A stretch of 64,000 nt of DNA from an uncultured Actinomycetota bacterium (GCA_963746465.1 CAVVAY010000013.1:10755-74754), one strand, 5' to 3'. Positions 1-64,000 are shown, numbered from the stretch's first letter. Made by a program: numbers and translations. The notes: a model not told the origin generated them from the sequence alone.

Positions 1-120
1 CGCGACGTCCATCCGCTCACCGTACGACGGCCCTGTGGACAACCGCGGATCGGCCGCCCCAGGCGTGGGGGCTGTGGACAGCACACCTGCAAGGGCTGCC
101 CGGCCCGGCAGCGTAGGGGC

Positions 121-384
121 ATGCGCGTGACAGTCGAGACCGAGGCGCTCGTCGGGCTGACCACCGGCGTGCGGGGCCTGGCCCGCGCCGCCAGGGCCAT
201 CGATGTGCCGTCTCCCCCGCCGTGCGAGGACGTCGCGGCGGCCGACGCGGTCGGCGCCCTGCTCTCGGTCTGCGCCGAGCAGCTCGGGGCGATGTCCGCG
301 GCGTTGTCGACGGTCGCCGTCCTGGTCGACACGGCCCGGTTCGACTACACCCGGGCCGAGAACCGGGCGGTGCCGCTGCCGTGA
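121..384 (+). CDS. Small 87-aa protein leading a toxin operon; possibly EspC/DUF2580-like (T7SS-associated)
   Basis: ATG at 121. GC3-rich codon usage consistent with coding. Stop TGA 382-384 overlaps GTG 381-383 of the next gene (GTGA coupling). The N-terminal pattern xTVxxExL resembles EspC-like proteins from memory; this is a weak call. Confidence 0.45.
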   Translation: MRVTVETEALVGLTTGVRGLARAARAIDVPSPPPCEDVAAADAVGALLSVCAEQLGAMSAALSTVAVLVDTARFDYTRAENRAVPLP

Positions 385-1478
385 CGGCCACCCTCGATGA
401 TCCGCTGCTCGGCTGGTCGCTCCCGGTCGACGACCCCGCCGTCACCGCCCGCACCGCCGACGGCCTGCTCGCCGCTGCCGACCGGCTCAGCTCGCTCGGG
501 CGCCGGTTGGCGTCGATGCTGCCGGTTCAGCGCTGGTCCGGGGTGGCCTCCGCCGCCGCGGACCAGCGACTGGCCGTCACCGCATTCGCGCTCGGGCTGG
601 AGCGCCGTCGGATGCTGCGCGCGGCCGAGGCGCTGACCCGGTTCAGCGGACAGGTCTCCGCGGCCCGGACACTGGCCGACGAGGCGACCCGGTTGCTGGC
701 CGCCGCGCGGGCCGCCCAGGAGGTGGCTGACCTGACCGGCCCCGGCGGCATCGGGGGGGCAGGTGGGGCCGGCACCCGGCCCTCTGCCGGGTGGGGCGGC
801 CACCGCACCGACGGCGCGCTCTACGACCCGCACGCGGTGGCGCTGCTCGACCGGGCCCGAGGCCGCGCTCACGACGCCCGCAGCTGCTACGACCGGGCAG
901 CCCGCCGTCTCGCCGCTGAGCTCACCGAGCTGTCCGGACGCCGGGTGGTCCGGGCCGGCCTGTCGGCCCGGACCTGGCTCGACCTGGCCGGCTTCGTCCC
1001 GGTGGTCGGCGATGCCGTCGACGCCGGAAACGCGGGGGTCTATTTCGTGCAGGGCCGCTGGGGCGAGGGGCTGCTCACCGCCGCCGCGGTCGTGCCCGGC
1101 CCAGAGGGCTGGATCGCGGGCGGCGCCAAGATCGGCAGGGCGCTGGAGCACGCCGGCGACGTCGCGAAGGTCGTTGACGACGTGCCGGCCGACGTCCGCG
1201 CCCGCTACGTGCTCTCGCACCTCAGCGTCCGCGGCGACAACAAGACGATCCGCATGCTCCCGGACGACGAGTCGGTCGAGCGGTTCTACCGCGACCAGCT
1301 CGAGCACCTTGGCGCGACAGAGGTGACGAGAAGTCGGAGAGGAATCGAATCCGTCACCACCCTGCCTTCAGGAGGGACCATCGGGTTCCGCACGTTCAGC
1401 GACAGCGGCGGCTACACGATCGATGTCGACGGCTTCCCTGGGCTGGGCCTGAAGCGCGTGCACCGGCCGCGAGACTGA
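381..1478 (+). CDS. Polymorphic toxin: WXG100-like N-terminus, pre-toxin TG (PT-TG) domain, uncharacterised C-terminal toxin domain
   Basis: 365 aa from GTG 381; the upstream ATG at 222 would overlap the preceding coding ORF out of frame. Helical N-terminal region carries a W-S-G (WxG) motif at about 531-539. A Gly-rich linker follows. The segment LDLAGFVPVVGDAVDAGN...VVPGPEGWIAGGAKIG (about 975-1136) matches the pre-toxin TG signature (GF[VI]PxVGD ... GxxG). The last ~110 aa (about 1137-1475) has no recognisable catalytic motif. Confidence 0.6.
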   Translation: MTATLDDPLLGWSLPVDDPAVTARTADGLLAAADRLSSLGRRLASMLPVQRWSGVASAAADQRLAVTAFALGLERRRMLRAAEALTRFSGQVSAARTLADEATRLLAAARAAQEVADLTGPGGIGGAGGAGTRPSAGWGGHRTDGALYDPHAVALLDRARGRAHDARSCYDRAARRLAAELTELSGRRVVRAGLSARTWLDLAGFVPVVGDAVDAGNAGVYFVQGRWGEGLLTAAAVVPGPEGWIAGGAKIGRALEHAGDVAKVVDDVPADVRARYVLSHLSVRGDNKTIRMLPDDESVERFYRDQLEHLGATEVTRSRRGIESVTTLPSGGTIGFRTFSDSGGYTIDVDGFPGLGLKRVHRPRD

Positions 1479-1492
1479 GGGAGGATGCCGCC

Positions 1493-1867
1493 GTGCCTGT
1501 CGACGCCGCCCTGATCCCGCAGCTGCGCGCGGACACTCTCGCCGACCTCGAGCGCGACTACGTCAACCTGTCCGCGATGTGTTTCGACGCCGGCCAGCTC
1601 GTCGGTGAGGAGAACCGCCAGATGATCCGCGAGCTGGTTCTCGAGACCCTGGTGAGCCTGATCGACGATCCCGCAGCCAAAGTCGTGGACGCGCCGATGC
1701 GCTACACGTTCACCGACCCCGAGGAGCTGCGCCGCCACTTCGAGGCAGCGTGGCCGCGTGGCCATCGAAACTCGCTGCCCGGACAGCGCATCTTCTGGGT
1801 CCTCAAACGTGATGACGATTCCGGCAACGACGCCGCGGCCCCGAGCTCCGGGCGAGAGGACGCCTGA
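1493..1867 (+). CDS. Putative cognate immunity protein (124 aa)
   Basis: GTG 1493 sits 8 nt after GGAGG (1480-1484) and 14 nt after the toxin stop. It is small and acidic, the expected toxin-immunity layout. No family recognised. Confidence 0.45.
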   Translation: MPVDAALIPQLRADTLADLERDYVNLSAMCFDAGQLVGEENRQMIRELVLETLVSLIDDPAAKVVDAPMRYTFTDPEELRRHFEAAWPRGHRNSLPGQRIFWVLKRDDDSGNDAAAPSSGREDA

Positions 1868-1877
1868 ACCCCGGTGA

Positions 1878-4325
1878 TCAGGCCTTGATCTTCGCGTTCG
1901 ACGGGTCGTAGAGCGGGCGCAGCGATGCCGTTGCGGGGTGCAGCCGGCCGGCCACCTCGACCTGCCAGTCGGCTCCCTCCATCCAGGCCTTGTCGACGAC
2001 CTCGGAGCCCTCGACCATCGCCAGCCCGACCGCACCGCCGAGGGTGTGGCCGTAGGACGCGGCGCGGACGTAGCCCACCGGCTTCCCGTCGCGCAGCACC
2101 GGCTCGGCGTGGTGCAGCATCGGTTCCGGGTCCGCGAGCAGCACCTGGACCAGGCGACGGGTCAGCGGACCTTCCGCCTTCTTCGCCTCGACCGCCGCCC
2201 GCCCGAGGAAGTCGTGGTCGAGGGCCACGGCGAACCCCAGGCCGGCCTCGAGCACCGAGTCGGTGTTGTCGATGTCGTGGCCGTAGTCGCGGTACCCCTT
2301 CTCCATCCGCAGGCTGGCAAGCGACTTCAGCCCCGCGTGCCGCAGGTCGTACGCCGGTCCGGCGGCCACCACCCGGTCGTACAGGTGGGTCGCCTGCTCG
2401 ACCGGGACGTACAGCTCGTAGCCGAGCTCCCCGAGGTAGGTGATCCGGATGCACAGGGCACGGGCGAAGCCGACGTCGATCGAGCGCGCGGTGCGGAACG
2501 GGAACGCCTCGTTGGACAGGTCCACCGACGTCAGCGACTGGAGCAGCTCGCGCGAACGAGGTCCCTGCACGTTGAGCTGGGCGAACCCCGACGTCATGTC
2601 GGTGACGACGACGTGCCGGTCGCCGGCATGCCGCCGCATCCAGGTCTCGGCGTGCCGGTGCGCGGTGTCCGACGCGACCACCCAGTACCGCTCGTCGTCG
2701 AGCTTGGTGACCGTGAGGTCGGCCTCCAGGGTGCCGCCCTCGTTCAGCCACTGGGTGTAGGTGATGACACCGGGCTGCCCGTCGACATGGTTGGCCGAGA
2801 GCTGCTGCAGCAGGCCGCCGGCGTCCCGGCCCTGCACGAGGAACTTTGACATGAACGACATGTCCATCGCGATGACGTCCTCGCGGGCCGCCCGGTGCTC
2901 CGCCGCCCACAGGTCGAACCACTGCGGCTTGCCCCAGGTCAGCGGGCCCGGGTCGGGCGTCTGACCATCGGGGGCGTACCAGTCGGCGCCCTCCCAGCCG
3001 CTGACGTCCCGGAAGTAGGCACCGCGCGCAGCGAGCCGGTCGTGCAGAGCAGACCGCTTCGCGTCGCGGGCCGACTGCATCGAGCGGTTCGGGTAGTGGC
3101 ACTGGTAGACCATGCCGAGCGACTCCACGGTGCGTGTCGCCCGGTACTCCGGGTTGGCCTGGTAGCCGTGCAGGCGGTCGATGTTCATCCCGGTGATGTC
3201 CACGCCCGGTCGCCCGTCGACGATCCAGTGCGCGAGCACCCGGCCCAGCCCGCCACCGGTGAGGATGCCGATCGAGTTCAGCCCGGCAGCGACGAAGTAG
3301 TTGCGCACCTCCGGTGCCTCCCCCACCACGGGCTGGAGGTCCGGGGTGAAGCTCTCCGGCCCGCAGAAGAACTTCTTGATGCCCACCTCGGACGACACCG
3401 GGATCCGGGTCATCGCCTTCTCGAGGTAGGGGCTCATCCGGTCCCAGTCCGGCGCAAGCTCGCCGAACGAGAAGTCCTCGGGAACTCCGCCGACCTGCCA
3501 CGGCGCGCAGACCGCCTCGAAGAGCCCGAGCATCAGGCCGCCGCCCTCTTCACGGAAGTAGCCGTAGCGGGCAGGGTCCTCCAGCACCGGCCAGTCGCCG
3601 GAGATGCCGGGGATCTCCTCGGTGAGCAGGTAGTAGTGCTCGGCGGCCTGCAGCGGGACGCTGACGCCGGTGCGCGCGGCGAGCTGCCGGGCCCACATGC
3701 CGGCGCAGTTCACGACGACCTCGCACTCGACATCGCCGTGAGCTGTCCGTACGCCGGTGACGGCGCCGCGGTCGGTGAGGACGTCGAGCACCGGCACCCC
3801 TTCGGCGATCCGGGCACCTGCCTGTCGAGCGCCGCGGGCCAGCGACATCGTGACGTCGACCGGGTTCGCCCGGCCGTCCTCGGCGACGTAGAAGCCGGCC
3901 AGCAGGTCGTCGGTACGGGCCAGCGGGAACAGCTCGCCGACCTCGCGGGCCGAGATCTCCTGCACATCGACACCACAGAGCCGGTTGAACGCCGACACCC
4001 GGCGGTACTCCTCGAGCCGGTCCGCGTCGCTGGCGACCTCGATGAACCCGACCGGCTTGAACCCGGTGGCGAGACCGGTCTCGGCCTCCAGCCGGGAGTA
4101 CAGGTCCCGGGTGTAGGTGCGCATCTCGGTCGAGGTCTCGGACGTCGAGCCGAAGGTCACCATCAGGCCCGCTGCGTGCCAGGTGGTGCCGCTGGTGAGC
4201 CGGTCCCGCTCCAGCAGCAGGACGTCCTCTCCGAGGTGGGCAAGGTGATAGGCGACCGACGTCCCGATGACACCCCCGCCGATCACGACGACTCGGGCGC
4301 GCTGCGGGAGGAGGGTCTCGGCCAT
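1878..4325 (-). CDS. Dimethylglycine oxidase / sarcosine dehydrogenase family (FAD oxidoreductase fused to GcvT aminomethyltransferase-like domain)
   Basis: 815 aa. N-terminal VVVIGGGVIGTSVAYHLA Rossmann motif (DAO domain). C-terminal half is a glycine-cleavage T-protein fold (..GYELYVP..). Confidence 0.85.
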   Translation of the reverse strand: MAETLLPQRARVVVIGGGVIGTSVAYHLAHLGEDVLLLERDRLTSGTTWHAAGLMVTFGSTSETSTEMRTYTRDLYSRLEAETGLATGFKPVGFIEVASDADRLEEYRRVSAFNRLCGVDVQEISAREVGELFPLARTDDLLAGFYVAEDGRANPVDVTMSLARGARQAGARIAEGVPVLDVLTDRGAVTGVRTAHGDVECEVVVNCAGMWARQLAARTGVSVPLQAAEHYYLLTEEIPGISGDWPVLEDPARYGYFREEGGGLMLGLFEAVCAPWQVGGVPEDFSFGELAPDWDRMSPYLEKAMTRIPVSSEVGIKKFFCGPESFTPDLQPVVGEAPEVRNYFVAAGLNSIGILTGGGLGRVLAHWIVDGRPGVDITGMNIDRLHGYQANPEYRATRTVESLGMVYQCHYPNRSMQSARDAKRSALHDRLAARGAYFRDVSGWEGADWYAPDGQTPDPGPLTWGKPQWFDLWAAEHRAAREDVIAMDMSFMSKFLVQGRDAGGLLQQLSANHVDGQPGVITYTQWLNEGGTLEADLTVTKLDDERYWVVASDTAHRHAETWMRRHAGDRHVVVTDMTSGFAQLNVQGPRSRELLQSLTSVDLSNEAFPFRTARSIDVGFARALCIRITYLGELGYELYVPVEQATHLYDRVVAAGPAYDLRHAGLKSLASLRMEKGYRDYGHDIDNTDSVLEAGLGFAVALDHDFLGRAAVEAKKAEGPLTRRLVQVLLADPEPMLHHAEPVLRDGKPVGYVRAASYGHTLGGAVGLAMVEGSEVVDKAWMEGADWQVEVAGRLHPATASLRPLYDPSNAKIKA

Positions 4326-4388
4326 GCCGGGAGCCTAGGACCCGTCCCCGGCCCTTGCTGACTCCCCGGTCAGTTCACGAGTGCGGGA

Positions 4389-6866
4389 CTACGGCGTCAG
4401 CAGGAGGCGGTGCTCCGCAGCACGCCGGACGACCGGCCTGCTGAAGCGCCACGGCGTGCGGTCGTTGCGCCGCCACAGCTGCGTCTGGTCGGTGTAGTTG
4501 TCGTGGAAGGCATGGCCGCTCGCCCCGGCATGCAGCACCCAGCGTGAGGCGTCCAGGTCGGCCAGGTCGACGACCATTCGCATCGACGGGATCCAGTCGG
4601 TGCGGTAGCCGTCATCGGCGCTCCAGCCGGTCGCGGTCACCGTCGCCTCCCCACCGCCCACCTCGACCCGGCCCCGGTTGACCAGCCACTCGATCGGTGC
4701 GACGCCCGACTGACCGAAGGTCGGGCTCTCCATCGGCAGCGCGTGCAGGTCTCCCCACTGCCAGTCCGCCGGTTCGTCGCCGAGACGGCGGGTCAGGTCG
4801 CCGTAGGCGTCGCCCATCGCGGCGACCAGGATGTCGTCGCGCGACTCGGTGGCCCCGGTCGTCGTGTCGTCCCACCACGGTGAGGTCGGGTCGTCGAGCA
4901 GACCGCTGACCACCTGCATCCAGCGGCTGCCGCCGTCCGCGCGCTGGTTGTGCGGCAGCTGGTCGTCGAAGGTGCGCGCGAGAAGGTGACGCCAGACCGC
5001 GTTGAAGAACGCCGCACCGGCCGAGTCCTCACGCTGGGTGCCGTCCCAGCGGCGTAGCAGGGCGACGGCATCGCGCGCGCGCTGCGGCGCCGTGACCCCC
5101 TCGAGCCACGGCAGCAACGCAGGCGCCAGGTTGTTCCGGGTGTCCCCCTGCAGCCGGACCAGGTCGGCGGTGGTGACGTCGCCGCGGCCGGTCAGGGCCT
5201 CCAGCCGATCGGTGATGCGCGCCGCGCGGTAGCCGAAGTCCCAGTCGTGGGTGAGGAAGACCGGGTACGCCTCCGGCACCACCGGGTTGTTGGCGGTGAC
5301 CAGGAAGCCTGCCTCGGGGTCCAGCGAGCTCGGCAGCTGGTCGAACGGCACAGTGCCCACCCACTCGTCGTCGCCGGTCCAGCCCTGGGCCGGCCAGCGC
5401 CCGTCGTACCCGCTGCGCACCGGGATCTTGCCGGGCGACTGGTAGCCGATGTGACCCGCGGTGTCGGCGAAGACGATGTTCTGCGCCGGCACCTCGAACT
5501 GGTCGGCCGCGACCCGCATCTCGTCCCAGCTGCCCGCCTGGTCGAGCGCGAACAGGGCGTCCATCGTCCGGCCAGGGGTCAGCGCCGTCCACCGCAGCGC
5601 GACCCCGTTCCCGGCGCCGGCGCGACGCCAGCGCTTGGCCACGTCGGAGAGCAGCGGCCCGTGCCGGGTGGCCCGGACCGTGATCCGCCTCGCTTCCTCA
5701 CCGGCGACCGCGATGGTCTCGGTGCGGACGTCGAGCGGCACCTGCTGACCTTCGAACTCGTACGTGTCACCGGTGACCCGTTCCAGGTAGAGGTCCGCGA
5801 CGTCCGGGGCCAGGTTGGTGAAGCCCCAGGCGATCTGCGTGTTGTGCCCGATGACGACACCGGGCACGCCGGAGAAGGTGAAGCCCGCGACGTCGAACGG
5901 GCAGGCATCGCTCACGGTGGTGCAGTGCAGACCCATCTGGGTCCACACCGACGGCAGGCTGGGACCGAGGTGCGGGTCGTTCGCGAGCAGTGGCTGGCCG
6001 GACTCGGTGTACCTCCCCGAGACCACCCAGGAGTTCGACCCGATGCCGCTGCCGTGCGGCCCGAGCAGCTCCGGCACCCGGCCGAGCAGCGCCTGCACAC
6101 CGCGCAGCACCGCGGCCTCACCGGTCGTCGGCACCGCGCGCGCTGCGGACTCGGGCTGCTCCACCGGCAGGTCGGTGTCGGCGAGGATCGTCGGGTGCTC
6201 GCCGTACGGGTACGCCGGGTAGAGCTGCTCGACCTCGTCGCGGCTCAGGGTCCGGGACAGCAGCGCCCGGTCCAGCTCGTCGTCGAGGTTGCTGCGCAGG
6301 TCCCAGGCCATCGCCTTCAGCCAGGCCACCGAGTCCGCGGGCGTCCACGGCTCGACGTGGTAGCCGCGGTTGGTCAGCGCGAGGATGCCGTGCTCGAGGC
6401 TCAGCCGGGAACCGGACCGGTGCTCGAGGTAGGCGTTGACCCCGTCGGCGTACGCCTGCAGGTACTGCAGGGTCGCCGGGGCGAGCAGCTCCAGCTCCTG
6501 CTCGGCGACCCGGCGCCAGCCGAGGGTCCGGACGAACTCGTCGGTCTCGACCTGGTCCGGCCCGAACAGCTCGGACAGCCGGCCGGCGGTGACGTGGCGG
6601 CGGAAGTCCATCTCCCAGAACCGGTCCTGGGCGTGCACGAAGCCCTGCGCACGGAACAGGTCCGCCGCGTCGTCGGCCCACAGCTGCGGCACGCCGTGCT
6701 CGTCGCGGTAGACCGTGACCTCCGCGTGGAGCCCGGCGACCGCGAGAGTCCCGTCGCGCTGCGGGAACGAACGGCGCACCGTCCAGGCGACGAAGAGGCC
6801 GGCGCCGACGGCGAGCACGAGCAGCAGCACGAGACCGCCGACCAGCACCCGCCGCAGCCGTCGCAC
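4389..6866 (-). CDS. Penicillin acylase (amidase) family protein, Ntn-hydrolase S45
   Basis: 825 aa. Signal/TM N-terminus. Motifs: FVHAQDRFWEMD, SNSWVVSG, GxxxGHN. Confidence 0.85.
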   Translation of the reverse strand: MRRLRRVLVGGLVLLLVLAVGAGLFVAWTVRRSFPQRDGTLAVAGLHAEVTVYRDEHGVPQLWADDAADLFRAQGFVHAQDRFWEMDFRRHVTAGRLSELFGPDQVETDEFVRTLGWRRVAEQELELLAPATLQYLQAYADGVNAYLEHRSGSRLSLEHGILALTNRGYHVEPWTPADSVAWLKAMAWDLRSNLDDELDRALLSRTLSRDEVEQLYPAYPYGEHPTILADTDLPVEQPESAARAVPTTGEAAVLRGVQALLGRVPELLGPHGSGIGSNSWVVSGRYTESGQPLLANDPHLGPSLPSVWTQMGLHCTTVSDACPFDVAGFTFSGVPGVVIGHNTQIAWGFTNLAPDVADLYLERVTGDTYEFEGQQVPLDVRTETIAVAGEEARRITVRATRHGPLLSDVAKRWRRAGAGNGVALRWTALTPGRTMDALFALDQAGSWDEMRVAADQFEVPAQNIVFADTAGHIGYQSPGKIPVRSGYDGRWPAQGWTGDDEWVGTVPFDQLPSSLDPEAGFLVTANNPVVPEAYPVFLTHDWDFGYRAARITDRLEALTGRGDVTTADLVRLQGDTRNNLAPALLPWLEGVTAPQRARDAVALLRRWDGTQREDSAGAAFFNAVWRHLLARTFDDQLPHNQRADGGSRWMQVVSGLLDDPTSPWWDDTTTGATESRDDILVAAMGDAYGDLTRRLGDEPADWQWGDLHALPMESPTFGQSGVAPIEWLVNRGRVEVGGGEATVTATGWSADDGYRTDWIPSMRMVVDLADLDASRWVLHAGASGHAFHDNYTDQTQLWRRNDRTPWRFSRPVVRRAAEHRLLLTP

Positions 6867-6887
6867 GGCGGCGACCCTAGCCGTCGG

Positions 6888-7589
6888 TCAGACGGCGGTC
6901 CGGAGGCGGGAGAGGTCCACTGCAGGCTCGCCGGCGGCGACCAGCTCGGCGATCCGTCGGGCGTGGTCCTCTGCGGCGGTGTGGGCGGCCTGCAGCGAGG
7001 CGGCGCCCAGGTGCCTGAGGTCGGCCATGGCGGGCACCGTCGCGGCCAGCGTCAGCTCGGCGGTGACCATCGTGACGTCCAGCTTCCATACGTCGGACAG
7101 GATGCGGCGCAGGTAGGGCTCGGCGTGGTCCCAGCCCTCGCGCGGCGTGCCGGGGCCGTAGCCACCTCCCCTGCTGTGCACGATCACGGCGTGCCGACCG
7201 GCGATCGGCTCGCCCTCGCCGGCACGCAGCGGCGACGCGGTGAAGATGCGGTCCACCCACGCCTGCACGCTGGCCGGGTTGGACCAGTTGTACAGCGGTA
7301 CGGCGAACAGGTACGCGTCCGAGGAGAGCAGCTCGTCGGTCAACGTCCCGGCCAGCTCGAGGGCTGCCCGCTGCTCCGGGCTGCGGTCCTCGGCGGGGAC
7401 GAAGCGCGCGCCCACGGCCGTTCTGTCGATGAACGGGACCGGATCGGCGCCGAGGTCGCGGCGCAGCACGGTGCCGTCCGGGTGCTCGAGCGACCAGACC
7501 CGCTCGAAGGTGTCGGCCACCGAGCGGGAGACCGAGGTCGCCCCGGCCAGGCTGGCGTCGAGGCGGAACAGCTGGGGCGAGCGGGTCAT
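6888..7589 (-). CDS. FMN-dependent NADH-azoreductase (AzoR-like flavodoxin-fold quinone reductase)
   Basis: Start taken at internal ATG (MTRSPQLFRLDASL...). Pattern PxPxID...RSPEQ...AxPxYN...SRGG is typical of AzoR. Confidence 0.7.
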   Translation of the reverse strand: MTRSPQLFRLDASLAGATSVSRSVADTFERVWSLEHPDGTVLRRDLGADPVPFIDRTAVGARFVPAEDRSPEQRAALELAGTLTDELLSSDAYLFAVPLYNWSNPASVQAWVDRIFTASPLRAGEGEPIAGRHAVIVHSRGGGYGPGTPREGWDHAEPYLRRILSDVWKLDVTMVTAELTLAATVPAMADLRHLGAASLQAAHTAAEDHARRIAELVAAGEPAVDLSRLRTAV

Positions 7590-7658
7590 GGGTGCTCCTC
7601 GGCGGGTGCGGGACGAACAGATCACCCGTAGAAGATTGCCGCAGCAATTATTGTTCCC

Positions 7659-8189
7659 TCAAAGGTCTGTCGTCTCGACCGGCCCCCCGAAGGCGATCGC
7701 CGCCGCCTGGGCCCGGAGGCGCTCCGCCACGTCGGACTGCTCCTGTGCCCGGCTGAGCAACCGGTCCAGCTCGGCCACCGTCAGCCGCTCGTCCCCGTCC
7801 GCCAGCGACCGCATCGCCCGCCACAACCCCGCCTTGGCCTCGATGCCGAGCCGCAGGCCCTCGGTCTCGATCACGGCCGCGAGGGGTGTCCGGCTGACCA
7901 CGCTTCCGTTGAGCTTGAGCCGGCCGACCTTCTCGGCCAGCCACCCGGCGTACACCTTGTACGTGGAGACGCCGACGCCCAACCGGGCCATCAGCGCCTT
8001 GAGCGTCTCCCGGTCCTGCGCGATCTCCTCCGCCAGCGCGTGCAACGGCGGCCCGAGGGGAGACGCCTGCTCCGCCGCCGCCGCCCGGCGGGCCAGCTCC
8101 AGGCCTCCGGTGGCACCGGCAAGGTGGTCGTTCAGATAGATGCCCAACGCGGAGTCCTGGGCATCGGTGCGAGGGCTGGGCACAGTCAT
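7659..8189 (-). CDS. Hypothetical protein (176 aa)
   Basis: Long ORF with GC3 bias. GGAAGGA SD sits 5 nt before ATG 8189. No family recognised. Confidence 0.45.
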   Translation of the reverse strand: MTVPSPRTDAQDSALGIYLNDHLAGATGGLELARRAAAAEQASPLGPPLHALAEEIAQDRETLKALMARLGVGVSTYKVYAGWLAEKVGRLKLNGSVVSRTPLAAVIETEGLRLGIEAKAGLWRAMRSLADGDERLTVAELDRLLSRAQEQSDVAERLRAQAAAIAFGGPVETTDL

Positions 8190-8230
8190 CGGATCCTTCC
8201 GGGAGGCGGGTGCTCCTCACGTCCTGCCCG

Positions 8231-9370
8231 CTATCCCGCGTCACGCACCTCCCCCGTCGCGGCCTCGCCCGCGTCGCCGACGTGGCCCGCCGGCAGCATG
8301 CCCAGGTCGCGTCGGACCGCGTGGCTGATCTGCCGCAGGTAGTCCGGCGGCACCATCCGGTCCATGCTCTCCAGCAGCAGCTCGGCCATCGCGTAGCCCG
8401 GTTCGCAGCGCACCGCCCGTTCGGCGGCCACGGCTGCCAGGGCACCGTTGCCGGCGGCGTAGGCGACCCAGCCCAGGACCGTGCAGACCGGCGCCGCGTC
8501 CAGGTCGTCGGCCTGGCGGACCAGAGCACCGAGCAGGTCGAGCAGCGACGCGGCGTCGTCGTCCAGGACGGCGGTCATGGCGGCGTCCCGACACGTCTTG
8601 TCGTGCAGGCCGAGGACGACGAGCGCGGCGTCCTCGGGCAGCAGCCGCCGGTCGCCGCGCTCCCACCGGAGGCGCAGCGCCTGCAGCAGGGCAGCCGTCA
8701 CCGCCCGCGGACCGTCCGGTCCTGCGTCGTCCTGCCCGGCTGCCATCAGCACCTGCTCGGCCTCGACTGCGGCCTGCTCGCGCACTGCGCGGGCCACGGC
8801 GTGGTCGGAGGGCTCGATGCTGCGACGCAGCGCGTCCCGGTCGGCCAGCACCACCTCACCCTGCGCGACCGCCTCGACCGCGTAACGGACCGTGGCCTCG
8901 GTCGGCTCGGCCGGCAGGGGCGTCCCCGCCGGCGGGCAGCAGACCGGGTCGTGACACAGGTAGGACCACCAGCGGTCGCCGGTGACCAGCAGCGCCTCCT
9001 GCAGGTCGATGCCCCGATCGGCCAACGCCTGACGCAACGCCCCCACCAGCCCGGACCGCGCGAGCCGACCGCGACGCGGCCGGGACCGTGCGCCGGTGTA
9101 GACCACCAGCACCGCCGCCGAGCCGCCCACGTGCGCAACCCGCTCGGCGACCTCGGCGGCCACCACCTCCTCCTCGGTCGCCGTCGGCAGGTCGAGGCGC
9201 AGCACCAGCCGATCGCGCCGGCGCTGCCCCTCGAGGCAGACGACGACCAGGCTCTCGGTGGGGTGGAAGCCGAGCCGGTAGGGCAGCACGCCGAGGATGT
9301 CGGCCGGCCCGCGCAGCCGGACCACCGAGGGGAGCAGGTCGTCACGGCAGGCACCCGGGTCGTCGTCCAT
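8231..9370 (-). CDS. DUF4192 family protein
   Basis: Start at internal ATG (MDDDPGACRDDLLPSVVRLRGPADILGVLPYRLGFHPTESLVV...). This N-terminal block is characteristic of actinobacterial DUF4192 proteins. The 150 codons upstream are low-complexity R/S-rich. Confidence 0.6.
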   Translation of the reverse strand: MDDDPGACRDDLLPSVVRLRGPADILGVLPYRLGFHPTESLVVVCLEGQRRRDRLVLRLDLPTATEEEVVAAEVAERVAHVGGSAAVLVVYTGARSRPRRGRLARSGLVGALRQALADRGIDLQEALLVTGDRWWSYLCHDPVCCPPAGTPLPAEPTEATVRYAVEAVAQGEVVLADRDALRRSIEPSDHAVARAVREQAAVEAEQVLMAAGQDDAGPDGPRAVTAALLQALRLRWERGDRRLLPEDAALVVLGLHDKTCRDAAMTAVLDDDAASLLDLLGALVRQADDLDAAPVCTVLGWVAYAAGNGALAAVAAERAVRCEPGYAMAELLLESMDRMVPPDYLRQISHAVRRDLGMLPAGHVGDAGEAATGEVRDAG

Positions 9371-9482
9371 GTCCTCGAGCCTGGGTGCATGGGAGGGTGC
9401 AGCCGGGCCGCGGCAGCGGACCCGTGGACAGACCCGGCCTGTGGACGACCAGCCGGTCCGAGCGAGAGCGGGAGACGACGCC

Positions 9483-11135
9483 GTGGACGCGGACGTGATC
9501 GTCGTGGGTGCCGGGCTGGCCGGCCTGGTGGCGACCGCGGAGCTGGCGGACGCCGGGCGCCGGGTCCTGCTGCTCGACCAGGAGAACGAGGCCAACCTCG
9601 GTGGGCAGGCGTTCTGGTCGCTGGGCGGGCTGTTCCTCGTCGACTCCCCCGAGCAGCGCCGGATGGGCGTCCACGACTCGTTCGACCTCGCGTGGCAGGA
9701 CTGGCAGGGAACCGCGGGCTTCGACCGCGAACGTGAGGACCGCTGGCCGCGGCGGTGGGCCCGGGCGTACGTCGAGTGGGCGGCCGGTGAGAAGCGGTCC
9801 TGGCTGCACGACCAGGGCATGCGGTGGTTCCCGGTCGTCGGCTGGGCCGAGCGCGGCGGCTACGACGCGGAAGGTCCGGGCAACTCGGTCCCCCGCTTCC
9901 ACGTCACCTGGGGCACCGGGCCGGGGGTGATGGAGCCGTTCGAGCGCCGGGTCCGGGAGCACGTCGCCAGCGGCCGGATCGCCCTGCGGCACCGCCACCG
10001 GGTCGACGGCCTCACGTCGACAGCGGGCACGGTCGACGGCGTGCGGGGGACGCTGCTCGAGCAGTCCACGCTGGGCCGCGGCTTCGCCTCGTCCCGCACG
10101 GCCGCGGGCGACTTCGAGCTGCACGCGCAGGCCGTGGTCGTCACCTCGGGCGGCATCGGCGCCAACCACGATCTGGTGAAGGCGGCCTGGCCGGACCGGC
10201 TGGGCGCGTACCCCGAGGGCATGCTGACCGGCGTACCAGCCCATGTCGACGGCCGGATGCTCGCCATCACCGAGGACGCCGGCGCGAGCATCGTCAACCG
10301 GGACCGGATGTGGCACTACACCGAGGGCGTGACCAACTGGGACCCGATCTGGCCCGGCCACGGCATCCGGATCCTGCCCGGCCCGTCGTCGCTGTGGCTG
10401 GACGCGACCGGGCACCGGCTGCCGGTCCCGCTGTTCCCCGGGTTCGACACGCTGGGCACCCTGGCCCACATCCAGCGCACCGGGCACGCCTACACCTGGT
10501 TCGTGCTGACCCAGAAGATCATCGAGAAGGAGTTCGCGCTCTCCGGCTCGGAGCAGAACCCGGACCTCACCGACCGGGACATGCGTCAGGTGCTCGCCCG
10601 GATCAGGCCCGGCGCACCTGGCCCGGTCGAGAAGTTCAAGCAGCACGGCGTCGACTTCGTGGTCCGGAACGACCTGCGCTCCCTGGTCGACGGGATGAAC
10701 GCCCTCACCGACTCGCCGTTGCTCGTCGTCGACGACGTCGAGCGCGCGGTGCTCGCCCGCGACCGCGAGATGGCGAACCCGTTCACCAAGGACCTGCAGG
10801 TCACGGCGCTGCGCGGTGCCCGGCGCTACCGCGGCGACAAGCTGGTCCGGGTCGCGTCGCCGCACCGTCTGCTCGACCCGAAGGCCGGCCCGCTGATCGC
10901 GGTCAAGCTGCACCTGCTCACCCGCAAGACCCTCGGCGGCCTGGAGACCGATCTGTCCGCGCGGGTGCTTCGGCCCGACGGCGAGCCGCTGCCCGGCGTG
11001 TACGCGGCCGGCGAGGTGGCCGGCTTCGGCGGCGGCGGGATGCACGGCTACCGCGCGCTGGAAGGCACCTTCCTCGGCGGCTGCCTGTTCTCCGGCCGGA
11101 CGGCGGGCAGGTCCGCCGCGAGCGCGACCGCCTGA
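9483..11135 (+). CDS. FAD-binding dehydrogenase (KsdD / fumarate-reductase flavoprotein-like)
   Basis: DVIVVGAGLAGLVAAAELA dinucleotide-binding motif right after the proposed GTG. C-terminal GEVAGFGGGGMHG motif. An upstream in-frame ATG would overlap the divergent gene start. Confidence 0.75.
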   Translation: MDADVIVVGAGLAGLVATAELADAGRRVLLLDQENEANLGGQAFWSLGGLFLVDSPEQRRMGVHDSFDLAWQDWQGTAGFDREREDRWPRRWARAYVEWAAGEKRSWLHDQGMRWFPVVGWAERGGYDAEGPGNSVPRFHVTWGTGPGVMEPFERRVREHVASGRIALRHRHRVDGLTSTAGTVDGVRGTLLEQSTLGRGFASSRTAAGDFELHAQAVVVTSGGIGANHDLVKAAWPDRLGAYPEGMLTGVPAHVDGRMLAITEDAGASIVNRDRMWHYTEGVTNWDPIWPGHGIRILPGPSSLWLDATGHRLPVPLFPGFDTLGTLAHIQRTGHAYTWFVLTQKIIEKEFALSGSEQNPDLTDRDMRQVLARIRPGAPGPVEKFKQHGVDFVVRNDLRSLVDGMNALTDSPLLVVDDVERAVLARDREMANPFTKDLQVTALRGARRYRGDKLVRVASPHRLLDPKAGPLIAVKLHLLTRKTLGGLETDLSARVLRPDGEPLPGVYAAGEVAGFGGGGMHGYRALEGTFLGGCLFSGRTAGRSAASATA

Positions 11136-11201
11136 CGCTTTTCGGGGCGGCCGACGTGGGTACCCGACCGGCGTAGGACGCTCCCGGGTGGAGGAGGAGT
11201 C

Positions 11202-11567
11202 ATGTCGGTCCCACGTTTCCAGGACCTGCCGCTGGCCGACCGCGACCGTGAGTGGGACGGCACCGCCGCCGAGAAGCGGGTGCGGGCCTGGGCCGGGGCA
11301 GAGAACGAGCCCAACGCGAAGTACCGCGACGCCCATGTCTGGTACGACGACTCGGCGCCGGAGAACTTCGGCAGCTACAAGCTGCTCGTCGCCGACGTGG
11401 TGGGCGGGAAGCTCGTCGCGGTGCCGCGTGGCGTGATGGCCGCCGGTGCCGTGATGCAGGGGTCCCGTGGCGGGGTCGACCTGCCGCGCGACGAGATTCC
11501 GCGCGTCAAGGGCCACCTGGCGAAGTACTACGCGAAGATGGGCGACGAGCCGCCCTGGGACCGCTGA
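11202..11567 (+). CDS. Conserved hypothetical protein (121 aa)
   Basis: Strong SD GGAGGAGGAG sits 5 nt upstream of ATG. GC3-rich. Confidence 0.5.
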   Translation: MSVPRFQDLPLADRDREWDGTAAEKRVRAWAGAENEPNAKYRDAHVWYDDSAPENFGSYKLLVADVVGGKLVAVPRGVMAAGAVMQGSRGGVDLPRDEIPRVKGHLAKYYAKMGDEPPWDR

Positions 11568-11613
11568 CCGCTCCTGTGATGGGCGCCCCCGACCGGATCC
11601 GTAGGCTCAGGTC

Positions 11614-12600
11614 ATGGAGTCACGACAGCTCGGTAGGACCGGCCGGCAGGTCTCGGTCATCGGCCTCGGCTGCTGGCAGCTGGGCGCCGACTGGGGAGAC
11701 GTCGGCGAGGATGACGCCCTGGCCGTGCTGCACGCGGCGCTGGACGCCGGCGTCACGTTCTTGGACACCGCCGACGTGTACGGCGACGGGCGCAGCGAGT
11801 CGCTGGTCGGCCGGGCGCTGCGCGAGCGGGCCGACGCCGGCGTCACGGTGGCGACCAAGATGGGTCGCCGCGCGGACCCGCATGTCGCCGGTGCCTTCAC
11901 GCTCGAGGCGTTCCGGGGCTGGCTCGACCGCAGCCGGCGCAACCTCGGCGTCGACACCGTCGACCTGGTGCAGCTGCACTGCCCGCCCTCCGCGGTCTTC
12001 GCCGACGACCGGGTGTTCGACGCCCTCGACACCTTGGTCGACGAGCAGGTGATCGCGGCCTACGGCGTCTCGGTCGAGACCGTCGACGAGGCGCTGGCAG
12101 CGATCGCCCGACCGCGGCTGGCCACCGTGCAGATCATCCTCAACGCGTTCCGCCGCAAGCCGCTCGAGCGGGTGCTCCCTGCTGCTCGCGAGGCCGGGGT
12201 CGGCATCATCGCGCGGGTGCCGTTGGCCTCCGGCCTGCTCACCGGCAAGTACGACGAGAGCACGACGTTCGCCGCGGACGACCACCGGACGTTCAACCGG
12301 TCCGGCGAGGCGTTCGACGTCGGCGAGACGTTCAGCGGCGTGCCGTTCGACGTCGGTCTGCGGGCGGCCCGCAAGGTCTCGGCCCTGACGCCGGACGGCG
12401 CCACCACCGCCCAGCTGGCGCTGCGCTGGATCATCGACCAGCCGGGGGTGAGCACGGTGATCCCCGGTGCCCGCAACGCCGGCCAGGCGCGCGCCAACGC
12501 GGCTGCCGCCGACCTGGCGGCGCTGCCCGCGGAGAGCCTCGAGGAGCTGCGCCAGGTCTACGACACCGACATCCGGGAGCACGTGCACTCCCGGTGGTGA
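11614..12600 (+). CDS. Aldo/keto reductase
   Basis: AKR hallmarks: GLGCWQLG, FLDTADVYG, IIARVPLASGLLTGKY. Confidence 0.85.
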   Translation: MESRQLGRTGRQVSVIGLGCWQLGADWGDVGEDDALAVLHAALDAGVTFLDTADVYGDGRSESLVGRALRERADAGVTVATKMGRRADPHVAGAFTLEAFRGWLDRSRRNLGVDTVDLVQLHCPPSAVFADDRVFDALDTLVDEQVIAAYGVSVETVDEALAAIARPRLATVQIILNAFRRKPLERVLPAAREAGVGIIARVPLASGLLTGKYDESTTFAADDHRTFNRSGEAFDVGETFSGVPFDVGLRAARKVSALTPDGATTAQLALRWIIDQPGVSTVIPGARNAGQARANAAAADLAALPAESLEELRQVYDTDIREHVHSRW

Positions 12601-12613
12601 GCCGGGTCGGCCG

Positions 12614-14005
12614 CTAGCGGGTCTCGGCCGGCTGGTCGCTGTCGTCCAGGTCGGGCGGCAGGTCCTGGGGCAGGGTGGGCGCACCCGACGGGACGGCCGA
12701 CCGGCTGCTGTCGGTGCCCATCAGGGCCGCGTCGGTCGCCACCGGGGCGGCGGCGCCGGTGGGTTTCGGCGCGCCTCGGCCGATCGCGGTGAGCATCATC
12801 CCGATGAACGACGGGCGGCCCTGCATCTTCGAGCGGACGTCGAAGGCCACCGCCAGCAGCAGGACCATGCCCTTGATGATCTGGACGAAGTTCGAGTCGA
12901 CGCTGAGGTTGGCCAGACCGAGGTTCAGCACGCCCATCACCAGGCCACCGATCATCGACCCGAGCACGGTGCCGACCCCGCCGGCCACCGCGGCACCGCC
13001 GATGAAGACCGCGGCGATCGCGTCCAGCTCGAAGCCGGTGCCGTCCTTGGGGTTGGCCGCGTTGAGGTAGGCGGTGAACACCATGCCGGCCACGCCGGAG
13101 AGCAGCCCCATGTTGACCATCACCAGGAAGTCGACCCGCCTGGTGTCGACGCCGGACAGCCGAGCCGCGTTGGCGTTGCCGCCGACCGAGTAGACGTGCC
13201 GGCCGAACACCGTGCGGCTCATGATGAAGCTGTAGAGCACGACCAGGCCGCCGAGGATCAGGCCGACGACCGGGACGCCCTTGTAGGACGCCAGGATCAG
13301 GGCGAAGGCCATGATGGCCGCCCCGGCGAGGGCGAGCTTGATGACGCTCAGCGCCATCGGCGGCACGGCCATGTCGTGGCTGGCGAGGTCGGCCCGCTTG
13401 CGCAGCTCGAGCCAGACCAGCAGCAGGATCAGCGCGAGGGCGATGACCAGGGTCGGGTTGTGGTAGCCGGTGTCCGGACCCATGTCGGGGATGTAGCCGT
13501 TCGCGATGACCTGGAAGCCCTCTGGGACCCCCACGCTGGACGCGTCGAGCATCATCAGGTCGAGGCCGCGGAACAGGAGCATGCCGGCCAGCGTGACGAT
13601 GAACGCGGGGATGCCGACGTACGCGACCCAGTAGCCCTGCCACATGCCGACGAGGATGCCGACGAGGATGCCGAGCACGATCGCCGCCGGCCATGGCAGG
13701 TCGTAGCGGTCCATGCTGATCGCCACGGTCGCACCGACGAACGCGGCGACCGAACCGACCGACAGGTCGATGTGGCCGGCGATGATCACCATCACCATGC
13801 CGATGGCCAGGATGAGGATGTAGCCGTTCTGGACGAGCAGGCTGGTGACGTTGCGCGGCTGCAGGAACAGCCCGTCGGTCAGCACCTGGAACAGCAGGAC
13901 GAGGAGCAGCAGGGCGATGATCATCCCGTACTGCCGCACGTTGCCGCCCATGGCCTTGCGGGCCTGGCTGACGAGGGACTCCTTCGTCACGGTCTCGGAG
14001 GTCAT
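12614..14005 (-). CDS. Sugar ABC transporter permease (GguB/XylH-like)
   Basis: Polytopic membrane protein. Start [12 protein letters not shown] 14003-14005 overlaps the ATPase stop 14002-14004 (ATGA). Confidence 0.85.
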
Positions 14006-15543
14006 CGCTTGCTCCTTCCCTTCGTCATGTATCGCATGAGTGTTTCCTGGTCGGCAAGGTCGCGCGAGAAGTCGGCGGTGATCACGCCCTCGCTGAGGGT
14101 GTAGATGCGGTCGCACATGCCCAGCAGCTCCGGCAGCTCGGAGGAGATCATCAGGACGCCACGGCCGCTGTCGGCGAGCCGGTTGATGATCTCGTAGATC
14201 TCGTACTTCGCGCCGACGTCGATGCCTCGGGTGGGCTCGTCGAGGATCAGCACGTCCGGCTCGGTGAACATCCACTTCCCGAGGACGACCTTCTGCTGGT
14301 TGCCGCCGGAGAGCGTGTTGACGCTCTGCTCGATGGACCGGGCCTTGATGTTCATCTCCTTGCGGTACTTGTTGGCCGCCTTGATCTCGGCGTTCTCGTC
14401 GACCGTCAGGTTGCGCCGGATCTTGCGCAGGCCGGCCGACGTGATCGACACCTTGATGTTGTCGAGCAGGTTGAGCCCGAGGCTCTTGCGGTCTTCGGTG
14501 ACGTAGGCGAGCCCGTTGTCGATGGCCTGCTGCACGTTCTTGAGCTTCAGCTCCTTGCCGTCCTTGCGTAGCTCGCCGGCGATCTTGCGGCCGTAGGACT
14601 GCCCGAACACGCTGCGTGCCAGCTCGGTGCGGCCGGCGCCCATCAGGCCGGCCAGCCCGACGATCTCGCCGCGGTGGATGGTCAGGGCAGCACGGTCGAT
14701 GACCAGCCGGTTGCTGTCGTCGGGGTGCTGGACGGTCCAGTCCTCGATCTCGAGGAGGACGTCGCCCACCGACGGGGTGCGCGGCGGGAAGCGGTGGTCG
14801 AGGTCGCGTCCGACCATCCCCTTGATGATGCGGTCCTCGTTGATGCCGTCGGCCTTGACGTCCAGCGTCTCGATCGCGCGACCGTCCCGGATGATCGTGA
14901 TCGAGTCGGAGATCTGCTCGATCTCGTTGAGCTTGTGCGAGATCATGATGCAGGTGATGCCCTTGCTGCGCAGGCCGCTGAGCAGGTCAAGCAGGTGCCG
15001 CGAGTCCTCGTCGTTCAGAGCGGCGGTGGGCTCGTCCAGGATCAGCAGCTTCACCTCCTTGGCGAGGGCCTTCGCGATCTCGACGAGCTGCTGCTTGCCG
15101 ATGCCGATGCTCTTGATCTGAGCGCTCGGGTTCTCGCGGAGACCGACCCGCGCCAGCAGCTCGGTCGCCCGCCGGGTGGCGGCGAGCCAGTCGATGACGC
15201 CCTTGCTGGCCTGCTCGTTGCCGAGGAACAGGTTCTCGGTGATGCTCAGCTCCGGCACCAGGGCGAGCTCCTGGTGGATGATCGCGATCCCGGCGTCCTC
15301 GCTCTCGCGGATGCCCTTGAACTGGCACTCCTCGCCGTCGAAGAAGATCTGCCCGTCGTAGGTCCCGTGCGGGTAGATGCCCGAGAGCACCTTCATCAGG
15401 GTCGACTTGCCGGCACCGTTCTCGCCGCACACGGCGTGGATCTCGCCGCGACGGACCTCGAGGTTGACGTCGGAGAGCGCCTTGACGCCGGGGAACTCCT
15501 TGGTGATCGACCTCATCGAGAGAATCGTGTCCGCCATGTGCAC
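14002..15543 (-). CDS. Sugar ABC transporter ATP-binding protein with duplicated ABC cassette (GguA/XylG/MglA-like)
   Basis: Two Walker A sites ([18 protein letters not shown]) and two LSGG signatures. Confidence 0.85.
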
Positions 15544-15583
15544 ACCCTTGTCGCTGGAGCTGCCGGGGCTACGCCTGCCCGTC

Positions 15584-15622
15584 CGTGGCCCGGTGCCATG
15601 CTGGCACGGGACCGGGCCACGG
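15584..15622 (-). other. Intercistronic stem-loop (12-bp GC-rich stem, 15-nt loop) between the SBP and ATPase genes
   Basis: CCGTGGCCCGGT ... ACCGGGCCACGG inverted repeat in the 108-bp spacer. No U-tract follows. Confidence 0.5.
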
Positions 15623-15651
15623 AGGGGTTCTTCCTGTGGTGAGGCGAAGAG

Positions 15652-16746
15652 CTAGCTGAGCTCTTCCTCGGTGTAGTAGTTGGCGTCCAGCAGGACCTGC
15701 TTGACGTTCTCCTTGTTCACCGAGACCGGGTCGAGCAGGAAGGTCGGGACCACCTTGACGCCGTTGTCGTAGGACTTGGTGTCGTTGACCTCCACCTTCT
15801 TGTCCTCAGCGATCTCCTGGATCATCTTGACCGTGGCCTTGGCCAGCTCACGGGTGTCCTTGAACACCGAGGAGTACTGCTCGCCGGCGAGGATCGACTT
15901 GACCGACTCGATCTCCGCGTCCTGGCCGGTGATGACCGGCAGCTTCTTCTCGCCGCTGCCGTAGCCGCTGCCCTTGAGGGCCGCGATGATGCCGCGGGAC
16001 AGGCCGTCGTAGGGTGCGAGCACGCCGTTGACGTCCTTGTTCGAGTACGACTTGGTGAGCAGGTTCTCCATCCGCTTCTTGGCGACGGCCGCGTCCCAGC
16101 GCAGGGTGGCGACGGTCTTGAAGTCGGTCTCCCCGGACGGGATGACGATGTCACCGGAGTCGATCAGCGGCTGGAGGACCTCCATCGCACCGTTGAAGAA
16201 GAACGTGGCGTTGTTGTCGTCCGGCGAGCCGGCGAACAGCTCGACGTTCCACGGCTTCGGCACGCCGCTGGCCTCGAGGCCCTCGACGAGGGAGTTGGCC
16301 TGCAGCTCGCCGACCTTGAGGTTGTCGAAGGTCGTGTAGTAGTCGACGGCCTCGGTGCTGCGGAGCAGGCGGTCGTAGGCGATGACCGGGATGCCGTCCG
16401 CCTTGGCCTCCTTCAGCACGCCGGCGAGCGCCGTGCCGTCGATGGAGGCGACGACCAGAACCTGGTTGCCACGGGTCACCATGTCGTTGACCTGGGTGAC
16501 CTGGGTCGGGATGTCGTCGTTGGCGTACTGGAGGTTGACCTTGTAGCCGGCCTTCTCCAGCTCGGCCTTGATGTAGTCGCCGTCCTTGATCCACCGCTGG
16601 GAGGTCTTGGTCGGCATGGCGACGCCGATGGTGCCCTTCTCCTTGAGGTTGCCACCGTCACCTGTCGATGTGTCGTCCGAACGGCCGCAGCCGCTCATCG
16701 CGAGCACCATGGCGCTGGCGGCTGCCAGTGCGAGGATCTTCCGCAT
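15652..16746 (-). CDS. Sugar ABC transporter substrate-binding lipoprotein (ChvE-like)
   Basis: Signal peptide with LAMSGC lipobox. Periplasmic binding protein fold typical of ChvE/XylF family. Located 90 bp downstream of araA. Confidence 0.8.
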   Translation of the reverse strand: MRKILALAAASAMVLAMSGCGRSDDTSTGDGGNLKEKGTIGVAMPTKTSQRWIKDGDYIKAELEKAGYKVNLQYANDDIPTQVTQVNDMVTRGNQVLVVASIDGTALAGVLKEAKADGIPVIAYDRLLRSTEAVDYYTTFDNLKVGELQANSLVEGLEASGVPKPWNVELFAGSPDDNNATFFFNGAMEVLQPLIDSGDIVIPSGETDFKTVATLRWDAAVAKKRMENLLTKSYSNKDVNGVLAPYDGLSRGIIAALKGSGYGSGEKKLPVITGQDAEIESVKSILAGEQYSSVFKDTRELAKATVKMIQEIAEDKKVEVNDTKSYDNGVKVVPTFLLDPVSVNKENVKQVLLDANYYTEEELS

Positions 16747-16837
16747 TCACTTCTCCTGTCGGGTGTTCAACGGGCCACAGGGGTGGACCGCAGTCGGATT
16801 CTTGCGGTGGTGCTCGGTGCGATGCATTCCGGGCACC

Positions 16838-18343
16838 TCACAGTCGTTGCGCTAGCCGGTGGTACGTCTGATTCCACCGCACCTCCTTCGCGAACGAGCG
16901 GACGTCGGTGTCGCCGTCGATGACGAGCAGCTCGGTGCGAGCCATCTCGGCGAAGTCTGCGAGTGCCTCGCGACCGACGGCCGCACTCAGCACGGTGTGG
17001 TGCGGTCCGCCGGCGAGCAGCCACGACTCGGCCGACGTGGTGAGGCTGGGCCGGGGCTTCCACACGGCCCGGGCGACCGGGAGGTTCGGCAGCGGCTCGT
17101 CCGGCTCGACGACGTCGACCTCGTTGGCGGTGAGCCGCAGCCGTCCGCCCAGGTCGGCCAGCCCCACGACCACGGCCGGACCGGGCGCGGCGGTGAAGAC
17201 CATCCGGACCGGGTCCTCGCGGTCGCCGATCGACAGCGGGTGGATCTCCACCGTCGGGGTGCCGGCCGCGATGCTCGGGCACACCTCGAGCATGTGCGCG
17301 CCGAGGATCTTCGGCTCCCCAGGACCCCAGTGGTAGGTGTAGTCCTCCATGAAGGACGTCCCGCCGTCACGACCGGCGGCGATCACCTTGAGGATGCGCA
17401 GCAGCGCCGAGGTCTTCCAGTCCCCCTCGCCACCGAAGCCGTAGCCGTCGGCCATCAGCCGCTGCACGGCGAGACCGGGCAGCTGGCGCAGCCCGCCGAG
17501 GTCCTCGAAGTTGGTGGTGAACGCGGTGAAACCGCCGGCCTCGAGGAACTGCCGCAGCCCCAGCTCGATGCGACCCGCGTAGCGCAGCGACTCATGGCGG
17601 TCGCCGCCGGGCCGCAGCTCCGGAGCCACGCTGTAGCTGTCGTCGTACTCGGCCACCAGCTTGTCGACGTCGGCGTCGGTGGTGTCCTCGACGGCGGCCA
17701 CCAGCGCGTTGACGCCGTAGGCGTTCACCGACACACCCAGCTGGGCCTGCGCCCCGACCTTGTCGCCGTCGGTCACCGCGACGTCGCGCATGTTGTCGCC
17801 GAACCGGGCCATCTTCAGCGACCGGGACGCCTGCCATCCGGAGGCCGCCCGCGCCCAGTCGGACACCCGCTCGGCCACCCCGGGGTCGCTCGCGTGGCCG
17901 GCGACGGTCTTGCGGACGACGCCGAGCCGGGACTGCACGTAGCCGAACTCGCGGTCGCCGTGCGCCGCCTGGTTGAGGTTCATGAAGTCCATGTCCAGCT
18001 CGGCCCAGGGCAGCGACCGGTTGGCCTGCGTGTGCAGGTGCAGCAGCGGCTTGCCGAGCGCCTCGAGCCCGGCGATCCAGGCCTTGGCCGGCGAGAAGGT
18101 GTGCATCCAGGCGATCACGCCGACGACCGCGTCGTCGCCGGTGGCGTCGAGGCAGGCGCGGCGGATGCCGTCGGAGCTCGTGAGCACCGGCTTCCAGACG
18201 ATCCGCGGGGTGGCGCGCAGCCCGGCTGCGAGGGTCTCGCAGACCTCGCGCGACTGCCGCGCGACCTGGTCGAGGACGTCGTCGCCGTACAGCGCCTGGC
18301 TGCCGGTGAGGAACCAGATCTCGAACTCGGTGTCGGTGCTCAC
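16838..18343 (-). CDS. araA: L-arabinose isomerase
   Basis: Start GTG ([20 protein letters not shown]), compare E. coli AraA [20 protein letters not shown]. Overlaps the araD stop by 3 nt (GTGA). Confidence 0.9.
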
Positions 18344-19059
18344 GGTGCCTGCTCCGTCCCCTGCGTCGGGCCGGGCTGGCCGTAGGCGTTCTGGTAGCGG
18401 TCGTACAGCCGGTCGACGTCGGCCTGCGCGATGGGCAACGGCGCGCCGAGCTGACGGGCCACGTGCACGGTCCGCGCGACGTCCTCGCACATCACCGCGG
18501 CCTTGACCGCGTCGCGCGGGCTGGCGCCGATGGTGAAGACGCCGTGGTTCTGCATGAGCACCGCCGGCGACCGGTGTCCGCGCAGCGTGCCGACGATGCC
18601 CTGCCCGATCGAGTCGTCGCCGATGAGGGCGAACGGGCCGACGGGGATCTCGCCGCCGAACTCGTCGGCCATCGCCGTCAGCACGCAGGGCACCGGCTCG
18701 CCGCGAGCCGCCCAGGCCGAGGCGTAGGTCGAGTGGGTGTGCACGACACCGCCGACCTCGGGCATCTCGCGGTAGACATAGGCGTGCGCCGCGGTGTCGC
18801 TGGACGGCTTCAGGTCGCCCTCGAGCACGGCGCCGTCGAGGTCGCAGAGGATCATCGACTCGGCGGTGAGGTCCGGGTAGTCGACGCCGCTGGGCTTGAT
18901 GACCATCAGGTCGTGGTGGGGCACCCGACCGGACACGTTGCCCGCCGTCCAGGCCACCAGGCCGTACGCCGTGAGCTGGGCGTGCAGCGCCGCGACGGTC
19001 TCACGGACCGCCGCCACCGCCTCGTCCCTGGCCAGACCGACGTCGAGGTGGGCCGTCAT
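18340..19059 (-). CDS. araD: L-ribulose-5-phosphate 4-epimerase
   Basis: 239 aa class II aldolase/epimerase ([18 protein letters not shown]). ATG 19057-19059 overlaps the araB stop (ATGA). Confidence 0.9.
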
Positions 19060-20738
19060 CGCGCGCTCGCCTCCCGCCGGATGTCGCGCAGCCGGTGCAT
19101 GACGTCGTTTCCCCCGCGGCCGAACCAGTCGTGCAGCGTGCGGTACTCGGCGTACAGCGCGTCGTAGGCCACGGCGCGGGTCTCGTCGGGGGTGTAGACC
19201 GCGACCTCCCGGCGACCCATCGCCCGGGCCGCTGCCCGCACGTCGGGGTAGGCGCCCGCGGCGACCGCGGCGTGCAGCGCGGACCCGACTGCCGGACCCT
19301 GGCTCGAGCTCACGATGCTCAGCGGCAGCCGGGTCACGTCGCTGTAGGTCTGCATGAGCAGGGCGTTCTTCACCAGCCCGCCGGTGACCACCAGCTCGGT
19401 CACCGGCACGCCGCCGGCCTCGAAGGCCTCGACGATGGTGCGGGTCCCGAACGCGGTCGCCTCGAGCAGGGCGCGGTAGACGTCCTCCGGCCTGCTCGCC
19501 AGGGTGAGGCCGACGACGAGGCCGGAGAGCTCGTGGTCGACGAGCACCGATCGGTTCCCGCTGTGCCAGTCCAGCGCCACCAGGCCGTGCTGCCCGACGG
19601 CCTGGGTCGCGGCCTTCTCGGTGAGCAGCTCGTGCACCCCGATGCCGCGGCCGGTGGCCTCCTCGACGTACGCCGGCGGCACGCACCGATCGACGAACCA
19701 GCCGAAGATGTCGCCGACCCCGCTCTGGCCGGCCTCGTACCCCCAGAGCCCGTCCACGATGCCGCCGTCGACGACCCCGCACATGCCCGGCACCTCGGCC
19801 AGGACGTCCGAGCTCATCACGTGGCAGGTGGAGGTGCCCATGATGGCGACCATCTGGCCCGGGTCGACGGCACCGGCCGCGGGTGCCGCGACGTGGGCGT
19901 CGACGTTGCCGACGCTGACCGCGATGCCCTCGGGCAGGCCGGTCCAGGCAGCGGCCCGGGCGGTGAGCGTCCCGGCGGCGTCGCCGAGGCGGCCGACCGG
20001 TGCCTGGACCTTGTCGCGGACGAAGCCGGCGAAGCCAGGGTTCAGCGCCGCGAGGTACTCCTCGGACGGGTAGGCGCCGTCCTGGTAGATCGCCTTGTAG
20101 CCGTTGGTGCAGGCGTTGCGGACGTAGGTCCCGGTGAGCTGCCAGACGATCCAGTCGGCCGCCTCGACCCAGCGCTCGGTGCGGGCGTAGACCTCGGGGT
20201 CCTCCTCGAGCAGCTGCAGGCCCTTCGCGAACTCCCACTCCGAGGAGATCTTCCCGCCGTACCGCGCGATCCACGGTTCGCCGCGCTCGTGGGCCAGCGC
20301 GTTGATGCGGTCGGCGTGCGGCTGGGCGGCGTGGTGCTTCCACAGCTTGACGTAGGCGTGCGGACGGTCGGCGAGGTCGGGCAGCTCGCACAGCGGCGTG
20401 CCGTCGGCCAGGGTCGGCAGCACGGTGCACGCGGTGAAGTCGGTCCCGATGCCGATGACGTCGGTGGCCGGGACGCCGGCCGCGGCCAGCGCCTTGGGCA
20501 CCGCCTGGCGGAGCACCTCCACGTAGTCGCCCGGCACCTGCAGCGCCCAGTCCGGCGGCAGCGGTGCTCCGGTGCTGGCGAGCTGGTGGTCCATCACCGC
20601 GTGCGGGTACTCGTGCACCGCCGACCCGAGCTCGGCCCCGTCGGCCACCCGCACCACGACCGCCCGACCGGACAGCGTCCCGTAGTCGACGCCGACCACC
20701 ACCGGCGAGCCGGTCGCGGTGGTCTGGGGAGCTGGCAC
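19056..20738 (-). CDS. araB: Ribulokinase
   Basis: 560 aa FGGY kinase (VVVGVDYGTLSGR..., GTSTCHV). Confidence 0.9.
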   Translation of the reverse strand: MPAPQTTATGSPVVVGVDYGTLSGRAVVVRVADGAELGSAVHEYPHAVMDHQLASTGAPLPPDWALQVPGDYVEVLRQAVPKALAAAGVPATDVIGIGTDFTACTVLPTLADGTPLCELPDLADRPHAYVKLWKHHAAQPHADRINALAHERGEPWIARYGGKISSEWEFAKGLQLLEEDPEVYARTERWVEAADWIVWQLTGTYVRNACTNGYKAIYQDGAYPSEEYLAALNPGFAGFVRDKVQAPVGRLGDAAGTLTARAAAWTGLPEGIAVSVGNVDAHVAAPAAGAVDPGQMVAIMGTSTCHVMSSDVLAEVPGMCGVVDGGIVDGLWGYEAGQSGVGDIFGWFVDRCVPPAYVEEATGRGIGVHELLTEKAATQAVGQHGLVALDWHSGNRSVLVDHELSGLVVGLTLASRPEDVYRALLEATAFGTRTIVEAFEAGGVPVTELVVTGGLVKNALLMQTYSDVTRLPLSIVSSSQGPAVGSALHAAVAAGAYPDVRAAARAMGRREVAVYTPDETRAVAYDALYAEYRTLHDWFGRGGNDVMHRLRDIRREASAR

Positions 20739-20772
20739 GGGGTGGTGCTCCTCGCGGAAGGGGGTGGGGTAT

Positions 20773-20786
20773 GTGAGCGTTCACAT
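20773..20786. promoter_or_regulatory. AraR/LacI-type operator O1 (TGTGAGCGTTCACA) upstream of araB
   Basis: Near-palindromic 14-mer flanked by A..T giving ATGTGAGCGTTCACAT. lac-operator-like TGTGAGC half-sites. Confidence 0.5.
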
Positions 20787-20802
20787 CGCGGTGTTGCGGA
20801 AT

Positions 20803-20816
20803 TGTTAACGCTCACA
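20803..20816. promoter_or_regulatory. AraR/LacI-type operator O2 (TGTTAACGCTCACA), 30 bp from O1
   Basis: Reverse-complement variant of O1 with one mismatch. A spacing of three helical turns puts it on the same face. Confidence 0.45.
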
Positions 20817-20900
20817 GCGGGCGCCGTCAAGGGCTGACCAGAACTTCTCGCCGACTCGCCCGAGACCGTGACCGCACCGTGACCTGGATGCGGTGCCGGA

Positions 20901-21896
20901 TCAGAGGCGGCGCGGGGGTGCGGTGCTCGCGCGCACGAGCAGCTCGGGCTCGATCGGCGACCGCGGCGCCGGCTGCTCGCCCGCGATCCGGGCGATCAGC
21001 GTCTCGATGCAGCGTCGGCCGACCTCGGCGAAGTCCTGCCGCAGCGTGGTCAGCGGGGGCAGGAAGTAGGCCGACTCCGGGATGTCGTCGAAGCCGACGA
21101 CGCTGACGTCGCCGGGCACCGACAGGCCGGCCTCGCACAGGGCGCGGGCCAGGCCGAGTGCCATCTGGTCGTTGCCGACGAACACCGCCGTCACCTCGCC
21201 CCGGGACACCGGACCGACCAGCTCGCGCCCCGCGGCGAAGCCGGACCGGGCCGACCAGTCGCCCAGCATCTCGGGCCGGACCTCCCGGCCGGCGGCGGTG
21301 AGCGCGGCCCGCCAGCCGCTGATCCGCGCCTCGGCCTCCAGCCAGCCGATCGGGCCGGCGACGTGCACGACCGTCTCGTGCCCGAGGTCCAGCAAGTGCC
21401 GCGTCGCGGCGATGCCGCCGCCCCGCTGGTCGACGACCACGCCGGACTCGGCGTACAGGTCGGTGGCCTCCACCTCGACGAGCGGGACAGCGGTGGACAC
21501 CCCGCGCAGGGCCTCGACGGCCGCCCGCAGCGGGGCGATGGCGACCAGGCCGTCGACGCCGGCCGCCATCAGGTGGTCGATCGCCTCGACCATGTGCTGG
21601 CGGTCGACCTGGCGCAGGCTGACGAAGTTGAGGAAGTAGCCCGCCGCGCGGGCAGCGCCCTCGATCGCGAACAGCGTGCTGGACGGGCCGAAGTTGGTGG
21701 TGTCGACGCTGACCACCCCGAGGGTCCTGGTGGAGCGGGTCACCAGCGCCCGGGCGGCGGTGTTGCGCCGGTAGCCGAGCTGGGCGATCGCGGTCTCGAC
21801 CCGGGCCCGGGTGTCCGGGGTCACGCTCGGGTGCGCGTTGACCACCCGGGAGACGGTCTGGTGGGAGACCCCGGCGAGCCGCGCGACGTCGGCCAT
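20901..21896 (-). CDS. LacI-family transcriptional regulator, probable arabinose repressor AraR
   Basis: N-terminal HTH (MADVARLAGVSHQTVSRVVN) plus periplasmic-binding-like sugar domain. Lies immediately upstream of araBDA with operator sites on both flanks. Confidence 0.8.
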   Translation of the reverse strand: MADVARLAGVSHQTVSRVVNAHPSVTPDTRARVETAIAQLGYRRNTAARALVTRSTRTLGVVSVDTTNFGPSSTLFAIEGAARAAGYFLNFVSLRQVDRQHMVEAIDHLMAAGVDGLVAIAPLRAAVEALRGVSTAVPLVEVEATDLYAESGVVVDQRGGGIAATRHLLDLGHETVVHVAGPIGWLEAEARISGWRAALTAAGREVRPEMLGDWSARSGFAAGRELVGPVSRGEVTAVFVGNDQMALGLARALCEAGLSVPGDVSVVGFDDIPESAYFLPPLTTLRQDFAEVGRRCIETLIARIAGEQPAPRSPIEPELLVRASTAPPRRL

Positions 21897-21959
21897 CACC
21901 GGCGCCCGCAACCGGTCCTGGGAGTCGCTGGTCGCCATGCTGACTTGGGGCTCCGCTCT

Positions 21960-21973
21960 TGTGAACGCTCACA
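21960..21973. promoter_or_regulatory. AraR-type operator O3 (TGTGAACGCTCACA) in the araR / paiB divergent region
   Basis: Exact reverse complement of O1. Sits about 65 bp upstream of the regulator start, suggesting autoregulation. Confidence 0.5.
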
Positions 21974-22045
21974 TCCGGTCGCCGCATGCTAGCGCCTCTG
22001 CCCGACCAGGTGTCCAGACCCGCCCGCTGACCTACCCTTCCGGAG

Positions 22046-22681
22046 GTGTACATCCCGAAGCACTTCGCGGCCCCGGACGACGACGCGGTGCGCGACCTGC
22101 TGCAGAACCACGGCGCGGCCGACCTGGTGACCTCGACCTCCCGCGGGCTGCTCGCGACCCTGCTGCCGTTCGTCTACGAGCCGGACGACGACGGCCCGGG
22201 TCGGCTGCTCGGGCACGTCGCGCGCAACAACGAGCAGTGGAGCGAGCCGGCCGTCGGGGAGGCGCTGGTCATCGTCCGCGGCCCGGACGCCTACGTGTCC
22301 CCCTCCTGGTACGCCACCAAGAGCGAGCACGGCCGGGTGGTCCCGACCTGGAACTACGTGACCGCGCACGTCCACGGCCGGCTGGTCGTGCACGACGACG
22401 CGGCCTGGGTCGAGTCGCTGGTGCGCCGGCTCACCGAGAAGCACGAGTCGCACCAGCGGCAGCCGTGGTCGGTCGACGACGCACCGCCCGTCTTCGTCGC
22501 CGGTCAGCTCCGCGCCATCGTCGGCCTCGAGGTCGAGATCAGCCGGATCGACGCCAAGTGGAAGCTGAGCCAGAACAGGTCGGCGGCCGATGTCGAGGGA
22601 GTCGTCGACGGCCTGTCCGGCGACCAGCAGGCCGCGGCGCGGGCCGTCGCCGCGCTGATGCGCGACGGCTCGTCCGGCTAG
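22046..22681 (+). CDS. FMN-binding negative transcriptional regulator, PaiB family
   Basis: 211 aa. Typical PaiB N-terminus MYIPKHFA..D.. and WNYV..H motif. Confidence 0.7.
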   Translation: MYIPKHFAAPDDDAVRDLLQNHGAADLVTSTSRGLLATLLPFVYEPDDDGPGRLLGHVARNNEQWSEPAVGEALVIVRGPDAYVSPSWYATKSEHGRVVPTWNYVTAHVHGRLVVHDDAAWVESLVRRLTEKHESHQRQPWSVDDAPPVFVAGQLRAIVGLEVEISRIDAKWKLSQNRSAADVEGVVDGLSGDQQAAARAVAALMRDGSSG

Positions 22682-23607
22682 AGCGCCGGCAGGCGGCTGC
22701 GGCGCGGACGCAGCCGGCTGGTGGGCAGCGCCGGCGCCGCCAGCGAGGGCCCGTCGTACCCGGTCACCTCGCCGAACCGGGTGACAGCTCCCCCGACGGC
22801 GGCGGTCCACTCCTCGCGCGCCTCGACCACCTCGTCGTGGCTGCGCGCGACGAAGTTCCACCACATCAGCAGCTCCTCGTCGAACGGCTCGCCCCCGAGC
22901 AGCAGCAGCCGGCCACCGTCCGGGCCGGCACCCAGCAGCACCTGCTGCTGCCCGGGAGCCAGGTGCGCGAGCGACGCGCGGTCGAGCGGCTTGCCGTCGA
23001 CGGTGAGGTCGTCGGACAGGGCCATCACCCCGTGCTCGAACCCGAGCTCGAGCGGCAGCGCGCTGCGGGCACCTGGCTCGAGCAGCACCTCGGCGCCGAC
23101 GATCGGCGTGAAGACTCTGGCCGGTGAGTGGGCGCCGGCCACCGCGCCCAGCAGCACCGTGACGTCGAGCCCGTCGCCCTGGAAGCGGGGCAGGCTGCCG
23201 TGGTGCGCGAACGCCGGTGCGGTGTCGCGGTCGCGGGCCGGCAAGGCCACCCACAGCTGGATCCCGCGCAGCGTGCCGGTCGCACCGACCGGTGAGGTCT
23301 CGGCGTGGCTGATGCCGCGACCCGCGGTCATCAGGTTCAGCGCGCCGGGGCGGACGAGAGCATCGCTGCCGAGGCTGTCCTGGTGGTGCACCTCGCCGTC
23401 GAGCAGCCAGGTGACCGTCTGCAGGCCGGTGTGCGGGTGCGGCGGGACCTGCATGCCGGCGGTGCCGGTGATGACGTGCGGGCCGTAGTCGTCCAGGAAG
23501 CACCAGGCGCCGATGGTGCGCAGGTCGCGGTGCGGCAGGGTGCGACGCACCACCATCGCTCGCGGCCCGCCGAGCGGCACCTCGCGAGGCGCCAGCACCA
23601 TGCTCAC
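22678..23607 (-). CDS. Pirin family protein
   Basis: Bicupin with HPHxGxxxxT motif (PPHPHTGLQTVTWLLDG). Confidence 0.8.
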   Translation of the reverse strand: MSMVLAPREVPLGGPRAMVVRRTLPHRDLRTIGAWCFLDDYGPHVITGTAGMQVPPHPHTGLQTVTWLLDGEVHHQDSLGSDALVRPGALNLMTAGRGISHAETSPVGATGTLRGIQLWVALPARDRDTAPAFAHHGSLPRFQGDGLDVTVLLGAVAGAHSPARVFTPIVGAEVLLEPGARSALPLELGFEHGVMALSDDLTVDGKPLDRASLAHLAPGQQQVLLGAGPDGGRLLLLGGEPFDEELLMWWNFVARSHDEVVEAREEWTAAVGGAVTRFGEVTGYDGPSLAAPALPTSRLRPRRSRLPAL

Positions 23608-23626
23608 CCCACCGAGCGTACGACGG

Positions 23627-24424
23627 TCAGGGGTACCGGCCCACGAGGTCGACCGACCGGTGCGACGCCCGGGACGTCGGCACGACCCGCAGGTCGAGGG
23701 CAGCAGCCGCGTCGGCGATCGCTGCCATCGGGTCGGTGTGCCGCCGTCGGCCGGTGAGCAGGTGCCGTGCCACGAGCCCCTTGACGTGCTTCGCGTGGTA
23801 GCTGACGGCTGCCGTCGTACGCCGGGACCCGGAGCCGCGCTCGGCCAGCACCCGCACCGCCACGACCTGGTCGCGCAGCTGCGGGCCGGGCCGCCACATC
23901 GCGCGGTAGTCGGTGGACCGGAGGTCCAGCACCGGCTGGTCGCCCACCAGGACGGGGACTGCTACGGCAAGGGCCGGCCGCCAGTGCGCGCTGACACCAC
24001 CGAGCCCGGGCACGGTGCCGGACGCGGGCACCCGGTAGTCCGGCACCGGGTCGCCGCCCCGCACGAGTCCCCACAGCCCGCTCGTGACGAGCACGTCGGT
24101 CTCGGCGCGGAGCCGGGCCGACCGGGTCAACGACGCCGGGTCGAGCGACTGGTACACGACGCCGCGGTAGCGGTCCAGAGCCTTCACCGTCGGCGCGGTG
24201 GCGGCCCGCACGTCCGCCGCGATCGCCGCGGCGGCCACCGAGGCCGGCAGCTTGAGACCCGCCGACAGGCCCGCCGGGTCGGCCCGGGCGGCGGACCGCA
24301 GCGCGGCGAGCAGGACGGCCCTCGGGGCGGCCAGCTCCGGGATGCCCATGGCCGGCCGCCGGCCGACCGGTGACCCGTCCCCACCGGCTGCCTTCGCCTC
24401 CGACGGCGGCAGCAGGACGAGCAC
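23627..24424 (-). CDS. Peroxide stress protein YaaA (UPF0246/DUF328)
   Basis: VLVLLPPSEAK N-terminal signature (E. coli YaaA MLILISPAK-like). Start placed at that GTG; the upstream in-frame extension is R/P-rich. Confidence 0.65.
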   Translation of the reverse strand: MLVLLPPSEAKAAGGDGSPVGRRPAMGIPELAAPRAVLLAALRSAARADPAGLSAGLKLPASVAAAAIAADVRAATAPTVKALDRYRGVVYQSLDPASLTRSARLRAETDVLVTSGLWGLVRGGDPVPDYRVPASGTVPGLGGVSAHWRPALAVAVPVLVGDQPVLDLRSTDYRAMWRPGPQLRDQVVAVRVLAERGSGSRRTTAAVSYHAKHVKGLVARHLLTGRRRHTDPMAAIADAAAALDLRVVPTSRASHRSVDLVGRYP

Positions 24425-24525
24425 GGCGCGGGACGCTACCCGGTGCGAACCGCGCGGCCCGCACCGGCTGCCGGAAAGTCCTGCCGTACGCCTGAGCCGC
24501 CACCTAGGCTTCCCGGGACGAAAGG

Positions 24526-27500
24526 GTGGGCGTGACGGTGGGATCACAACAGGCACGGGTGCCCGGCACCCGGGACGCCGTCGATGTGGTCACCGAGGCC
24601 GGCCTGCGGGTCGGGGTGCTCGGGCAGCTGGTCGCGACCCGGGACGGCACCTCGCTGGAGCTCGGCGGCCCGCGCCAGCGCGCGGTCCTGGCGCTGCTGG
24701 TGCTGGCCCGCGGCGACGTCGTCCCGGCCGACCGCCTGGTCGACGCTCTCTGGGGCGACGCCACCCCGCCGAGTGCCACCAGTGCACTGCAGGCCTACGT
24801 CTCGCACCTGCGCAAGCGGATGGAACCCGACCGCGGCCCCCGCGACCGGGACAGCGTGATCGCCCGGCAGGGCCCTGGCTACGCGCTTCGGGTCGAGGAC
24901 GACTCGGTAGACGCGTGGCGCTTCGAGCGCCTGCTGCGACAGGCCGGCGGCTCCGACCCGGCCACCGCGCAGCGACTGCTCGAGGCGGCGCTGCAGCTGT
25001 GGCGCGGCCCGGCGTACGCCGACCACGCCGGGCAGACCTGGGTCGACGGCGAGGTCGCCCGCCTGGCGGGGCTGCGTGAGGTCGCCCGCGAGCAGCTGCT
25101 CGAGGCGCGGCTGGGTCAGGGCGAGTCGGCCGTGCTGGTGCCGGAGATCGAGGGGCTCGTCGCCGAGGACCCGATGCGTGAGGAGCGCTGGCGGCTGCTG
25201 GTGCTCGCGCTGTACCGAGCCCACCGGCAGGCGGACGCCCTGGCCGCGTTGCGCCGGGCGCGCTCGACGCTGGCCGACGAGCTGGGTGTGGACCCGGGGC
25301 CGGCCTTGCGTGCCCTGGAGGGCGAGGTGCTCGCGCAGTCGCCGTCGTTGGACGCTCCGGCCCGGGTGGTGGCCGAGCGCGAGCCCGCGCCCTCGGTCCC
25401 CGGACCGCGGGCCGGTCGCGGCGAGCTCCGGGCTACCCCGGCCGCGGTGATGGTGGGCCGCGACCCCGAGGTGCGGGTGCTGCGCGGCGCGCTGGCCGAC
25501 GCCGTCGACGGGCAGGGACGGCTGGCACTGATCCGCGGCCCGGCCGGCATCGGCAAGAGCCGGCTGCTCCAGGAGGTACGGCGGCACGCCGAGGCGGAAG
25601 GAGCGCTCGTGCTGACCGCCCGGGGCAGCCAGCTGGAACGGGCGTTCGCGTTCGGGGCGGTCCGCCAGCTGTTCGAGGGCACCCTCAGCGACCCGGCGCG
25701 GCGCGTCGAGCTGCTGCGCGGGTCCGCCTCCTCGGCGTCCTCGGTCTTCGGCGAGATCCCCTCCGCCGACCCCGCGGAGCGCGCCGACGGGTCGTTCGCG
25801 GTGCTGCACGGCCTGTACTGGCTGACCGTGAACCTGGCCGAGCAGCAGCCCGTGGTGCTGGCCGTCGACGACGTGCAGTGGTGCGACACCGGCTCGCTGC
25901 GGGCGCTGGCCTTCCTCTTGCGCCGGCTCGAAGGACTGCCGGTCCTCATCGCCGCGACCCTGCGCACCGGCGAGGTGCACGAGGACGAGCCGTTGCTCGC
26001 CGAGCTGGCCGAGGACCACGCGACGGTGCAGGTGCACCCCGGGCCGCTGGCGCCGGAGGCGACCGCGGAGCTCGTGCGCGAGCGGCTCGGCGCGGAGGCA
26101 CAGGAGCCCTTCGTCGCCGCCTGCCACCGCACGACCGGCGGCAACCCGCTGCTCCTGCGCCAGCTGCTGCGCGCCCTGCAGGTGGAAGGCGTGCGGCCCG
26201 ACGCGTCGCACGCCGACACGGTGAACGCGATCGGTTCACGAGCCGTGTCGAGCATGGTCCTGATGCGCCTCGCCCGGCTGCCGGCCGACTGCACGGCGGT
26301 GGGCCGCGCGGTGTCCGTCCTCGGCGACGGCTGCCTCCTCACCGACGTCGCCGCCCTCAGCGGGCTGGACGAGTCAGCCACCGCGGCCGCGCTGGCCGCA
26401 CTCTCCCGCGCCGAGGTGCTGCGGTCGGACGACCAGCTGGGTTTCGTGCACCCCCTGGTCCGGGACGCGGTCTACCAGGCGCTGTCGTCCGCCGAGCGCG
26501 AGCTGCACCACGAACGGGCCGCCGCCCTGCTGCTCGCGCGCGCAGCGACTCCGGAGCAGGTCGCCGCGCACCTGCTGCTCGCCCCGCGGCGCGGCAGCAA
26601 CGATGCCGTGCGGGTGCTGCGGCTCGCGGCGACGACAGCCGCCGAGCGAGGCGCCGCGGACGCCGCCTCGACCTACCTCGAGCGGGCACTCGCCGAGCCA
26701 CCCGAGGCCGCCGAGCGCCCGGACATCCTCTTCGAGCTGGGTCACCTCGGGACGATGACCGACGGTCCGGCCGCCCTCGCCCACCTGCGCGAGGCCTACG
26801 AGACCGTTCCCGACGTCGCCGTCCGAGCCGAGGTCGCCACCATGCTGGCCCGCACGCTGGTCTTCGCCGGCGGGCCCGGGGAGGCCACCCGGTTCGCCCG
26901 GGAGGCCGCGGCCGCACTGCCCGACGAGCTGGACGACGCCCGGCAGGGGCTGCACGGGCTGGAGCGGATCGGCGGCTACATGCACGGCCTCCCGGAGTCC
27001 GAGTGGGGACGCGGCCGGCTGGAGGTCCGCGGCGACGGCGTGGGCGCCCGGATGCTCGCCGCGACGCTGGCCTGGGAGGAGCTGATCAGCAACGGCGACC
27101 GGCTGCGCTGCATCGAGCTCGCGCGGTTCGCCCTCGCCGGCGGGCATCTGCAGCGCGTCGACACCGGCCTGCTCTGGGTGGTCTCGGCGTTCGTCCAGGA
27201 GATGAGCGAGGTCGACATGGGCGACTTCTGGGACCGCACCCTGGCCGACGCGTTCGCCCGGGGCTCGTTGTTCTCCGCGCTGTCGGTGCATCTCTGGCGC
27301 GGGCACATGCTCTGGCACCGCGGCCAGCTGCGTGAGGCGCTGCGGTCGGTGCAGACGTCGAACGAGCAGAGCGAGCAGTGGGGGGCCCCGGATGTCGGTG
27401 TCCCCTACGGCCAGGCGTTCAGCATCGGCATCCTGCTCGAGCAGGGCGAGATCGCGGAGGCGCGCCGGTACGTCGACGGGGTGCTGCACCAGTCCCGGAT

Positions 27501-28215
27501 CGGTGACGGGGCCCGGCTGTTCGACGAGAACCACGCCCGGCTGATGGCCGCCGAGGGCCGCCATGCCGAGGCGCTGGCCGCCCTGGAGGCGGCGACGACG
27601 ATGCAGACCAGCGTGATCAACCCGGTGTGGCGGCCGTGGCGTTCCTACCGGGCGCCGGTGCTGGCCGCGCTCGGCCGGGTCGAGGAGGCCCGGGCACTGA
27701 TGGCCGAGGAGGTGAGGCTGGCCCGGCACTGGGGGGCGCCGTCGGTGCTCGGCCGCACGCTGCGCGGCGCCGGCGAGCTCGCCGCGGACGACGACGCCGA
27801 GCCGGTGCTGCGCGAGGCCTACCAGCTGCTCCGGCCCTCGGTAGCCCGCTACGAGCGGGCCTGCGCCGAGCTGGCGCTGGCCCGAGTGACCGGTGACCCG
27901 GCCGAGCGGACCGCGCTGCTCGGCAGCGCTCTCGCCCTGGCCGCCGAGTGCGGCTCACCGGGGCTGTACCGGCAGGTCGGCCACGAGCTGGCCTCCGACG
28001 GGGCGGAGGAACCCGCGCCGTTCGACGAGGTGGTGTCGCTGACCGCCACCGAGCGGCGGGTCGCCCAGCTCGCCGCGGCCGGCGCGGCACCCAGCGCGGT
28101 CGCCCAGGAGCTGTTCCTCACCCCCGCGGTGGTCGAGCACACCCTCGCCGAGGTCCGCCAGCGGCTCGGTGTGCAGACCGACGCCGAGCTCGGCGCCGCA
28201 CTGGCCCCCGCCTGA
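24526..28215 (+). CDS. Large transcriptional regulator: N-terminal SARP (OmpR-wHTH + BTAD), NB-ARC/AAA ATPase, TPR-like repeats, C-terminal LuxR/GerE HTH
   Basis: 1229 aa. N-terminus: RQRAVLALLVLARGDVVPADRLVDALWGD...YVSHLRK (SARP). Walker A: LIRGPAGIGKSRLL. Last 60 aa: LTATERRVAQLAAAG...VVEHTLAEVRQRLGV (LuxR-type HTH). Confidence 0.8.
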   Translation: MGVTVGSQQARVPGTRDAVDVVTEAGLRVGVLGQLVATRDGTSLELGGPRQRAVLALLVLARGDVVPADRLVDALWGDATPPSATSALQAYVSHLRKRMEPDRGPRDRDSVIARQGPGYALRVEDDSVDAWRFERLLRQAGGSDPATAQRLLEAALQLWRGPAYADHAGQTWVDGEVARLAGLREVAREQLLEARLGQGESAVLVPEIEGLVAEDPMREERWRLLVLALYRAHRQADALAALRRARSTLADELGVDPGPALRALEGEVLAQSPSLDAPARVVAEREPAPSVPGPRAGRGELRATPAAVMVGRDPEVRVLRGALADAVDGQGRLALIRGPAGIGKSRLLQEVRRHAEAEGALVLTARGSQLERAFAFGAVRQLFEGTLSDPARRVELLRGSASSASSVFGEIPSADPAERADGSFAVLHGLYWLTVNLAEQQPVVLAVDDVQWCDTGSLRALAFLLRRLEGLPVLIAATLRTGEVHEDEPLLAELAEDHATVQVHPGPLAPEATAELVRERLGAEAQEPFVAACHRTTGGNPLLLRQLLRALQVEGVRPDASHADTVNAIGSRAVSSMVLMRLARLPADCTAVGRAVSVLGDGCLLTDVAALSGLDESATAAALAALSRAEVLRSDDQLGFVHPLVRDAVYQALSSAERELHHERAAALLLARAATPEQVAAHLLLAPRRGSNDAVRVLRLAATTAAERGAADAASTYLERALAEPPEAAERPDILFELGHLGTMTDGPAALAHLREAYETVPDVAVRAEVATMLARTLVFAGGPGEATRFAREAAAALPDELDDARQGLHGLERIGGYMHGLPESEWGRGRLEVRGDGVGARMLAATLAWEELISNGDRLRCIELARFALAGGHLQRVDTGLLWVVSAFVQEMSEVDMGDFWDRTLADAFARGSLFSALSVHLWRGHMLWHRGQLREALRSVQTSNEQSEQWGAPDVGVPYGQAFSIGILLEQGEIAEARRYVDGVLHQSRIGDGARLFDENHARLMAAEGRHAEALAALEAATTMQTSVINPVWRPWRSYRAPVLAALGRVEEARALMAEEVRLARHWGAPSVLGRTLRGAGELAADDDAEPVLREAYQLLRPSVARYERACAELALARVTGDPAERTALLGSALALAAECGSPGLYRQVGHELASDGAEEPAPFDEVVSLTATERRVAQLAAAGAAPSAVAQELFLTPAVVEHTLAEVRQRLGVQTDAELGAALAPA

Positions 28216-28317
28216 CCTGCGACGACGTACCCCTCAAGTGGGCTCCAAGGTCCCCACAAGTACCGGGCCGCACTCTGCTCCCGTCGAAGCAGCCCAGGTA
28301 CCGATCGAGGAGCCAGT

Positions 28318-29718
28318 GTGACCACCCAGCCCACCACGACCATCGAGGGTCTTCGCCAGCTCTGCGGCGGTGCCGTCCACCTGCCCGGGGACCCCGGCTA
28401 CGACGCCGCCCGGATGCCCTGGAACGTCACCGTCCAGCAGCACCCGGCCGCCGTGGCCTACCCGGCCGACGCCGACGAGGTCGTCGAGGTCGTCCGCGTC
28501 GCCGCGGCCGCCGGTCTGCGCGTCGCACCGCAGGGCACCGGCCACAACGCCGGCCCGCTGGGCGACCTCAGCGACGCCGTGCTCGTCCGCACCTCGGCCA
28601 TGCGTGAGGTGACGGTCGACCCCACCTCGCGCACCGCCCGGGTGGGTGCCGGTGCGCTGTGGATCGACGTCGTCGAGGCCGTCGCGCCCTACGGCCTCGC
28701 CGCGCTGCACGGCTCCTCCCCCGACGTCGGCGTGGTCGGCTACACGCTCGGCGGCGGCATGGGCTGGTACGCCCGCCAGCACGGCCTCGCCACCAACCAC
28801 GTCACCGCGTTCGAGATCGTCACGGCTGACGGCCGGCTGGTCCGGGCCGACGCCGAGAACGAGTCCGAGCTCTTCTGGGCGGTCCGCGGCGGCGGAGGCA
28901 ACTTCGGCGTCGTCACCGCGCTGGAGTTCCGGTTGTTCCCGATCGAGACGGCGTACGCCGGGATGCTGGTCTGGGACCGCGCCGACGCCGAGAAGGTCCT
29001 GCGCACCTGGGCCCGCTGGGCGGCCGACGCGCCGGACGAGGTCACCACGTCGTTCCGGATCCTGCAGCTGCCGCCGTTCGAGGAGATCCCCGCACCGGTG
29101 CGCGGCCGCCAGCTCGCCATGATCAACGGCGCGGTCCTCGGCGACGACGCGGCCGCCGAGGCGATCCTCGTCCAGCTGCGCGCGCTCGAGCCCGAGATCG
29201 ACACCTTCGCCCGGGTTCCGGCCGCCTCGCTGGTGCGCCTGCACATGGACCCCGAGGGCCCGACGCCCGGCGTCAGCGCGACGACGGTGCTCGGTTCGCT
29301 GCCCGACGACGCCGTCGACGCGTTCCTCGCCACGGTGGGACACGGCACGCAGCAGAGCCTGCTGGCGGCCGAGCTGCGCCAGCTCGGCGGCGCGCTGGGC
29401 CGGCCGCACCCCGGAGCGGGGGCGCTGCCGCGGCTGGAGGGTCAGTTCGTGCTCTTCGGCGTGGCGATCGCCGCGACCCCGGAGATGGGTGCCGCGGGTC
29501 ACGCGGATGCCAACGCTCTGGTCACCGCGATGGCGCCGTGGGCCAACGGCCGGCAGTACCTCAACTTCCTCGAGGAGCCCGGCGACCCGCGGGCCGGCTA
29601 CGACGCCGAGTCCTTCGAGCGGTTGCGGTCGCTGCGGGCGTCGATCGACCCCGACGGCACGCTGATGGCCAACCACCACATCGCCGCCGACACCATCACG
29701 CTGCCGGCCCAGCGCTGA
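28318..29718 (+). CDS. FAD-linked oxidoreductase (PCMH/BBE-like)
   Basis: FAD_binding_4 motifs (VAPQGTGHN, GYTLGGGMGW) and a BBE-like C-terminus. Confidence 0.8.
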   Translation: MTTQPTTTIEGLRQLCGGAVHLPGDPGYDAARMPWNVTVQQHPAAVAYPADADEVVEVVRVAAAAGLRVAPQGTGHNAGPLGDLSDAVLVRTSAMREVTVDPTSRTARVGAGALWIDVVEAVAPYGLAALHGSSPDVGVVGYTLGGGMGWYARQHGLATNHVTAFEIVTADGRLVRADAENESELFWAVRGGGGNFGVVTALEFRLFPIETAYAGMLVWDRADAEKVLRTWARWAADAPDEVTTSFRILQLPPFEEIPAPVRGRQLAMINGAVLGDDAAAEAILVQLRALEPEIDTFARVPAASLVRLHMDPEGPTPGVSATTVLGSLPDDAVDAFLATVGHGTQQSLLAAELRQLGGALGRPHPGAGALPRLEGQFVLFGVAIAATPEMGAAGHADANALVTAMAPWANGRQYLNFLEEPGDPRAGYDAESFERLRSLRASIDPDGTLMANHHIAADTITLPAQR

Positions 29719-29758
29719 CCCTCGCCGTTGTCGGCTGCCGAGCCCTAGGTTTGGCGCC

Positions 29759-30640
29759 ATGTCAGGACTCGCGTTCATCGGTCTCGGTCGGATGGGCAGC
29801 GGCATGGCCGGTCGTCTGCTGGCGTCCGGTCACGAGCTGTCGGTCTTCAACCGGACGCCCGACGCGGGTGCGCCGCTGGTCGAGCGCGGCGCGCGGCTCG
29901 CGACGAGTCCGCGGGACGCAGCGGAGGGCGCGTCGGCGGTTTTCGTCATGGTCAGCGACGACGAGGCGTCCCGGTCGGTGTGGCACGGCGACGACGGAGT
30001 CCTCGCGGCCCAGCCCGCGCGCGGCGCCCTCGCGATCGAGTGCTCGACGTTGTCCCACGCCTGGGTGCTGGAGCTGTCCGCCGCTGTGCGCCATCGCGGG
30101 CTCCGCTACCTCGACTGCCCGGTGACCGGCCTGCCGGACGCCGCCGCGGCCGGCGAGCTGACCCTGCTGGTCGGGGCGGACCCGGCCGACCTCGCCGCCG
30201 CGATGCCGCTGCTGCAGCCGCTCTCCGCCGCCCAGCTGCACTTCGGACCGGTCGGAGCCGGGACGGTCTACAAGCTGATCATCAACCTGATGGGCGCGGT
30301 GCAGATCGCTGGCGCAGCCGAAGGGATGGCCCTCGCGGAACGGGCCGGGCTCGACCTCGACCAGGTCGCAAGGGCGATCGCCGCCGGGCAGGCGGCCAGT
30401 CCCCAGGTGGTGCGCAACAGTCGCCGGATGGCCGACGGCGACCACCGGCGCGACGTCGTGTTCTCCGGCCGGCTGCGCCGCAAGGACGCGGACTACGGTG
30501 TGCGGCTGGCCGACACGCTCGGGGTCGCGGCGCCGTTCGGCCGCGCCGCCCTGGACGGTCTCGACCGGCTGGTCGCCATCGGCCTCGGCGACACCAACGA
30601 GAGCAGCATCATCGAGGTCGCCCGCCGCGCATCGGCCTGA
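29759..30640 (+). CDS. NAD(P)-dependent oxidoreductase (3-hydroxyisobutyrate / tartronate semialdehyde reductase family)
   Basis: N-terminal LAFIGLGRMGSGMAGRL Rossmann motif. HIBADH-type catalytic region GTVYKLIINL. Confidence 0.8.
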   Translation: MSGLAFIGLGRMGSGMAGRLLASGHELSVFNRTPDAGAPLVERGARLATSPRDAAEGASAVFVMVSDDEASRSVWHGDDGVLAAQPARGALAIECSTLSHAWVLELSAAVRHRGLRYLDCPVTGLPDAAAAGELTLLVGADPADLAAAMPLLQPLSAAQLHFGPVGAGTVYKLIINLMGAVQIAGAAEGMALAERAGLDLDQVARAIAAGQAASPQVVRNSRRMADGDHRRDVVFSGRLRRKDADYGVRLADTLGVAAPFGRAALDGLDRLVAIGLGDTNESSIIEVARRASA

Positions 30641-30646
30641 CGGCGC

Positions 30647-31555
30647 TCAGACGAAACCCGGGACGTCGCGCCAGGCCTCCGGCTGCGGCTCGTCGTCGTC
30701 CCGGCCGACCGCGACCTCGATCAACCCGTAAGGCCGGTCGCCGGCGTTGAAGACCTCGCCCGGGTTCTCGAGGCCGAACGGGGAGAGGTCGACGAGGTAG
30801 TGGTGCTTGTTCGGCGCCGACATCCGCAGCTCGGCGACGTCCGCGCGAGCCTCGAGCACCGTGCGGCCCATCTCCCACAGCGTCTGCTGCAGAGCCAGGC
30901 TGTGCAGGCTGCCGAACCGCGAGACGAGCAGCGCCCGGACCTCGGCGTACGCCGCGTCGTAGCCGTCACTGGGGACTGCCGCCCACCGCCAGCGGGTGGT
31001 CAATGCGGTCGCGAGGACGCGGTCCGTGGTCGGCGGCAGCGTGGTGAGGTCGTCGACCAGGAAGTCCTTGAACTCCGAGCCGGTCGACTTCAGCAGCACG
31101 AGACCGGTCAGCCCGGACACCACGTGCTCGCCGCCGTCGTACGCCGTGACCACCGCCGTGCGGGTCTCTGCCCCGGTGCGCACGAAGGTGTGGTCGTGGG
31201 GGCGCCCGTCGACCGTCGCGCGCTCCCAGCCGTACTCCTCGACGACGACCTGGGCCGACGTCACCGGGCCGACGTCGTCGACGAAGTGCCGGGCCAGCTC
31301 CCGGGCGAACTCCTCCGCCGTGCCGACCCCGCGCTCCTTGGCGAACGCGTAGACGGAGTTCTTCTGGGTGTCCGTCGGCAGGATGTCGCGCTGGTCACCC
31401 TCGACGTGCGCGGCGGTGAACTCGCCACGCAAGGACGTCGACACGTTCAGGTCGCGGATCTCGTGCCGCGCGGTGTCCCGCACCACCCGCACCAGCCGCG
31501 TCTCCGCCTTGCCGTAGCGGTTGTCCCCGAGCACGATGCCGTTGGTAGCCACCAC
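30647..31555 (-). CDS. Urate oxidase (factor-independent uricase)
   Basis: 302 aa. Tandem T-fold. Motifs include NSxVxxTDTxKN-like (PTDTQKNSVY). GTG start is 1 nt after the HIU hydrolase stop. Confidence 0.85.
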   Translation of the reverse strand: MVATNGIVLGDNRYGKAETRLVRVVRDTARHEIRDLNVSTSLRGEFTAAHVEGDQRDILPTDTQKNSVYAFAKERGVGTAEEFARELARHFVDDVGPVTSAQVVVEEYGWERATVDGRPHDHTFVRTGAETRTAVVTAYDGGEHVVSGLTGLVLLKSTGSEFKDFLVDDLTTLPPTTDRVLATALTTRWRWAAVPSDGYDAAYAEVRALLVSRFGSLHSLALQQTLWEMGRTVLEARADVAELRMSAPNKHHYLVDLSPFGLENPGEVFNAGDRPYGLIEVAVGRDDDEPQPEAWRDVPGFV

Positions 31556-31556
31556 C

Positions 31557-31877
31557 TCAGCTCCCCCGGTAGGTCGAGTAGGCGTAGGGCGAGAGCAGCA
31601 GCGGCACGTGCAGGTGGCCGTCCGGGTCGTCGACGGTGAACGTCACGACGACCTCGGGGTAGAAGGTCTCGCGGCCCTGCGCGGCGAACCAGTCGCCGGT
31701 CGCGAAGACCACCCGGTAGGTGCCGCGGTCGAGCCGGTCCGGGCCGAGCCCGCGGACCCGGCCGTCGTCATCGGTGCGTGCCTCGACCGACAGGCCGCGG
31801 CCCTCGAGCCGCACCGCGACGCCGCGGGCCGGCAGGCCGCTGACGCTGTCCAGCACGTGGGTGGTGACCACGCTCAT
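31557..31877 (-). CDS. uraH: 5-hydroxyisourate hydrolase (transthyretin-like)
   Basis: 106 aa ending in YRGS, the diagnostic HIUase C-terminus. HVLD near the N-terminus. ATGA overlap with the upstream gene. Confidence 0.85.
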   Translation of the reverse strand: MSVVTTHVLDSVSGLPARGVAVRLEGRGLSVEARTDDDGRVRGLGPDRLDRGTYRVVFATGDWFAAQGRETFYPEVVVTFTVDDPDGHLHVPLLLSPYAYSTYRGS

Positions 31878-33589
31878 CGGGTCGGTCCTCCTTCGTCCAG
31901 CAGACGCTGCAGCCGCAGCCGGTTGATGCTGCCGAGCTCGGCGCGCACGACCGTGCGCTCGTGCACCGGGTCGTTGCCGAGCCGGGAGCGCAGCACGTCG
32001 AGCAGCTCGTCGCCGCTGCGGCCGCTGGCGCAGACCAGGTAGACGTGGCCGAACCGCTTCTCGTACTCGCGGTTGCCCTCGGCCAGCGCGGCCTTCACGT
32101 CGTCGCCGACACCGGCCTGCTCGCGTTGCGAGGAGGAGTGGGCCGACCGCTCGCCGATCCGGGGGTGGCCGGTCAGGGCGTCGTCGACGTCCTGCTCGGC
32201 GAGGACGCCGAGCGCACGTTCGGCTGCGGCGAGCAGCCGGTCGGCCGAGCCGTAGGGCGCGGCGGCGACGACCAGGTCGGCCCACCGCGGCGAGGCGCAC
32301 ACCGTCAGCAGGAGCTCGCGCAGCTCGGCCGCCGGCAACCTGTCCAGCCACGGGTTCGCGCCGTCGCGCCGGGCCAGCTGCCGAAGGGTGTCGCCGTCCG
32401 GGCCGCCGGCAGCCGCGACCTCGTCGGCGTCCAGCGCCCCGCAGTCCAGGCCGCGCAGCAGGAAGCCGGCGAGCGCGAACGCGGTGGCCGGCTCGTCGAG
32501 CACCCCGCCCGACTGGCGGTCCAGGTAGCTGCGCAGCCGGGCGACCGCGGCGGGCAGCCCCTCCCGGTAGAACGCGAACGTCGCGAGGTAGCGGGTCGGC
32601 AGCTGCGCGGGGTGCAGGTCCCAGCCCTGGTAGATGCCGCGCTCCAGCGAGCGCCGCACGAGGCGTGCGTGCAGGGCCCACGCCGTCTCGACGTGTGCCC
32701 GGTCCCCGAGCGGCAGCACGTTGGTCGACCCGTCGCTCACGCGCACCCCGGTCTGGGCAGCGGCCACCTGCATCACGGCTTTCGCGTGGTCGGCGACCGG
32801 GTGCTCCATCGACTGGTGCGCAGCGGCGACACCGAGCGAGGCGCTGTAGTCGTAGGTGCCGTAGTGCAGCCCGGTGCATCTGCCGCCCGCTGCGTGCACG
32901 ACGCGGGCGACGGTCGCCGTGCCGTCGGCACCGAGCACGGCCTGCGGCGTCTCGACCTGCACCTCGAAGCGCAGCGACGAGGGCGGCAGGCCGTGGGCGC
33001 CTTCGAGCCGCTCGCAGAGCAGCACCATGGCCTGCACCTGGTCGACCGAGGTGACCTTGGGCAGCGTGGTGACGAAGCCCGGCGGCGGTGCGCCGAGGAC
33101 GTCGAGCACCAGGTCCAGCGAGCGGACCCCGCGCCGCCGGTTGGGCGCCTCCAGCGACTTGATGCGGACGCCGCTCACGAAAGGTGCACCCGCGCCGACC
33201 AGCTTCGCGAGGACCTCGCCGGCGAGGCGGGCGTGGCGGTCCTCCTCGTCGTCCGGCCGGGCGCCGTAGCCGTCCTCGAGGTCCAGCCGCAGGTCCTCGA
33301 CCGGCTCGCGGGCCAGCTTCGCCAGCACCCGCGGCCACACCTCGTCCACCACGGCTGCGCCCAGTCCGGTGATCCGCGCCATCGACCCGGCGTCCTCGGC
33401 GGCCACCGCGTCCAACGCCTCGGCACCGACACGGTTCGCGAGGTCGGCCGCGGCCCGGTCGGCCGGCAGGTACAGGGTGTGCACCGGTTGCCGGCCTGAC
33501 GGCTCCCCCGGCCAGCCCTCGGTCAGCGCCGCGTCGGCGGGGGCGAGCAGCTCGTCGAGCTCGCGCAGGACGTCGTCGGGCAGGGTCAT
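31874..33589 (-). CDS. Fusion protein: N-terminal HpcH/HpaI-CitE-like (aldolase/citrate-lyase beta fold) domain + C-terminal OHCU decarboxylase
   Basis: 571 aa from MTLPDDVLRELDELL. N-terminal ~400 aa carries LDLEDGYG and TLPKV(T)S motifs, compare CitE/HpcH DLED and PKVES. C-terminal ~170 aa carries HPRIGER...S..EQ and the conserved YLVCASGRSG block of OHCU decarboxylase. No internal ATG or SD separates the two parts. Confidence 0.7.
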   Translation of the reverse strand: MTLPDDVLRELDELLAPADAALTEGWPGEPSGRQPVHTLYLPADRAAADLANRVGAEALDAVAAEDAGSMARITGLGAAVVDEVWPRVLAKLAREPVEDLRLDLEDGYGARPDDEEDRHARLAGEVLAKLVGAGAPFVSGVRIKSLEAPNRRRGVRSLDLVLDVLGAPPPGFVTTLPKVTSVDQVQAMVLLCERLEGAHGLPPSSLRFEVQVETPQAVLGADGTATVARVVHAAGGRCTGLHYGTYDYSASLGVAAAHQSMEHPVADHAKAVMQVAAAQTGVRVSDGSTNVLPLGDRAHVETAWALHARLVRRSLERGIYQGWDLHPAQLPTRYLATFAFYREGLPAAVARLRSYLDRQSGGVLDEPATAFALAGFLLRGLDCGALDADEVAAAGGPDGDTLRQLARRDGANPWLDRLPAAELRELLLTVCASPRWADLVVAAAPYGSADRLLAAAERALGVLAEQDVDDALTGHPRIGERSAHSSSQREQAGVGDDVKAALAEGNREYEKRFGHVYLVCASGRSGDELLDVLRSRLGNDPVHERTVVRAELGSINRLRLQRLLDEGGPTR

Positions 33590-34620
33590 CCGGTCGCTTC
33601 CCACCGGTCCCGCAGCGCGGACAGGCCGTCGTCGGTCGGACGGCCCCAGAGCCGCAGCCGGGCCATCCCGCCGTCCGGGTAGACGTCGAGCCGCACGTGG
33701 GTGGCCGGCGCCGACGGCTCGGGGAGAACGACCCGGTGCCGGGTGTCGGGCTGCAGCGCGGTGCGGTCGAGCAGCGGGAACCACGACTCGCGATCGGCCG
33801 GGTCACCTTCGCCGTCGTACGCGGACAGGGCCGCCGCACCGGGTGCGTTCCCGAGGAACCAGGTCGTGTCCAGCTCGACGACGCGCACCGTGCCGCGGGC
33901 AGCCAGCCGCACCTCTACCCAGTCGTTGCCGTCGTCGCGCCGCCGCGCGGTCTCCCACCCCTCCCCCATGGTGCGGGCCAGCCCCGGCGCGATGAGCCGG
34001 TCCGGCGACCCGTAGAACAGGTTGCTGCAGCCGGTGACCCGTCCACCGAGCTCGAGCGCGGCGAGGTCGACGGTGCCGAGCGCCTCGACCGGCCGCGGGT
34101 CGGCGACGACCTGGCCGTGCACCCGTAGCCGCGCCACCCCGCCGTCCGGGTGGATGGTCAGGCGCACGTGGGTCCAGCGGCTCTCCGACGAGACCGGGAA
34201 GACGTTCGCGGTGTCGCCCTGCAGCGCCGAGCGTTCGACCAGCGTCGTCCACTCGGCCGCACGCAGGGCGGCCACGGCCGGGTGGCCGTCGACGGCCAGA
34301 CCTTCTACCGAGGCCTCGCTCGGGAAGTTGCCGGTGAAGTGGCTGGTGTCCACGACCACGGCGCGCACCACGCCAGGTGCCCCGAGCCGCACGATCGCCT
34401 CGTCACGTCCGGGTTCGCGCCGCCGCCGGGTCTCCCAGCCGTCGTAGACCTGGCCCTTGGCACCGAACGTCCGTGGCGTGAACGCGGCCGGCCCGGGGTT
34501 GATCAGGTTCTCCCGCCCTGCGAACAGCTCGTCGTTGGCCCACACCACCGCGCCGCCGAACGTCCGCACCGCGAGGTCCGGCAGGGCCAGCAGGTCCTGG
34601 GTGGTCGCCTCCTGGGCCAT
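33586..34620 (-). CDS. alc: Allantoicase
   Basis: 344 aa with two allantoicase repeats (VVWANDELFAGRENLINP..., GCSNLFYGSPDRLI...). Confidence 0.85.
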   Translation of the reverse strand: MAQEATTQDLLALPDLAVRTFGGAVVWANDELFAGRENLINPGPAAFTPRTFGAKGQVYDGWETRRRREPGRDEAIVRLGAPGVVRAVVVDTSHFTGNFPSEASVEGLAVDGHPAVAALRAAEWTTLVERSALQGDTANVFPVSSESRWTHVRLTIHPDGGVARLRVHGQVVADPRPVEALGTVDLAALELGGRVTGCSNLFYGSPDRLIAPGLARTMGEGWETARRRDDGNDWVEVRLAARGTVRVVELDTTWFLGNAPGAAALSAYDGEGDPADRESWFPLLDRTALQPDTRHRVVLPEPSAPATHVRLDVYPDGGMARLRLWGRPTDDGLSALRDRWEATG

Positions 34621-35912
34621 CACGCCTCCCCTCTCGCCAGCAGCCGTCCGGTCGCCGGACCCGGTCGGTCCGCGCCGATCGGCGTCCCAGCCAACCATGT
34701 CCTTCGCACGACACCGGTGAGCCGCGCACCGGCGTACGGCGACACCGGGTTGCGGTGGTGCAGCAGCGCCGGGTCGACCACCTGCTCGGCGTCCGGGTCG
34801 AACGCGACGAGGTCGGCCGCCGCGCCGGCCCTGATCCCGCCCTTGGTGCTCAGACCTACCAGGGCGGCCGGTGCCGACGACATCCAGCGCACCACGTCGG
34901 CGAGCGGGTGACCGCGCCGGCGTCCCTCGGTCCACACCAGGGCGAGCCCCAGCTGCAGCGAGGAGATGCCGCCCCAGGCGGTGCCGAAGTCGCCGGTGTC
35001 CAGGTGCTTGAGGTCGGCGGTGCACGGCGAGTGGTCGCTGACGACGAGGTCGATGGTGCCGGCGGCCAGGCCGGCCCAGAGCGCCTCCCGGTTGGCCTCG
35101 TCCCGGACCGGCGGGCAGCACTTGTACGACGTCGCCCCGTCCGGCACGTCCTCGGCGCGCAGCACCAGGTAGTGCGGGCAGGTCTCGACCGTCACCCGAA
35201 CACCGTCGGCCTTCGCGGCCGCAAGCGCCGGCAGCGCCGCCGCGCTGGACAGGTGCACGACGTGCAGCCTCGCCCCGGTCCGGCGCGCCGCGTCGATGAC
35301 GCCGTCGATGGCGCGGTCCTCGGCACTGTGCGGGCGGGACGCGAGAAACCTCCGGTACGCCGGGCCGGCCGGCGGCGGTGCCGCGGCGAGGACGGCCGGG
35401 TCCTCGGCGTGCACCAGCAGCAGCCCGTCGGCCGCCGCCACCTCCTCGGCCGCGGCGAGCAGCCCGGCCGGCGGGAGCGCGGGGAACTCCTCGACGCCGG
35501 AGTCGGGCAGGAAGCACTTGACGCCCATCACGCCGGCGTCGAGCAGAGCGCCCAGCCGGCCGAGGTTGCCGGGCACGGCGCCGCCCCAGAAGCCGACGTC
35601 GACCAGGCACTGGCCCTCGGCGGCCGCGCGCTTGACCGCCAGCGACTCGGGGTCAAGCGTCGGCGGCAGGCTGTTGAGCGGCATGTCCACGATCGTCGTC
35701 ACGCCGCCGGCCGCCGCGGCGCGGGTCGCCGAGGCGAACCCCTCCCACTCGGTACGGCCCGGCTCGTTCACGTGCACGTGCGTGTCCACCAGCCCGGGCA
35801 GCAGGAGGACGTCGTCCCCGAGGTCGACCACCTGGCAGCCCGCTCCGCCGCTGGCCGACCGGTCCAGCGGCCCGACCTCGGAGATCACACCGCCCGTGAC
35901 TGTGACGGTCAC
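34620..35912 (-). CDS. allB: Allantoinase (cyclic amidohydrolase)
   Basis: 430 aa from GTG ([16 protein letters not shown]...) preceded by a GGAGG SD. Metal ligands [23 protein letters not shown]..., DHSP. Confidence 0.8.
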
Positions 35913-35926
35913 TGCCTCCTCCCCCG

Positions 35927-35970
35927 CACCTATAGCCCTGCTAGCGGCACCGCTAGCAGGGCTATAGGTG
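35927..35970. repeat. Perfect 44-bp palindrome (21-bp arms, 2-nt centre), locally AT-rich, between xdh Mo-subunit stop and allantoinase start
   Basis: CACCTATAGCCCTGCTAGCGG-CA-CCGCTAGCAGGGCTATAGGTG; every arm position pairs. TATAG/CTAGC tracts stand out in a ~70% GC background. No T-tract follows on either strand. Confidence 0.7.
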
Positions 35971-36064
35971 GTGGAGAGATCACCGTCGCCATCAGCGCCG
36001 CGGACGGGAGGTGGCAGCACGGCACGGGCGGCGTGCACGACGAGGTCGGGCCGGGCCGATCGGG

Positions 36065-38356
36065 TCACGCGGTGCCGGTGATGTGCTCGGGACGGATCGG
36101 CACCCTGCTGAGGAACTGACCCGTCGCCGCGCGGACCGCGGCCAGTACCGCCGGGCCGGAGGAGATCGTGGGCGGCTCGCCGACGCCACGCAGCCCGTAC
36201 GGCGCGTGCGGGTCCGGCAGCTCGAGCACCTCGACCGTCATCGGCGGCATGTCGAGGATGGTGGGGATCAGGTAGTCGGTGAACGACGGGTTGCGGATGA
36301 TGCCGTCCGTGACGACGACCTCCTCCATCAGGGCCAGCCCGAGGCCCTGCGCGCTGCCGCCGTGGATCTGACCGACGACCGCCTGCGGGTTGACGGCCTT
36401 GCCGACGTCCTGGGTGCAGGCCAGCTCGACGACCTTGACCAGGCCCAGCTCGACGTCCACGTCGACGACGGCGCGGTGGGCGGCGAACGCGTACTGGACG
36501 TGCGCGTTGCCCTGCCCGGTCGAGGGATCGACGGCCTCGGTCGGGCGGTGCCGCCACTCGACGGTCTCCTCGACCGCTTCGTCGCCCAGCGCGCGCACCA
36601 GGGTCTGGGAGTCGACCTCGTCCCAGGACGACATCCCCGCCAGGACCAGCACCCGGTCGCGCACCCGCAGGCAGGCCTCGCGCACCGCGCCGCCGGTCAC
36701 GTAGGTCTGCCGGGACGCCGACGACGAGCCACCACTGCCCACCGCGGTGTCGGCCGGTGCGACCACGACCCGCTCGACACCGAGCTCGGTGCGTGCGATC
36801 TGCTGCTGCACCGTGACCAGGCCCTGGCCCACCTCGGCGGCGGCGGTGTGCACGGTGACCACCGGCTCGCCGCCGGACACCTCCAGCCGCACCCGGGCGG
36901 TCGAGTAGTCGTCGAAACCTTCGGAGAAGCCGATGTTCTTGTAGGCCACCGCGTAGCCGATGCCCCGGCGTACGCCCTCGCCATGGGTGGAGTTGGCCAC
37001 CCCGCCGGGCAGCCGGCGCAGGTCCTCGCCGACCCGGTCCGGCGGCAGCGGCATCGCCTCCAGACGGCGCAGCAGGTCCGCCACCGGGGCGGGGCTGTCG
37101 ACCACCTGCCCGGTCGGGGCGATCGAGCCCTCCTCCATGGCGTTGCGGCAGCGCAGCTCGACCGGGTCGATGCCGAGCGCGGCGGCCGCCTTGTCCATCT
37201 GCGACTCGTAGGCGAAGGCCGCCTGGACCGCGCCGAAGCCACGCATCGCGCCGCACGGAGGGTTGTTCGTGTAGGCGCCGTAGCAGTCCATGTGCACGTT
37301 CGGCACGACGTAGGGCCCGATGCCCATCAGCCCGGCGTTGCCCACGACCGCTGCGCTGCTCGACGCGTACGCCCCGCCGTCCAGCCAGATCGTGGCGCGG
37401 ACGTAGACCAGGTCGCCGTCCCGGGTGAACCCGTGCTCGTAGTGCAGCTCAGCGGGGTGCCGGTGCACGTGGCCGAAGAACGACTCCTCACGGTTGTACG
37501 ACATCTTCACCGGCTTGCCGGTGTGCATCGCCAGCAGGCAGGCGTGCACGTGCATCGAGAGGTCCTCGCGCCCGCCGAACGCGCCGCCGACGCCGGCGAG
37601 AGTGAGACGCACCTTCTCCGGCGGGAGGCCGAGAGCGCCGCAGATCTGCTGCTGGTCCACGTGCAGCCACTGGGTGGCGACGTAGAGGTCGACGCCGCCG
37701 TCCTCGGCCGGCACGGCGAGACCGGACTCCGGGCCGAGGAAGGCCTGGTCCTGCATGCCGACCTCGTAGTCGCCCTCGACGACGACGTCCGCGGTGGCGT
37801 CGGCGTCGCCCTTGCGGATCTTCAGGTGCCGGATCAGGTTGCCGTGCGGGTGCAGCGGAGCGGCCTCCCGGCTGCGCTCCACCACGGGAGTCGGCTCGGG
37901 GTGCACGTCGCGGGCCGCGTGCCCCAGCGCGACCCGGGCGTCGGTGACCGGCTCGAGCTCCTCGTAGTCGACGACGATCCGGGCAGCGGCCCGCCGGGCC
38001 GTCTCCGGGTGCTCGGCCGCGACCAGCGCGACCGGCTCGCCCTGGTAGCGCACGACGTCCATCGCCAGCACCGGCTGGTCCTGGAACTCCAGCCCGTACC
38101 GCTTGGCGCCGGGCACGTCGTCGGCGGTGAGCACGGCGTAGACGCCGGGCACGGCCAACGCCGGCCCGAGGTCGATGGACCTGATCCGAGCGGCCGGGTG
38201 CGGGCTGCGCAGCGTGACGCCCCAGAGCATCTCGTCGGCCCACAGGTCGCTGCCGTAGGCGAACTCACCGGTGACCTTCAGGGTGCCGTCCGGCCGGGCG
38301 GCGTCGGTACCGACCCCGCCGTCGGTGCGGACCGGCGTGCTGACCGGTGCCGTCAT
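36065..38356 (-). CDS. Xanthine dehydrogenase family, molybdopterin-binding large subunit (CoxL/XdhB-like)
   Basis: 763 aa. Aldehyde-oxidase/xanthine-DH a/b-hammerhead plus MoCo domains ([16 protein letters not shown], catalytic region GVGEPP). Confidence 0.85.
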
Positions 38357-39723
38357 CGAGAGCTCCTCTCGAGCAGGCGACGGGACGCCGACGCCGCGTC
38401 CCGCGCCAGCTGCTCCTCGACCACCGTGACCAGGCGGTCCCGCTCGACCACCGCGCGGCCGTCGACCAGCAGCAGCTCGAGCGGCGGTGCCGAGCCGAGC
38501 GCCAGTGCCGCGACCGGGTCGGCGATGCCCGCGTGCGGCAGCGTGTCGACACGCCACAGCGCCAGGTCGGCCAGCTTGCCGACCTCGATCGACCCGATGT
38601 CGTCGGCCCGGCCGAGAACCTGGGCGCCGCCGTAGGTCGCCAGCCGCAAGGCCTCGCGGACCGACAGCGCGGTCGGCCCGCCGCGGGCGCGGGCGAACAA
38701 CGCCGCGTGCCGCAGCTCCTCCAGCAGCGAGCCCGCTTCGTTGGACGCCGCACCGTCGACCCCCAGCCCGACCGGCACGCCGGCGTCGACGAGGTCCCGG
38801 GTCCGGGCGATGCCGGCGCCCAGCCGGGCGTTGCTCGAGGGGCAGTGCGCGACGCCGGTGCCGGTGTCGGCGAACCGGGCCACCGCCGCGTCGTCGAGGT
38901 GCACGGCGTGCGCCATCCAGACGTCCGGGCCGAGCCAGCCCAGCGAGTCGACGTACTCGGTGGGGGTCGCACCGAACCGTTCGGCGCAGAACGACTCCTC
39001 GTCGACGGTCTCGGCGAGGTGGGTGTGCAGCCGCACGCCGTGCCGGCGGGCCAGGTCGGCCGCCTCGGTCATCAGCTTCGCGGTCACCGAGAACGGCGAG
39101 CAGGGCGCCACCGCCACCCGCAGCATCGAGTCCGACGACGGGTCGTGGAACCGGCTGATCGCCGACTCGGTGGCATCCAGGACGGCGTCCAGGTCCTCGA
39201 CCACGGAGTCGGGCGGCAACCCGCCCTGGCTGGCACCGAGGTCCATCGACCCGCGGGTGGGGTGGAAGCGCAGCCCGACCGCAGAGGCTGCGCCGATCTC
39301 GGCCGCGAGCAGGTCGCCGCCGCCGGCCGGGAACACGTAGTGGTGGTCGGTGCTCGTGGTGCAGCCGGTGCGCGCCAGCCAGCCGAGCGCCGCGGTGGAC
39401 GCGGCGCGTACGACCTCCTCGTCGATGCCCGCCCAGACCGGGTACAGCTCGGTGAGCCACTCGAACAGCGTCGCGTCGACGGCCAGCCCACGGGTGGCCC
39501 ACTGGTAGAGGTGCTGATGGGTGTTGACCAAGCCCGGTGTGAGCAGGCAGCCGGTCCCGTCGAGCACGCGGTCAGCGGCCAGGCGTACGTCGTCGGCTGC
39601 AGGTCCGGGGCCCACCGCGGTGACCCGGTTGCCCTCGACCACGACATGGCCGGCCGGGTGCTCTGTCCCGGCGGCGTCGACCGTGCAGACCGTCGCGCCC
39701 TCGATCAGGAGCACGTCGCTCAC
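38353..39723 (-). CDS. Amidohydrolase, guanine / 8-oxoguanine deaminase-like
   Basis: 456 aa from GTG. Metal-dependent hydrolase motifs: PGLVNTHQHLYQ, HTHLAET, HAVHL, D..G. Start and stop overlap the flanking xdh genes (GTGA / ATGA). Confidence 0.75.
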   Translation of the reverse strand: MSDVLLIEGATVCTVDAAGTEHPAGHVVVEGNRVTAVGPGPAADDVRLAADRVLDGTGCLLTPGLVNTHQHLYQWATRGLAVDATLFEWLTELYPVWAGIDEEVVRAASTAALGWLARTGCTTSTDHHYVFPAGGGDLLAAEIGAASAVGLRFHPTRGSMDLGASQGGLPPDSVVEDLDAVLDATESAISRFHDPSSDSMLRVAVAPCSPFSVTAKLMTEAADLARRHGVRLHTHLAETVDEESFCAERFGATPTEYVDSLGWLGPDVWMAHAVHLDDAAVARFADTGTGVAHCPSSNARLGAGIARTRDLVDAGVPVGLGVDGAASNEAGSLLEELRHAALFARARGGPTALSVREALRLATYGGAQVLGRADDIGSIEVGKLADLALWRVDTLPHAGIADPVAALALGSAPPLELLLVDGRAVVERDRLVTVVEEQLARDAASASRRLLERSSR

Positions 39724-40196
39724 GCCCGCATCCGATCGGCCGCCAGCCGGACCGCGTCGAGGATCTTCTCGTAGCCGGTGCAGCGGCACAGGTTGCCGGC
39801 GAGCGCCTCGCGGACCGTGTCGTCGTCCGGCGACGGCACCCGCTGCAGCAGGTCGTGCACCGCGACGACCAGGCCGGGCGTGCAGAAGCCGCACTGCACG
39901 GCGCCGGTCTCCAGGAAGGCGGTCTGCACCGGGTGCAGCCGCTCGGCCGCCTCGTCGTCGGCCAGGCCCTCCACCGTGACGACCTCGCGGCCCTCGGCCT
40001 GACCCGCCGCCACCAGGCAGGCGCACACGACGTCACCGTCGAGGTAGACCGAGCACGAGCCGCACTCGCCCTGCTCGCAGGCGTTCTTCGATCCCGGCAG
40101 TCCGAGCCGCTCACGGAGCAGGTAGAGCAGGCTCTCGCCCTCCCACACGTCGTCGGCCTGCCGGCGCTCGCCGTTGACCGTGAGCTCCACCCTCAT
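39720..40196 (-). CDS. (2Fe-2S)-binding small subunit of xanthine dehydrogenase (CoxS-like)
   Basis: 158 aa with CEQGECGSC and CGFCTPG...CRCTGY cysteine motifs. Confidence 0.85.
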
Positions 40197-41071
40197 CAGG
40201 CCGCCTCCCGCCGGTAGTCCTGCCAGGCCCAGCCCAGCGTGCGCCGGGCCAGCACCGAGAGCGCGTGCCGCCGGTACGCCGCCGTGCCCCGGACGTCGTC
40301 GATCGGTGACGCGTCGGCGGCGACCAGGTCGCCGAACCGGGTCGCGACGGCGTCGGGGACGTCGTCGCGCGACTCCCAGAGGCCGTCGTCAGCGAGCGCG
40401 GCCGCGAGGAACTCCTCGGCGGTGCGCGCATGCCGCGGGGTCGGTGCCGCCGAGCCGATCGCCGCGCCGACCGCCCGCCGCTGCGGGTGCAGCGCCAGCC
40501 CGAAGGACGTCACAGCGATCACCATCGCGTTGCGGGTGCCGATCTTGGCGAACTGCTGGGGCCCAGCCACCGGTGGCAGCAGGACGGCGGCGATCAGCTC
40601 GTCCGGCTCCAGCGCACTCTTCTTGACGCCGGTGAAGAAGTCGGCCACCGGCACCTGTCGCACTCCGCGCACCGACTCGACCTCGACCACGGCGTCGACC
40701 GCGAGCAGGACGGGGTGCGCGTCGCCGGCCGGCGAGGCCGAGCCCAGGTTGCCGCCGACCGTGCCGCGCACCCGGATCTGCGGGGACCCCACGGTCCGCG
40801 ACGCCATCGCCAGCCCCGGTGCTTGCGCGGCCAGCTCGGTCATCACCCGGGCGAAGGTCACGCCGGCGCCCAGCCGGATGCCGCCGTCCTCTGCGCGCGA
40901 CCACTCGCGCAGCTCCTCGACCCGGGTCAGGTCGATCAGGACGTCCGGCCGGTGCCGGTCGAAGTTGAGCTCGACCATCACGTCGGTGCCGCCGGCGATG
41001 GGCACCGCACCGGGATGCTCGCTGCGCGCGGCCAGCGCGTCGGCCCACGTGCTCGGCGCGAGGAACTCCAC
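40196..41071 (-). CDS. FAD-binding medium subunit of xanthine dehydrogenase (CoxM-like)
   Basis: About 291 aa. FAD_binding_5 (PIAGGTDVMVELNF) and CO-dehydrogenase flavoprotein C-terminal domain. Start approximate (GTG in VGVEFLAP). Confidence 0.75.
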   Translation of the reverse strand: MEFLAPSTWADALAARSEHPGAVPIAGGTDVMVELNFDRHRPDVLIDLTRVEELREWSRAEDGGIRLGAGVTFARVMTELAAQAPGLAMASRTVGSPQIRVRGTVGGNLGSASPAGDAHPVLLAVDAVVEVESVRGVRQVPVADFFTGVKKSALEPDELIAAVLLPPVAGPQQFAKIGTRNAMVIAVTSFGLALHPQRRAVGAAIGSAAPTPRHARTAEEFLAAALADDGLWESRDDVPDAVATRFGDLVAADASPIDDVRGTAAYRRHALSVLARRTLGWAWQDYRREAA

Positions 41072-41121
41072 TCCGACGACCCCTTCCCTCGGTGGGAGTG
41101 AACATAGGGCGTCCGGAGCGG

Positions 41122-42072
41122 TCAGGCGAGGCGGGCATGCAGCCGGACGACCGTCCCGGCGGCGCCGGACCTGATCTGCACCAGGTCGCACAGCTGGTTG
41201 GCCAGCCACACCCCGCGACCGCCCATCCGGTCCACCGACGGGTGCTCGCGGCCGATCAGCGGGTCGGCGATGGTCCCGCTGTCGGACACCTCGCAGACCA
41301 GCGCCGAGGCCTCCCGCCAGAGCCGCAGCACACCAGCCCCACCGCCGTGCATCAGGCTGTTCGCCGCGATCTCGTCGACGCACAGCACCAGGTCCTCGGT
41401 CTCAGCCGACGGCATGCCGTGCTCGGCGCAGGTGCGCTGCACCAGCCGGCGTACCGCGCCCAGCTCCCCGGTCCCGAAGGCCAGCTCGACCGGGGCCCCG
41501 CCCGGCGGCGGCAACGGCCGGTGCCGCAGCGCGCGACGCGGCCGCTCCGGTCGGTAGCGGTCACTGGACGACCAGGTGCCGGCGTCCAGCACCATCGGGT
41601 GGTTCGCCCGGGCCTCCTCGATGACCTCGCCCGGCAGCGCGGTGACGTCGTACGGGCAGAGCAGCCGCCAGGCCGGACCGCCCTCGAACGCCAGGTTCAG
41701 CAGCGACTCGTGCTGGTGGCACTCGGCCAGCTCCGCCTCGCTGCGGCCGGCCCAGATCGGCTCGCCCAGCCCCCGGACCGAGCGACCGGCGGCGAGGTTC
41801 CTCGCGAGGAAGTCCCGCCACACCGGAATGATCCGCGCCGGGTTCGCACCCACCTCGGCCATGTCGACGATCTGCACGCCGGGCACACCGAGGAACAGCG
41901 ACCGCAGGGCGGCGAGCCGCTCACCGCCGGTGGCGACCAGCACGGCCTCGTCGCGCTCGATGCCCTCCCGGAGGAAACCGCAGACCTCTTCCAGGAACTC
42001 GGGCAGCGAGGAGTACAGGAAGGCCTCGTGCGAGAACTCGTCGACACGGTCGACCGTCGAGGCACTGGTCAC
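41122..42072 (-). CDS. MEDS-domain protein fused to HATPase_c (RsbW-like anti-sigma-factor/Ser-kinase module)
   Basis: 316 aa from GTG. N-terminal HEAFLYSS...VLVATGG...CPYD pattern fits the MEDS domain. C-terminal [20 protein letters not shown]...[10 protein letters not shown] fits a GHKL ATPase. Ends 50 bp upstream of the xdh operon. Confidence 0.6.
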
Positions 42073-42204
42073 CGGGTCACCGTACGCCGGATCGACGATC
42101 CCCGTCGTACGACCGCAAACGCGGACCAACTGCCCTTGACCGGGCAACGACCTGCTCCCTAGGGTCGCGCAGCAGGAGAGACCTCCACATGCGGGAGGAC
42201 AGGT

Positions 42205-43407
42205 GTGACCGCAGCGTCGCGGCTGACCGTGGTCGTCGCCCCCGACTCGTTCAAAGGGAGCCTCCCTGCGCACGAGGTGGCGGCGGCGGTCGAGACCGGC
42301 CTGCGCTCGGCGGCCGCCGGCTCCGGGGCGGAGCTCGAGATACGCCGGCACCCGGTGGCCGACGGCGGCGAGGGCACCGTGGACGTCCTGCTGGCCGCCG
42401 GCTGGCGACGCCGCGAACGCACGGTGGCAGGCCCCACCGGCGAGCCGGTCCGCGCCGCGTTCGCCCTGTCGCCCGACGGTGCCGGGACGCTCACGGCGGT
42501 CGTGGAGCTCGCGGCGGCGTCCGGGCTCACTCTGCTGCCCGGCGCGACCCCGGACCCGCGCAACGCGGGCACGCACGGCACCGGCGAGCTGATCGCGGCC
42601 GCGCTGGAGGAGGGTGTCGCACGCCTGGTGCTCGGCATCGGCGGCAGCGCGACGACCGACGGCGGTGCCGGGATGGCCGCGGCTCTCGGCGTCCGCCTGC
42701 TGGACGGCAGCGACCGGCCGCTCCCGGCCGGCGGCGCGGCGCTGACCGGGCTGGCCCGGATCGACACCTCACGCCTGGACCGGCGGCTGGCCGGCACGGA
42801 GGTCGTCGTCGCCTGCGACGTCGACAACCCGTTGACCGGTCCGACAGGGGCCGCCGCGGTGTACGGACCGCAGAAGGGCGCGACTGCCGCCGACGTCACC
42901 GTGCTCGACGCCGGGCTGGCCCGCCTGGCGCAGCTGCTGCACCGAGACCACGACATCGACGTCGACCGGATTCCCGGCGCGGGCGCCGCAGGTGGTGTGG
43001 GGGCAGGTGCGGTGGCCTTCCTCGGCGCCCGCCTCACACCCGGCATCGACCTGCTGCTCGACCTCGTCGGCTTCGACCAGGCGCTGGTCGGCGCCCACCT
43101 CGTGATCACCGGCGAGGGCTCCTTCGACCACCAGTCGCTGGCCGGCAAGGCACCGGTGGGAGTCGCGCGCCGGGCTCGCGCCGCCGGCGTGCCGGTCGTG
43201 GTGCTGGCCGGGCGGGTCGACCTGGACGCCGCCGACCGGGCCCGGCTCGCCGACCTCGGGATCATCAGCACCTGTGCGCTGCTCGACCTGGAGCCGGACC
43301 CCGCTCTCGCGATGGCGCGGCCCGGCCCGTTGCTGGGCGAGCTCGCGGCCCGGGCGTTCCACGCCCTCCCCACCAGGTCGAGCGCGCAACCGAGAGGAGC
43401 AGCATGA
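42205..43407 (+). CDS. Glycerate kinase
   Basis: 400 aa. Motifs [32 protein letters not shown]. Its stop overlaps the malate synthase ATG (ATGA). Confidence 0.85.
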
Positions 43408-44999
43408 CCGACAGCAGCGTCCGGATCGACGGACCGATGAAGGACCGGTACGACGAGGTCCTGACCGATGAGGCGCTCGCCTTCCTGGCCGACCTGCACC
43501 GCCGCTTCGACGCCCGACGCCGTGAGCTGCTGGCCCTGCGGGACCAGCGGTACGCCGAGCTGGCCGCCGGCGAAATGCTCGACTTCCTTCCCGAGACCAA
43601 GGACGTCCGCGAGGACGACAGCTGGCGGGTCGCCCCGCCTGCTCCCGGTCTGGTCGACCGGCGGGCCGAGATCACCGGCCCGACCGACCGCAAGATGACC
43701 ATCAACGCGCTCAACTCCGGTGCCCGGGTGTGGCTGGCCGACCTCGAGGATGCCAACACCCCGCTGTGGGAGAACCTGGTCGAGGGACAGCTGAACCTGC
43801 GCGACGCGATCGACCGGCAGATCGACTTCAGCTCGCCCGAAGGCAAGTCCTACGCACTTGCCGACGACGTCGCGACCATCGTGGTCCGGCCGCGTGGCTG
43901 GCACCTGCCGGAGAAGCACATCCTGGTCGACGATCAGCGGACCTCCGGCAGCCTCACCGACTTCGGCCTCTACTTCTTCCACTGCGCGCAGCGCCAGCTC
44001 GACAACGGGCTCGGGCCGTACTTCTACCTGCCGAAGATGGAGAGCCACCTCGAGGCCCGGCTGTGGAACGACGTCTTCGTGCACGCGCAGGACGCTCTGG
44101 GCATCCCGCAGGGGACGATCCGGGCCACCGTGCTGATCGAGACCTATCCGGCCGCCTTCGAGATGGAGGAGATCCTCTACGAGCTGCGTGACCACTCGGC
44201 CGGCCTGAACGCGGGCCGCTGGGACTACATGTTCTCGGTCATCAAGAAGTTCCGCACTCGCGGCGAGGACTTCCTGCTGCCGGACCGCAACGCAGTGACC
44301 ATGACGGTGCCGTTCATGCGGGCCTACACCGAGCTGCTGGTGCGCACCTGCCACAAGCGCGGCGCGCACGCGATCGGCGGGATGGCCGCGTTCATCCCGA
44401 GCAAGGACGAGGAGACGAACAGGGCCGCGTTCGAGAAGGTCCGCGACGACAAGACCCGGGAGGCCGGCGACGGGTTCGACGGGTCCTGGGTGGCCCACCC
44501 GGCGATGGTGCCCCTGTGCACCGAGGTGTTCGACGCGGTGCTCGGCGACCGGCCCAACCAGGTCGACCGGACCCGGGACGAGGTGCAGGTCAGCGCCGAG
44601 CAGCTGCTCGACGTGAAGAGCACGCCCGGCGCGGTCACCGAGGGCGGCCTGCGGTCCAACATCAGCGTCGGCGTGCAGTACCTCGAGGCCTGGCTGCGCG
44701 GCTCGGGCGCGGTCGGCATCAACAACATGATGGAGGACGCCGCCACCGCGGAGATCTCGCGGTCGCAGGTGTGGCAGTGGCTGCACAACGACATCCGGCT
44801 GGACAACGGCGAGACCGTCACCCGTGACCTGGTGGAGCGCCTGATCGAGGAGGAGGTCGGGACCATCCGGTCGAAGGTAGGCGACGAGGCGTTCGCGAAG
44901 GGGCGGTGGGAGGACGCACGCGGGTTGTTCACCGAGATGGCGCTGTCCGAGGACTTCGAGGACTTCCTGACCATCCCGGCGTACGAGCGCATGCCCTAG
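43404..44999 (+). CDS. aceB: Malate synthase A
   Basis: 531 aa. Motifs [32 protein letters not shown]. Confidence 0.9.
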
Positions 45000-45009
45000 G
45001 GCGCAGGCC

Positions 45010-46476
45010 GTGACCACGGGGACTCTCGACCGGCTCGCCGCCCGGCTGCGCGCCGAGCTGGGCGACGACGCCGTCCTGACCGACCGGGCGCAGCTGCGCA
45101 CCTACGAGTGCGACGGCCTGGCTCAGTACAAGGTGACCCCGGCGATCGTGGTGCTGCCGCGCAGCACCGCGCAGGTGGCCGACGTCGTGCGCGGGTGCAT
45201 CGACGCGAAGGTGCCGTACGTCGCACGCGGCTCCGGCACCGGGCTGTCCGGCGGGGCGCTGCCGCACGCCGACGGTGTCCTCGTCGTCCTCTCGCAGATG
45301 CGGGAGGTCATCGACGTCGACCCGGCCGACCAGCGGGCGGTGGTGCAGCCCGGCGTCATCAACCTGCAGGTGACCCGGTCCGCCGCGCCGGCTGGCTACT
45401 ACTACGCCCCGGACCCGTCCAGCCAGCAGATCTGCTCGATCGGCGGCAACGTCGCGGAGAACTCGGGCGGTGCTCACTGTCTGAAGTACGGCTTCACCAC
45501 CAACCACGTCGCCGGCCTCGAGGTCGTGGTGCCCGACGGGACGGTGGTCCGGCTCGGCGGCCGCGCGCCCGATCCGCCCGGCTACGACCTGATCGGCGCG
45601 TTCGTCGGGTCCGAGGGCACCCTCGGCATCACCACTGAGGTCACCGTGCGCCTCACCCGGGCTCCCGAGACGGTGCGCACCCTGCTGGCCGCCTTCCCGT
45701 CGACCGACGAGGCCGGCGGTGCGGTGTCCGCGGTCATCGGCGCCGGCGTCGTGCCGGCCGCGATCGAGATGATGGACGCCCTCGCCATCGAGGCGGCCGA
45801 GGCCGCCGTGCACTGCAACTACCCGGCGGGTGCCGGTGCCGTGCTGGTGGTCGAGCTGGACGGCCCGCGCGCCGAGGTGGAGGCGCAGTTCGCCGAGGTG
45901 GAGCGGCACTGCCACGACAACGGCGCGTTCGAGATCCGGATCGCCCAGGACGATGCCGAGCGCGCGCTGTTCTGGAAAGGCCGCAAGTCGGCGTTCGCCG
46001 CCGTCGGCCGGATCAGCCCTGACTACATCGTGCAGGACGGCGTCATCCCGCGAACTGCGCTGCCCGAGGTGCTGCGCCGGATCGCTTCGCTGTCCGACGG
46101 GTCAGGAGTGCGGGTCGCCAACGTGTTCCACGCCGGCGACGGCAACCTGCACCCGCTGGTGCTCTTCGACGACGCCGTCGCCGGCCAGACCGAGGAGGCC
46201 GAGCAGGTGTCGGCGTCGATCCTCGACCTGTGCATCGAGCACGGCGGCTCGATCACCGGCGAGCACGGCGTCGGCGTCGACAAGGCGAGGTACATGCCGC
46301 GGATGTACACCGAGGACGACCTGGACACGATGCAGATGCTCCGCTGTGCCTTCGACCCGCACCACCTGTCCAACCCGGGCAAGGTCTTTCCCACACCCCG
46401 GCTGTGCGGCGAGATCCCGGGCCGGCACAAGGGCCCGCACCCGCTGCAGCAGGCCGGTCTGGCGGAGGTGTTCTGA
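45010..46476 (+). CDS. glcD: Glycolate oxidase FAD-linked subunit
   Basis: FAD_binding_4 (ARGSGTGLSGGALP) and FAD-oxidase C-terminus. Starts 10 bp after aceB. Confidence 0.85.
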   Translation: MTTGTLDRLAARLRAELGDDAVLTDRAQLRTYECDGLAQYKVTPAIVVLPRSTAQVADVVRGCIDAKVPYVARGSGTGLSGGALPHADGVLVVLSQMREVIDVDPADQRAVVQPGVINLQVTRSAAPAGYYYAPDPSSQQICSIGGNVAENSGGAHCLKYGFTTNHVAGLEVVVPDGTVVRLGGRAPDPPGYDLIGAFVGSEGTLGITTEVTVRLTRAPETVRTLLAAFPSTDEAGGAVSAVIGAGVVPAAIEMMDALAIEAAEAAVHCNYPAGAGAVLVVELDGPRAEVEAQFAEVERHCHDNGAFEIRIAQDDAERALFWKGRKSAFAAVGRISPDYIVQDGVIPRTALPEVLRRIASLSDGSGVRVANVFHAGDGNLHPLVLFDDAVAGQTEEAEQVSASILDLCIEHGGSITGEHGVGVDKARYMPRMYTEDDLDTMQMLRCAFDPHHLSNPGKVFPTPRLCGEIPGRHKGPHPLQQAGLAEVF

Positions 46477-46477
46477 C

Positions 46478-47725
46478 GTGGCGGCGGGCGACCCGGTGCG
46501 CGACGACCTGAAGAAGGTCGCGCAGGCCCGGGCCGTCCGCGGGGCGCGTGACGACATCGCGGGCGTCCGGCCCCGCTACGTCGCGTCACCGGCCTCGACC
46601 GACGAGGTGGCCGAGGTGATCCGGGTGGCGGCGCGGCACGACCTGACCGTCGTGCCCCGTGGGGCCGGCACCACGATCGGCTGGGGAGTGCCGCCCTCGC
46701 GTGCCGACCTCGTGCTGGACACCACGCGCATCACCGGCGTCGTCGAGCACGCGGCCGGCGACCTCGTCGTCACGGTCCGCGCCGGGACGCCGGTCAGCGA
46801 GCTGCAGGGCGTGGTGGCCGAAGCCGGCCAGCAGCTCGCGCTGGACACGCCCTATCCCGCGGCCACTGTCGGCGGCACGCTGGCGGTGGGCACCAGCGGG
46901 CCGCGGCGGCTGCTCTACGGCACCGCGCGTGACCTGCTGATCGGCGTCACCTTCGTCCGGGGCGACGGCGTCGTCGCCAAGGCCGGCGGCAGGGTGGTGA
47001 AGAACGTCGCGGGCTACGACTTCGGCAAGCTGCTCCACGGGTCCTTCGGCACCCTCGGCGTCATCACCGAGGCGGTGTTCCGCCTGCACCCGCGCCCGGC
47101 CGCACGCCGCACCGTGACCGCGCTCTGCGTCGACGCCGCCTCGGCCGGGCGGGCAGCACTGTCCGTCCTCGGCTCGCAGGTCGTGCCGACGGCGGTCGAG
47201 ATCGACGCGCTGGACGACGGCAGCGTGGCGGTCACGGTGCTGATCGAGGGTGTCGAGGCCGGCGTCGAGGGCCGGACCGCGGTGGTCCTGGAGCTGCTCG
47301 GCAGCGACGCGACCGAAGGTGGCGAGCCCCCGCCGGGTTTCGGGTCCCTGCCGTTCGACGCCGACGGCACCGGCCTGAAGGTCACCTCGTCGCTGAGCGG
47401 GGTCGCACCGGTGCTCGCGGCTGCCCAGCTGATCGCGCAGCACCAGGACGTCGCGCTGGCCGTCCGCGGCTCGGCAGCCGGTGTCCTCTACGCCGGGCTG
47501 CCCGCGTCGACCGACCCGGCGGCGGCCGCGGCGGTCGTCGTCGGCCTGCGCGCGGCAGCGGCGCCGTACGACGGGACCGTCAGCGTGCTCACCGCCCCGG
47601 CCGAGGTCCGTGACAAGGTCGACGTGTGGGGGCCGGTGCCCGGCCTCGAGGTGATGCGCCGCCTCAAGCACGAGCTCGACCCCGCTCACCGGCTCTCGCC
47701 GGGCCGCTTCGTCGGAGGTATCTGA
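46478..47725 (+). CDS. glcE: Glycolate oxidase FAD-binding subunit
   Basis: GTG 46478 is 1 nt after the glcD stop. FAD_binding_4 (VVPRGAGTTIGWG). Confidence 0.8.
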   Translation: MAAGDPVRDDLKKVAQARAVRGARDDIAGVRPRYVASPASTDEVAEVIRVAARHDLTVVPRGAGTTIGWGVPPSRADLVLDTTRITGVVEHAAGDLVVTVRAGTPVSELQGVVAEAGQQLALDTPYPAATVGGTLAVGTSGPRRLLYGTARDLLIGVTFVRGDGVVAKAGGRVVKNVAGYDFGKLLHGSFGTLGVITEAVFRLHPRPAARRTVTALCVDAASAGRAALSVLGSQVVPTAVEIDALDDGSVAVTVLIEGVEAGVEGRTAVVLELLGSDATEGGEPPPGFGSLPFDADGTGLKVTSSLSGVAPVLAAAQLIAQHQDVALAVRGSAAGVLYAGLPASTDPAAAAAVVVGLRAAAAPYDGTVSVLTAPAEVRDKVDVWGPVPGLEVMRRLKHELDPAHRLSPGRFVGGI

Positions 47726-47728
47726 CAC

Positions 47729-49141
47729 ATGACGTCGCCACCCGTAGACGCGACGCACGGCACCCTCGGCGAGGACGGGCCGCAGCGGACGCCGGCGCCC
47801 GCCGGCGTACCGGCCTTCGACGCCCACCGACCGCCGTCGGCCGAGCTGGCCGCCGACTGCGTGCACTGCGGCTTCTGCCTGCCGACCTGCCCTACCTACG
47901 CGCTCTGGGGCGAGGAGATGGACAGCCCGCGCGGGCGCATCTACCTGATGCAGGCCGGCCTGGACGGCGAACCGCTGTCCGACGCGATGGTCGGGCACTT
48001 CGACGCCTGCCTCGGCTGCATGGCCTGCGTGACGGCGTGCCCGTCCGGCGTGCAGTACGACAAGCTGATCGAGGCGACCCGGGCCCAGGTCGAGCGCCGG
48101 CATCGCCGGCCGCTGAGCGACCGGCTGCTGCGCGGGGCGATCTTCGCGCTGTTCCCGCACCCGCGGCGGCTGAGGCTGCTGCGCGGCCCGCTCACGGCGT
48201 ACCGGCGGTCCGGGCTGCAGCGTGCGGTCCAGCGCAGCGGTGTGCTGCACCGGCTCTCGCCGAGCCTGGCTGCGATGGAGTCGCTGGCTCCCGTGGTGCG
48301 AGCCGCGCCGCCACTGCCCGAGCGGGTCGCGGCCCGCGGCCCGCGCCGGGCCGTGGTCGGAATGCTCACCGGCTGCGTGCAGCGGGAGTTCTTCCCGCGG
48401 GTCAACGCCGCCACCGCCCGAGTCCTGGCCATGGAGGGCTGCGACGTCGTCATCCCGCGCAACCAGAGCTGCTGCGGAGCTCTGAGCGTGCACAACGGGC
48501 GCGAGGCCGAGGCGATGGCCTTCGCCCGTAGCACGGTCGACACCTTCGAGGCGGCCGGCGTCGAGCACGTCGTCGTCAACGCGGCGGGCTGCGGCTCGTC
48601 GATGAAGGAGTACGCCGAGCTGCTGCGGGACGACCCGGCGTACGCCGATCGGGCCGCCCGGTTCGCGGCCTCGGTGCGTGACGTGTCCGAGCTGATCGAC
48701 GAGCTCGGGCCGGTCGCCGGCCGGCATCCGCTGCCGATGACCGTCGCCTACCACGACGCCTGCCACCTCGGTCACGCCCAAGGGGTGCGGGCCCAGCCCC
48801 GTGCGTTGCTGCGCGGCATCCCCGGGCTCGAGCTGCGCGAGGTGGCCGACCCGGACATCTGCTGCGGCTCGGCGGGCGTCTACAACTTGCTCTTCCCGCA
48901 GGCCGCCGGCGAGCTCGGCGACCGTAAGGCCCGCTCGGTGCTGGCCACCGGGGCCGAGGTGATGGTCACCGCCAACCCGGGGTGCCTCATGCAGGTCGCG
49001 GCAGCCGTCGAGCGGCAGGGCGGCCGGCTGCTGCTGGCCCACACCATCGAGGTCCTCGATGCCTCGTTGCGCGGCCGGACCGTCGAGCAGATGACCCAGG
49101 GACTCGCGCTCGGGTTTACCCGCCGGCAGACTGTGACATAG
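47729..49141 (+). CDS. glcF: Glycolate oxidase iron-sulfur subunit
   Basis: Two 4Fe-4S ferredoxin motifs (CVHCGFCLPTCP, CLGCMACVTACP) and CCG domains (CCGSAG). Confidence 0.8.
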   Translation: MTSPPVDATHGTLGEDGPQRTPAPAGVPAFDAHRPPSAELAADCVHCGFCLPTCPTYALWGEEMDSPRGRIYLMQAGLDGEPLSDAMVGHFDACLGCMACVTACPSGVQYDKLIEATRAQVERRHRRPLSDRLLRGAIFALFPHPRRLRLLRGPLTAYRRSGLQRAVQRSGVLHRLSPSLAAMESLAPVVRAAPPLPERVAARGPRRAVVGMLTGCVQREFFPRVNAATARVLAMEGCDVVIPRNQSCCGALSVHNGREAEAMAFARSTVDTFEAAGVEHVVVNAAGCGSSMKEYAELLRDDPAYADRAARFAASVRDVSELIDELGPVAGRHPLPMTVAYHDACHLGHAQGVRAQPRALLRGIPGLELREVADPDICCGSAGVYNLLFPQAAGELGDRKARSVLATGAEVMVTANPGCLMQVAAAVERQGGRLLLAHTIEVLDASLRGRTVEQMTQGLALGFTRRQTVT

Positions 49142-49192
49142 ACCACATACAGGCGGAAACTGCCCGGCGATTGCACGTCCGGAGGCTGACCC

Positions 49193-50956
49193 ATGTACGA
49201 GCAGATCCTGGACCCGGTCGGCGACTCGCTCGGCCTCTCCGCCATCTTCGCGGTGCTGCCGCTGCTGACACTGTTCCTGCTGCTCGGCGTCCTGAAGGTC
49301 AAGGCCTGGATCGCGGCGCTGGTGTCCCTCGGCGTCGGGATCGTCGTCGCGGTCGCCGTCTACGGGATGCCGGTCGGGCAGGCGGCGCTGTCAGCCTCCG
49401 AGGGCGCGGCCTTCGGCTTCTTCCCCATCCTGTGGATCGTCATCAACGCGATCTGGGTCTACAACCTCACCGTCGCGAGCGGTCACTTCGACGTGCTGCG
49501 CCGGTCCTTCGAGCGGGTCAGCCCGGACCAGCGGATCCAGGCGATCATCATCGCGTTCTGCTTCGGCGCGCTGCTGGAGGCGCTGGCCGGCTTCGGCACC
49601 CCGGTGGCGATCACCGTGGTGATGCTGATGGCCCTCGGGTTCCGTCCGGTCCGCGCCGCATCGGTCGCACTGATCGCGAACACCGCACCGGTCGCCTTCG
49701 GTGCTCTCGCGACGCCGATCGTCACACTGGCCGACGTCACCTCGGGCGTGAACGACGACAGCCGGCTCACGGTCGACACCCTGGGCTCGATGGTCGGCCG
49801 GCAGACGCCGATCCTGGCCGTGGTCGTGCCGCTGGTGCTCGTCCTGGTCGTCGACGGCAAGCGCGGCCTGCGCCAGACCTGGCTGCCCGCCCTGGTGTGC
49901 GGCGTGTCCTTCGGCATCGCCCAGTTCGTGGCGTCCAACTACATCTCGGTGCCGCTGACCGACATCATCGCCTCGCTGGTGTCCGCGGCGGCGGTCGTGC
50001 TGCTGCTCCGCGTCTGGACTCCGGTCGAGTCGCCCGACCTGACCCACGACGAGGTCGAGGGCGAGCCGGTCACCGTCGGCGGCGACGTCGCGGGCGCCGA
50101 GGGCCAGGCCGCGCGTGGGGTCTCCCGGCCCGTGGCCGGCGGCGGTGGTCGCAGCGGCAGCCGGCCGGCCGGAGCCGGCTCGGCGGCCGGCGAGGTCGCC
50201 GTGCACGACAGCGGGTCCGAAGTGGCCAAGGCCTACGCGCCGTACCTCATCATCATCGCGATCTTCTCGGTGGCCAACCTGAACGCCGTCAAGGACGCCC
50301 TCGCCGAGAAGCCGTGGACGACCAGCTTCCAGTGGCCCGGCCTGGACGTGGTCAACGGCGACGGCGAGCCGCTCGCGTCGCTCACGTTCAACGTGAACTG
50401 GCTGCCCGCTGCGGGCACCCTGATGATCCTGGCCGGCATCCTCACCGCTCTGGTGCTGAGGGTGTCGCCGGCCCGCGCGTTGACGGCGTACAAGGAGACG
50501 TACGTCGAGCTGCGCTGGGCGATCGTCACCGTGATGGCGGTCCTCGGTCTCGCCTACGTGATGAACCAGTCGGCGCAGACGAGCACCCTGGGCGCGCTGC
50601 TCGCGGAGACCGGGGACGTCTTCGTGTTCCTCTCCCCCATCCTGGGCTGGCTGGGCGTCGCGGTGACCGGATCGGACACCTCCGCCAACGCGCTCTTCGG
50701 TGCGCTGCAGGTGCAGACCGCGGCCAAGGCCGGGCTGGACCCGCTGCTGCTGGCCGCAGCGAACTCCTCGGGCGGCGTGCTGGGGAAGATGGTCAGCCCG
50801 CAGAACCTGGCGATCGCCGCGTCCGCAGTCGGCATGGCCGGCCAGGAGGGTGTGATCTTCCGCAAGGTGCTCGGCTGGAGCCTGCTGTTGCTGCTGTTCA
50901 TGTGCGTGATCGTGCTGCTGCAGAGCACCTCCGTGCTGGGGTGGATGGTGCCCTGA
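49193..50956 (+). CDS. L-lactate / glycolate permease (LctP family)
   Basis: 587 aa polytopic. LctP signature blocks. Carries a ~55-aa Ala/Gly-rich central insertion. Confidence 0.85.
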   Translation: MYEQILDPVGDSLGLSAIFAVLPLLTLFLLLGVLKVKAWIAALVSLGVGIVVAVAVYGMPVGQAALSASEGAAFGFFPILWIVINAIWVYNLTVASGHFDVLRRSFERVSPDQRIQAIIIAFCFGALLEALAGFGTPVAITVVMLMALGFRPVRAASVALIANTAPVAFGALATPIVTLADVTSGVNDDSRLTVDTLGSMVGRQTPILAVVVPLVLVLVVDGKRGLRQTWLPALVCGVSFGIAQFVASNYISVPLTDIIASLVSAAAVVLLLRVWTPVESPDLTHDEVEGEPVTVGGDVAGAEGQAARGVSRPVAGGGGRSGSRPAGAGSAAGEVAVHDSGSEVAKAYAPYLIIIAIFSVANLNAVKDALAEKPWTTSFQWPGLDVVNGDGEPLASLTFNVNWLPAAGTLMILAGILTALVLRVSPARALTAYKETYVELRWAIVTVMAVLGLAYVMNQSAQTSTLGALLAETGDVFVFLSPILGWLGVAVTGSDTSANALFGALQVQTAAKAGLDPLLLAAANSSGGVLGKMVSPQNLAIAASAVGMAGQEGVIFRKVLGWSLLLLLFMCVIVLLQSTSVLGWMVP

Positions 50957-51091
50957 GCCCCGGTGGTGGCGGCCGGTGGAGCAGCCGTCACGGATCGTGG
51001 CAGACAGGGGGTTCACCCGGCGAGGACCTGGGCACTCTGGGGTTGGCGCCCGCCTGGCGCGCCGACCCCCAGGTTTCGGAGGCCGTCCGCC

Positions 51092-51469
51092 ATGTGCCAG
51101 ACCACACCGCGACAGGAGCGTGAGCTACCGGTCTCGCGGGAGGCCCCGGCGATGGCCCGCGAGTTCCTGCGCAAGGCCACCTGCGCCGAGCACCACAGCC
51201 AGGTCCTCGACGACGCCGTGCTGATGGTCAGCGAGCTGGTGACCAACTCGGTCCTGCACGGCGGCCCGCCGGTCGTGGTCGCCGTCGACTGCACGGAGGA
51301 CTCCCTGCAGGTCCGGGTCCGCGACGGCTCGTCCGAGCTCCCGGCTCTTCGCGAGGCGGCGCAGACCGACGAGGGCGGGCGAGGACTCGCGCTCGTGGCG
51401 GAGATGTCGGCCGACTGGGGGGTCGACCCCGTCGAGGACGGCAAGAACGTCTGGTTCGTCCTGCGCTGA
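51092..51469 (+). CDS. Stand-alone HATPase_c protein (anti-sigma regulatory factor-like)
   Basis: 125 aa from ATG, GGAGG 8 nt upstream. Motifs VSELVTNSVLHGG and GGRGLALV. Confidence 0.55.
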   Translation: MCQTTPRQERELPVSREAPAMAREFLRKATCAEHHSQVLDDAVLMVSELVTNSVLHGGPPVVVAVDCTEDSLQVRVRDGSSELPALREAAQTDEGGRGLALVAEMSADWGVDPVEDGKNVWFVLR

Positions 51470-51481
51470 GGGCGACATCGG

Positions 51482-52495
51482 TCAGCGCGGGACGGCCACC
51501 CCGGTCGACCCCCGGACGACGAGCTCCGGGCGGAACACGAACTCCCGCCGCGGCGCCGGGTTGCCGGCGATCTCGTCGACCAGCGCCTGCACCGCTGCCT
51601 GGCCGATCGCCTGGACCGACTGGCGCACGGTGGTGAGCGGCGGGTCGGTGAACGCGATCAGCGGCGAGTCGTCGTAGCCGACGACGGAGACGTCGTGCGG
51701 CACGGCGAGCCCGCTGCTGCGCGCGGCCCGGACCGCGCCCAGGGCCATCAGGTCCGAGCCGCACACGACGGCGGTGCACCCGCGCTCGAGCAGCGTCGAG
51801 GCCGCTGCCGCCCCGCCCTCGACGGAGAAGAACGTGTACTCGACCGCCTCGGCCGCCTCGACGGGGCCGACGTGGTCGGCCATGCTGCGCAGGAAGCCCT
51901 CGACCTTGCGCACGACCGGGACGTAACGCTCCGGCCCGACGGCCAGCCCGATCCTGCGGTGGCCGAGCGACACCAGGTGCCGGACCGAGAGCTCCATCGA
52001 CGCGATGTCGTCGTTGGAGAAGAACGGCGCCGGCACCGAGGGTGTGTAGCCGTTGATCAGCACGATCGGGACCCGCTGGGCGATCAGCCGGTGGTAGCGG
52101 TCCGGGTTCGAGGTCGAGTCGGCGTGCAGCCCGGACACGAAGACGATGCCGGCGACCCCGCGCTCGAGCAGCATCTCGACGTACTCGTCCTCGCTCACCC
52201 CGCCGGGGGTCTGGGTGCACAGCACCGGCGTGTACTCGTGCTGGGCCAGCACCGTCTCGATGGTCTGGGCGAAGGCCGGGAAGATCGGGTTCCCCAGCTC
52301 CGGGACGACGAGACCGACCAGACCCGCGCTGCGCACCCGCAGCCGGTCCGGCCGGTCGTAGCCGAGGACGTCGAGGGCGGTCACCACCGCCAGCCGGGTG
52401 GCCGCGGCGACGCCCGGCTTGCCGTTGAGCACCCGGCTGACGGTGGCCTCGCTGACCCCCGCCTGCTCGGCGATGTCCTGCAGCCGGGCCCTCAT
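51482..52495 (-). CDS. LacI-family transcriptional regulator
   Basis: 337 aa. HTH RLQDIAEQAGVSEATVSRVLNG plus PBP-like sugar-binding domain. Confidence 0.8.
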   Translation of the reverse strand: MRARLQDIAEQAGVSEATVSRVLNGKPGVAAATRLAVVTALDVLGYDRPDRLRVRSAGLVGLVVPELGNPIFPAFAQTIETVLAQHEYTPVLCTQTPGGVSEDEYVEMLLERGVAGIVFVSGLHADSTSNPDRYHRLIAQRVPIVLINGYTPSVPAPFFSNDDIASMELSVRHLVSLGHRRIGLAVGPERYVPVVRKVEGFLRSMADHVGPVEAAEAVEYTFFSVEGGAAAASTLLERGCTAVVCGSDLMALGAVRAARSSGLAVPHDVSVVGYDDSPLIAFTDPPLTTVRQSVQAIGQAAVQALVDEIAGNPAPRREFVFRPELVVRGSTGVAVPR

Positions 52496-52506
52496 GGCTC
52501 GCGACC

Positions 52507-54333
52507 CTAGCGGCGGATCCCGTCCCGCTCCGGCGCGCCGAGGCCGGCCTCGTCCGAGCCGGCCTCGTCCAAGGTCGCGCCGTCGACCATCTGGCTCGAC
52601 GGCGCCGAGACCGCCGCTGCCCGGCCGGCGGTGTCCTGCCCCGGGACGGTGGCTGCTGCGGCGTCCGCGGCGTTCGCGGCGTCCTGCCGTCGCGCCTCGA
52701 TTCCCGACATCGTGCGCAGCTTCTCCTCCGGCAGGAAGAACACGAGCACGAAGGCGACGAGCACCACCGCGGCCGCCGAGACGAACACCAGGTTCATCGA
52801 ACCGGTGAATCCCTCGAGGAACGGCCTCGCCAGCCGGTCGTCGAGCTGGGACAGGAACGAGGTGTCGTCCAGCGCCCCCTTGGGCAGTCCGCCGCCGCTG
52901 GTGATCGCCTCGACCACCCGCTTGTTGGTGGGGTCGGACAGCACCTGCGGGTCCTTCAGCGCCGCCTGGAAGGCCGGCGTCGCGGCGTCGGTGCGGAAGG
53001 CCGCCACGATCTTCTCGCCCACGGTGGAGAAGAGCACCGAGAGGAACACCGCCGTGCCGAGCGTGCCGCCCATCTGCCGGAAGAAGGTGGCCGAGGAGGT
53101 GGCGACACCCATGTCCTGGGGCGGTACGGCGTTCTGCACCGCCAACGTCAGTGGCTGCATGTTGAAGCCGAGCCCGATCCCGAAGAGGGCCGACAGGGCC
53201 ATCGTCACCCAGAGCTCGGTGTCGACGCCGATCTGGCCGAGGCCAGCGAGGGCGAGCACGAGCAGCCCGGTGCCGATGACCGGGAACTTCTTGTACCGCT
53301 CGGTGCGGGAGATGATCTGGCCGGAGACGATCGAGCCGGCCATGATGCCGAAGGTCAGCGGGATCAGGAGCAGGCCGGCCTTGGTCGGCGAGACTCCCTT
53401 GACGATCTGCAGGTACAGCGGCAGAGCGGCCAGCCCGCCGAACATCCCCATGCCGAGGATGAAGTTCAGCAGCGAGCCGAGGCCGAACGTCCGGCCGCGG
53501 AACAGCCTGAGCGGGATCAGGGCGTCGTCGCCGTAGCGGCCCTGGTCCCAGATGAAGGCCGCGATGCCGAGGGCACCGACGAGGTACGCCGTGACGGAGG
53601 CGGGGGAGGTCCAGCCCCACTCGCGCCCCTGCTCGGCGACGAGCAGCAACGGCACCAAGCCCACCACGAGGGCGACGGCGCCGGGCCAGTCGATCCGGTG
53701 GTCACGACGGATGTGCGGGAGGTGCAGGCTGCGCATGACGAGCAGCAGTGCGCCGATGCCGATGGGGACGTTGACCAGGAACACCCAGCGCCAGCCGGCC
53801 ACTCCGAGGATGGTGTCCTGGCCGGCCAGGAAGCCGCCGATGACCGGACCGAGCACGCTGGACGTGCCGAAGACCGCCAGGAAGTAGCCCTGGTACTTCG
53901 ACCGCTCGCGCGGCGGGACGATGTCGCCGATGATCGTCAGCGCCAGCGAGAACAGACCGCCGGCACCGAGGCCCTGGAAGGCGCGGAAGGCCGCGAGCTC
54001 GGTCATCGAGGTGGCGAAGCCGCTCAGTGCCGAACCGAGCACGAAGATGGTGATGGCCGCGAGGAAGAACGGCCGGCGACCGTAGAGGTCGGAGAGCTTG
54101 CCGTAGAGCGGCGTGCTGATGGTGGCGGTGATCAGGTACGCGGTGGTCACCCAGGCCTGCACCGAGAGACCCTGCAGGTCGTCGGCGATGGTGCGGATCG
54201 AGGTGGCCACGATGGTCTGGTCCAGGGCCGCGAGGAACATCCCCGCCATCAGCCCGGACAGGATGGTCAGGATCTGGCGGTGGCTCAACTCGCCGGACGC
54301 CGGGCTGTGTGCCACGGCGGGGGTGGTGGTCAT
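52507..54333 (-). CDS. MFS transporter, DHA2 (EmrB/QacA-like, 14-TMS) drug:H+ antiporter family
   Basis: 608 aa. Motif A-like region GKLSDLYGRR. About 14 predicted helices. Long hydrophilic C-tail. Confidence 0.8.
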   Translation of the reverse strand: MTTTPAVAHSPASGELSHRQILTILSGLMAGMFLAALDQTIVATSIRTIADDLQGLSVQAWVTTAYLITATISTPLYGKLSDLYGRRPFFLAAITIFVLGSALSGFATSMTELAAFRAFQGLGAGGLFSLALTIIGDIVPPRERSKYQGYFLAVFGTSSVLGPVIGGFLAGQDTILGVAGWRWVFLVNVPIGIGALLLVMRSLHLPHIRRDHRIDWPGAVALVVGLVPLLLVAEQGREWGWTSPASVTAYLVGALGIAAFIWDQGRYGDDALIPLRLFRGRTFGLGSLLNFILGMGMFGGLAALPLYLQIVKGVSPTKAGLLLIPLTFGIMAGSIVSGQIISRTERYKKFPVIGTGLLVLALAGLGQIGVDTELWVTMALSALFGIGLGFNMQPLTLAVQNAVPPQDMGVATSSATFFRQMGGTLGTAVFLSVLFSTVGEKIVAAFRTDAATPAFQAALKDPQVLSDPTNKRVVEAITSGGGLPKGALDDTSFLSQLDDRLARPFLEGFTGSMNLVFVSAAAVVLVAFVLVFFLPEEKLRTMSGIEARRQDAANAADAAAATVPGQDTAGRAAAVSAPSSQMVDGATLDEAGSDEAGLGAPERDGIRR

Positions 54334-54836
54334 GAAGCGTGCTCCTTGGAAGCGTGGCTGTGCGCGAGGTCGGTCAGCGAGGTGCGCTGCTCGACGAAGC
54401 TGTCGTTGAAGCGGGCGAGGAGGGCGGTCAGGGCGTCGACGTCGTCGGCCGGCCAGCCCTCCAGGACGTGGGCGAACATCCGCTGCCGGTGCTCCTGCTT
54501 GGCGGCGTAGGCCTGGCGGCCGCGCTCGGTGGCGACGAGCAGGCTGGCCCGCCCGTCCTCCGGGTCGGACTGCCGCTCGACCAGGCCGGCCTTGACCAGC
54601 TGGGCGACCTGGCGGCTGACCGTCGAGGGGTCGACGCAGGCGATCTCGGCGAGCGCCGAGCTGCGCCGGGGGCCGTCGTTGACCAGCTGGAAGAGCAGGC
54701 CGTAGGCCGCCCACTCCACCCCGTCGCCGCTGGTGCTGCCGCTGGCGACGAGCTGCTGTCGCATCCCGGCGAAGGCCCGCTGGAGACGGATCACCTGCTC
54801 GCCGAGCGCGGCGACGCTGTCCGGACCGACGGTCAC
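54330..54836 (-). CDS. MarR-family transcriptional regulator
   Basis: 168 aa wHTH (LAEIACVDPSTVSRQVAQLVKAGLVER). Stop overlaps the MFS ATG (ATGA). Confidence 0.8.
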   Translation of the reverse strand: MTVGPDSVAALGEQVIRLQRAFAGMRQQLVASGSTSGDGVEWAAYGLLFQLVNDGPRRSSALAEIACVDPSTVSRQVAQLVKAGLVERQSDPEDGRASLLVATERGRQAYAAKQEHRQRMFAHVLEGWPADDVDALTALLARFNDSFVEQRTSLTDLAHSHASKEHAS

Positions 54837-54930
54837 GGGCTCCTCCAGAGGCTGGTCCGACGGGTAGCAGGACGCAACTGCTTGCGTGCGTCATCTAACT
54901 GGATGCAGCATACAAGCATTTTGCCGACCG

Positions 54931-55758
54931 TCAACCCGGACGGGAGTCCGAGACCCGGTGCGCCAGCCGCTGGGCGTCGTACGGGGCGTGCACCTTGACG
55001 TCGTTGTCGAAGTAGACGACCACGTCGCGCCCCTGGTCGCGCCAGTCCCGGACCCGGGCCGCCCAGGTGTCCAGGGCCTGGTCGGAGTAGCCGCTGACGT
55101 AGAGCTCGGCGTCCCCGTGCAGGCGGACGTAGACGTGCCGGGCGGTGGGCTCGAGGAACATCGGCCACTTCCCCGCCGTGTCCGCGGTGACGACGGCGAT
55201 GTCGTGCTCCCGCAGCAGGGGCAGGAACCGTGGGTTCTCGTACGTCGGGTGCCGCACCTCGAGGGCGTGCCGCAGCGGCCGGTCCTCGTCGGCCGTCAGC
55301 CAGGTCCGCCCCTCGACCCGCTCGTCGTGCCCGGCTGCCAGAGCCGCCGCTTCGGTCGTGGTGCGCGGCAGCAGCGCGAAGAAGTCGACCAGCCGCGACT
55401 CGTCGTACCCCAGGTTCGGCGGCAGCTGCCACAGGAGCGGTCCCAGCTTGGCGCCGAGGGCGAGCACCCCGGAGGCGAAGAAGTTGGCCAACGGGACCTC
55501 GACGCCGCGCAGCTTCTTCATGTGGGTGACGAAGCGACCGCCCTTGACGGAGAACAGGAAGTCCGGCGGCGTCCGGTCGTGCCAGGCGCGGAAGCTCTCC
55601 GGCTTCTGCAGCGCGTAGAAGGAGCCGTTGACCTCGATGGTGCTCAGCAGGCTGGCCGCGTGCTCCAGCTCGAGCCGCTGCGGGAGCCCGGGCGGGTAGA
55701 ACACCCCGCGCCACGGCGGATAGTTCCACCCCGATATGCCGACCCGGACCTCGCTCAC
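54931..55758 (-). CDS. DUF72 domain-containing protein
   Basis: MSEVRVGISGWNYPPWRGVFYP is the canonical DUF72 N-terminus. Confidence 0.75.
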   Translation of the reverse strand: MSEVRVGISGWNYPPWRGVFYPPGLPQRLELEHAASLLSTIEVNGSFYALQKPESFRAWHDRTPPDFLFSVKGGRFVTHMKKLRGVEVPLANFFASGVLALGAKLGPLLWQLPPNLGYDESRLVDFFALLPRTTTEAAALAAGHDERVEGRTWLTADEDRPLRHALEVRHPTYENPRFLPLLREHDIAVVTADTAGKWPMFLEPTARHVYVRLHGDAELYVSGYSDQALDTWAARVRDWRDQGRDVVVYFDNDVKVHAPYDAQRLAHRVSDSRPG

Positions 55759-55790
55759 CGGCCCAGGCTAGGCGGGTTACCGTCGGACCC

Positions 55791-56201
55791 GTGATCACCG
55801 TCGAGCTGGCCCGGGAGCTGCGGCTGGCCGGGCTGCACTGGGAGCCGGCGTCCGGCGACCGCTTCGTCGTCGCCGATCGCGGCATGGACGACCAGGTGTT
55901 CGTCCTGAGCGAGATGACGGTCGAGGTGCGCTCCTTCCCCTCCGGGCCGGTGATCGCGTTCAACGGCACGACCGAGTGGGCGTTGGACTCCTTGGACCAG
56001 GACGACGCCCTGTGGCTGCCGGCCGAGGACCAGCTGCGCGACCGGCTCGGCACGTCGTTCCATCGGCTGGAACGGGCCGCGGAGGGTTTCGCCGTGGTGA
56101 TGGCCGAGGGCGAGGCAGAGGTGCGCGCGACCGGGCCTGACCCGGTGTCCGCGTACGCCCACGCGGTGCTTGCCCGGCTCCGATCCGGGGCGCGCCGCTG
56201 A
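55791..56201 (+). CDS. Hypothetical protein (136 aa)
   Basis: GTG start. GC3-rich. No family recognised. Confidence 0.45.
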   Translation: MITVELARELRLAGLHWEPASGDRFVVADRGMDDQVFVLSEMTVEVRSFPSGPVIAFNGTTEWALDSLDQDDALWLPAEDQLRDRLGTSFHRLERAAEGFAVVMAEGEAEVRATGPDPVSAYAHAVLARLRSGARR

Positions 56202-56211
56202 CGGTGGTCGG

Positions 56212-56583
56212 TCAGACCAGTGCGATGTCCGGCCAGTCCGACGGCAGCTCGGGTCGCACCTCGGCCACCAGGTCCAGCCCGGTGATCCGGATGACCCGGT
56301 CGCCCAACGGCGTCGGACGGCACAGCACCAGCGGTCGCCGGATCCGACCGCGCGCGTCAGCCAGGTGCATGAGGAAGGCGACCAACGTCGACCCCATCAG
56401 GGTGGCGCCGCCGAGGTCGACGTAGGTGACGCTGCCGGGGGCATCCAGCAGCCGTCGCGCCGCTACGCCGAGAGCCTTGGCGTCGGACAGGTCGACGTCG
56501 CCGACGACCCGCACGTAGACCGCGCTGGAGTCTCGCGGCCTGGTGATGGACAGGCGCATCTGTTCCTGGGTGTAGGGCGACAT
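56212..56583 (-). CDS. STAS-domain protein (anti-sigma-factor antagonist-like)
   Basis: 123 aa. VDLSDAKALGVAARRLLDAPGSVTYVDLGGATLMGSTLVAFLMHLA fits the SpoIIAA/RsbV fold. The phospho-site region appears degenerate. Confidence 0.6.
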   Translation of the reverse strand: MSPYTQEQMRLSITRPRDSSAVYVRVVGDVDLSDAKALGVAARRLLDAPGSVTYVDLGGATLMGSTLVAFLMHLADARGRIRRPLVLCRPTPLGDRVIRITGLDLVAEVRPELPSDWPDIALV

Positions 56584-56905
56584 GCTCTGCCAGCTCTCGT
56601 ACCGGGTCGAACGACGCCGGGTCCGGGGCGGCAGCGCGGTCTCTGCACCACCGAACGTACTCCTGACGAGTTCGGTTCTTGCCGTTTCCCGTCGGCTTCT
56701 CTGCACCTGGACGCGGATCCCGCCGACATGTCCCTTCATTTCCGTGCGCCGGACGCCGAAGAGCCAGCGAGACGGCAGCCACGGCCGCGGCCGGGCCGTG
56801 TTCGGCATCGTCGCCGGCGCCCTCGGCACACTCATGCTGCTCGCGACCGTCGTGAGCGCCGCGACCTGAGACGTACGAACAGCCTCGTTGCGTAGTGTCG
56901 GGGCC

Positions 56906-57814
56906 GTGACACTGATCAAGACCGCCGACCTCACCAAGAAGTACGGATCGGTCACGGCCGTCTCCGAGCTCACGGTCGACATCGAACCGGGCGTCGTCGG
57001 GCTGATCGGCGCCAACGGCGCGGGCAAGTCGACGCTGATCAAGATGGTGCTCGGCCTGCTGCCCCCGACCTCGGGCTCGGCCACCGTGCTCGACCTGGAC
57101 ATCGCCACCGACGGCGCGGCGATCCGCGAGCGGGTGGGCTACATGCCCGAGCACGACTGCCTGCCGCCGGACGTCTCGGCGACCGAGTTCGTGGTGCACA
57201 TGGCCCGGATGTCCGGGCTGCCGAAGACCGCCGCGCGGGAGCGGACGGCCGACACACTGCGGCACGTCGGGCTCTACGAGGAGCGGTACCGCCCGATCGG
57301 CGGCTACTCCACCGGCATGAAGCAGCGGGTCAAGCTGGCCCAGGCGCTCGTGCACGACCCGCAGCTCGTGCTGCTCGACGAGCCGACCAACGGGTTGGAC
57401 CCCGCCGGGCGGGACGACATGCTGGGGCTGATCCGCCGGATCGGCACCGAGTTCGGCATCTCGGTCCTGGTGGCCTCGCACCTGCTGGGTGAGCTCGAGC
57501 GGGTCTGCGACCACGTCGTGGTCATCGACGCCGGCCGGCTGCTGCGCTCGTCGTCCACCGCCGACGTCACCGCGGCCAGCCAGCTGATCGCCGTCGAGGT
57601 CACCGAGCGCACCGACGAGCTCGCCGCGGCACTGCGCGAGGCCGGGCTCGGCGCACAGCCGGTCGGCACTCTGCTCGAGGTGGACCTGACCGACGACACG
57701 ACGTACGACATCGTGCGCGACACTGTGGCCGGCCTCGGCGTCGGGCTGATCCGGATGGAACGACGCCGGCACCGGATGTCCGAGATCTTCACCACCCCTG
57801 ACGGGAGCCGATGA
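56906..57814 (+). CDS. ABC transporter ATP-binding protein (ABC-2/exporter-type)
   Basis: Walker [14 protein letters not shown]-like YSTGMKQR, Walker B LLLDEPTNGLD. An alternative TTG start exists at 56888. Confidence 0.8.
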   Translation: MTLIKTADLTKKYGSVTAVSELTVDIEPGVVGLIGANGAGKSTLIKMVLGLLPPTSGSATVLDLDIATDGAAIRERVGYMPEHDCLPPDVSATEFVVHMARMSGLPKTAARERTADTLRHVGLYEERYRPIGGYSTGMKQRVKLAQALVHDPQLVLLDEPTNGLDPAGRDDMLGLIRRIGTEFGISVLVASHLLGELERVCDHVVVIDAGRLLRSSSTADVTAASQLIAVEVTERTDELAAALREAGLGAQPVGTLLEVDLTDDTTYDIVRDTVAGLGVGLIRMERRRHRMSEIFTTPDGSR

Positions 57815-58695
57815 TGGCGACGACCGGGCAGGGGGTCATCCACGACCTCGGCTACCGGCACTACGACGGGCTGCGGGCGGGCCGTCGCTACATCGCACGG
57901 GCGCTGTTCCTGGAGAGCGCGAAGGGGGCGTACGGCCTGGGCCGGTCCGCCAAGTCGAAGATCATGCCGATGCTGCTGCTCGCCGCGATCTGCCTGCCCG
58001 CGTTCATCATCGTGGTCATCGCCACGGTGACCAACGCCGACGAGCTGCCCGGCGACTACACCTCCTACGTCCTGAACGTGAGCCTGCTGGTGATGGTCTA
58101 CGTGGCGGGCCAGGCGCCGGCGAACGTCTCGCGCGACCTGCGGTTCCGCGTGGTCTCGCTGTACTTCTCCCGACCGCTGGAACGCATCGACTACGTCGTC
58201 GCGAAGTACGCCGCCATGACCACTGCGATCTTCGTGCTGCTCGCCCTGCCGCTCACGATCCTGTTCGTCGGCGCGCTGCTGGCGAAGCTGCCGCTGGACG
58301 AGCAGGTGCCCGACTACCTGCGAGCGCTGGTCGGCGCCTTGCTGGTCGCCCTGGTGCTCGCCGGCCTCGGCCTGGTCATCGCCGCGTTCACCCCGCGCCG
58401 GGGTCTCGGCGTGGCCGCCATCATCGCGGTGCTCGCCGTGCTGGCAGGGGTGCAGGGAGCCGTGCAGGCGATCGCGGTCGAGGAGGGCGCCGACACCTTC
58501 GCCGGCTACGCCGGTTTGTTCTCGCCGTTCACCATGGTGCAAGGAGTCATGTCCTCGGTGCTCGGTGCGCCCGAGGTGCTCGACGCGGAGCCACCGGGTG
58601 CCCTCGGCGGCGCGGTGTTCATGGGCGCCACGCTGCTGGTCGTCGCCGCCTGCTTCGGCGCCCTCATCCTTCGCTACCGGAAGGTCTCGATCTAG
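57811..58695 (+). CDS. ABC-2 type transporter permease
   Basis: 294 aa, 6 TMS. ATGA overlap with the upstream ATPase. Confidence 0.7.
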   Translation: MMATTGQGVIHDLGYRHYDGLRAGRRYIARALFLESAKGAYGLGRSAKSKIMPMLLLAAICLPAFIIVVIATVTNADELPGDYTSYVLNVSLLVMVYVAGQAPANVSRDLRFRVVSLYFSRPLERIDYVVAKYAAMTTAIFVLLALPLTILFVGALLAKLPLDEQVPDYLRALVGALLVALVLAGLGLVIAAFTPRRGLGVAAIIAVLAVLAGVQGAVQAIAVEEGADTFAGYAGLFSPFTMVQGVMSSVLGAPEVLDAEPPGALGGAVFMGATLLVVAACFGALILRYRKVSI

Positions 58696-59669
58696 TGAGC
58701 ACGCTGCTCCTGGACAACGTGTCCCGATGGTTCGGCAACGTGGTCGCCGTCAACGACGTGACCATGACGATCGGCCCCGGGGTCACCGGGCTGCTCGGTC
58801 CCAACGGCGCCGGCAAGTCCACGCTGATCCACATGATGGGCGGCTTCCTGCCGCCGTCGTCCGGCACGGTGACCCTCGACGGCGAGGTGGTCTGGCGCAA
58901 CGAGGAGATCTACCGCCGGATCGGGCTGGTGCCTGAGCGGGAGGCGATGTACGACGTCGTCAGCGGCTGGGAGTTCGTGCTGGCCAACGCCCGGCTGCAC
59001 CGGCTCGACGACCCGCAGGGCGCCGCCCGGCGGGCCATCGAGACCGTGCACATGACCGACGCGCAGGAGCGCGACATCTCGACGTACTCCAAGGGGATGA
59101 AGCAGCGGATCAAGATGGCGACCGCGCTGGTGCACGACCCGCCGGTCCTGCTGCTGGACGAGCCGTTCAACGGCATGGACCCGCGTCAGCGGCTGCAGCT
59201 GATGGACCTGCTGCAGGCGATGGGCGACGCCGGGCGCACCGTCCTGTTCAGCTCGCACATCCTGGAGGAGGTGGAGCGGATCGCCGGTAACATCCAGGTG
59301 ATGGTCGCCGGCCGGCACGCGGCCTCGGGCGGCTTCCGCGAGATCCGTCAGCTGATGACCGAGCGGCCGCACCAGTACACGATCCGCTCGGACGACGACC
59401 GGGCGCTGGCGGCGGCCATCATCGCCGACCGGAGCGCATCCTCGGTCGAGCTGGTCGCGGCCATAACCGGCGGTCGGCAGGTCAACCGTGGTGGAGCGAC
59501 CGTCGGCACCCGGGACGCGACCAGCGCCCTGCACGTGCAGGCCACCGACTTCGCCAGCTTCGTGCGGGTCCTGCCTCAGCTGGCCAGCCGGCACAACATC
59601 CGTCTCTACGAGGTCTCCCCCGCCGACGAGTCGCTGGAGAGCGTCTTCTCCTACCTGGTGGCGCGATGA
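58695..59669 (+). CDS. Second ABC transporter ATP-binding protein
   Basis: Motifs GPNGAGKST, YSKGMKQR, LLLDEPFNGMD. GTG overlaps the preceding TAG by 1 nt. Confidence 0.8.
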   Translation: MSTLLLDNVSRWFGNVVAVNDVTMTIGPGVTGLLGPNGAGKSTLIHMMGGFLPPSSGTVTLDGEVVWRNEEIYRRIGLVPEREAMYDVVSGWEFVLANARLHRLDDPQGAARRAIETVHMTDAQERDISTYSKGMKQRIKMATALVHDPPVLLLDEPFNGMDPRQRLQLMDLLQAMGDAGRTVLFSSHILEEVERIAGNIQVMVAGRHAASGGFREIRQLMTERPHQYTIRSDDDRALAAAIIADRSASSVELVAAITGGRQVNRGGATVGTRDATSALHVQATDFASFVRVLPQLASRHNIRLYEVSPADESLESVFSYLVAR

Positions 59670-60394
59670 ACGCCACCGTTGCCCAGCTCACCGCCCGCAG
59701 CCTGCTCGGCCGACGCCGTGCCTACCTGCTCCTGGCGCTGTCGCTGATCCTGGTGGTGCTCTCCGCCCTGGTCCGGGGTCTCGCCGGTCAGGACACCGAC
59801 ATCACCGTCGGCATCCTCGGTGGCTTCGCGCTGGCCACGATCGTGCCGCTGCTCGGTCTGATCGCCGGAACCGGTTCGATCGGGCCGGAGATCGACGACG
59901 GGTCGATCGTCTACCTGCTGTCCAAGCCGCTGAGCCGGTTCTCGATCGTGCTGACCAAGGCGGTGGTGGCGGTCGCCGTCATCACGGTGTTCGGGTCGGT
60001 CAGCGTGCTGATCGCGGGCCTGGTCCTGAACGGGACGTCGGACAACCTGGCGATCGGCTATGCGGTGGGCGCGCTGGTCGCCGGCATCGCCTACGGCACG
60101 TTCTTCCTGATGCTCGCGGTGCTGACCCGCCATGCGGTCGTGGTCGGGCTCCTCTACGCGCTGATCTGGGAGACGCTGGTCGGCAGCTACGTGCCCGGCG
60201 CGCAGACGCTGAGCATCCAGCAGTGGTCGCTCGCGATCACCGAGAAGGTCGTCGGCTCGGACGCCGAGCGGCTGGACGTCATCTCGGCCGTCAGCCTCGG
60301 CGCGGCGGTCCCGCTGCTGCTGGTCGTCATCATCGGGTCCACGTGGTACGCCGGCTGGCGGCTGCGAACTCTGCGGCTCACCAGCGACGAGTGA
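59666..60394 (+). CDS. Second ABC-2 type permease
   Basis: 242 aa, 6 TMS. ATGA overlap. Confidence 0.7.
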   Translation: MNATVAQLTARSLLGRRRAYLLLALSLILVVLSALVRGLAGQDTDITVGILGGFALATIVPLLGLIAGTGSIGPEIDDGSIVYLLSKPLSRFSIVLTKAVVAVAVITVFGSVSVLIAGLVLNGTSDNLAIGYAVGALVAGIAYGTFFLMLAVLTRHAVVVGLLYALIWETLVGSYVPGAQTLSIQQWSLAITEKVVGSDAERLDVISAVSLGAAVPLLLVVIIGSTWYAGWRLRTLRLTSDE

Positions 60395-60398
60395 GAGG

Positions 60399-60923
60399 TC
60401 AGAAGCGCCAACGGGTGGCCCCGCCCGGGGTGGCGGCGAGCACCACCGTCGCCTGCCGCGGGGTCAGCCGGTAGACCCGCCACGGCGGCGGCCCGGCGGA
60501 CGGTGCGCTGTACTCCGCGGTCAGGGCGGTTCCGGAACTGTCGACCCGGCACGGCCACCCTCCCGCGGCCCACCGTTGCGCCATCTCCGCCACGACGTCC
60601 GCCTCGTCCACCGCAGCGGCATCGCCTTCCACCGCGAGGTCGAACTCCGCGGTGGACACACCCAGCGTGCACCGGGGGTCCCTCGCCAGGTTCCGCCCCT
60701 TGCGCGTCGTCTCCCCGGTCGTGAAGTAGAAGAGCCCGGCCACCCACTGCGGGCCGAGGCCGGTCAGGTGGGGACTGCCGTCCGGGTTGGTGGTCGCCAG
60801 CCAGCTCCGGTGGTCGGGAGCGTCCGTCCCGGCCAGCCCCTCCGGCCCTGCAAGCCGGCTCTCGACCCGCTGCCAGTCGACCAACGGCAGCCCGTACAGC
60901 TCGGCGAGGTTCGTGGCGTCCAT
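60399..60923 (-). CDS. Pyridoxamine 5'-phosphate oxidase (PPOX)-family / FMN-binding split-barrel protein
   Basis: 174 aa. The RSWLATTNPDGSPHLTGL...LFYFTTGETTRKGRNLARDPR pattern is typical of the PPOX/F420-dependent class. Confidence 0.6.
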   Translation of the reverse strand: MDATNLAELYGLPLVDWQRVESRLAGPEGLAGTDAPDHRSWLATTNPDGSPHLTGLGPQWVAGLFYFTTGETTRKGRNLARDPRCTLGVSTAEFDLAVEGDAAAVDEADVVAEMAQRWAAGGWPCRVDSSGTALTAEYSAPSAGPPPWRVYRLTPRQATVVLAATPGGATRWRF

Positions 60924-60975
60924 GCCCCAGCGAAGCACACTCCCGCGGTCTTGACAGCGTCCGGTAACAGGTGAA

Positions 60976-63072
60976 ATGTGCCGATTCGTGGATGTAAGAC
61001 GACCGCTGGGTCTCCTCGCCGCCCTCGCCGCCCTGGCGGCGCTCCTGCTCACCGGACTGGTCAGCGGCCCGGTCGGCAATGCTGCCGCGCGCCCGAACGT
61101 GACCTACCGGGACAGCGGCGGGGTCATCTCCCTCGAGGTGCGGGCCGGGTCGGGGGCACCGGGGTACACGATCAAGGTCGACCGCGCGCCGTTCGGCATC
61201 GCCACCTGGCGCAACGGGAAGCGCGTGCTGGCGACCGAGTCGAGCACTCCCGCTGCGCTCGAGATCCGCACGGCCGCCGGCTGGGCTGGCACCACCACGG
61301 TGCGGCGCGCGCAGTGGCAGGACGGCGTGCTCGACCTGACCGTCGAGACCACCCAGGCGGCCGAGCCGGCGCACGTCCGGCTGACCCCGACCGCTGATCG
61401 CTATGCACTGCGCCTGTCCGCGGCGGGCGCCAGCCCTGTGCTCAGCACCCGGGTGAACTACGACATGGCGTCCGCGGGCCACTGGTACGGCCACGGCGAG
61501 GCGCAGACCGACGACGGCGCGCCGTACACCGCACAACCCTGGCCGCTCGACGAGTCCCCGATCGAGGACGAGCTCTTCGGACCGGCCTCCTACCTCATGA
61601 TCGACCCGTTCTGGTTCACCCAGTCCGCAGCCGGGCTCTGGTTCGACACGCGTGACGTGATGGCTGTCTCGCTGGGCAGCCGGCAGGCGGGCACGGCAGC
61701 GCTCGAGGTCCAGGACAGCGACAGCTCGACGCACACCGTCTTCGTGGAAGGCACACCTCACGCGGTCTACCAGGACTACGCGGGCATCACCGGCGGCCCG
61801 GACAAGAGCGACGCAACGCCGACGCAGTACCGGATGCCGCTCTGGAACAGCTGGGCCCAGTTCTACACCAGCGTCTCGCAGGACAAGCTGCTCGAGTACG
61901 CCCGCGGGCTGAAGGCGGCGGGAGTGCCTGGTCACACGATCCAGGTCGACGACGGCTGGATGTCCCACTACGGCGACTTCACGTTCAACGACAAGTTCCC
62001 GGCGCCCGCGGAGATGTCGAAGGCGATCCACGACCTCGGCTACGACATGGGCCTCTGGGTGACGCTCTGGATCAACAACGACGCGGACAACTACGCGTTC
62101 GCCCGTGACCACGGGTACCTGCTGCGCAGCAAGGAGGACCCGGCGCAGCCGTGCCAGGTCTCCTGGTGGAACGGCACGGCGGGCATCGTCGACCTGGCGA
62201 ACCCGGATGCGCGGGCCTGGTTCGGTCAGCAGCTTCGAGACCTGGAGAGCCGGTTCGACGTCGACGGCTTCAAGTTCGACACCCGGTTCTTCGACGAGCG
62301 GTGCGCGCCCTACCCCGGCCATGAGCCGCTCGACTACCTCGACCTCGGCGCCACGTTCGCCGACGAGTTCGACCAGCAGGGCGCCGGCGTCCGCATCCAC
62401 TGGACCGGGTCCCAGCGCTACGGGTTCGTGATCCGCCAGGTCGACAAGGGCACGGACTGGGGGTCGTTGCAGGCGGCCGTCGCCCAGGACCTCGCCATCA
62501 GCTCGATCGGCTACCCCTTCGTCGAGACCGACATGATCGGCGGGTCACTGGGCGGGCCGACCCCGAGCAAGCGGCTGCTCGTGCGTTGGGCGCAGGCTGC
62601 CTCGCTGATGCCGCTGATGTACTCCTCGACCTCTCCGGTCGGGCGCACCGACCCCTCCACCGGGGAGCTCGAGGACTACGACCAGGAGACCATCGACCTC
62701 TACACGCGGGCAGTGCAGCGACACGAAGATCTGACGCCGTACATCCGCGACCAGGTCCAGCGCGCGATCGCGAGCGGTGAACCGATCATGAAGCCGCTGT
62801 TCTTCGAGTTCCCTGGGGACGACGCCGGCTACAGCATCGACGACGAATGGCTGCTCGGCGACTCGTTGCTCGCCGCGCCGCTGGTCACCGACGCGCAGAG
62901 CCGCCGCGTGCACATCCCACCGGGCCGGTGGTTCGACGTGACCCGGTCACGGGTGGTGGTGGGGCCGACGACCCTGCCGCGCTACTCGGCCGGCCTGGGC
63001 GAGACGCCGGTGTTCGTCCGGCTCGGCCGGCCCGACACGGGTGCCCTGATGCACGCCGTCGCTCACTGGTAG
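60976..63072 (+). CDS. Secreted glycoside hydrolase family 31 (alpha-glucosidase/alpha-xylosidase-like)
   Basis: Signal peptide LLAALAALAALLLTG. Catalytic region HTIQVDDGWM and WINNDAD (GH31 nucleophile/acid-base context). Confidence 0.8.
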   Translation: MCRFVDVRRPLGLLAALAALAALLLTGLVSGPVGNAAARPNVTYRDSGGVISLEVRAGSGAPGYTIKVDRAPFGIATWRNGKRVLATESSTPAALEIRTAAGWAGTTTVRRAQWQDGVLDLTVETTQAAEPAHVRLTPTADRYALRLSAAGASPVLSTRVNYDMASAGHWYGHGEAQTDDGAPYTAQPWPLDESPIEDELFGPASYLMIDPFWFTQSAAGLWFDTRDVMAVSLGSRQAGTAALEVQDSDSSTHTVFVEGTPHAVYQDYAGITGGPDKSDATPTQYRMPLWNSWAQFYTSVSQDKLLEYARGLKAAGVPGHTIQVDDGWMSHYGDFTFNDKFPAPAEMSKAIHDLGYDMGLWVTLWINNDADNYAFARDHGYLLRSKEDPAQPCQVSWWNGTAGIVDLANPDARAWFGQQLRDLESRFDVDGFKFDTRFFDERCAPYPGHEPLDYLDLGATFADEFDQQGAGVRIHWTGSQRYGFVIRQVDKGTDWGSLQAAVAQDLAISSIGYPFVETDMIGGSLGGPTPSKRLLVRWAQAASLMPLMYSSTSPVGRTDPSTGELEDYDQETIDLYTRAVQRHEDLTPYIRDQVQRAIASGEPIMKPLFFEFPGDDAGYSIDDEWLLGDSLLAAPLVTDAQSRRVHIPPGRWFDVTRSRVVVGPTTLPRYSAGLGETPVFVRLGRPDTGALMHAVAHW

Positions 63073-63101
63073 GACACAACACGGACCAACGGAGGTCTGC
63101 C

Positions 63102-64000
63102 GTGAACTCATCACCTGTCCACCCCGGACTGCGCGGTCGGGCTGTCGCGGCCCTCGCCGTGCTGGCCCTGACGGCTACCCTCACCGGCATGTCCACGGCC
63201 GGTGCCGCAGGTGCGGCGACGACGACTGGCGTGGTGCCGAAGCCGGTCTCGGTCGACGCACGGCCCGGCGCGCCGTTCACGCTGACCCCTGCCTCGCGAA
63301 TCCTGGTGCCGTCACGCTCGGCGGCGGCGGAGTCTGCCGCGACGGCGCTGGCCGCAGTCCTGCGCCCCTCGACCGGGTACCCGCTGCCCATCGTCGCCGA
63401 CGACCGGTCCGCTGGCCACGACGTTCGGCTCGAGGTCGGTGGCGCCCGAGGCCTCGGTGCGGAGGGGTACCGGCTCAAGGTCGCCGCCGGTGAGGTGGTC
63501 CTGACCGGCCGGAACGCTGCCGGGCTCTTCTACGCCGTGCAGACCCTGCGGCAGCTGCTGCCGCCACGCGTGGAGGCGAGCACCGTCCAGGACGGTCCGT
63601 GGACCATCGCCGGCGTGCGGATCACCGACCACCCTCGATTCGCCTGGCGCGGGGCGATGCTCGACGTGGCGCGGCACTTCTTCAGCGTCGCTGAGGTCGA
63701 GCGCTACATCGACCTGCTCGCGATGTACAAGGTCAACGTGCTGCACCTGCACCTCGCCGACGACCAGGGCTGGCGGATCGAGATCGACAGCTGGCCCCGG
63801 CTGGCCACCCACGGCGGCAGCACGGAGGTCGGCGGCGGCCCGGGTGGCTACTACACCAAGGAGCAGTACGCCGCGCTGGTGCGGTACGCCCAGGACCGGC
63901 ACATCATGGTGGTGCCCGAGATCGACATGCCGGGCCACACGAACGCCGCCCTCGCGTCGTACGCCGAGCTGAACTGCGACGGCGTCGCACCGCCGCTGTA
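63102..64000 (+). CDS. Secreted beta-N-acetylhexosaminidase (GH20), 3'-truncated by window edge
   Basis: GTG 63102 follows a GGAGG SD. Signal peptide present. Motifs HPRFAWRGAMLDVARHFF, HLHLADDQGWRIEI, DMPGH. The gene runs off the window end and is absent from the supplied ORF track. Confidence 0.8.
   Translation, partial: MNSSPVHPGLRGRAVAALAVLALTATLTGMSTAGAAGAATTTGVVPKPVSVDARPGAPFTLTPASRILVPSRSAAAESAATALAAVLRPSTGYPLPIVADDRSAGHDVRLEVGGARGLGAEGYRLKVAAGEVVLTGRNAAGLFYAVQTLRQLLPPRVEASTVQDGPWTIAGVRITDHPRFAWRGAMLDVARHFFSVAEVERYIDLLAMYKVNVLHLHLADDQGWRIEIDSWPRLATHGGSTEVGGGPGGYYTKEQYAALVRYAQDRHIMVVPEIDMPGHTNAALASYAELNCDGVAPPL

What the first reader, a model, noticed from the sequence alone, without database searches (positions are those of the whole stretch)
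35927..35970. Perfect 44-bp AT-rich palindrome between xanthine dehydrogenase and allantoinase genes
The sequence CACCTATAGCCCTGCTAGCGG-CA-CCGCTAGCAGGGCTATAGGTG has 21-bp perfectly complementary arms and sits in the ~150-bp spacer between the xdh Mo-subunit stop (36065) and the allantoinase GTG (35912). Perfect arms of this length do not arise by chance. TATAG/CTAGC tracts are conspicuous in a ~70% GC genome. No U-tract follows, so it is not a canonical intrinsic terminator.

- It could be an operator for a dimeric purine/allantoin regulator (AllR/PucR/GntR-type; none is encoded adjacent). That would split the purine cluster into xdh and all transcription units.
- It could be an mRNA processing/stability hairpin.
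- It could be a copy of a genome-wide REP-like element.

The arms are too long for a typical operator, which favours an RNA structure or a mobile palindromic repeat.
Basis: seen in the sequence. Interest (0 to 1): 0.55.

Follow-up and report, generated by a model that had tools for sequence, protein, structure and literature searches.

The report
REP-like hairpin repeat embedded inside allantoinase gene
The perfect 44-bp palindrome is real, but it is not in a spacer between genes: it is one copy of a dispersed family of small hairpin repeats (REP-like, "GTAG"-tagged) that sits in frame inside the start of the allantoinase gene, where it most likely encodes a floppy surface loop.

Summary
The palindrome at 35927-35970 is exact: 21-nt arms, a 2-nt centre, unique in the window and far beyond chance.

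The "150-bp spacer" is almost certainly coding.
- On the minus strand a GTG at 36068 overlaps the xdh stop codon (GTGA).
- The frame from that GTG stays open into allantoinase (allB).
- The first 19 codons match the N-terminus of allantoinases that lack the palindrome.
- Relative to the closest relative (90% identical), the window has a net +78-nt in-frame insert that contains the palindrome.

The same allB site is occupied in nine other uncultured soil actinomycete lineages. The copies are variant, duplicated or decayed. One more locus carries a deletion scar. All insert lengths are multiples of 3, and the palindromy is kept through compensatory changes.

The same ~40-44-nt element (consensus CCTGTAGCSCTGC-hairpin-GCAGSGCTACAGG) occurs at about 15 unrelated loci. 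Most are just 3' of housekeeping genes, and two supply a TAG stop codon.

The best reading is a GTAG-type REP-like repeat fixed in frame in allB. A purine operator and a canonical terminator are rejected. An added RNA-hairpin role is possible but untested. No transposase was found. This is a new member of a known kind, of moderate-to-low interest.

The parts
35927..35970 (.). 44-bp perfect palindrome. It is one copy of a dispersed REP-like hairpin family. The window copy carries ATAG/CTAT in place of the family's GTAG/CTAC in both arms.
   Evidence: Searches give the sequence, its uniqueness and the chance test. Searches give the family alignment and covariation. In one search the covariance model R1 scores it 65.7 bits (E = 8e-17), while the next hit in the window scores 13 bits. 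As RNA the 44-mer folds at -40.3 kcal/mol.
35925..36011 (-). Lineage-specific in-frame insert in allB: 29 codons ([29 protein letters not shown]) where the closest relative has 3 (APA). Net gain is 26 codons, or 78 nt. It contains the palindrome plus about 40 nt of 5' flank and 2 nt of 3' flank.
   Evidence: Only one of the three frames through the window's element is free of stop codons, and that is the frame in use. In the AlphaFold2 model residues 27-46 have pLDDT below 50 and lie between strand 9-17 and strand 50-58.
36012..36068 (-). Probable true 5' end of allB. The GTG start at 36068-36066 overlaps the xdh TGA (GTGA). The segment encodes [19 protein letters not shown], the conserved first beta strand.
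   Evidence: The same GTGA overlap is seen in L003, L004, L038, L040 and L041. In the 13 N-terminal codons, synonymous differences outnumber non-synonymous ones in element-bearing loci. This strand has pLDDT of about 95 in the model.
34620..36068 (-). Full allantoinase (allB) coding sequence as re-annotated here: 482 aa including the insert.
   Evidence: Pfam Amidohydro_1/3. PDB allantoinases 3hm7, 8hfd and 3e74 match at E = 1e-88 to 1e-75, aligning from query residue 52-55 onward. AlphaFold2 gives mean pLDDT 90.6 and pTM 0.91.
35910..35924 (-). It is mostly ancestral coding sequence (G-E-E/Q-A-V).
   Evidence: Relatives without the insert have GGGGAGCAGGCGGTGACC at the same place. In the predicted RNA fold it pairs with CUCUCC on the other side of the palindrome.
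35890..36007 (-). Extended imperfect hairpin: 58-nt arms, 72% complementary, with the perfect palindrome at its centre.
   Evidence: repeat I1.: -96.4 kcal/mol for 35900-36075, z = -4.4; 21 of 37 flank positions are complementary, P about 0.001 against random window positions. Orthologous loci show only 14-16 of 37.
36065..36067 (-). Stop codon (TGA) of the xanthine dehydrogenase Mo-subunit gene.
   Evidence: The C-terminus ...[13 protein letters not shown] matches L001 and L002.

Best explanation
The palindrome is one copy of a family of 40-44-nt hairpin repeats. The family resembles GTAG-tagged repetitive extragenic palindromes (REPs). Its consensus is (CA)CCTGTAGC-S-CTGC, then a 5-bp variable stem, a 2-4-nt loop and the complementary arm.

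Shown:
- A copy sits in the loop-coding stretch between the first and second beta strands of allantoinase, about 20 codons into allB.
- The same site is occupied across a clade of uncultured soil actinomycetes (one relative is labelled Sporichthyaceae).
- The reading frame is kept in every lineage sampled.
- The palindromy is kept through paired changes in the two arms.

Inferred:
- The element is translated from the GTG at 36068, which is coupled to the xdh stop, as part of a longer and probably disordered surface loop of a functional AllB.
- The family spreads as a single-stranded DNA hairpin, moved in trans by an HUH tyrosine transposase of the RAYT / IS200-IS605 kind. That enzyme would read the GTAG tag at the foot of the stem.
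- The window copy has ATAG in both arms and is probably an immobilised fossil.
- In the xdh-allB mRNA the element forms a hairpin of about -40 kcal/mol. Ribosomes must unwind it, and it may incidentally slow allB translation or protect upstream xdh mRNA.
For: (1) The element lies inside the coding sequence.
- The frame is open from GTG 36068 through the palindrome into allB.
- The N-terminal [13 protein letters not shown] is homologous to allantoinases that lack the insert.
- In those 13 codons synonymous differences dominate: 3 synonymous to 0 non-synonymous against L005, 5:1 against L002, 3:2 against L003 and 3:2 against L004.
- Eight different insert lengths (+6, 27, 39, 42, 45, 72, 78, 141 nt) across ten occupied or scarred loci are all multiples of 3, and none has a stop codon.
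- AlphaFold2 gives mean pLDDT 90.6, a confident strand at residues 9-17, and low confidence only in residues 27-46.
- PDB allantoinases align from residue 52-55 onward.

(2) It belongs to a dispersed family.
- A metagenome scan found 16 contigs, 14 of them distinct. All have different flanks and none is at allB. L034 matches the window element over its 40-nt core except for G in place of A in the tag.
- MAG CAWBMM01 carries the element both at allB and at the 3' end of a hutI-like gene on another contig.
- Contig L024 carries two different copies 5.2 kb apart.

(3) Position is REP-like.
- Copies lie between ORFs, mostly just 3' of hisI, pirin, ftsQ, yceI, glyA and sseB.
- In L019 and L037 the element's TAG is the stop codon of the upstream ORF. 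Di Nocera et al. 2013 (PMC3733652) describe this trait for GTAG REPs.

(4) The hairpin is conserved.
- Across 21 copies, 92.4% of cells pair, against 21-45% when the partner is slid. Nine of 20 pairs show changes on both sides.
- Across the 10 copies at the allB site, 90.5% of cells pair and 10 of 20 pairs show double changes.

(5) The subfamily tracks the genome. The allB and hutI copies of the same MAG share the CCCACT inner stem. L040 (allB) and L028, L034 and L035 come from the same soil sample and share the GCTAGCGG inner stem.

(6) The family fits the published REP search rule: GTAG 0-2 nt from a fully paired 7-20-nt stem, with a 2-5-nt loop (PMC6006769).
Against: - No Y1/HUH transposase gene was found. 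Only ten ORFs next to copies, plus twenty window ORFs, were scanned. Mobility and its mechanism are therefore inferred.
- Copy number looks low where it can be seen. There is one copy in the 64-kb window. There are none outside allB in about 60 kb of allB-bearing relatives. Classical REP families have tens to thousands of copies per genome.
- The window copy lacks the GTAG tag.
- The arms are identical (42 of 42 nt) between the window and L005, although their allB genes are only 60% identical at fourfold sites. Simple neutral decay of a dead element does not explain this. It points to constraint or homogenisation that has not been identified.
- There is no direct evidence on which start codon is used. 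Several public gene calls start at the internal GTG.
Confidence: 0.78

Rival explanations
1. The element is an exapted cis-regulatory hairpin. Whatever its origin, selection would maintain the palindrome at the allB site as an RNA or DNA structure that tunes expression within the xdh-allB operon. It could pause or gate ribosomes entering allB. It could mask the internal Shine-Dalgarno and GTG so that a short isoform is made only when the hairpin is open. It could also act as a 3'-exonuclease barrier or processing site that stabilises upstream xdh mRNA. This could be true in addition to the REP origin.
For: - The window and L005 arms are identical at 42 of 42 nt, against 60% identity at 258 fourfold sites. 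That gives P = 7e-10 at the neutral rate and 4e-4 at the mean coding-sequence rate.
- Palindromy is kept at the orthologous site with 10 of 20 pairs doubly changed. Even the strongly diverged L042 copy still pairs at 19 of 22 positions.
- In the window the hairpin extends into the flanks and pairs with GGAGGAGG.
- REPs are credited with roles in mRNA stabilisation and termination (PMC3733652 background).
Against: - The closest relative (L001, 90% identical) lacks the element entirely. L038 has deleted it, leaving a scar. L039 and the second L002 copy are decaying.
- The flank extension that masks the Shine-Dalgarno-like motif is not conserved in orthologous loci: 14-16 of 37 positions, against a random mean of 11.
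- Arms can be kept complementary by template-switch correction of quasi-palindromes, without any selection (general knowledge).
- Sequence identity could come from homogenisation with other family copies.
- There are no expression data.
Confidence: 0.15
2. The insertion cut off the old N-terminus, allB is now translated from GTG 35912 using the GGAGGAGG motif, and the upstream 152 nt is a transcribed but untranslated spacer that carries a REP.
For: - A strong Shine-Dalgarno-like GGGGGAGGAGG lies 2-5 nt upstream of GTG 35912.
- Public gene callers chose the equivalent internal start in P0002, P0004, P0006, P0012, P0015, P0017 and P0020.
- The insert has rare codons (ATA, AGG, TAT, CCT, GCT). 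GC3 counted by hand from the sequence is about 0.6 for the 15 insert codons 5' of the palindrome, against about 0.95 in the body of the gene.
Against: - The upstream frame is open and in phase in all ten insert-bearing or scarred loci. Eight distinct indel lengths are all multiples of 3, about (1/3)^7 by chance.
- The upstream 13 codons evolve mostly by synonymous change.
- The GGAG-like motif is ancestral coding sequence and is also present where there is no insert.
- The first strand is part of the predicted fold at pLDDT of about 95.
- The GTGA start/stop overlap with xdh is conserved.
Confidence: 0.1
3. The palindrome is an operator for a dimeric purine/allantoin regulator (AllR, PucR or GntR type) that splits the cluster into xdh and all transcription units.
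For: It is a perfect dyad inside a purine-catabolism cluster.
Against: - The same element lies next to unrelated housekeeping genes, usually at their 3' ends.
- The window copy is inside a coding sequence that is translationally coupled to xdh.
- No promoter-like site was found.
- The closest relative has the same operon without the element.
- 21-nt arms are far longer than typical operator half-sites.
Confidence: 0.02

Closest known systems
GTAG-tagged REPs and their RAYT / TnpA-REP transposases (E. coli, Pseudomonas, Stenotrophomonas; Di Nocera 2013 PMC3733652; Nunvar 2010 PMC2817692; Quentin 2018 PMC6006769)
   Same: - A short G+C-rich stem-loop with GTAG at the foot of the stem.
- A constant outer part and a covarying inner stem.
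- Dispersed copies, mostly just downstream of genes.
- The TAG of the tag sometimes serves as a stop codon.
- Occasional intragenic copies, tandem copies and clusters.
   Different: - Here GTAG is itself paired with CTAC on the other arm, so both strands read GTAG plus hairpin. The element is a fully symmetric unit.
- The host is an uncultured actinomycete. Di Nocera's 2013 survey listed GTAG repeats in Proteobacteria, Cyanobacteria, Chloroflexi and the PVC superphylum, not in Actinobacteria.
- Visible copy density is low.
- No RAYT gene was found.
- The window copy has ATAG.
Rickettsia palindromic elements (RPEs), which insert in frame within protein-coding genes (Ogata et al., as cited in PMC3733652)
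   Same: A palindromic repeat inserted in frame in a gene that stays open and apparently functional. The extra peptide sits in a surface loop.
   Different: RPE-1 elements are described as longer palindromic insertions and belong to unrelated sequence families in Rickettsia. Here the element is 44 nt, in a free-living high-G+C actinomycete. A single site has been retained and remodelled across a clade.
REPINs (REP doublets forming hairpins; Bertels and Rainey 2011, cited in PMC3733652)
   Same: A symmetric hairpin unit built from two inverted tag-bearing halves. Within-genome subfamilies look like evolving populations.
   Different: In REPINs two separate REPs, each with its own small palindrome, are spaced apart. 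Here the two halves are simply the two arms of one stem.
Hairpin-only ('I-shaped', no U-tract) intrinsic terminators reported for high-G+C actinobacteria (recalled from my own knowledge, not checked in the literature tools)
   Same: A strong G+C-rich hairpin without a T-tract, often just after stop codons.
   Different: The 13 outer bases are identical across unrelated loci, which indicates homology rather than convergent terminators. The window copy is inside a coding sequence, where termination would truncate allB.

Membership tests
REP (GTAG-tagged, RAYT-associated) | Short palindromic stem-loop: a fully paired basal stem of 7-20 nt and a loop of 2-5 nt | tested here: met
   The stem is 20-21 bp with a 2-4-nt loop. 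The pairing is conserved with covariation across 21 copies.
REP (GTAG-tagged, RAYT-associated) | GTAG (or GTGG) tetranucleotide 0-2 nt 5' of the stem: family consensus | tested here: met
   In the family alignment, 19 of 21 copies read GTAG at positions 6-9 of the left arm. The exceptions are the window and L005 (ATAG); L003 reads ATCG. GTAG lies immediately 5' of the CCCTGC... stem. Unlike classical REPs, the tag is paired with CTAC on the other arm.
REP (GTAG-tagged, RAYT-associated) | GTAG tetranucleotide: the window copy itself | tested here: not met
   The window, and the orthologous L005, read ATAG/CTAT in both arms.
REP (GTAG-tagged, RAYT-associated) | Many dispersed copies within one genome | tested here: inconclusive
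   Two loci in MAG CAWBMM01 and two copies on the 5.9-kb contig L024. Only one copy in the 64-kb window. The source genome was not available, and the single genome-wide scan used an over-strict pattern.
REP (GTAG-tagged, RAYT-associated) | Predominantly extragenic, near the 3' ends of genes | tested here: met
   Metagenomic copies lie between ORFs, mostly 28-60 nt after stop codons or overlapping them. The window copy is an intragenic exception.
REP (GTAG-tagged, RAYT-associated) | A cognate Y1/HUH transposase gene (RAYT) flanked by the repeats | tested here: inconclusive
   None was found among the ten ORFs adjacent to copies or the twenty window ORFs scanned. Whole genomes could not be searched.
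Rickettsia palindromic elements (RPE) | In-frame insertion in a protein-coding gene that remains open | tested here: met
Rickettsia palindromic elements (RPE) | Sequence homology to, and size of, the RPE families of Rickettsia | not tested
   No RPE sequences were compared. The 44-nt size and the actinomycete host make membership implausible, so the resemblance is functional only.
Operator of a purine/allantoin regulator (AllR, PucR, GntR type) | Lies in a promoter region and is restricted to the regulon's genes | tested here: not met
   The window copy is inside a coding sequence. No promoter-like site was found. Other copies lie beside hisI, ftsQ/Z, glyA, yceI, pirin and sseB.
Canonical intrinsic terminator | G+C-rich hairpin followed by a T/U tract | tested here: not met
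   No terminator-like site in 35500-36500. The sequence after the stem is GCGGGGGAGG.
Any curated RNA family (Rfam 15) | A match at or near the gathering score | tested here: not met
   Only sub-threshold generic hairpin (miRNA precursor) hits, 18-27 bits against gathering scores of 57-200.

The most novel reading that the evidence does not exclude
The REP-derived hairpin has been captured as a functional part of the xdh-allB operon. Selection, not only palindrome self-correction or family homogenisation, would keep it perfect across lineages whose synonymous sites are near saturation. It would act in the mRNA to gate translation of allB, or to choose between a long and a short AllB isoform by masking the internal Shine-Dalgarno and GTG. 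More broadly, it would mark a GTAG-hairpin repeat family in Actinomycetota whose mobilising enzyme is unknown.
Probability: 0.12. Interest if true: 0.6.

Novelty: new member of a known kind. Interest (0 to 1): 0.35.

Why it matters
- Annotation. The allB start should be GTG 36068, overlapping the xdh stop, not 35912. There is no xdh|all intergenic operator region. Public gene calls for this clade are inconsistent (425-500 aa) for the same reason.
- REP biology. This is an example of a GTAG-tagged hairpin repeat family in uncultured soil Actinomycetota, a phylum not listed for GTAG repeats in the 2013 survey. It includes a clear case of an intragenic, in-frame copy that has been retained and remodelled through duplication, decay, a deletion scar and compensatory changes across a clade.
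- Open question. The copy is conserved well above the synonymous-site background (42 of 42 nt). That is a small, testable case of selfish persistence versus exaptation.

Tried and rejected
- Chance or artefact: rejected. The same element is present in independent assemblies.
- Other copies in the window: none. This held for arm searches with up to 3 mismatches, a relaxed motif, and the covariance model with filters off.
- Rfam: only sub-threshold generic hairpin hits.
- Promoter and terminator scan: nothing.
- Exact look-up of the window's AllB: not on record, so the source genome is not in the collection.
- Genome-contig scan with CACCTRTAGCN{20,28}GCTAYAGGTG: too strict in hindsight, because most family copies lack the outermost CA/TG on one side. 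It found only MAG CAWBMM01 (two loci) plus 14 unrelated palindromes in unrelated phyla. I take those as chance, because a palindrome needs only 10 specified bases to match.
- BLAST of the consensus 44-mer against PLSDB plasmids: no match.
- RAYT/Y1 transposase search in ORFs next to ten copies and in twenty window ORFs: none.
- Literature on an AllR operator in Streptomyces: nothing usable in the open-access library. The operator idea was dropped on distribution grounds.
- 'RAYT' + 'Actinobacteria' paper search: uninformative, because the word-start matching picked up unrelated words.
- DNA for P0002, the closest element-bearing candidate (90% identical, with a 140-nt 'spacer'): could not be fetched.

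Full report
**1. The observation**

The sequence CACCTATAGCCCTGCTAGCGG-CA-CCGCTAGCAGGGCTATAGGTG lies at 35927-35970, with 21-nt perfectly complementary arms. None of 100 dinucleotide-preserving shuffles gave a match to the arm within 3 mismatches. The next-best perfect short-loop palindrome in the 64-kb window has 11-nt arms. As RNA the 44-mer folds at -40.3 kcal/mol. Its G+C content is 61%, against 72.5% for the window, so it is 'AT-rich' only relatively. No T-tract terminator or sigma-70-like promoter lies nearby, and there is no Rfam family match.

**2. The 'spacer' is coding**

Genes here run on the minus strand. From high to low coordinates they are the xdh subunits, allantoinase, allantoicase, a DUF6986/OHCU-decarboxylase fusion, and uricase.

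- Read on the minus strand, a GTG at 36068-36066 overlaps the xdh TGA at 36067-36065, giving GTGA.
- The frame from that GTG is open through the palindrome into the amidohydrolase body of allB. The translation is [60 protein letters not shown]....
- The closest homologue (P0001 in L001, 90% identical) starts [35 protein letters not shown].
- The window therefore keeps the conserved first strand upstream of the palindrome. It carries a net +78-nt (26-codon) in-frame insert between ...AVLP and GE(E/Q)AVTVTV.
- The GGAGGAGG 'ribosome-binding site' before GTG 35912 is mostly ancestral coding sequence. Relatives without the insert have GGGGAGCAGGCG-GTG at the same place.

An AlphaFold2 model of the 482-aa protein has mean pLDDT 90.6. 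It places strand 9-17 at about pLDDT 95 and strand 50-58 confidently. Only residues 27-46, which lie in the insert, fall below 50. Solved allantoinases (3hm7, 8hfd, 3e74) align from residue 52-55 onward.

**3. The same site in relatives**

N-termini of 120 homologues show that this loop is length-variable, and many carry inserts. I read DNA for eleven orthologous junctions.

| Locus | State of the allB site |
|---|---|
| L005 | Same arms as the window (42 of 42 nt); centre TA instead of TG |
| L040 | Same inner stem, GTAG tag, two mismatches in one arm |
| L041, L003 | GATAGC/GCTATC, a compensatory change relative to GCTAGC |
| L004 | One mismatch |
| L002 | Two tandem copies with a CCCACT inner stem |
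| L042 | Strongly diverged but still 19 of 22 positions palindromic |
| L039 | Decayed, 15 of 22 |
| L038 | 36-nt deletion leaving the ...ACAGG end |
| L001 | Empty |

- In every case the frame from the N-terminal strand to VTVTV is open.
- The eight distinct extra lengths (+6, 27, 39, 42, 45, 72, 78, 141 nt) are all multiples of 3.
- In the 13 upstream codons, synonymous differences outnumber non-synonymous ones.
- Only one of the three frames through the window's element lacks a stop codon, and it is the frame in use.
- Together these argue that the region is translated.
- At this site 90.5% of cells pair, and 10 of 20 pairs show changes on both sides.

**4. It is a dispersed family**

- A metagenome scan with ACCTRTAGCSCTGCN{10,18}GCAGSGCTA returned 16 contigs. 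Fourteen are distinct, because L024/L031 and L022/L036 overlap. All have different flanks, and none is at allB.
- Six share the window's inner stem. Over its 40-nt core, L034 equals the window element except for G instead of A in the tag.
- The genome scan found the element at two loci of one MAG (uncultured Actinomycetota MFD02159.bin.2.90): at allB, and at the 3' end of a hutI-like gene.
- Contig L024 has two different copies 5.2 kb apart.
- Copies lie between ORFs, mostly just 3' of housekeeping genes (hisI, pirin, ftsQ before ftsZ, yceI, glyA, sseB).
- In L019 and L037 the element's TAG is the stop codon of the upstream ORF.
- Across 21 copies the outer CCTGTAGCSCTGC is essentially invariant, and the inner 5 bp covary. 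Pairing is 92.4%, against 21-45% when slid, with 9 of 20 pairs doubly changed.
- A covariance model built from them finds a single copy in the window (65.7 bits; next hit 13 bits). It finds nothing beyond the allB site in about 60 kb of allB-bearing relatives.

**5. Comparison with known systems**

The family fits the operational definition of GTAG REPs: the tag lies 0-2 nt from a fully paired 7-20-nt stem, with a loop of 2-5 nt (PMC6006769). It also shares their habits. Published GTAG REPs sit just downstream of genes, supply TAG stops, and occasionally occur as intragenic or clustered copies (PMC3733652).

Differences:
- The tag is paired on both sides, so the unit is fully symmetric.
- The host phylum was not listed for GTAG repeats in 2013.
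- Visible copy density is low.
- No RAYT gene was found in the little flanking sequence available.
- The window copy reads ATAG.

In-frame residence in a gene works like the Rickettsia palindromic elements, without being one.

**6. Mechanism**

Shown:
- family membership;
- intragenic in-frame position;
- conservation of pairing;
- persistence and remodelling at one site.

Inferred:
- spread as single-stranded hairpin DNA by a GTAG-reading HUH transposase;
- immobilisation of the ATAG copy;
- translation into a disordered loop;
- incidental effects of a -40 kcal/mol hairpin on the polycistronic mRNA.

**7. What remains unexplained**

- The window and L005 arms are identical at 42 of 42 positions, although their allB genes are 83% identical in protein and only 60% identical at 258 fourfold sites. 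That gives P = 7e-10 at the neutral rate and 4e-4 at the mean coding-sequence rate.
- Template-switch correction can keep arms complementary, but it does not hold their sequence fixed.
- The remaining candidates are constraint (a function, or recognition by a family-specific protein) or homogenisation with other copies. The second is hinted at because a genome's allB copy matches that genome's or sample's other copies.
- In the window only, complementarity extends into the flanks (21 of 37, P about 0.001) and pairs with the internal GGAGGAGG.

**8. Verdict**

The gene model behind it is wrong. This is a new member of a known kind, of moderate-to-low interest.

Noticed in passing
L005 1-52: There are five tandem copies of the octamer CGTGACCC at the xdh stop / allB start junction. 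Each carries a GTGA start/stop overlap. Only the last GTG (position 44) is in frame with allB; the earlier ones run into TGA after three codons.
   Followed up: partly
L019 249-500 (MAG CAWBMM01, contig_75650): Two tandem element copies, one degenerate, sit at the 3' end of a hutI-like amidohydrolase gene. They are flanked on both sides by copies of the gene's last ~15 codons (HLGGRP.RATVVGGALV), which differ by synonymous changes. The element's TAG ends the current ORF. The origin of this duplicated 3' end is unexplained.
   Followed up: partly
L022 1-60 and L036 1-60: An array of the octamer CCCTGTAG (3-4 copies), followed by a degenerate element, lies directly beside an intact element next to hisI.
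   Followed up: no
Proteins P0128, P0014, P0022, P0008, P0040, P0086 (same allB loop): Other lineages carry different inserts in the same loop. P0128 has two copies of a YCPAGNSGG.AAG repeat, which looks like another palindrome in translation. P0008 has a Gly/Ser-rich low-complexity run. The loop appears to be a hot spot or a long-lived, rapidly remodelled insert.
   Followed up: partly
Public gene calls for allB homologues (P0002, P0004, P0006, P0012, P0015, P0017, P0020 versus P0010, P0013 and others): Gene callers disagree on the allB start in this clade, giving 425-430 aa from the internal GTG against 445-500 aa from the upstream start. The element-containing 5' region is therefore often mis-annotated as intergenic.
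   Followed up: yes
Genome-contig hits L006, L008-L011, L014, L016, L018, L020, L021: Ten of the 14 unrelated hits are themselves near-perfect palindromes with the same 10-nt ends (CACCTATAGC...GCTATAGGTG). They come from Saccharibacteria, Yonathbacteria, cyanobacteria, Sphingomonadaceae, Akkermansia, Ktedonospora, Pseudomonas and others. I take them as chance, because a palindrome needs only half the specified bases, but this was not tested.
   Followed up: no
window 14001-16750: This stretch has lower G+C (0.65-0.69) and a strongly negative AT skew (-0.22). It encodes an ABC-transporter ATPase and a periplasmic sugar-binding protein on the minus strand.
   Followed up: no
window 24508-28215 (+) and 41122-42576 (-): There is a 1235-aa SARP/AfsR-like regulator (Trans_reg_C + BTAD + AAA_16 + GerE). 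A MEDS + HATPase_c_2 protein lies immediately upstream of the xdh genes, and the latter is conserved in that position in L039. These are the nearest regulator candidates for the purine cluster.
   Followed up: no
window 30647-49141: The cluster joins purine and ureide catabolism to glyoxylate and glycolate handling. The first group is uricase, DUF6986/OHCU decarboxylase, allantoicase, allantoinase, xdh and a guanine-deaminase-like amidohydrolase. The second is malate synthase, FAD-linked oxidase, an Fe-S/CCG subunit and a lactate permease. In L001 and L039 the amidohydrolase and xdh Mo subunit (plus Fer2 in L039) are called as one fused ORF.
   Followed up: no
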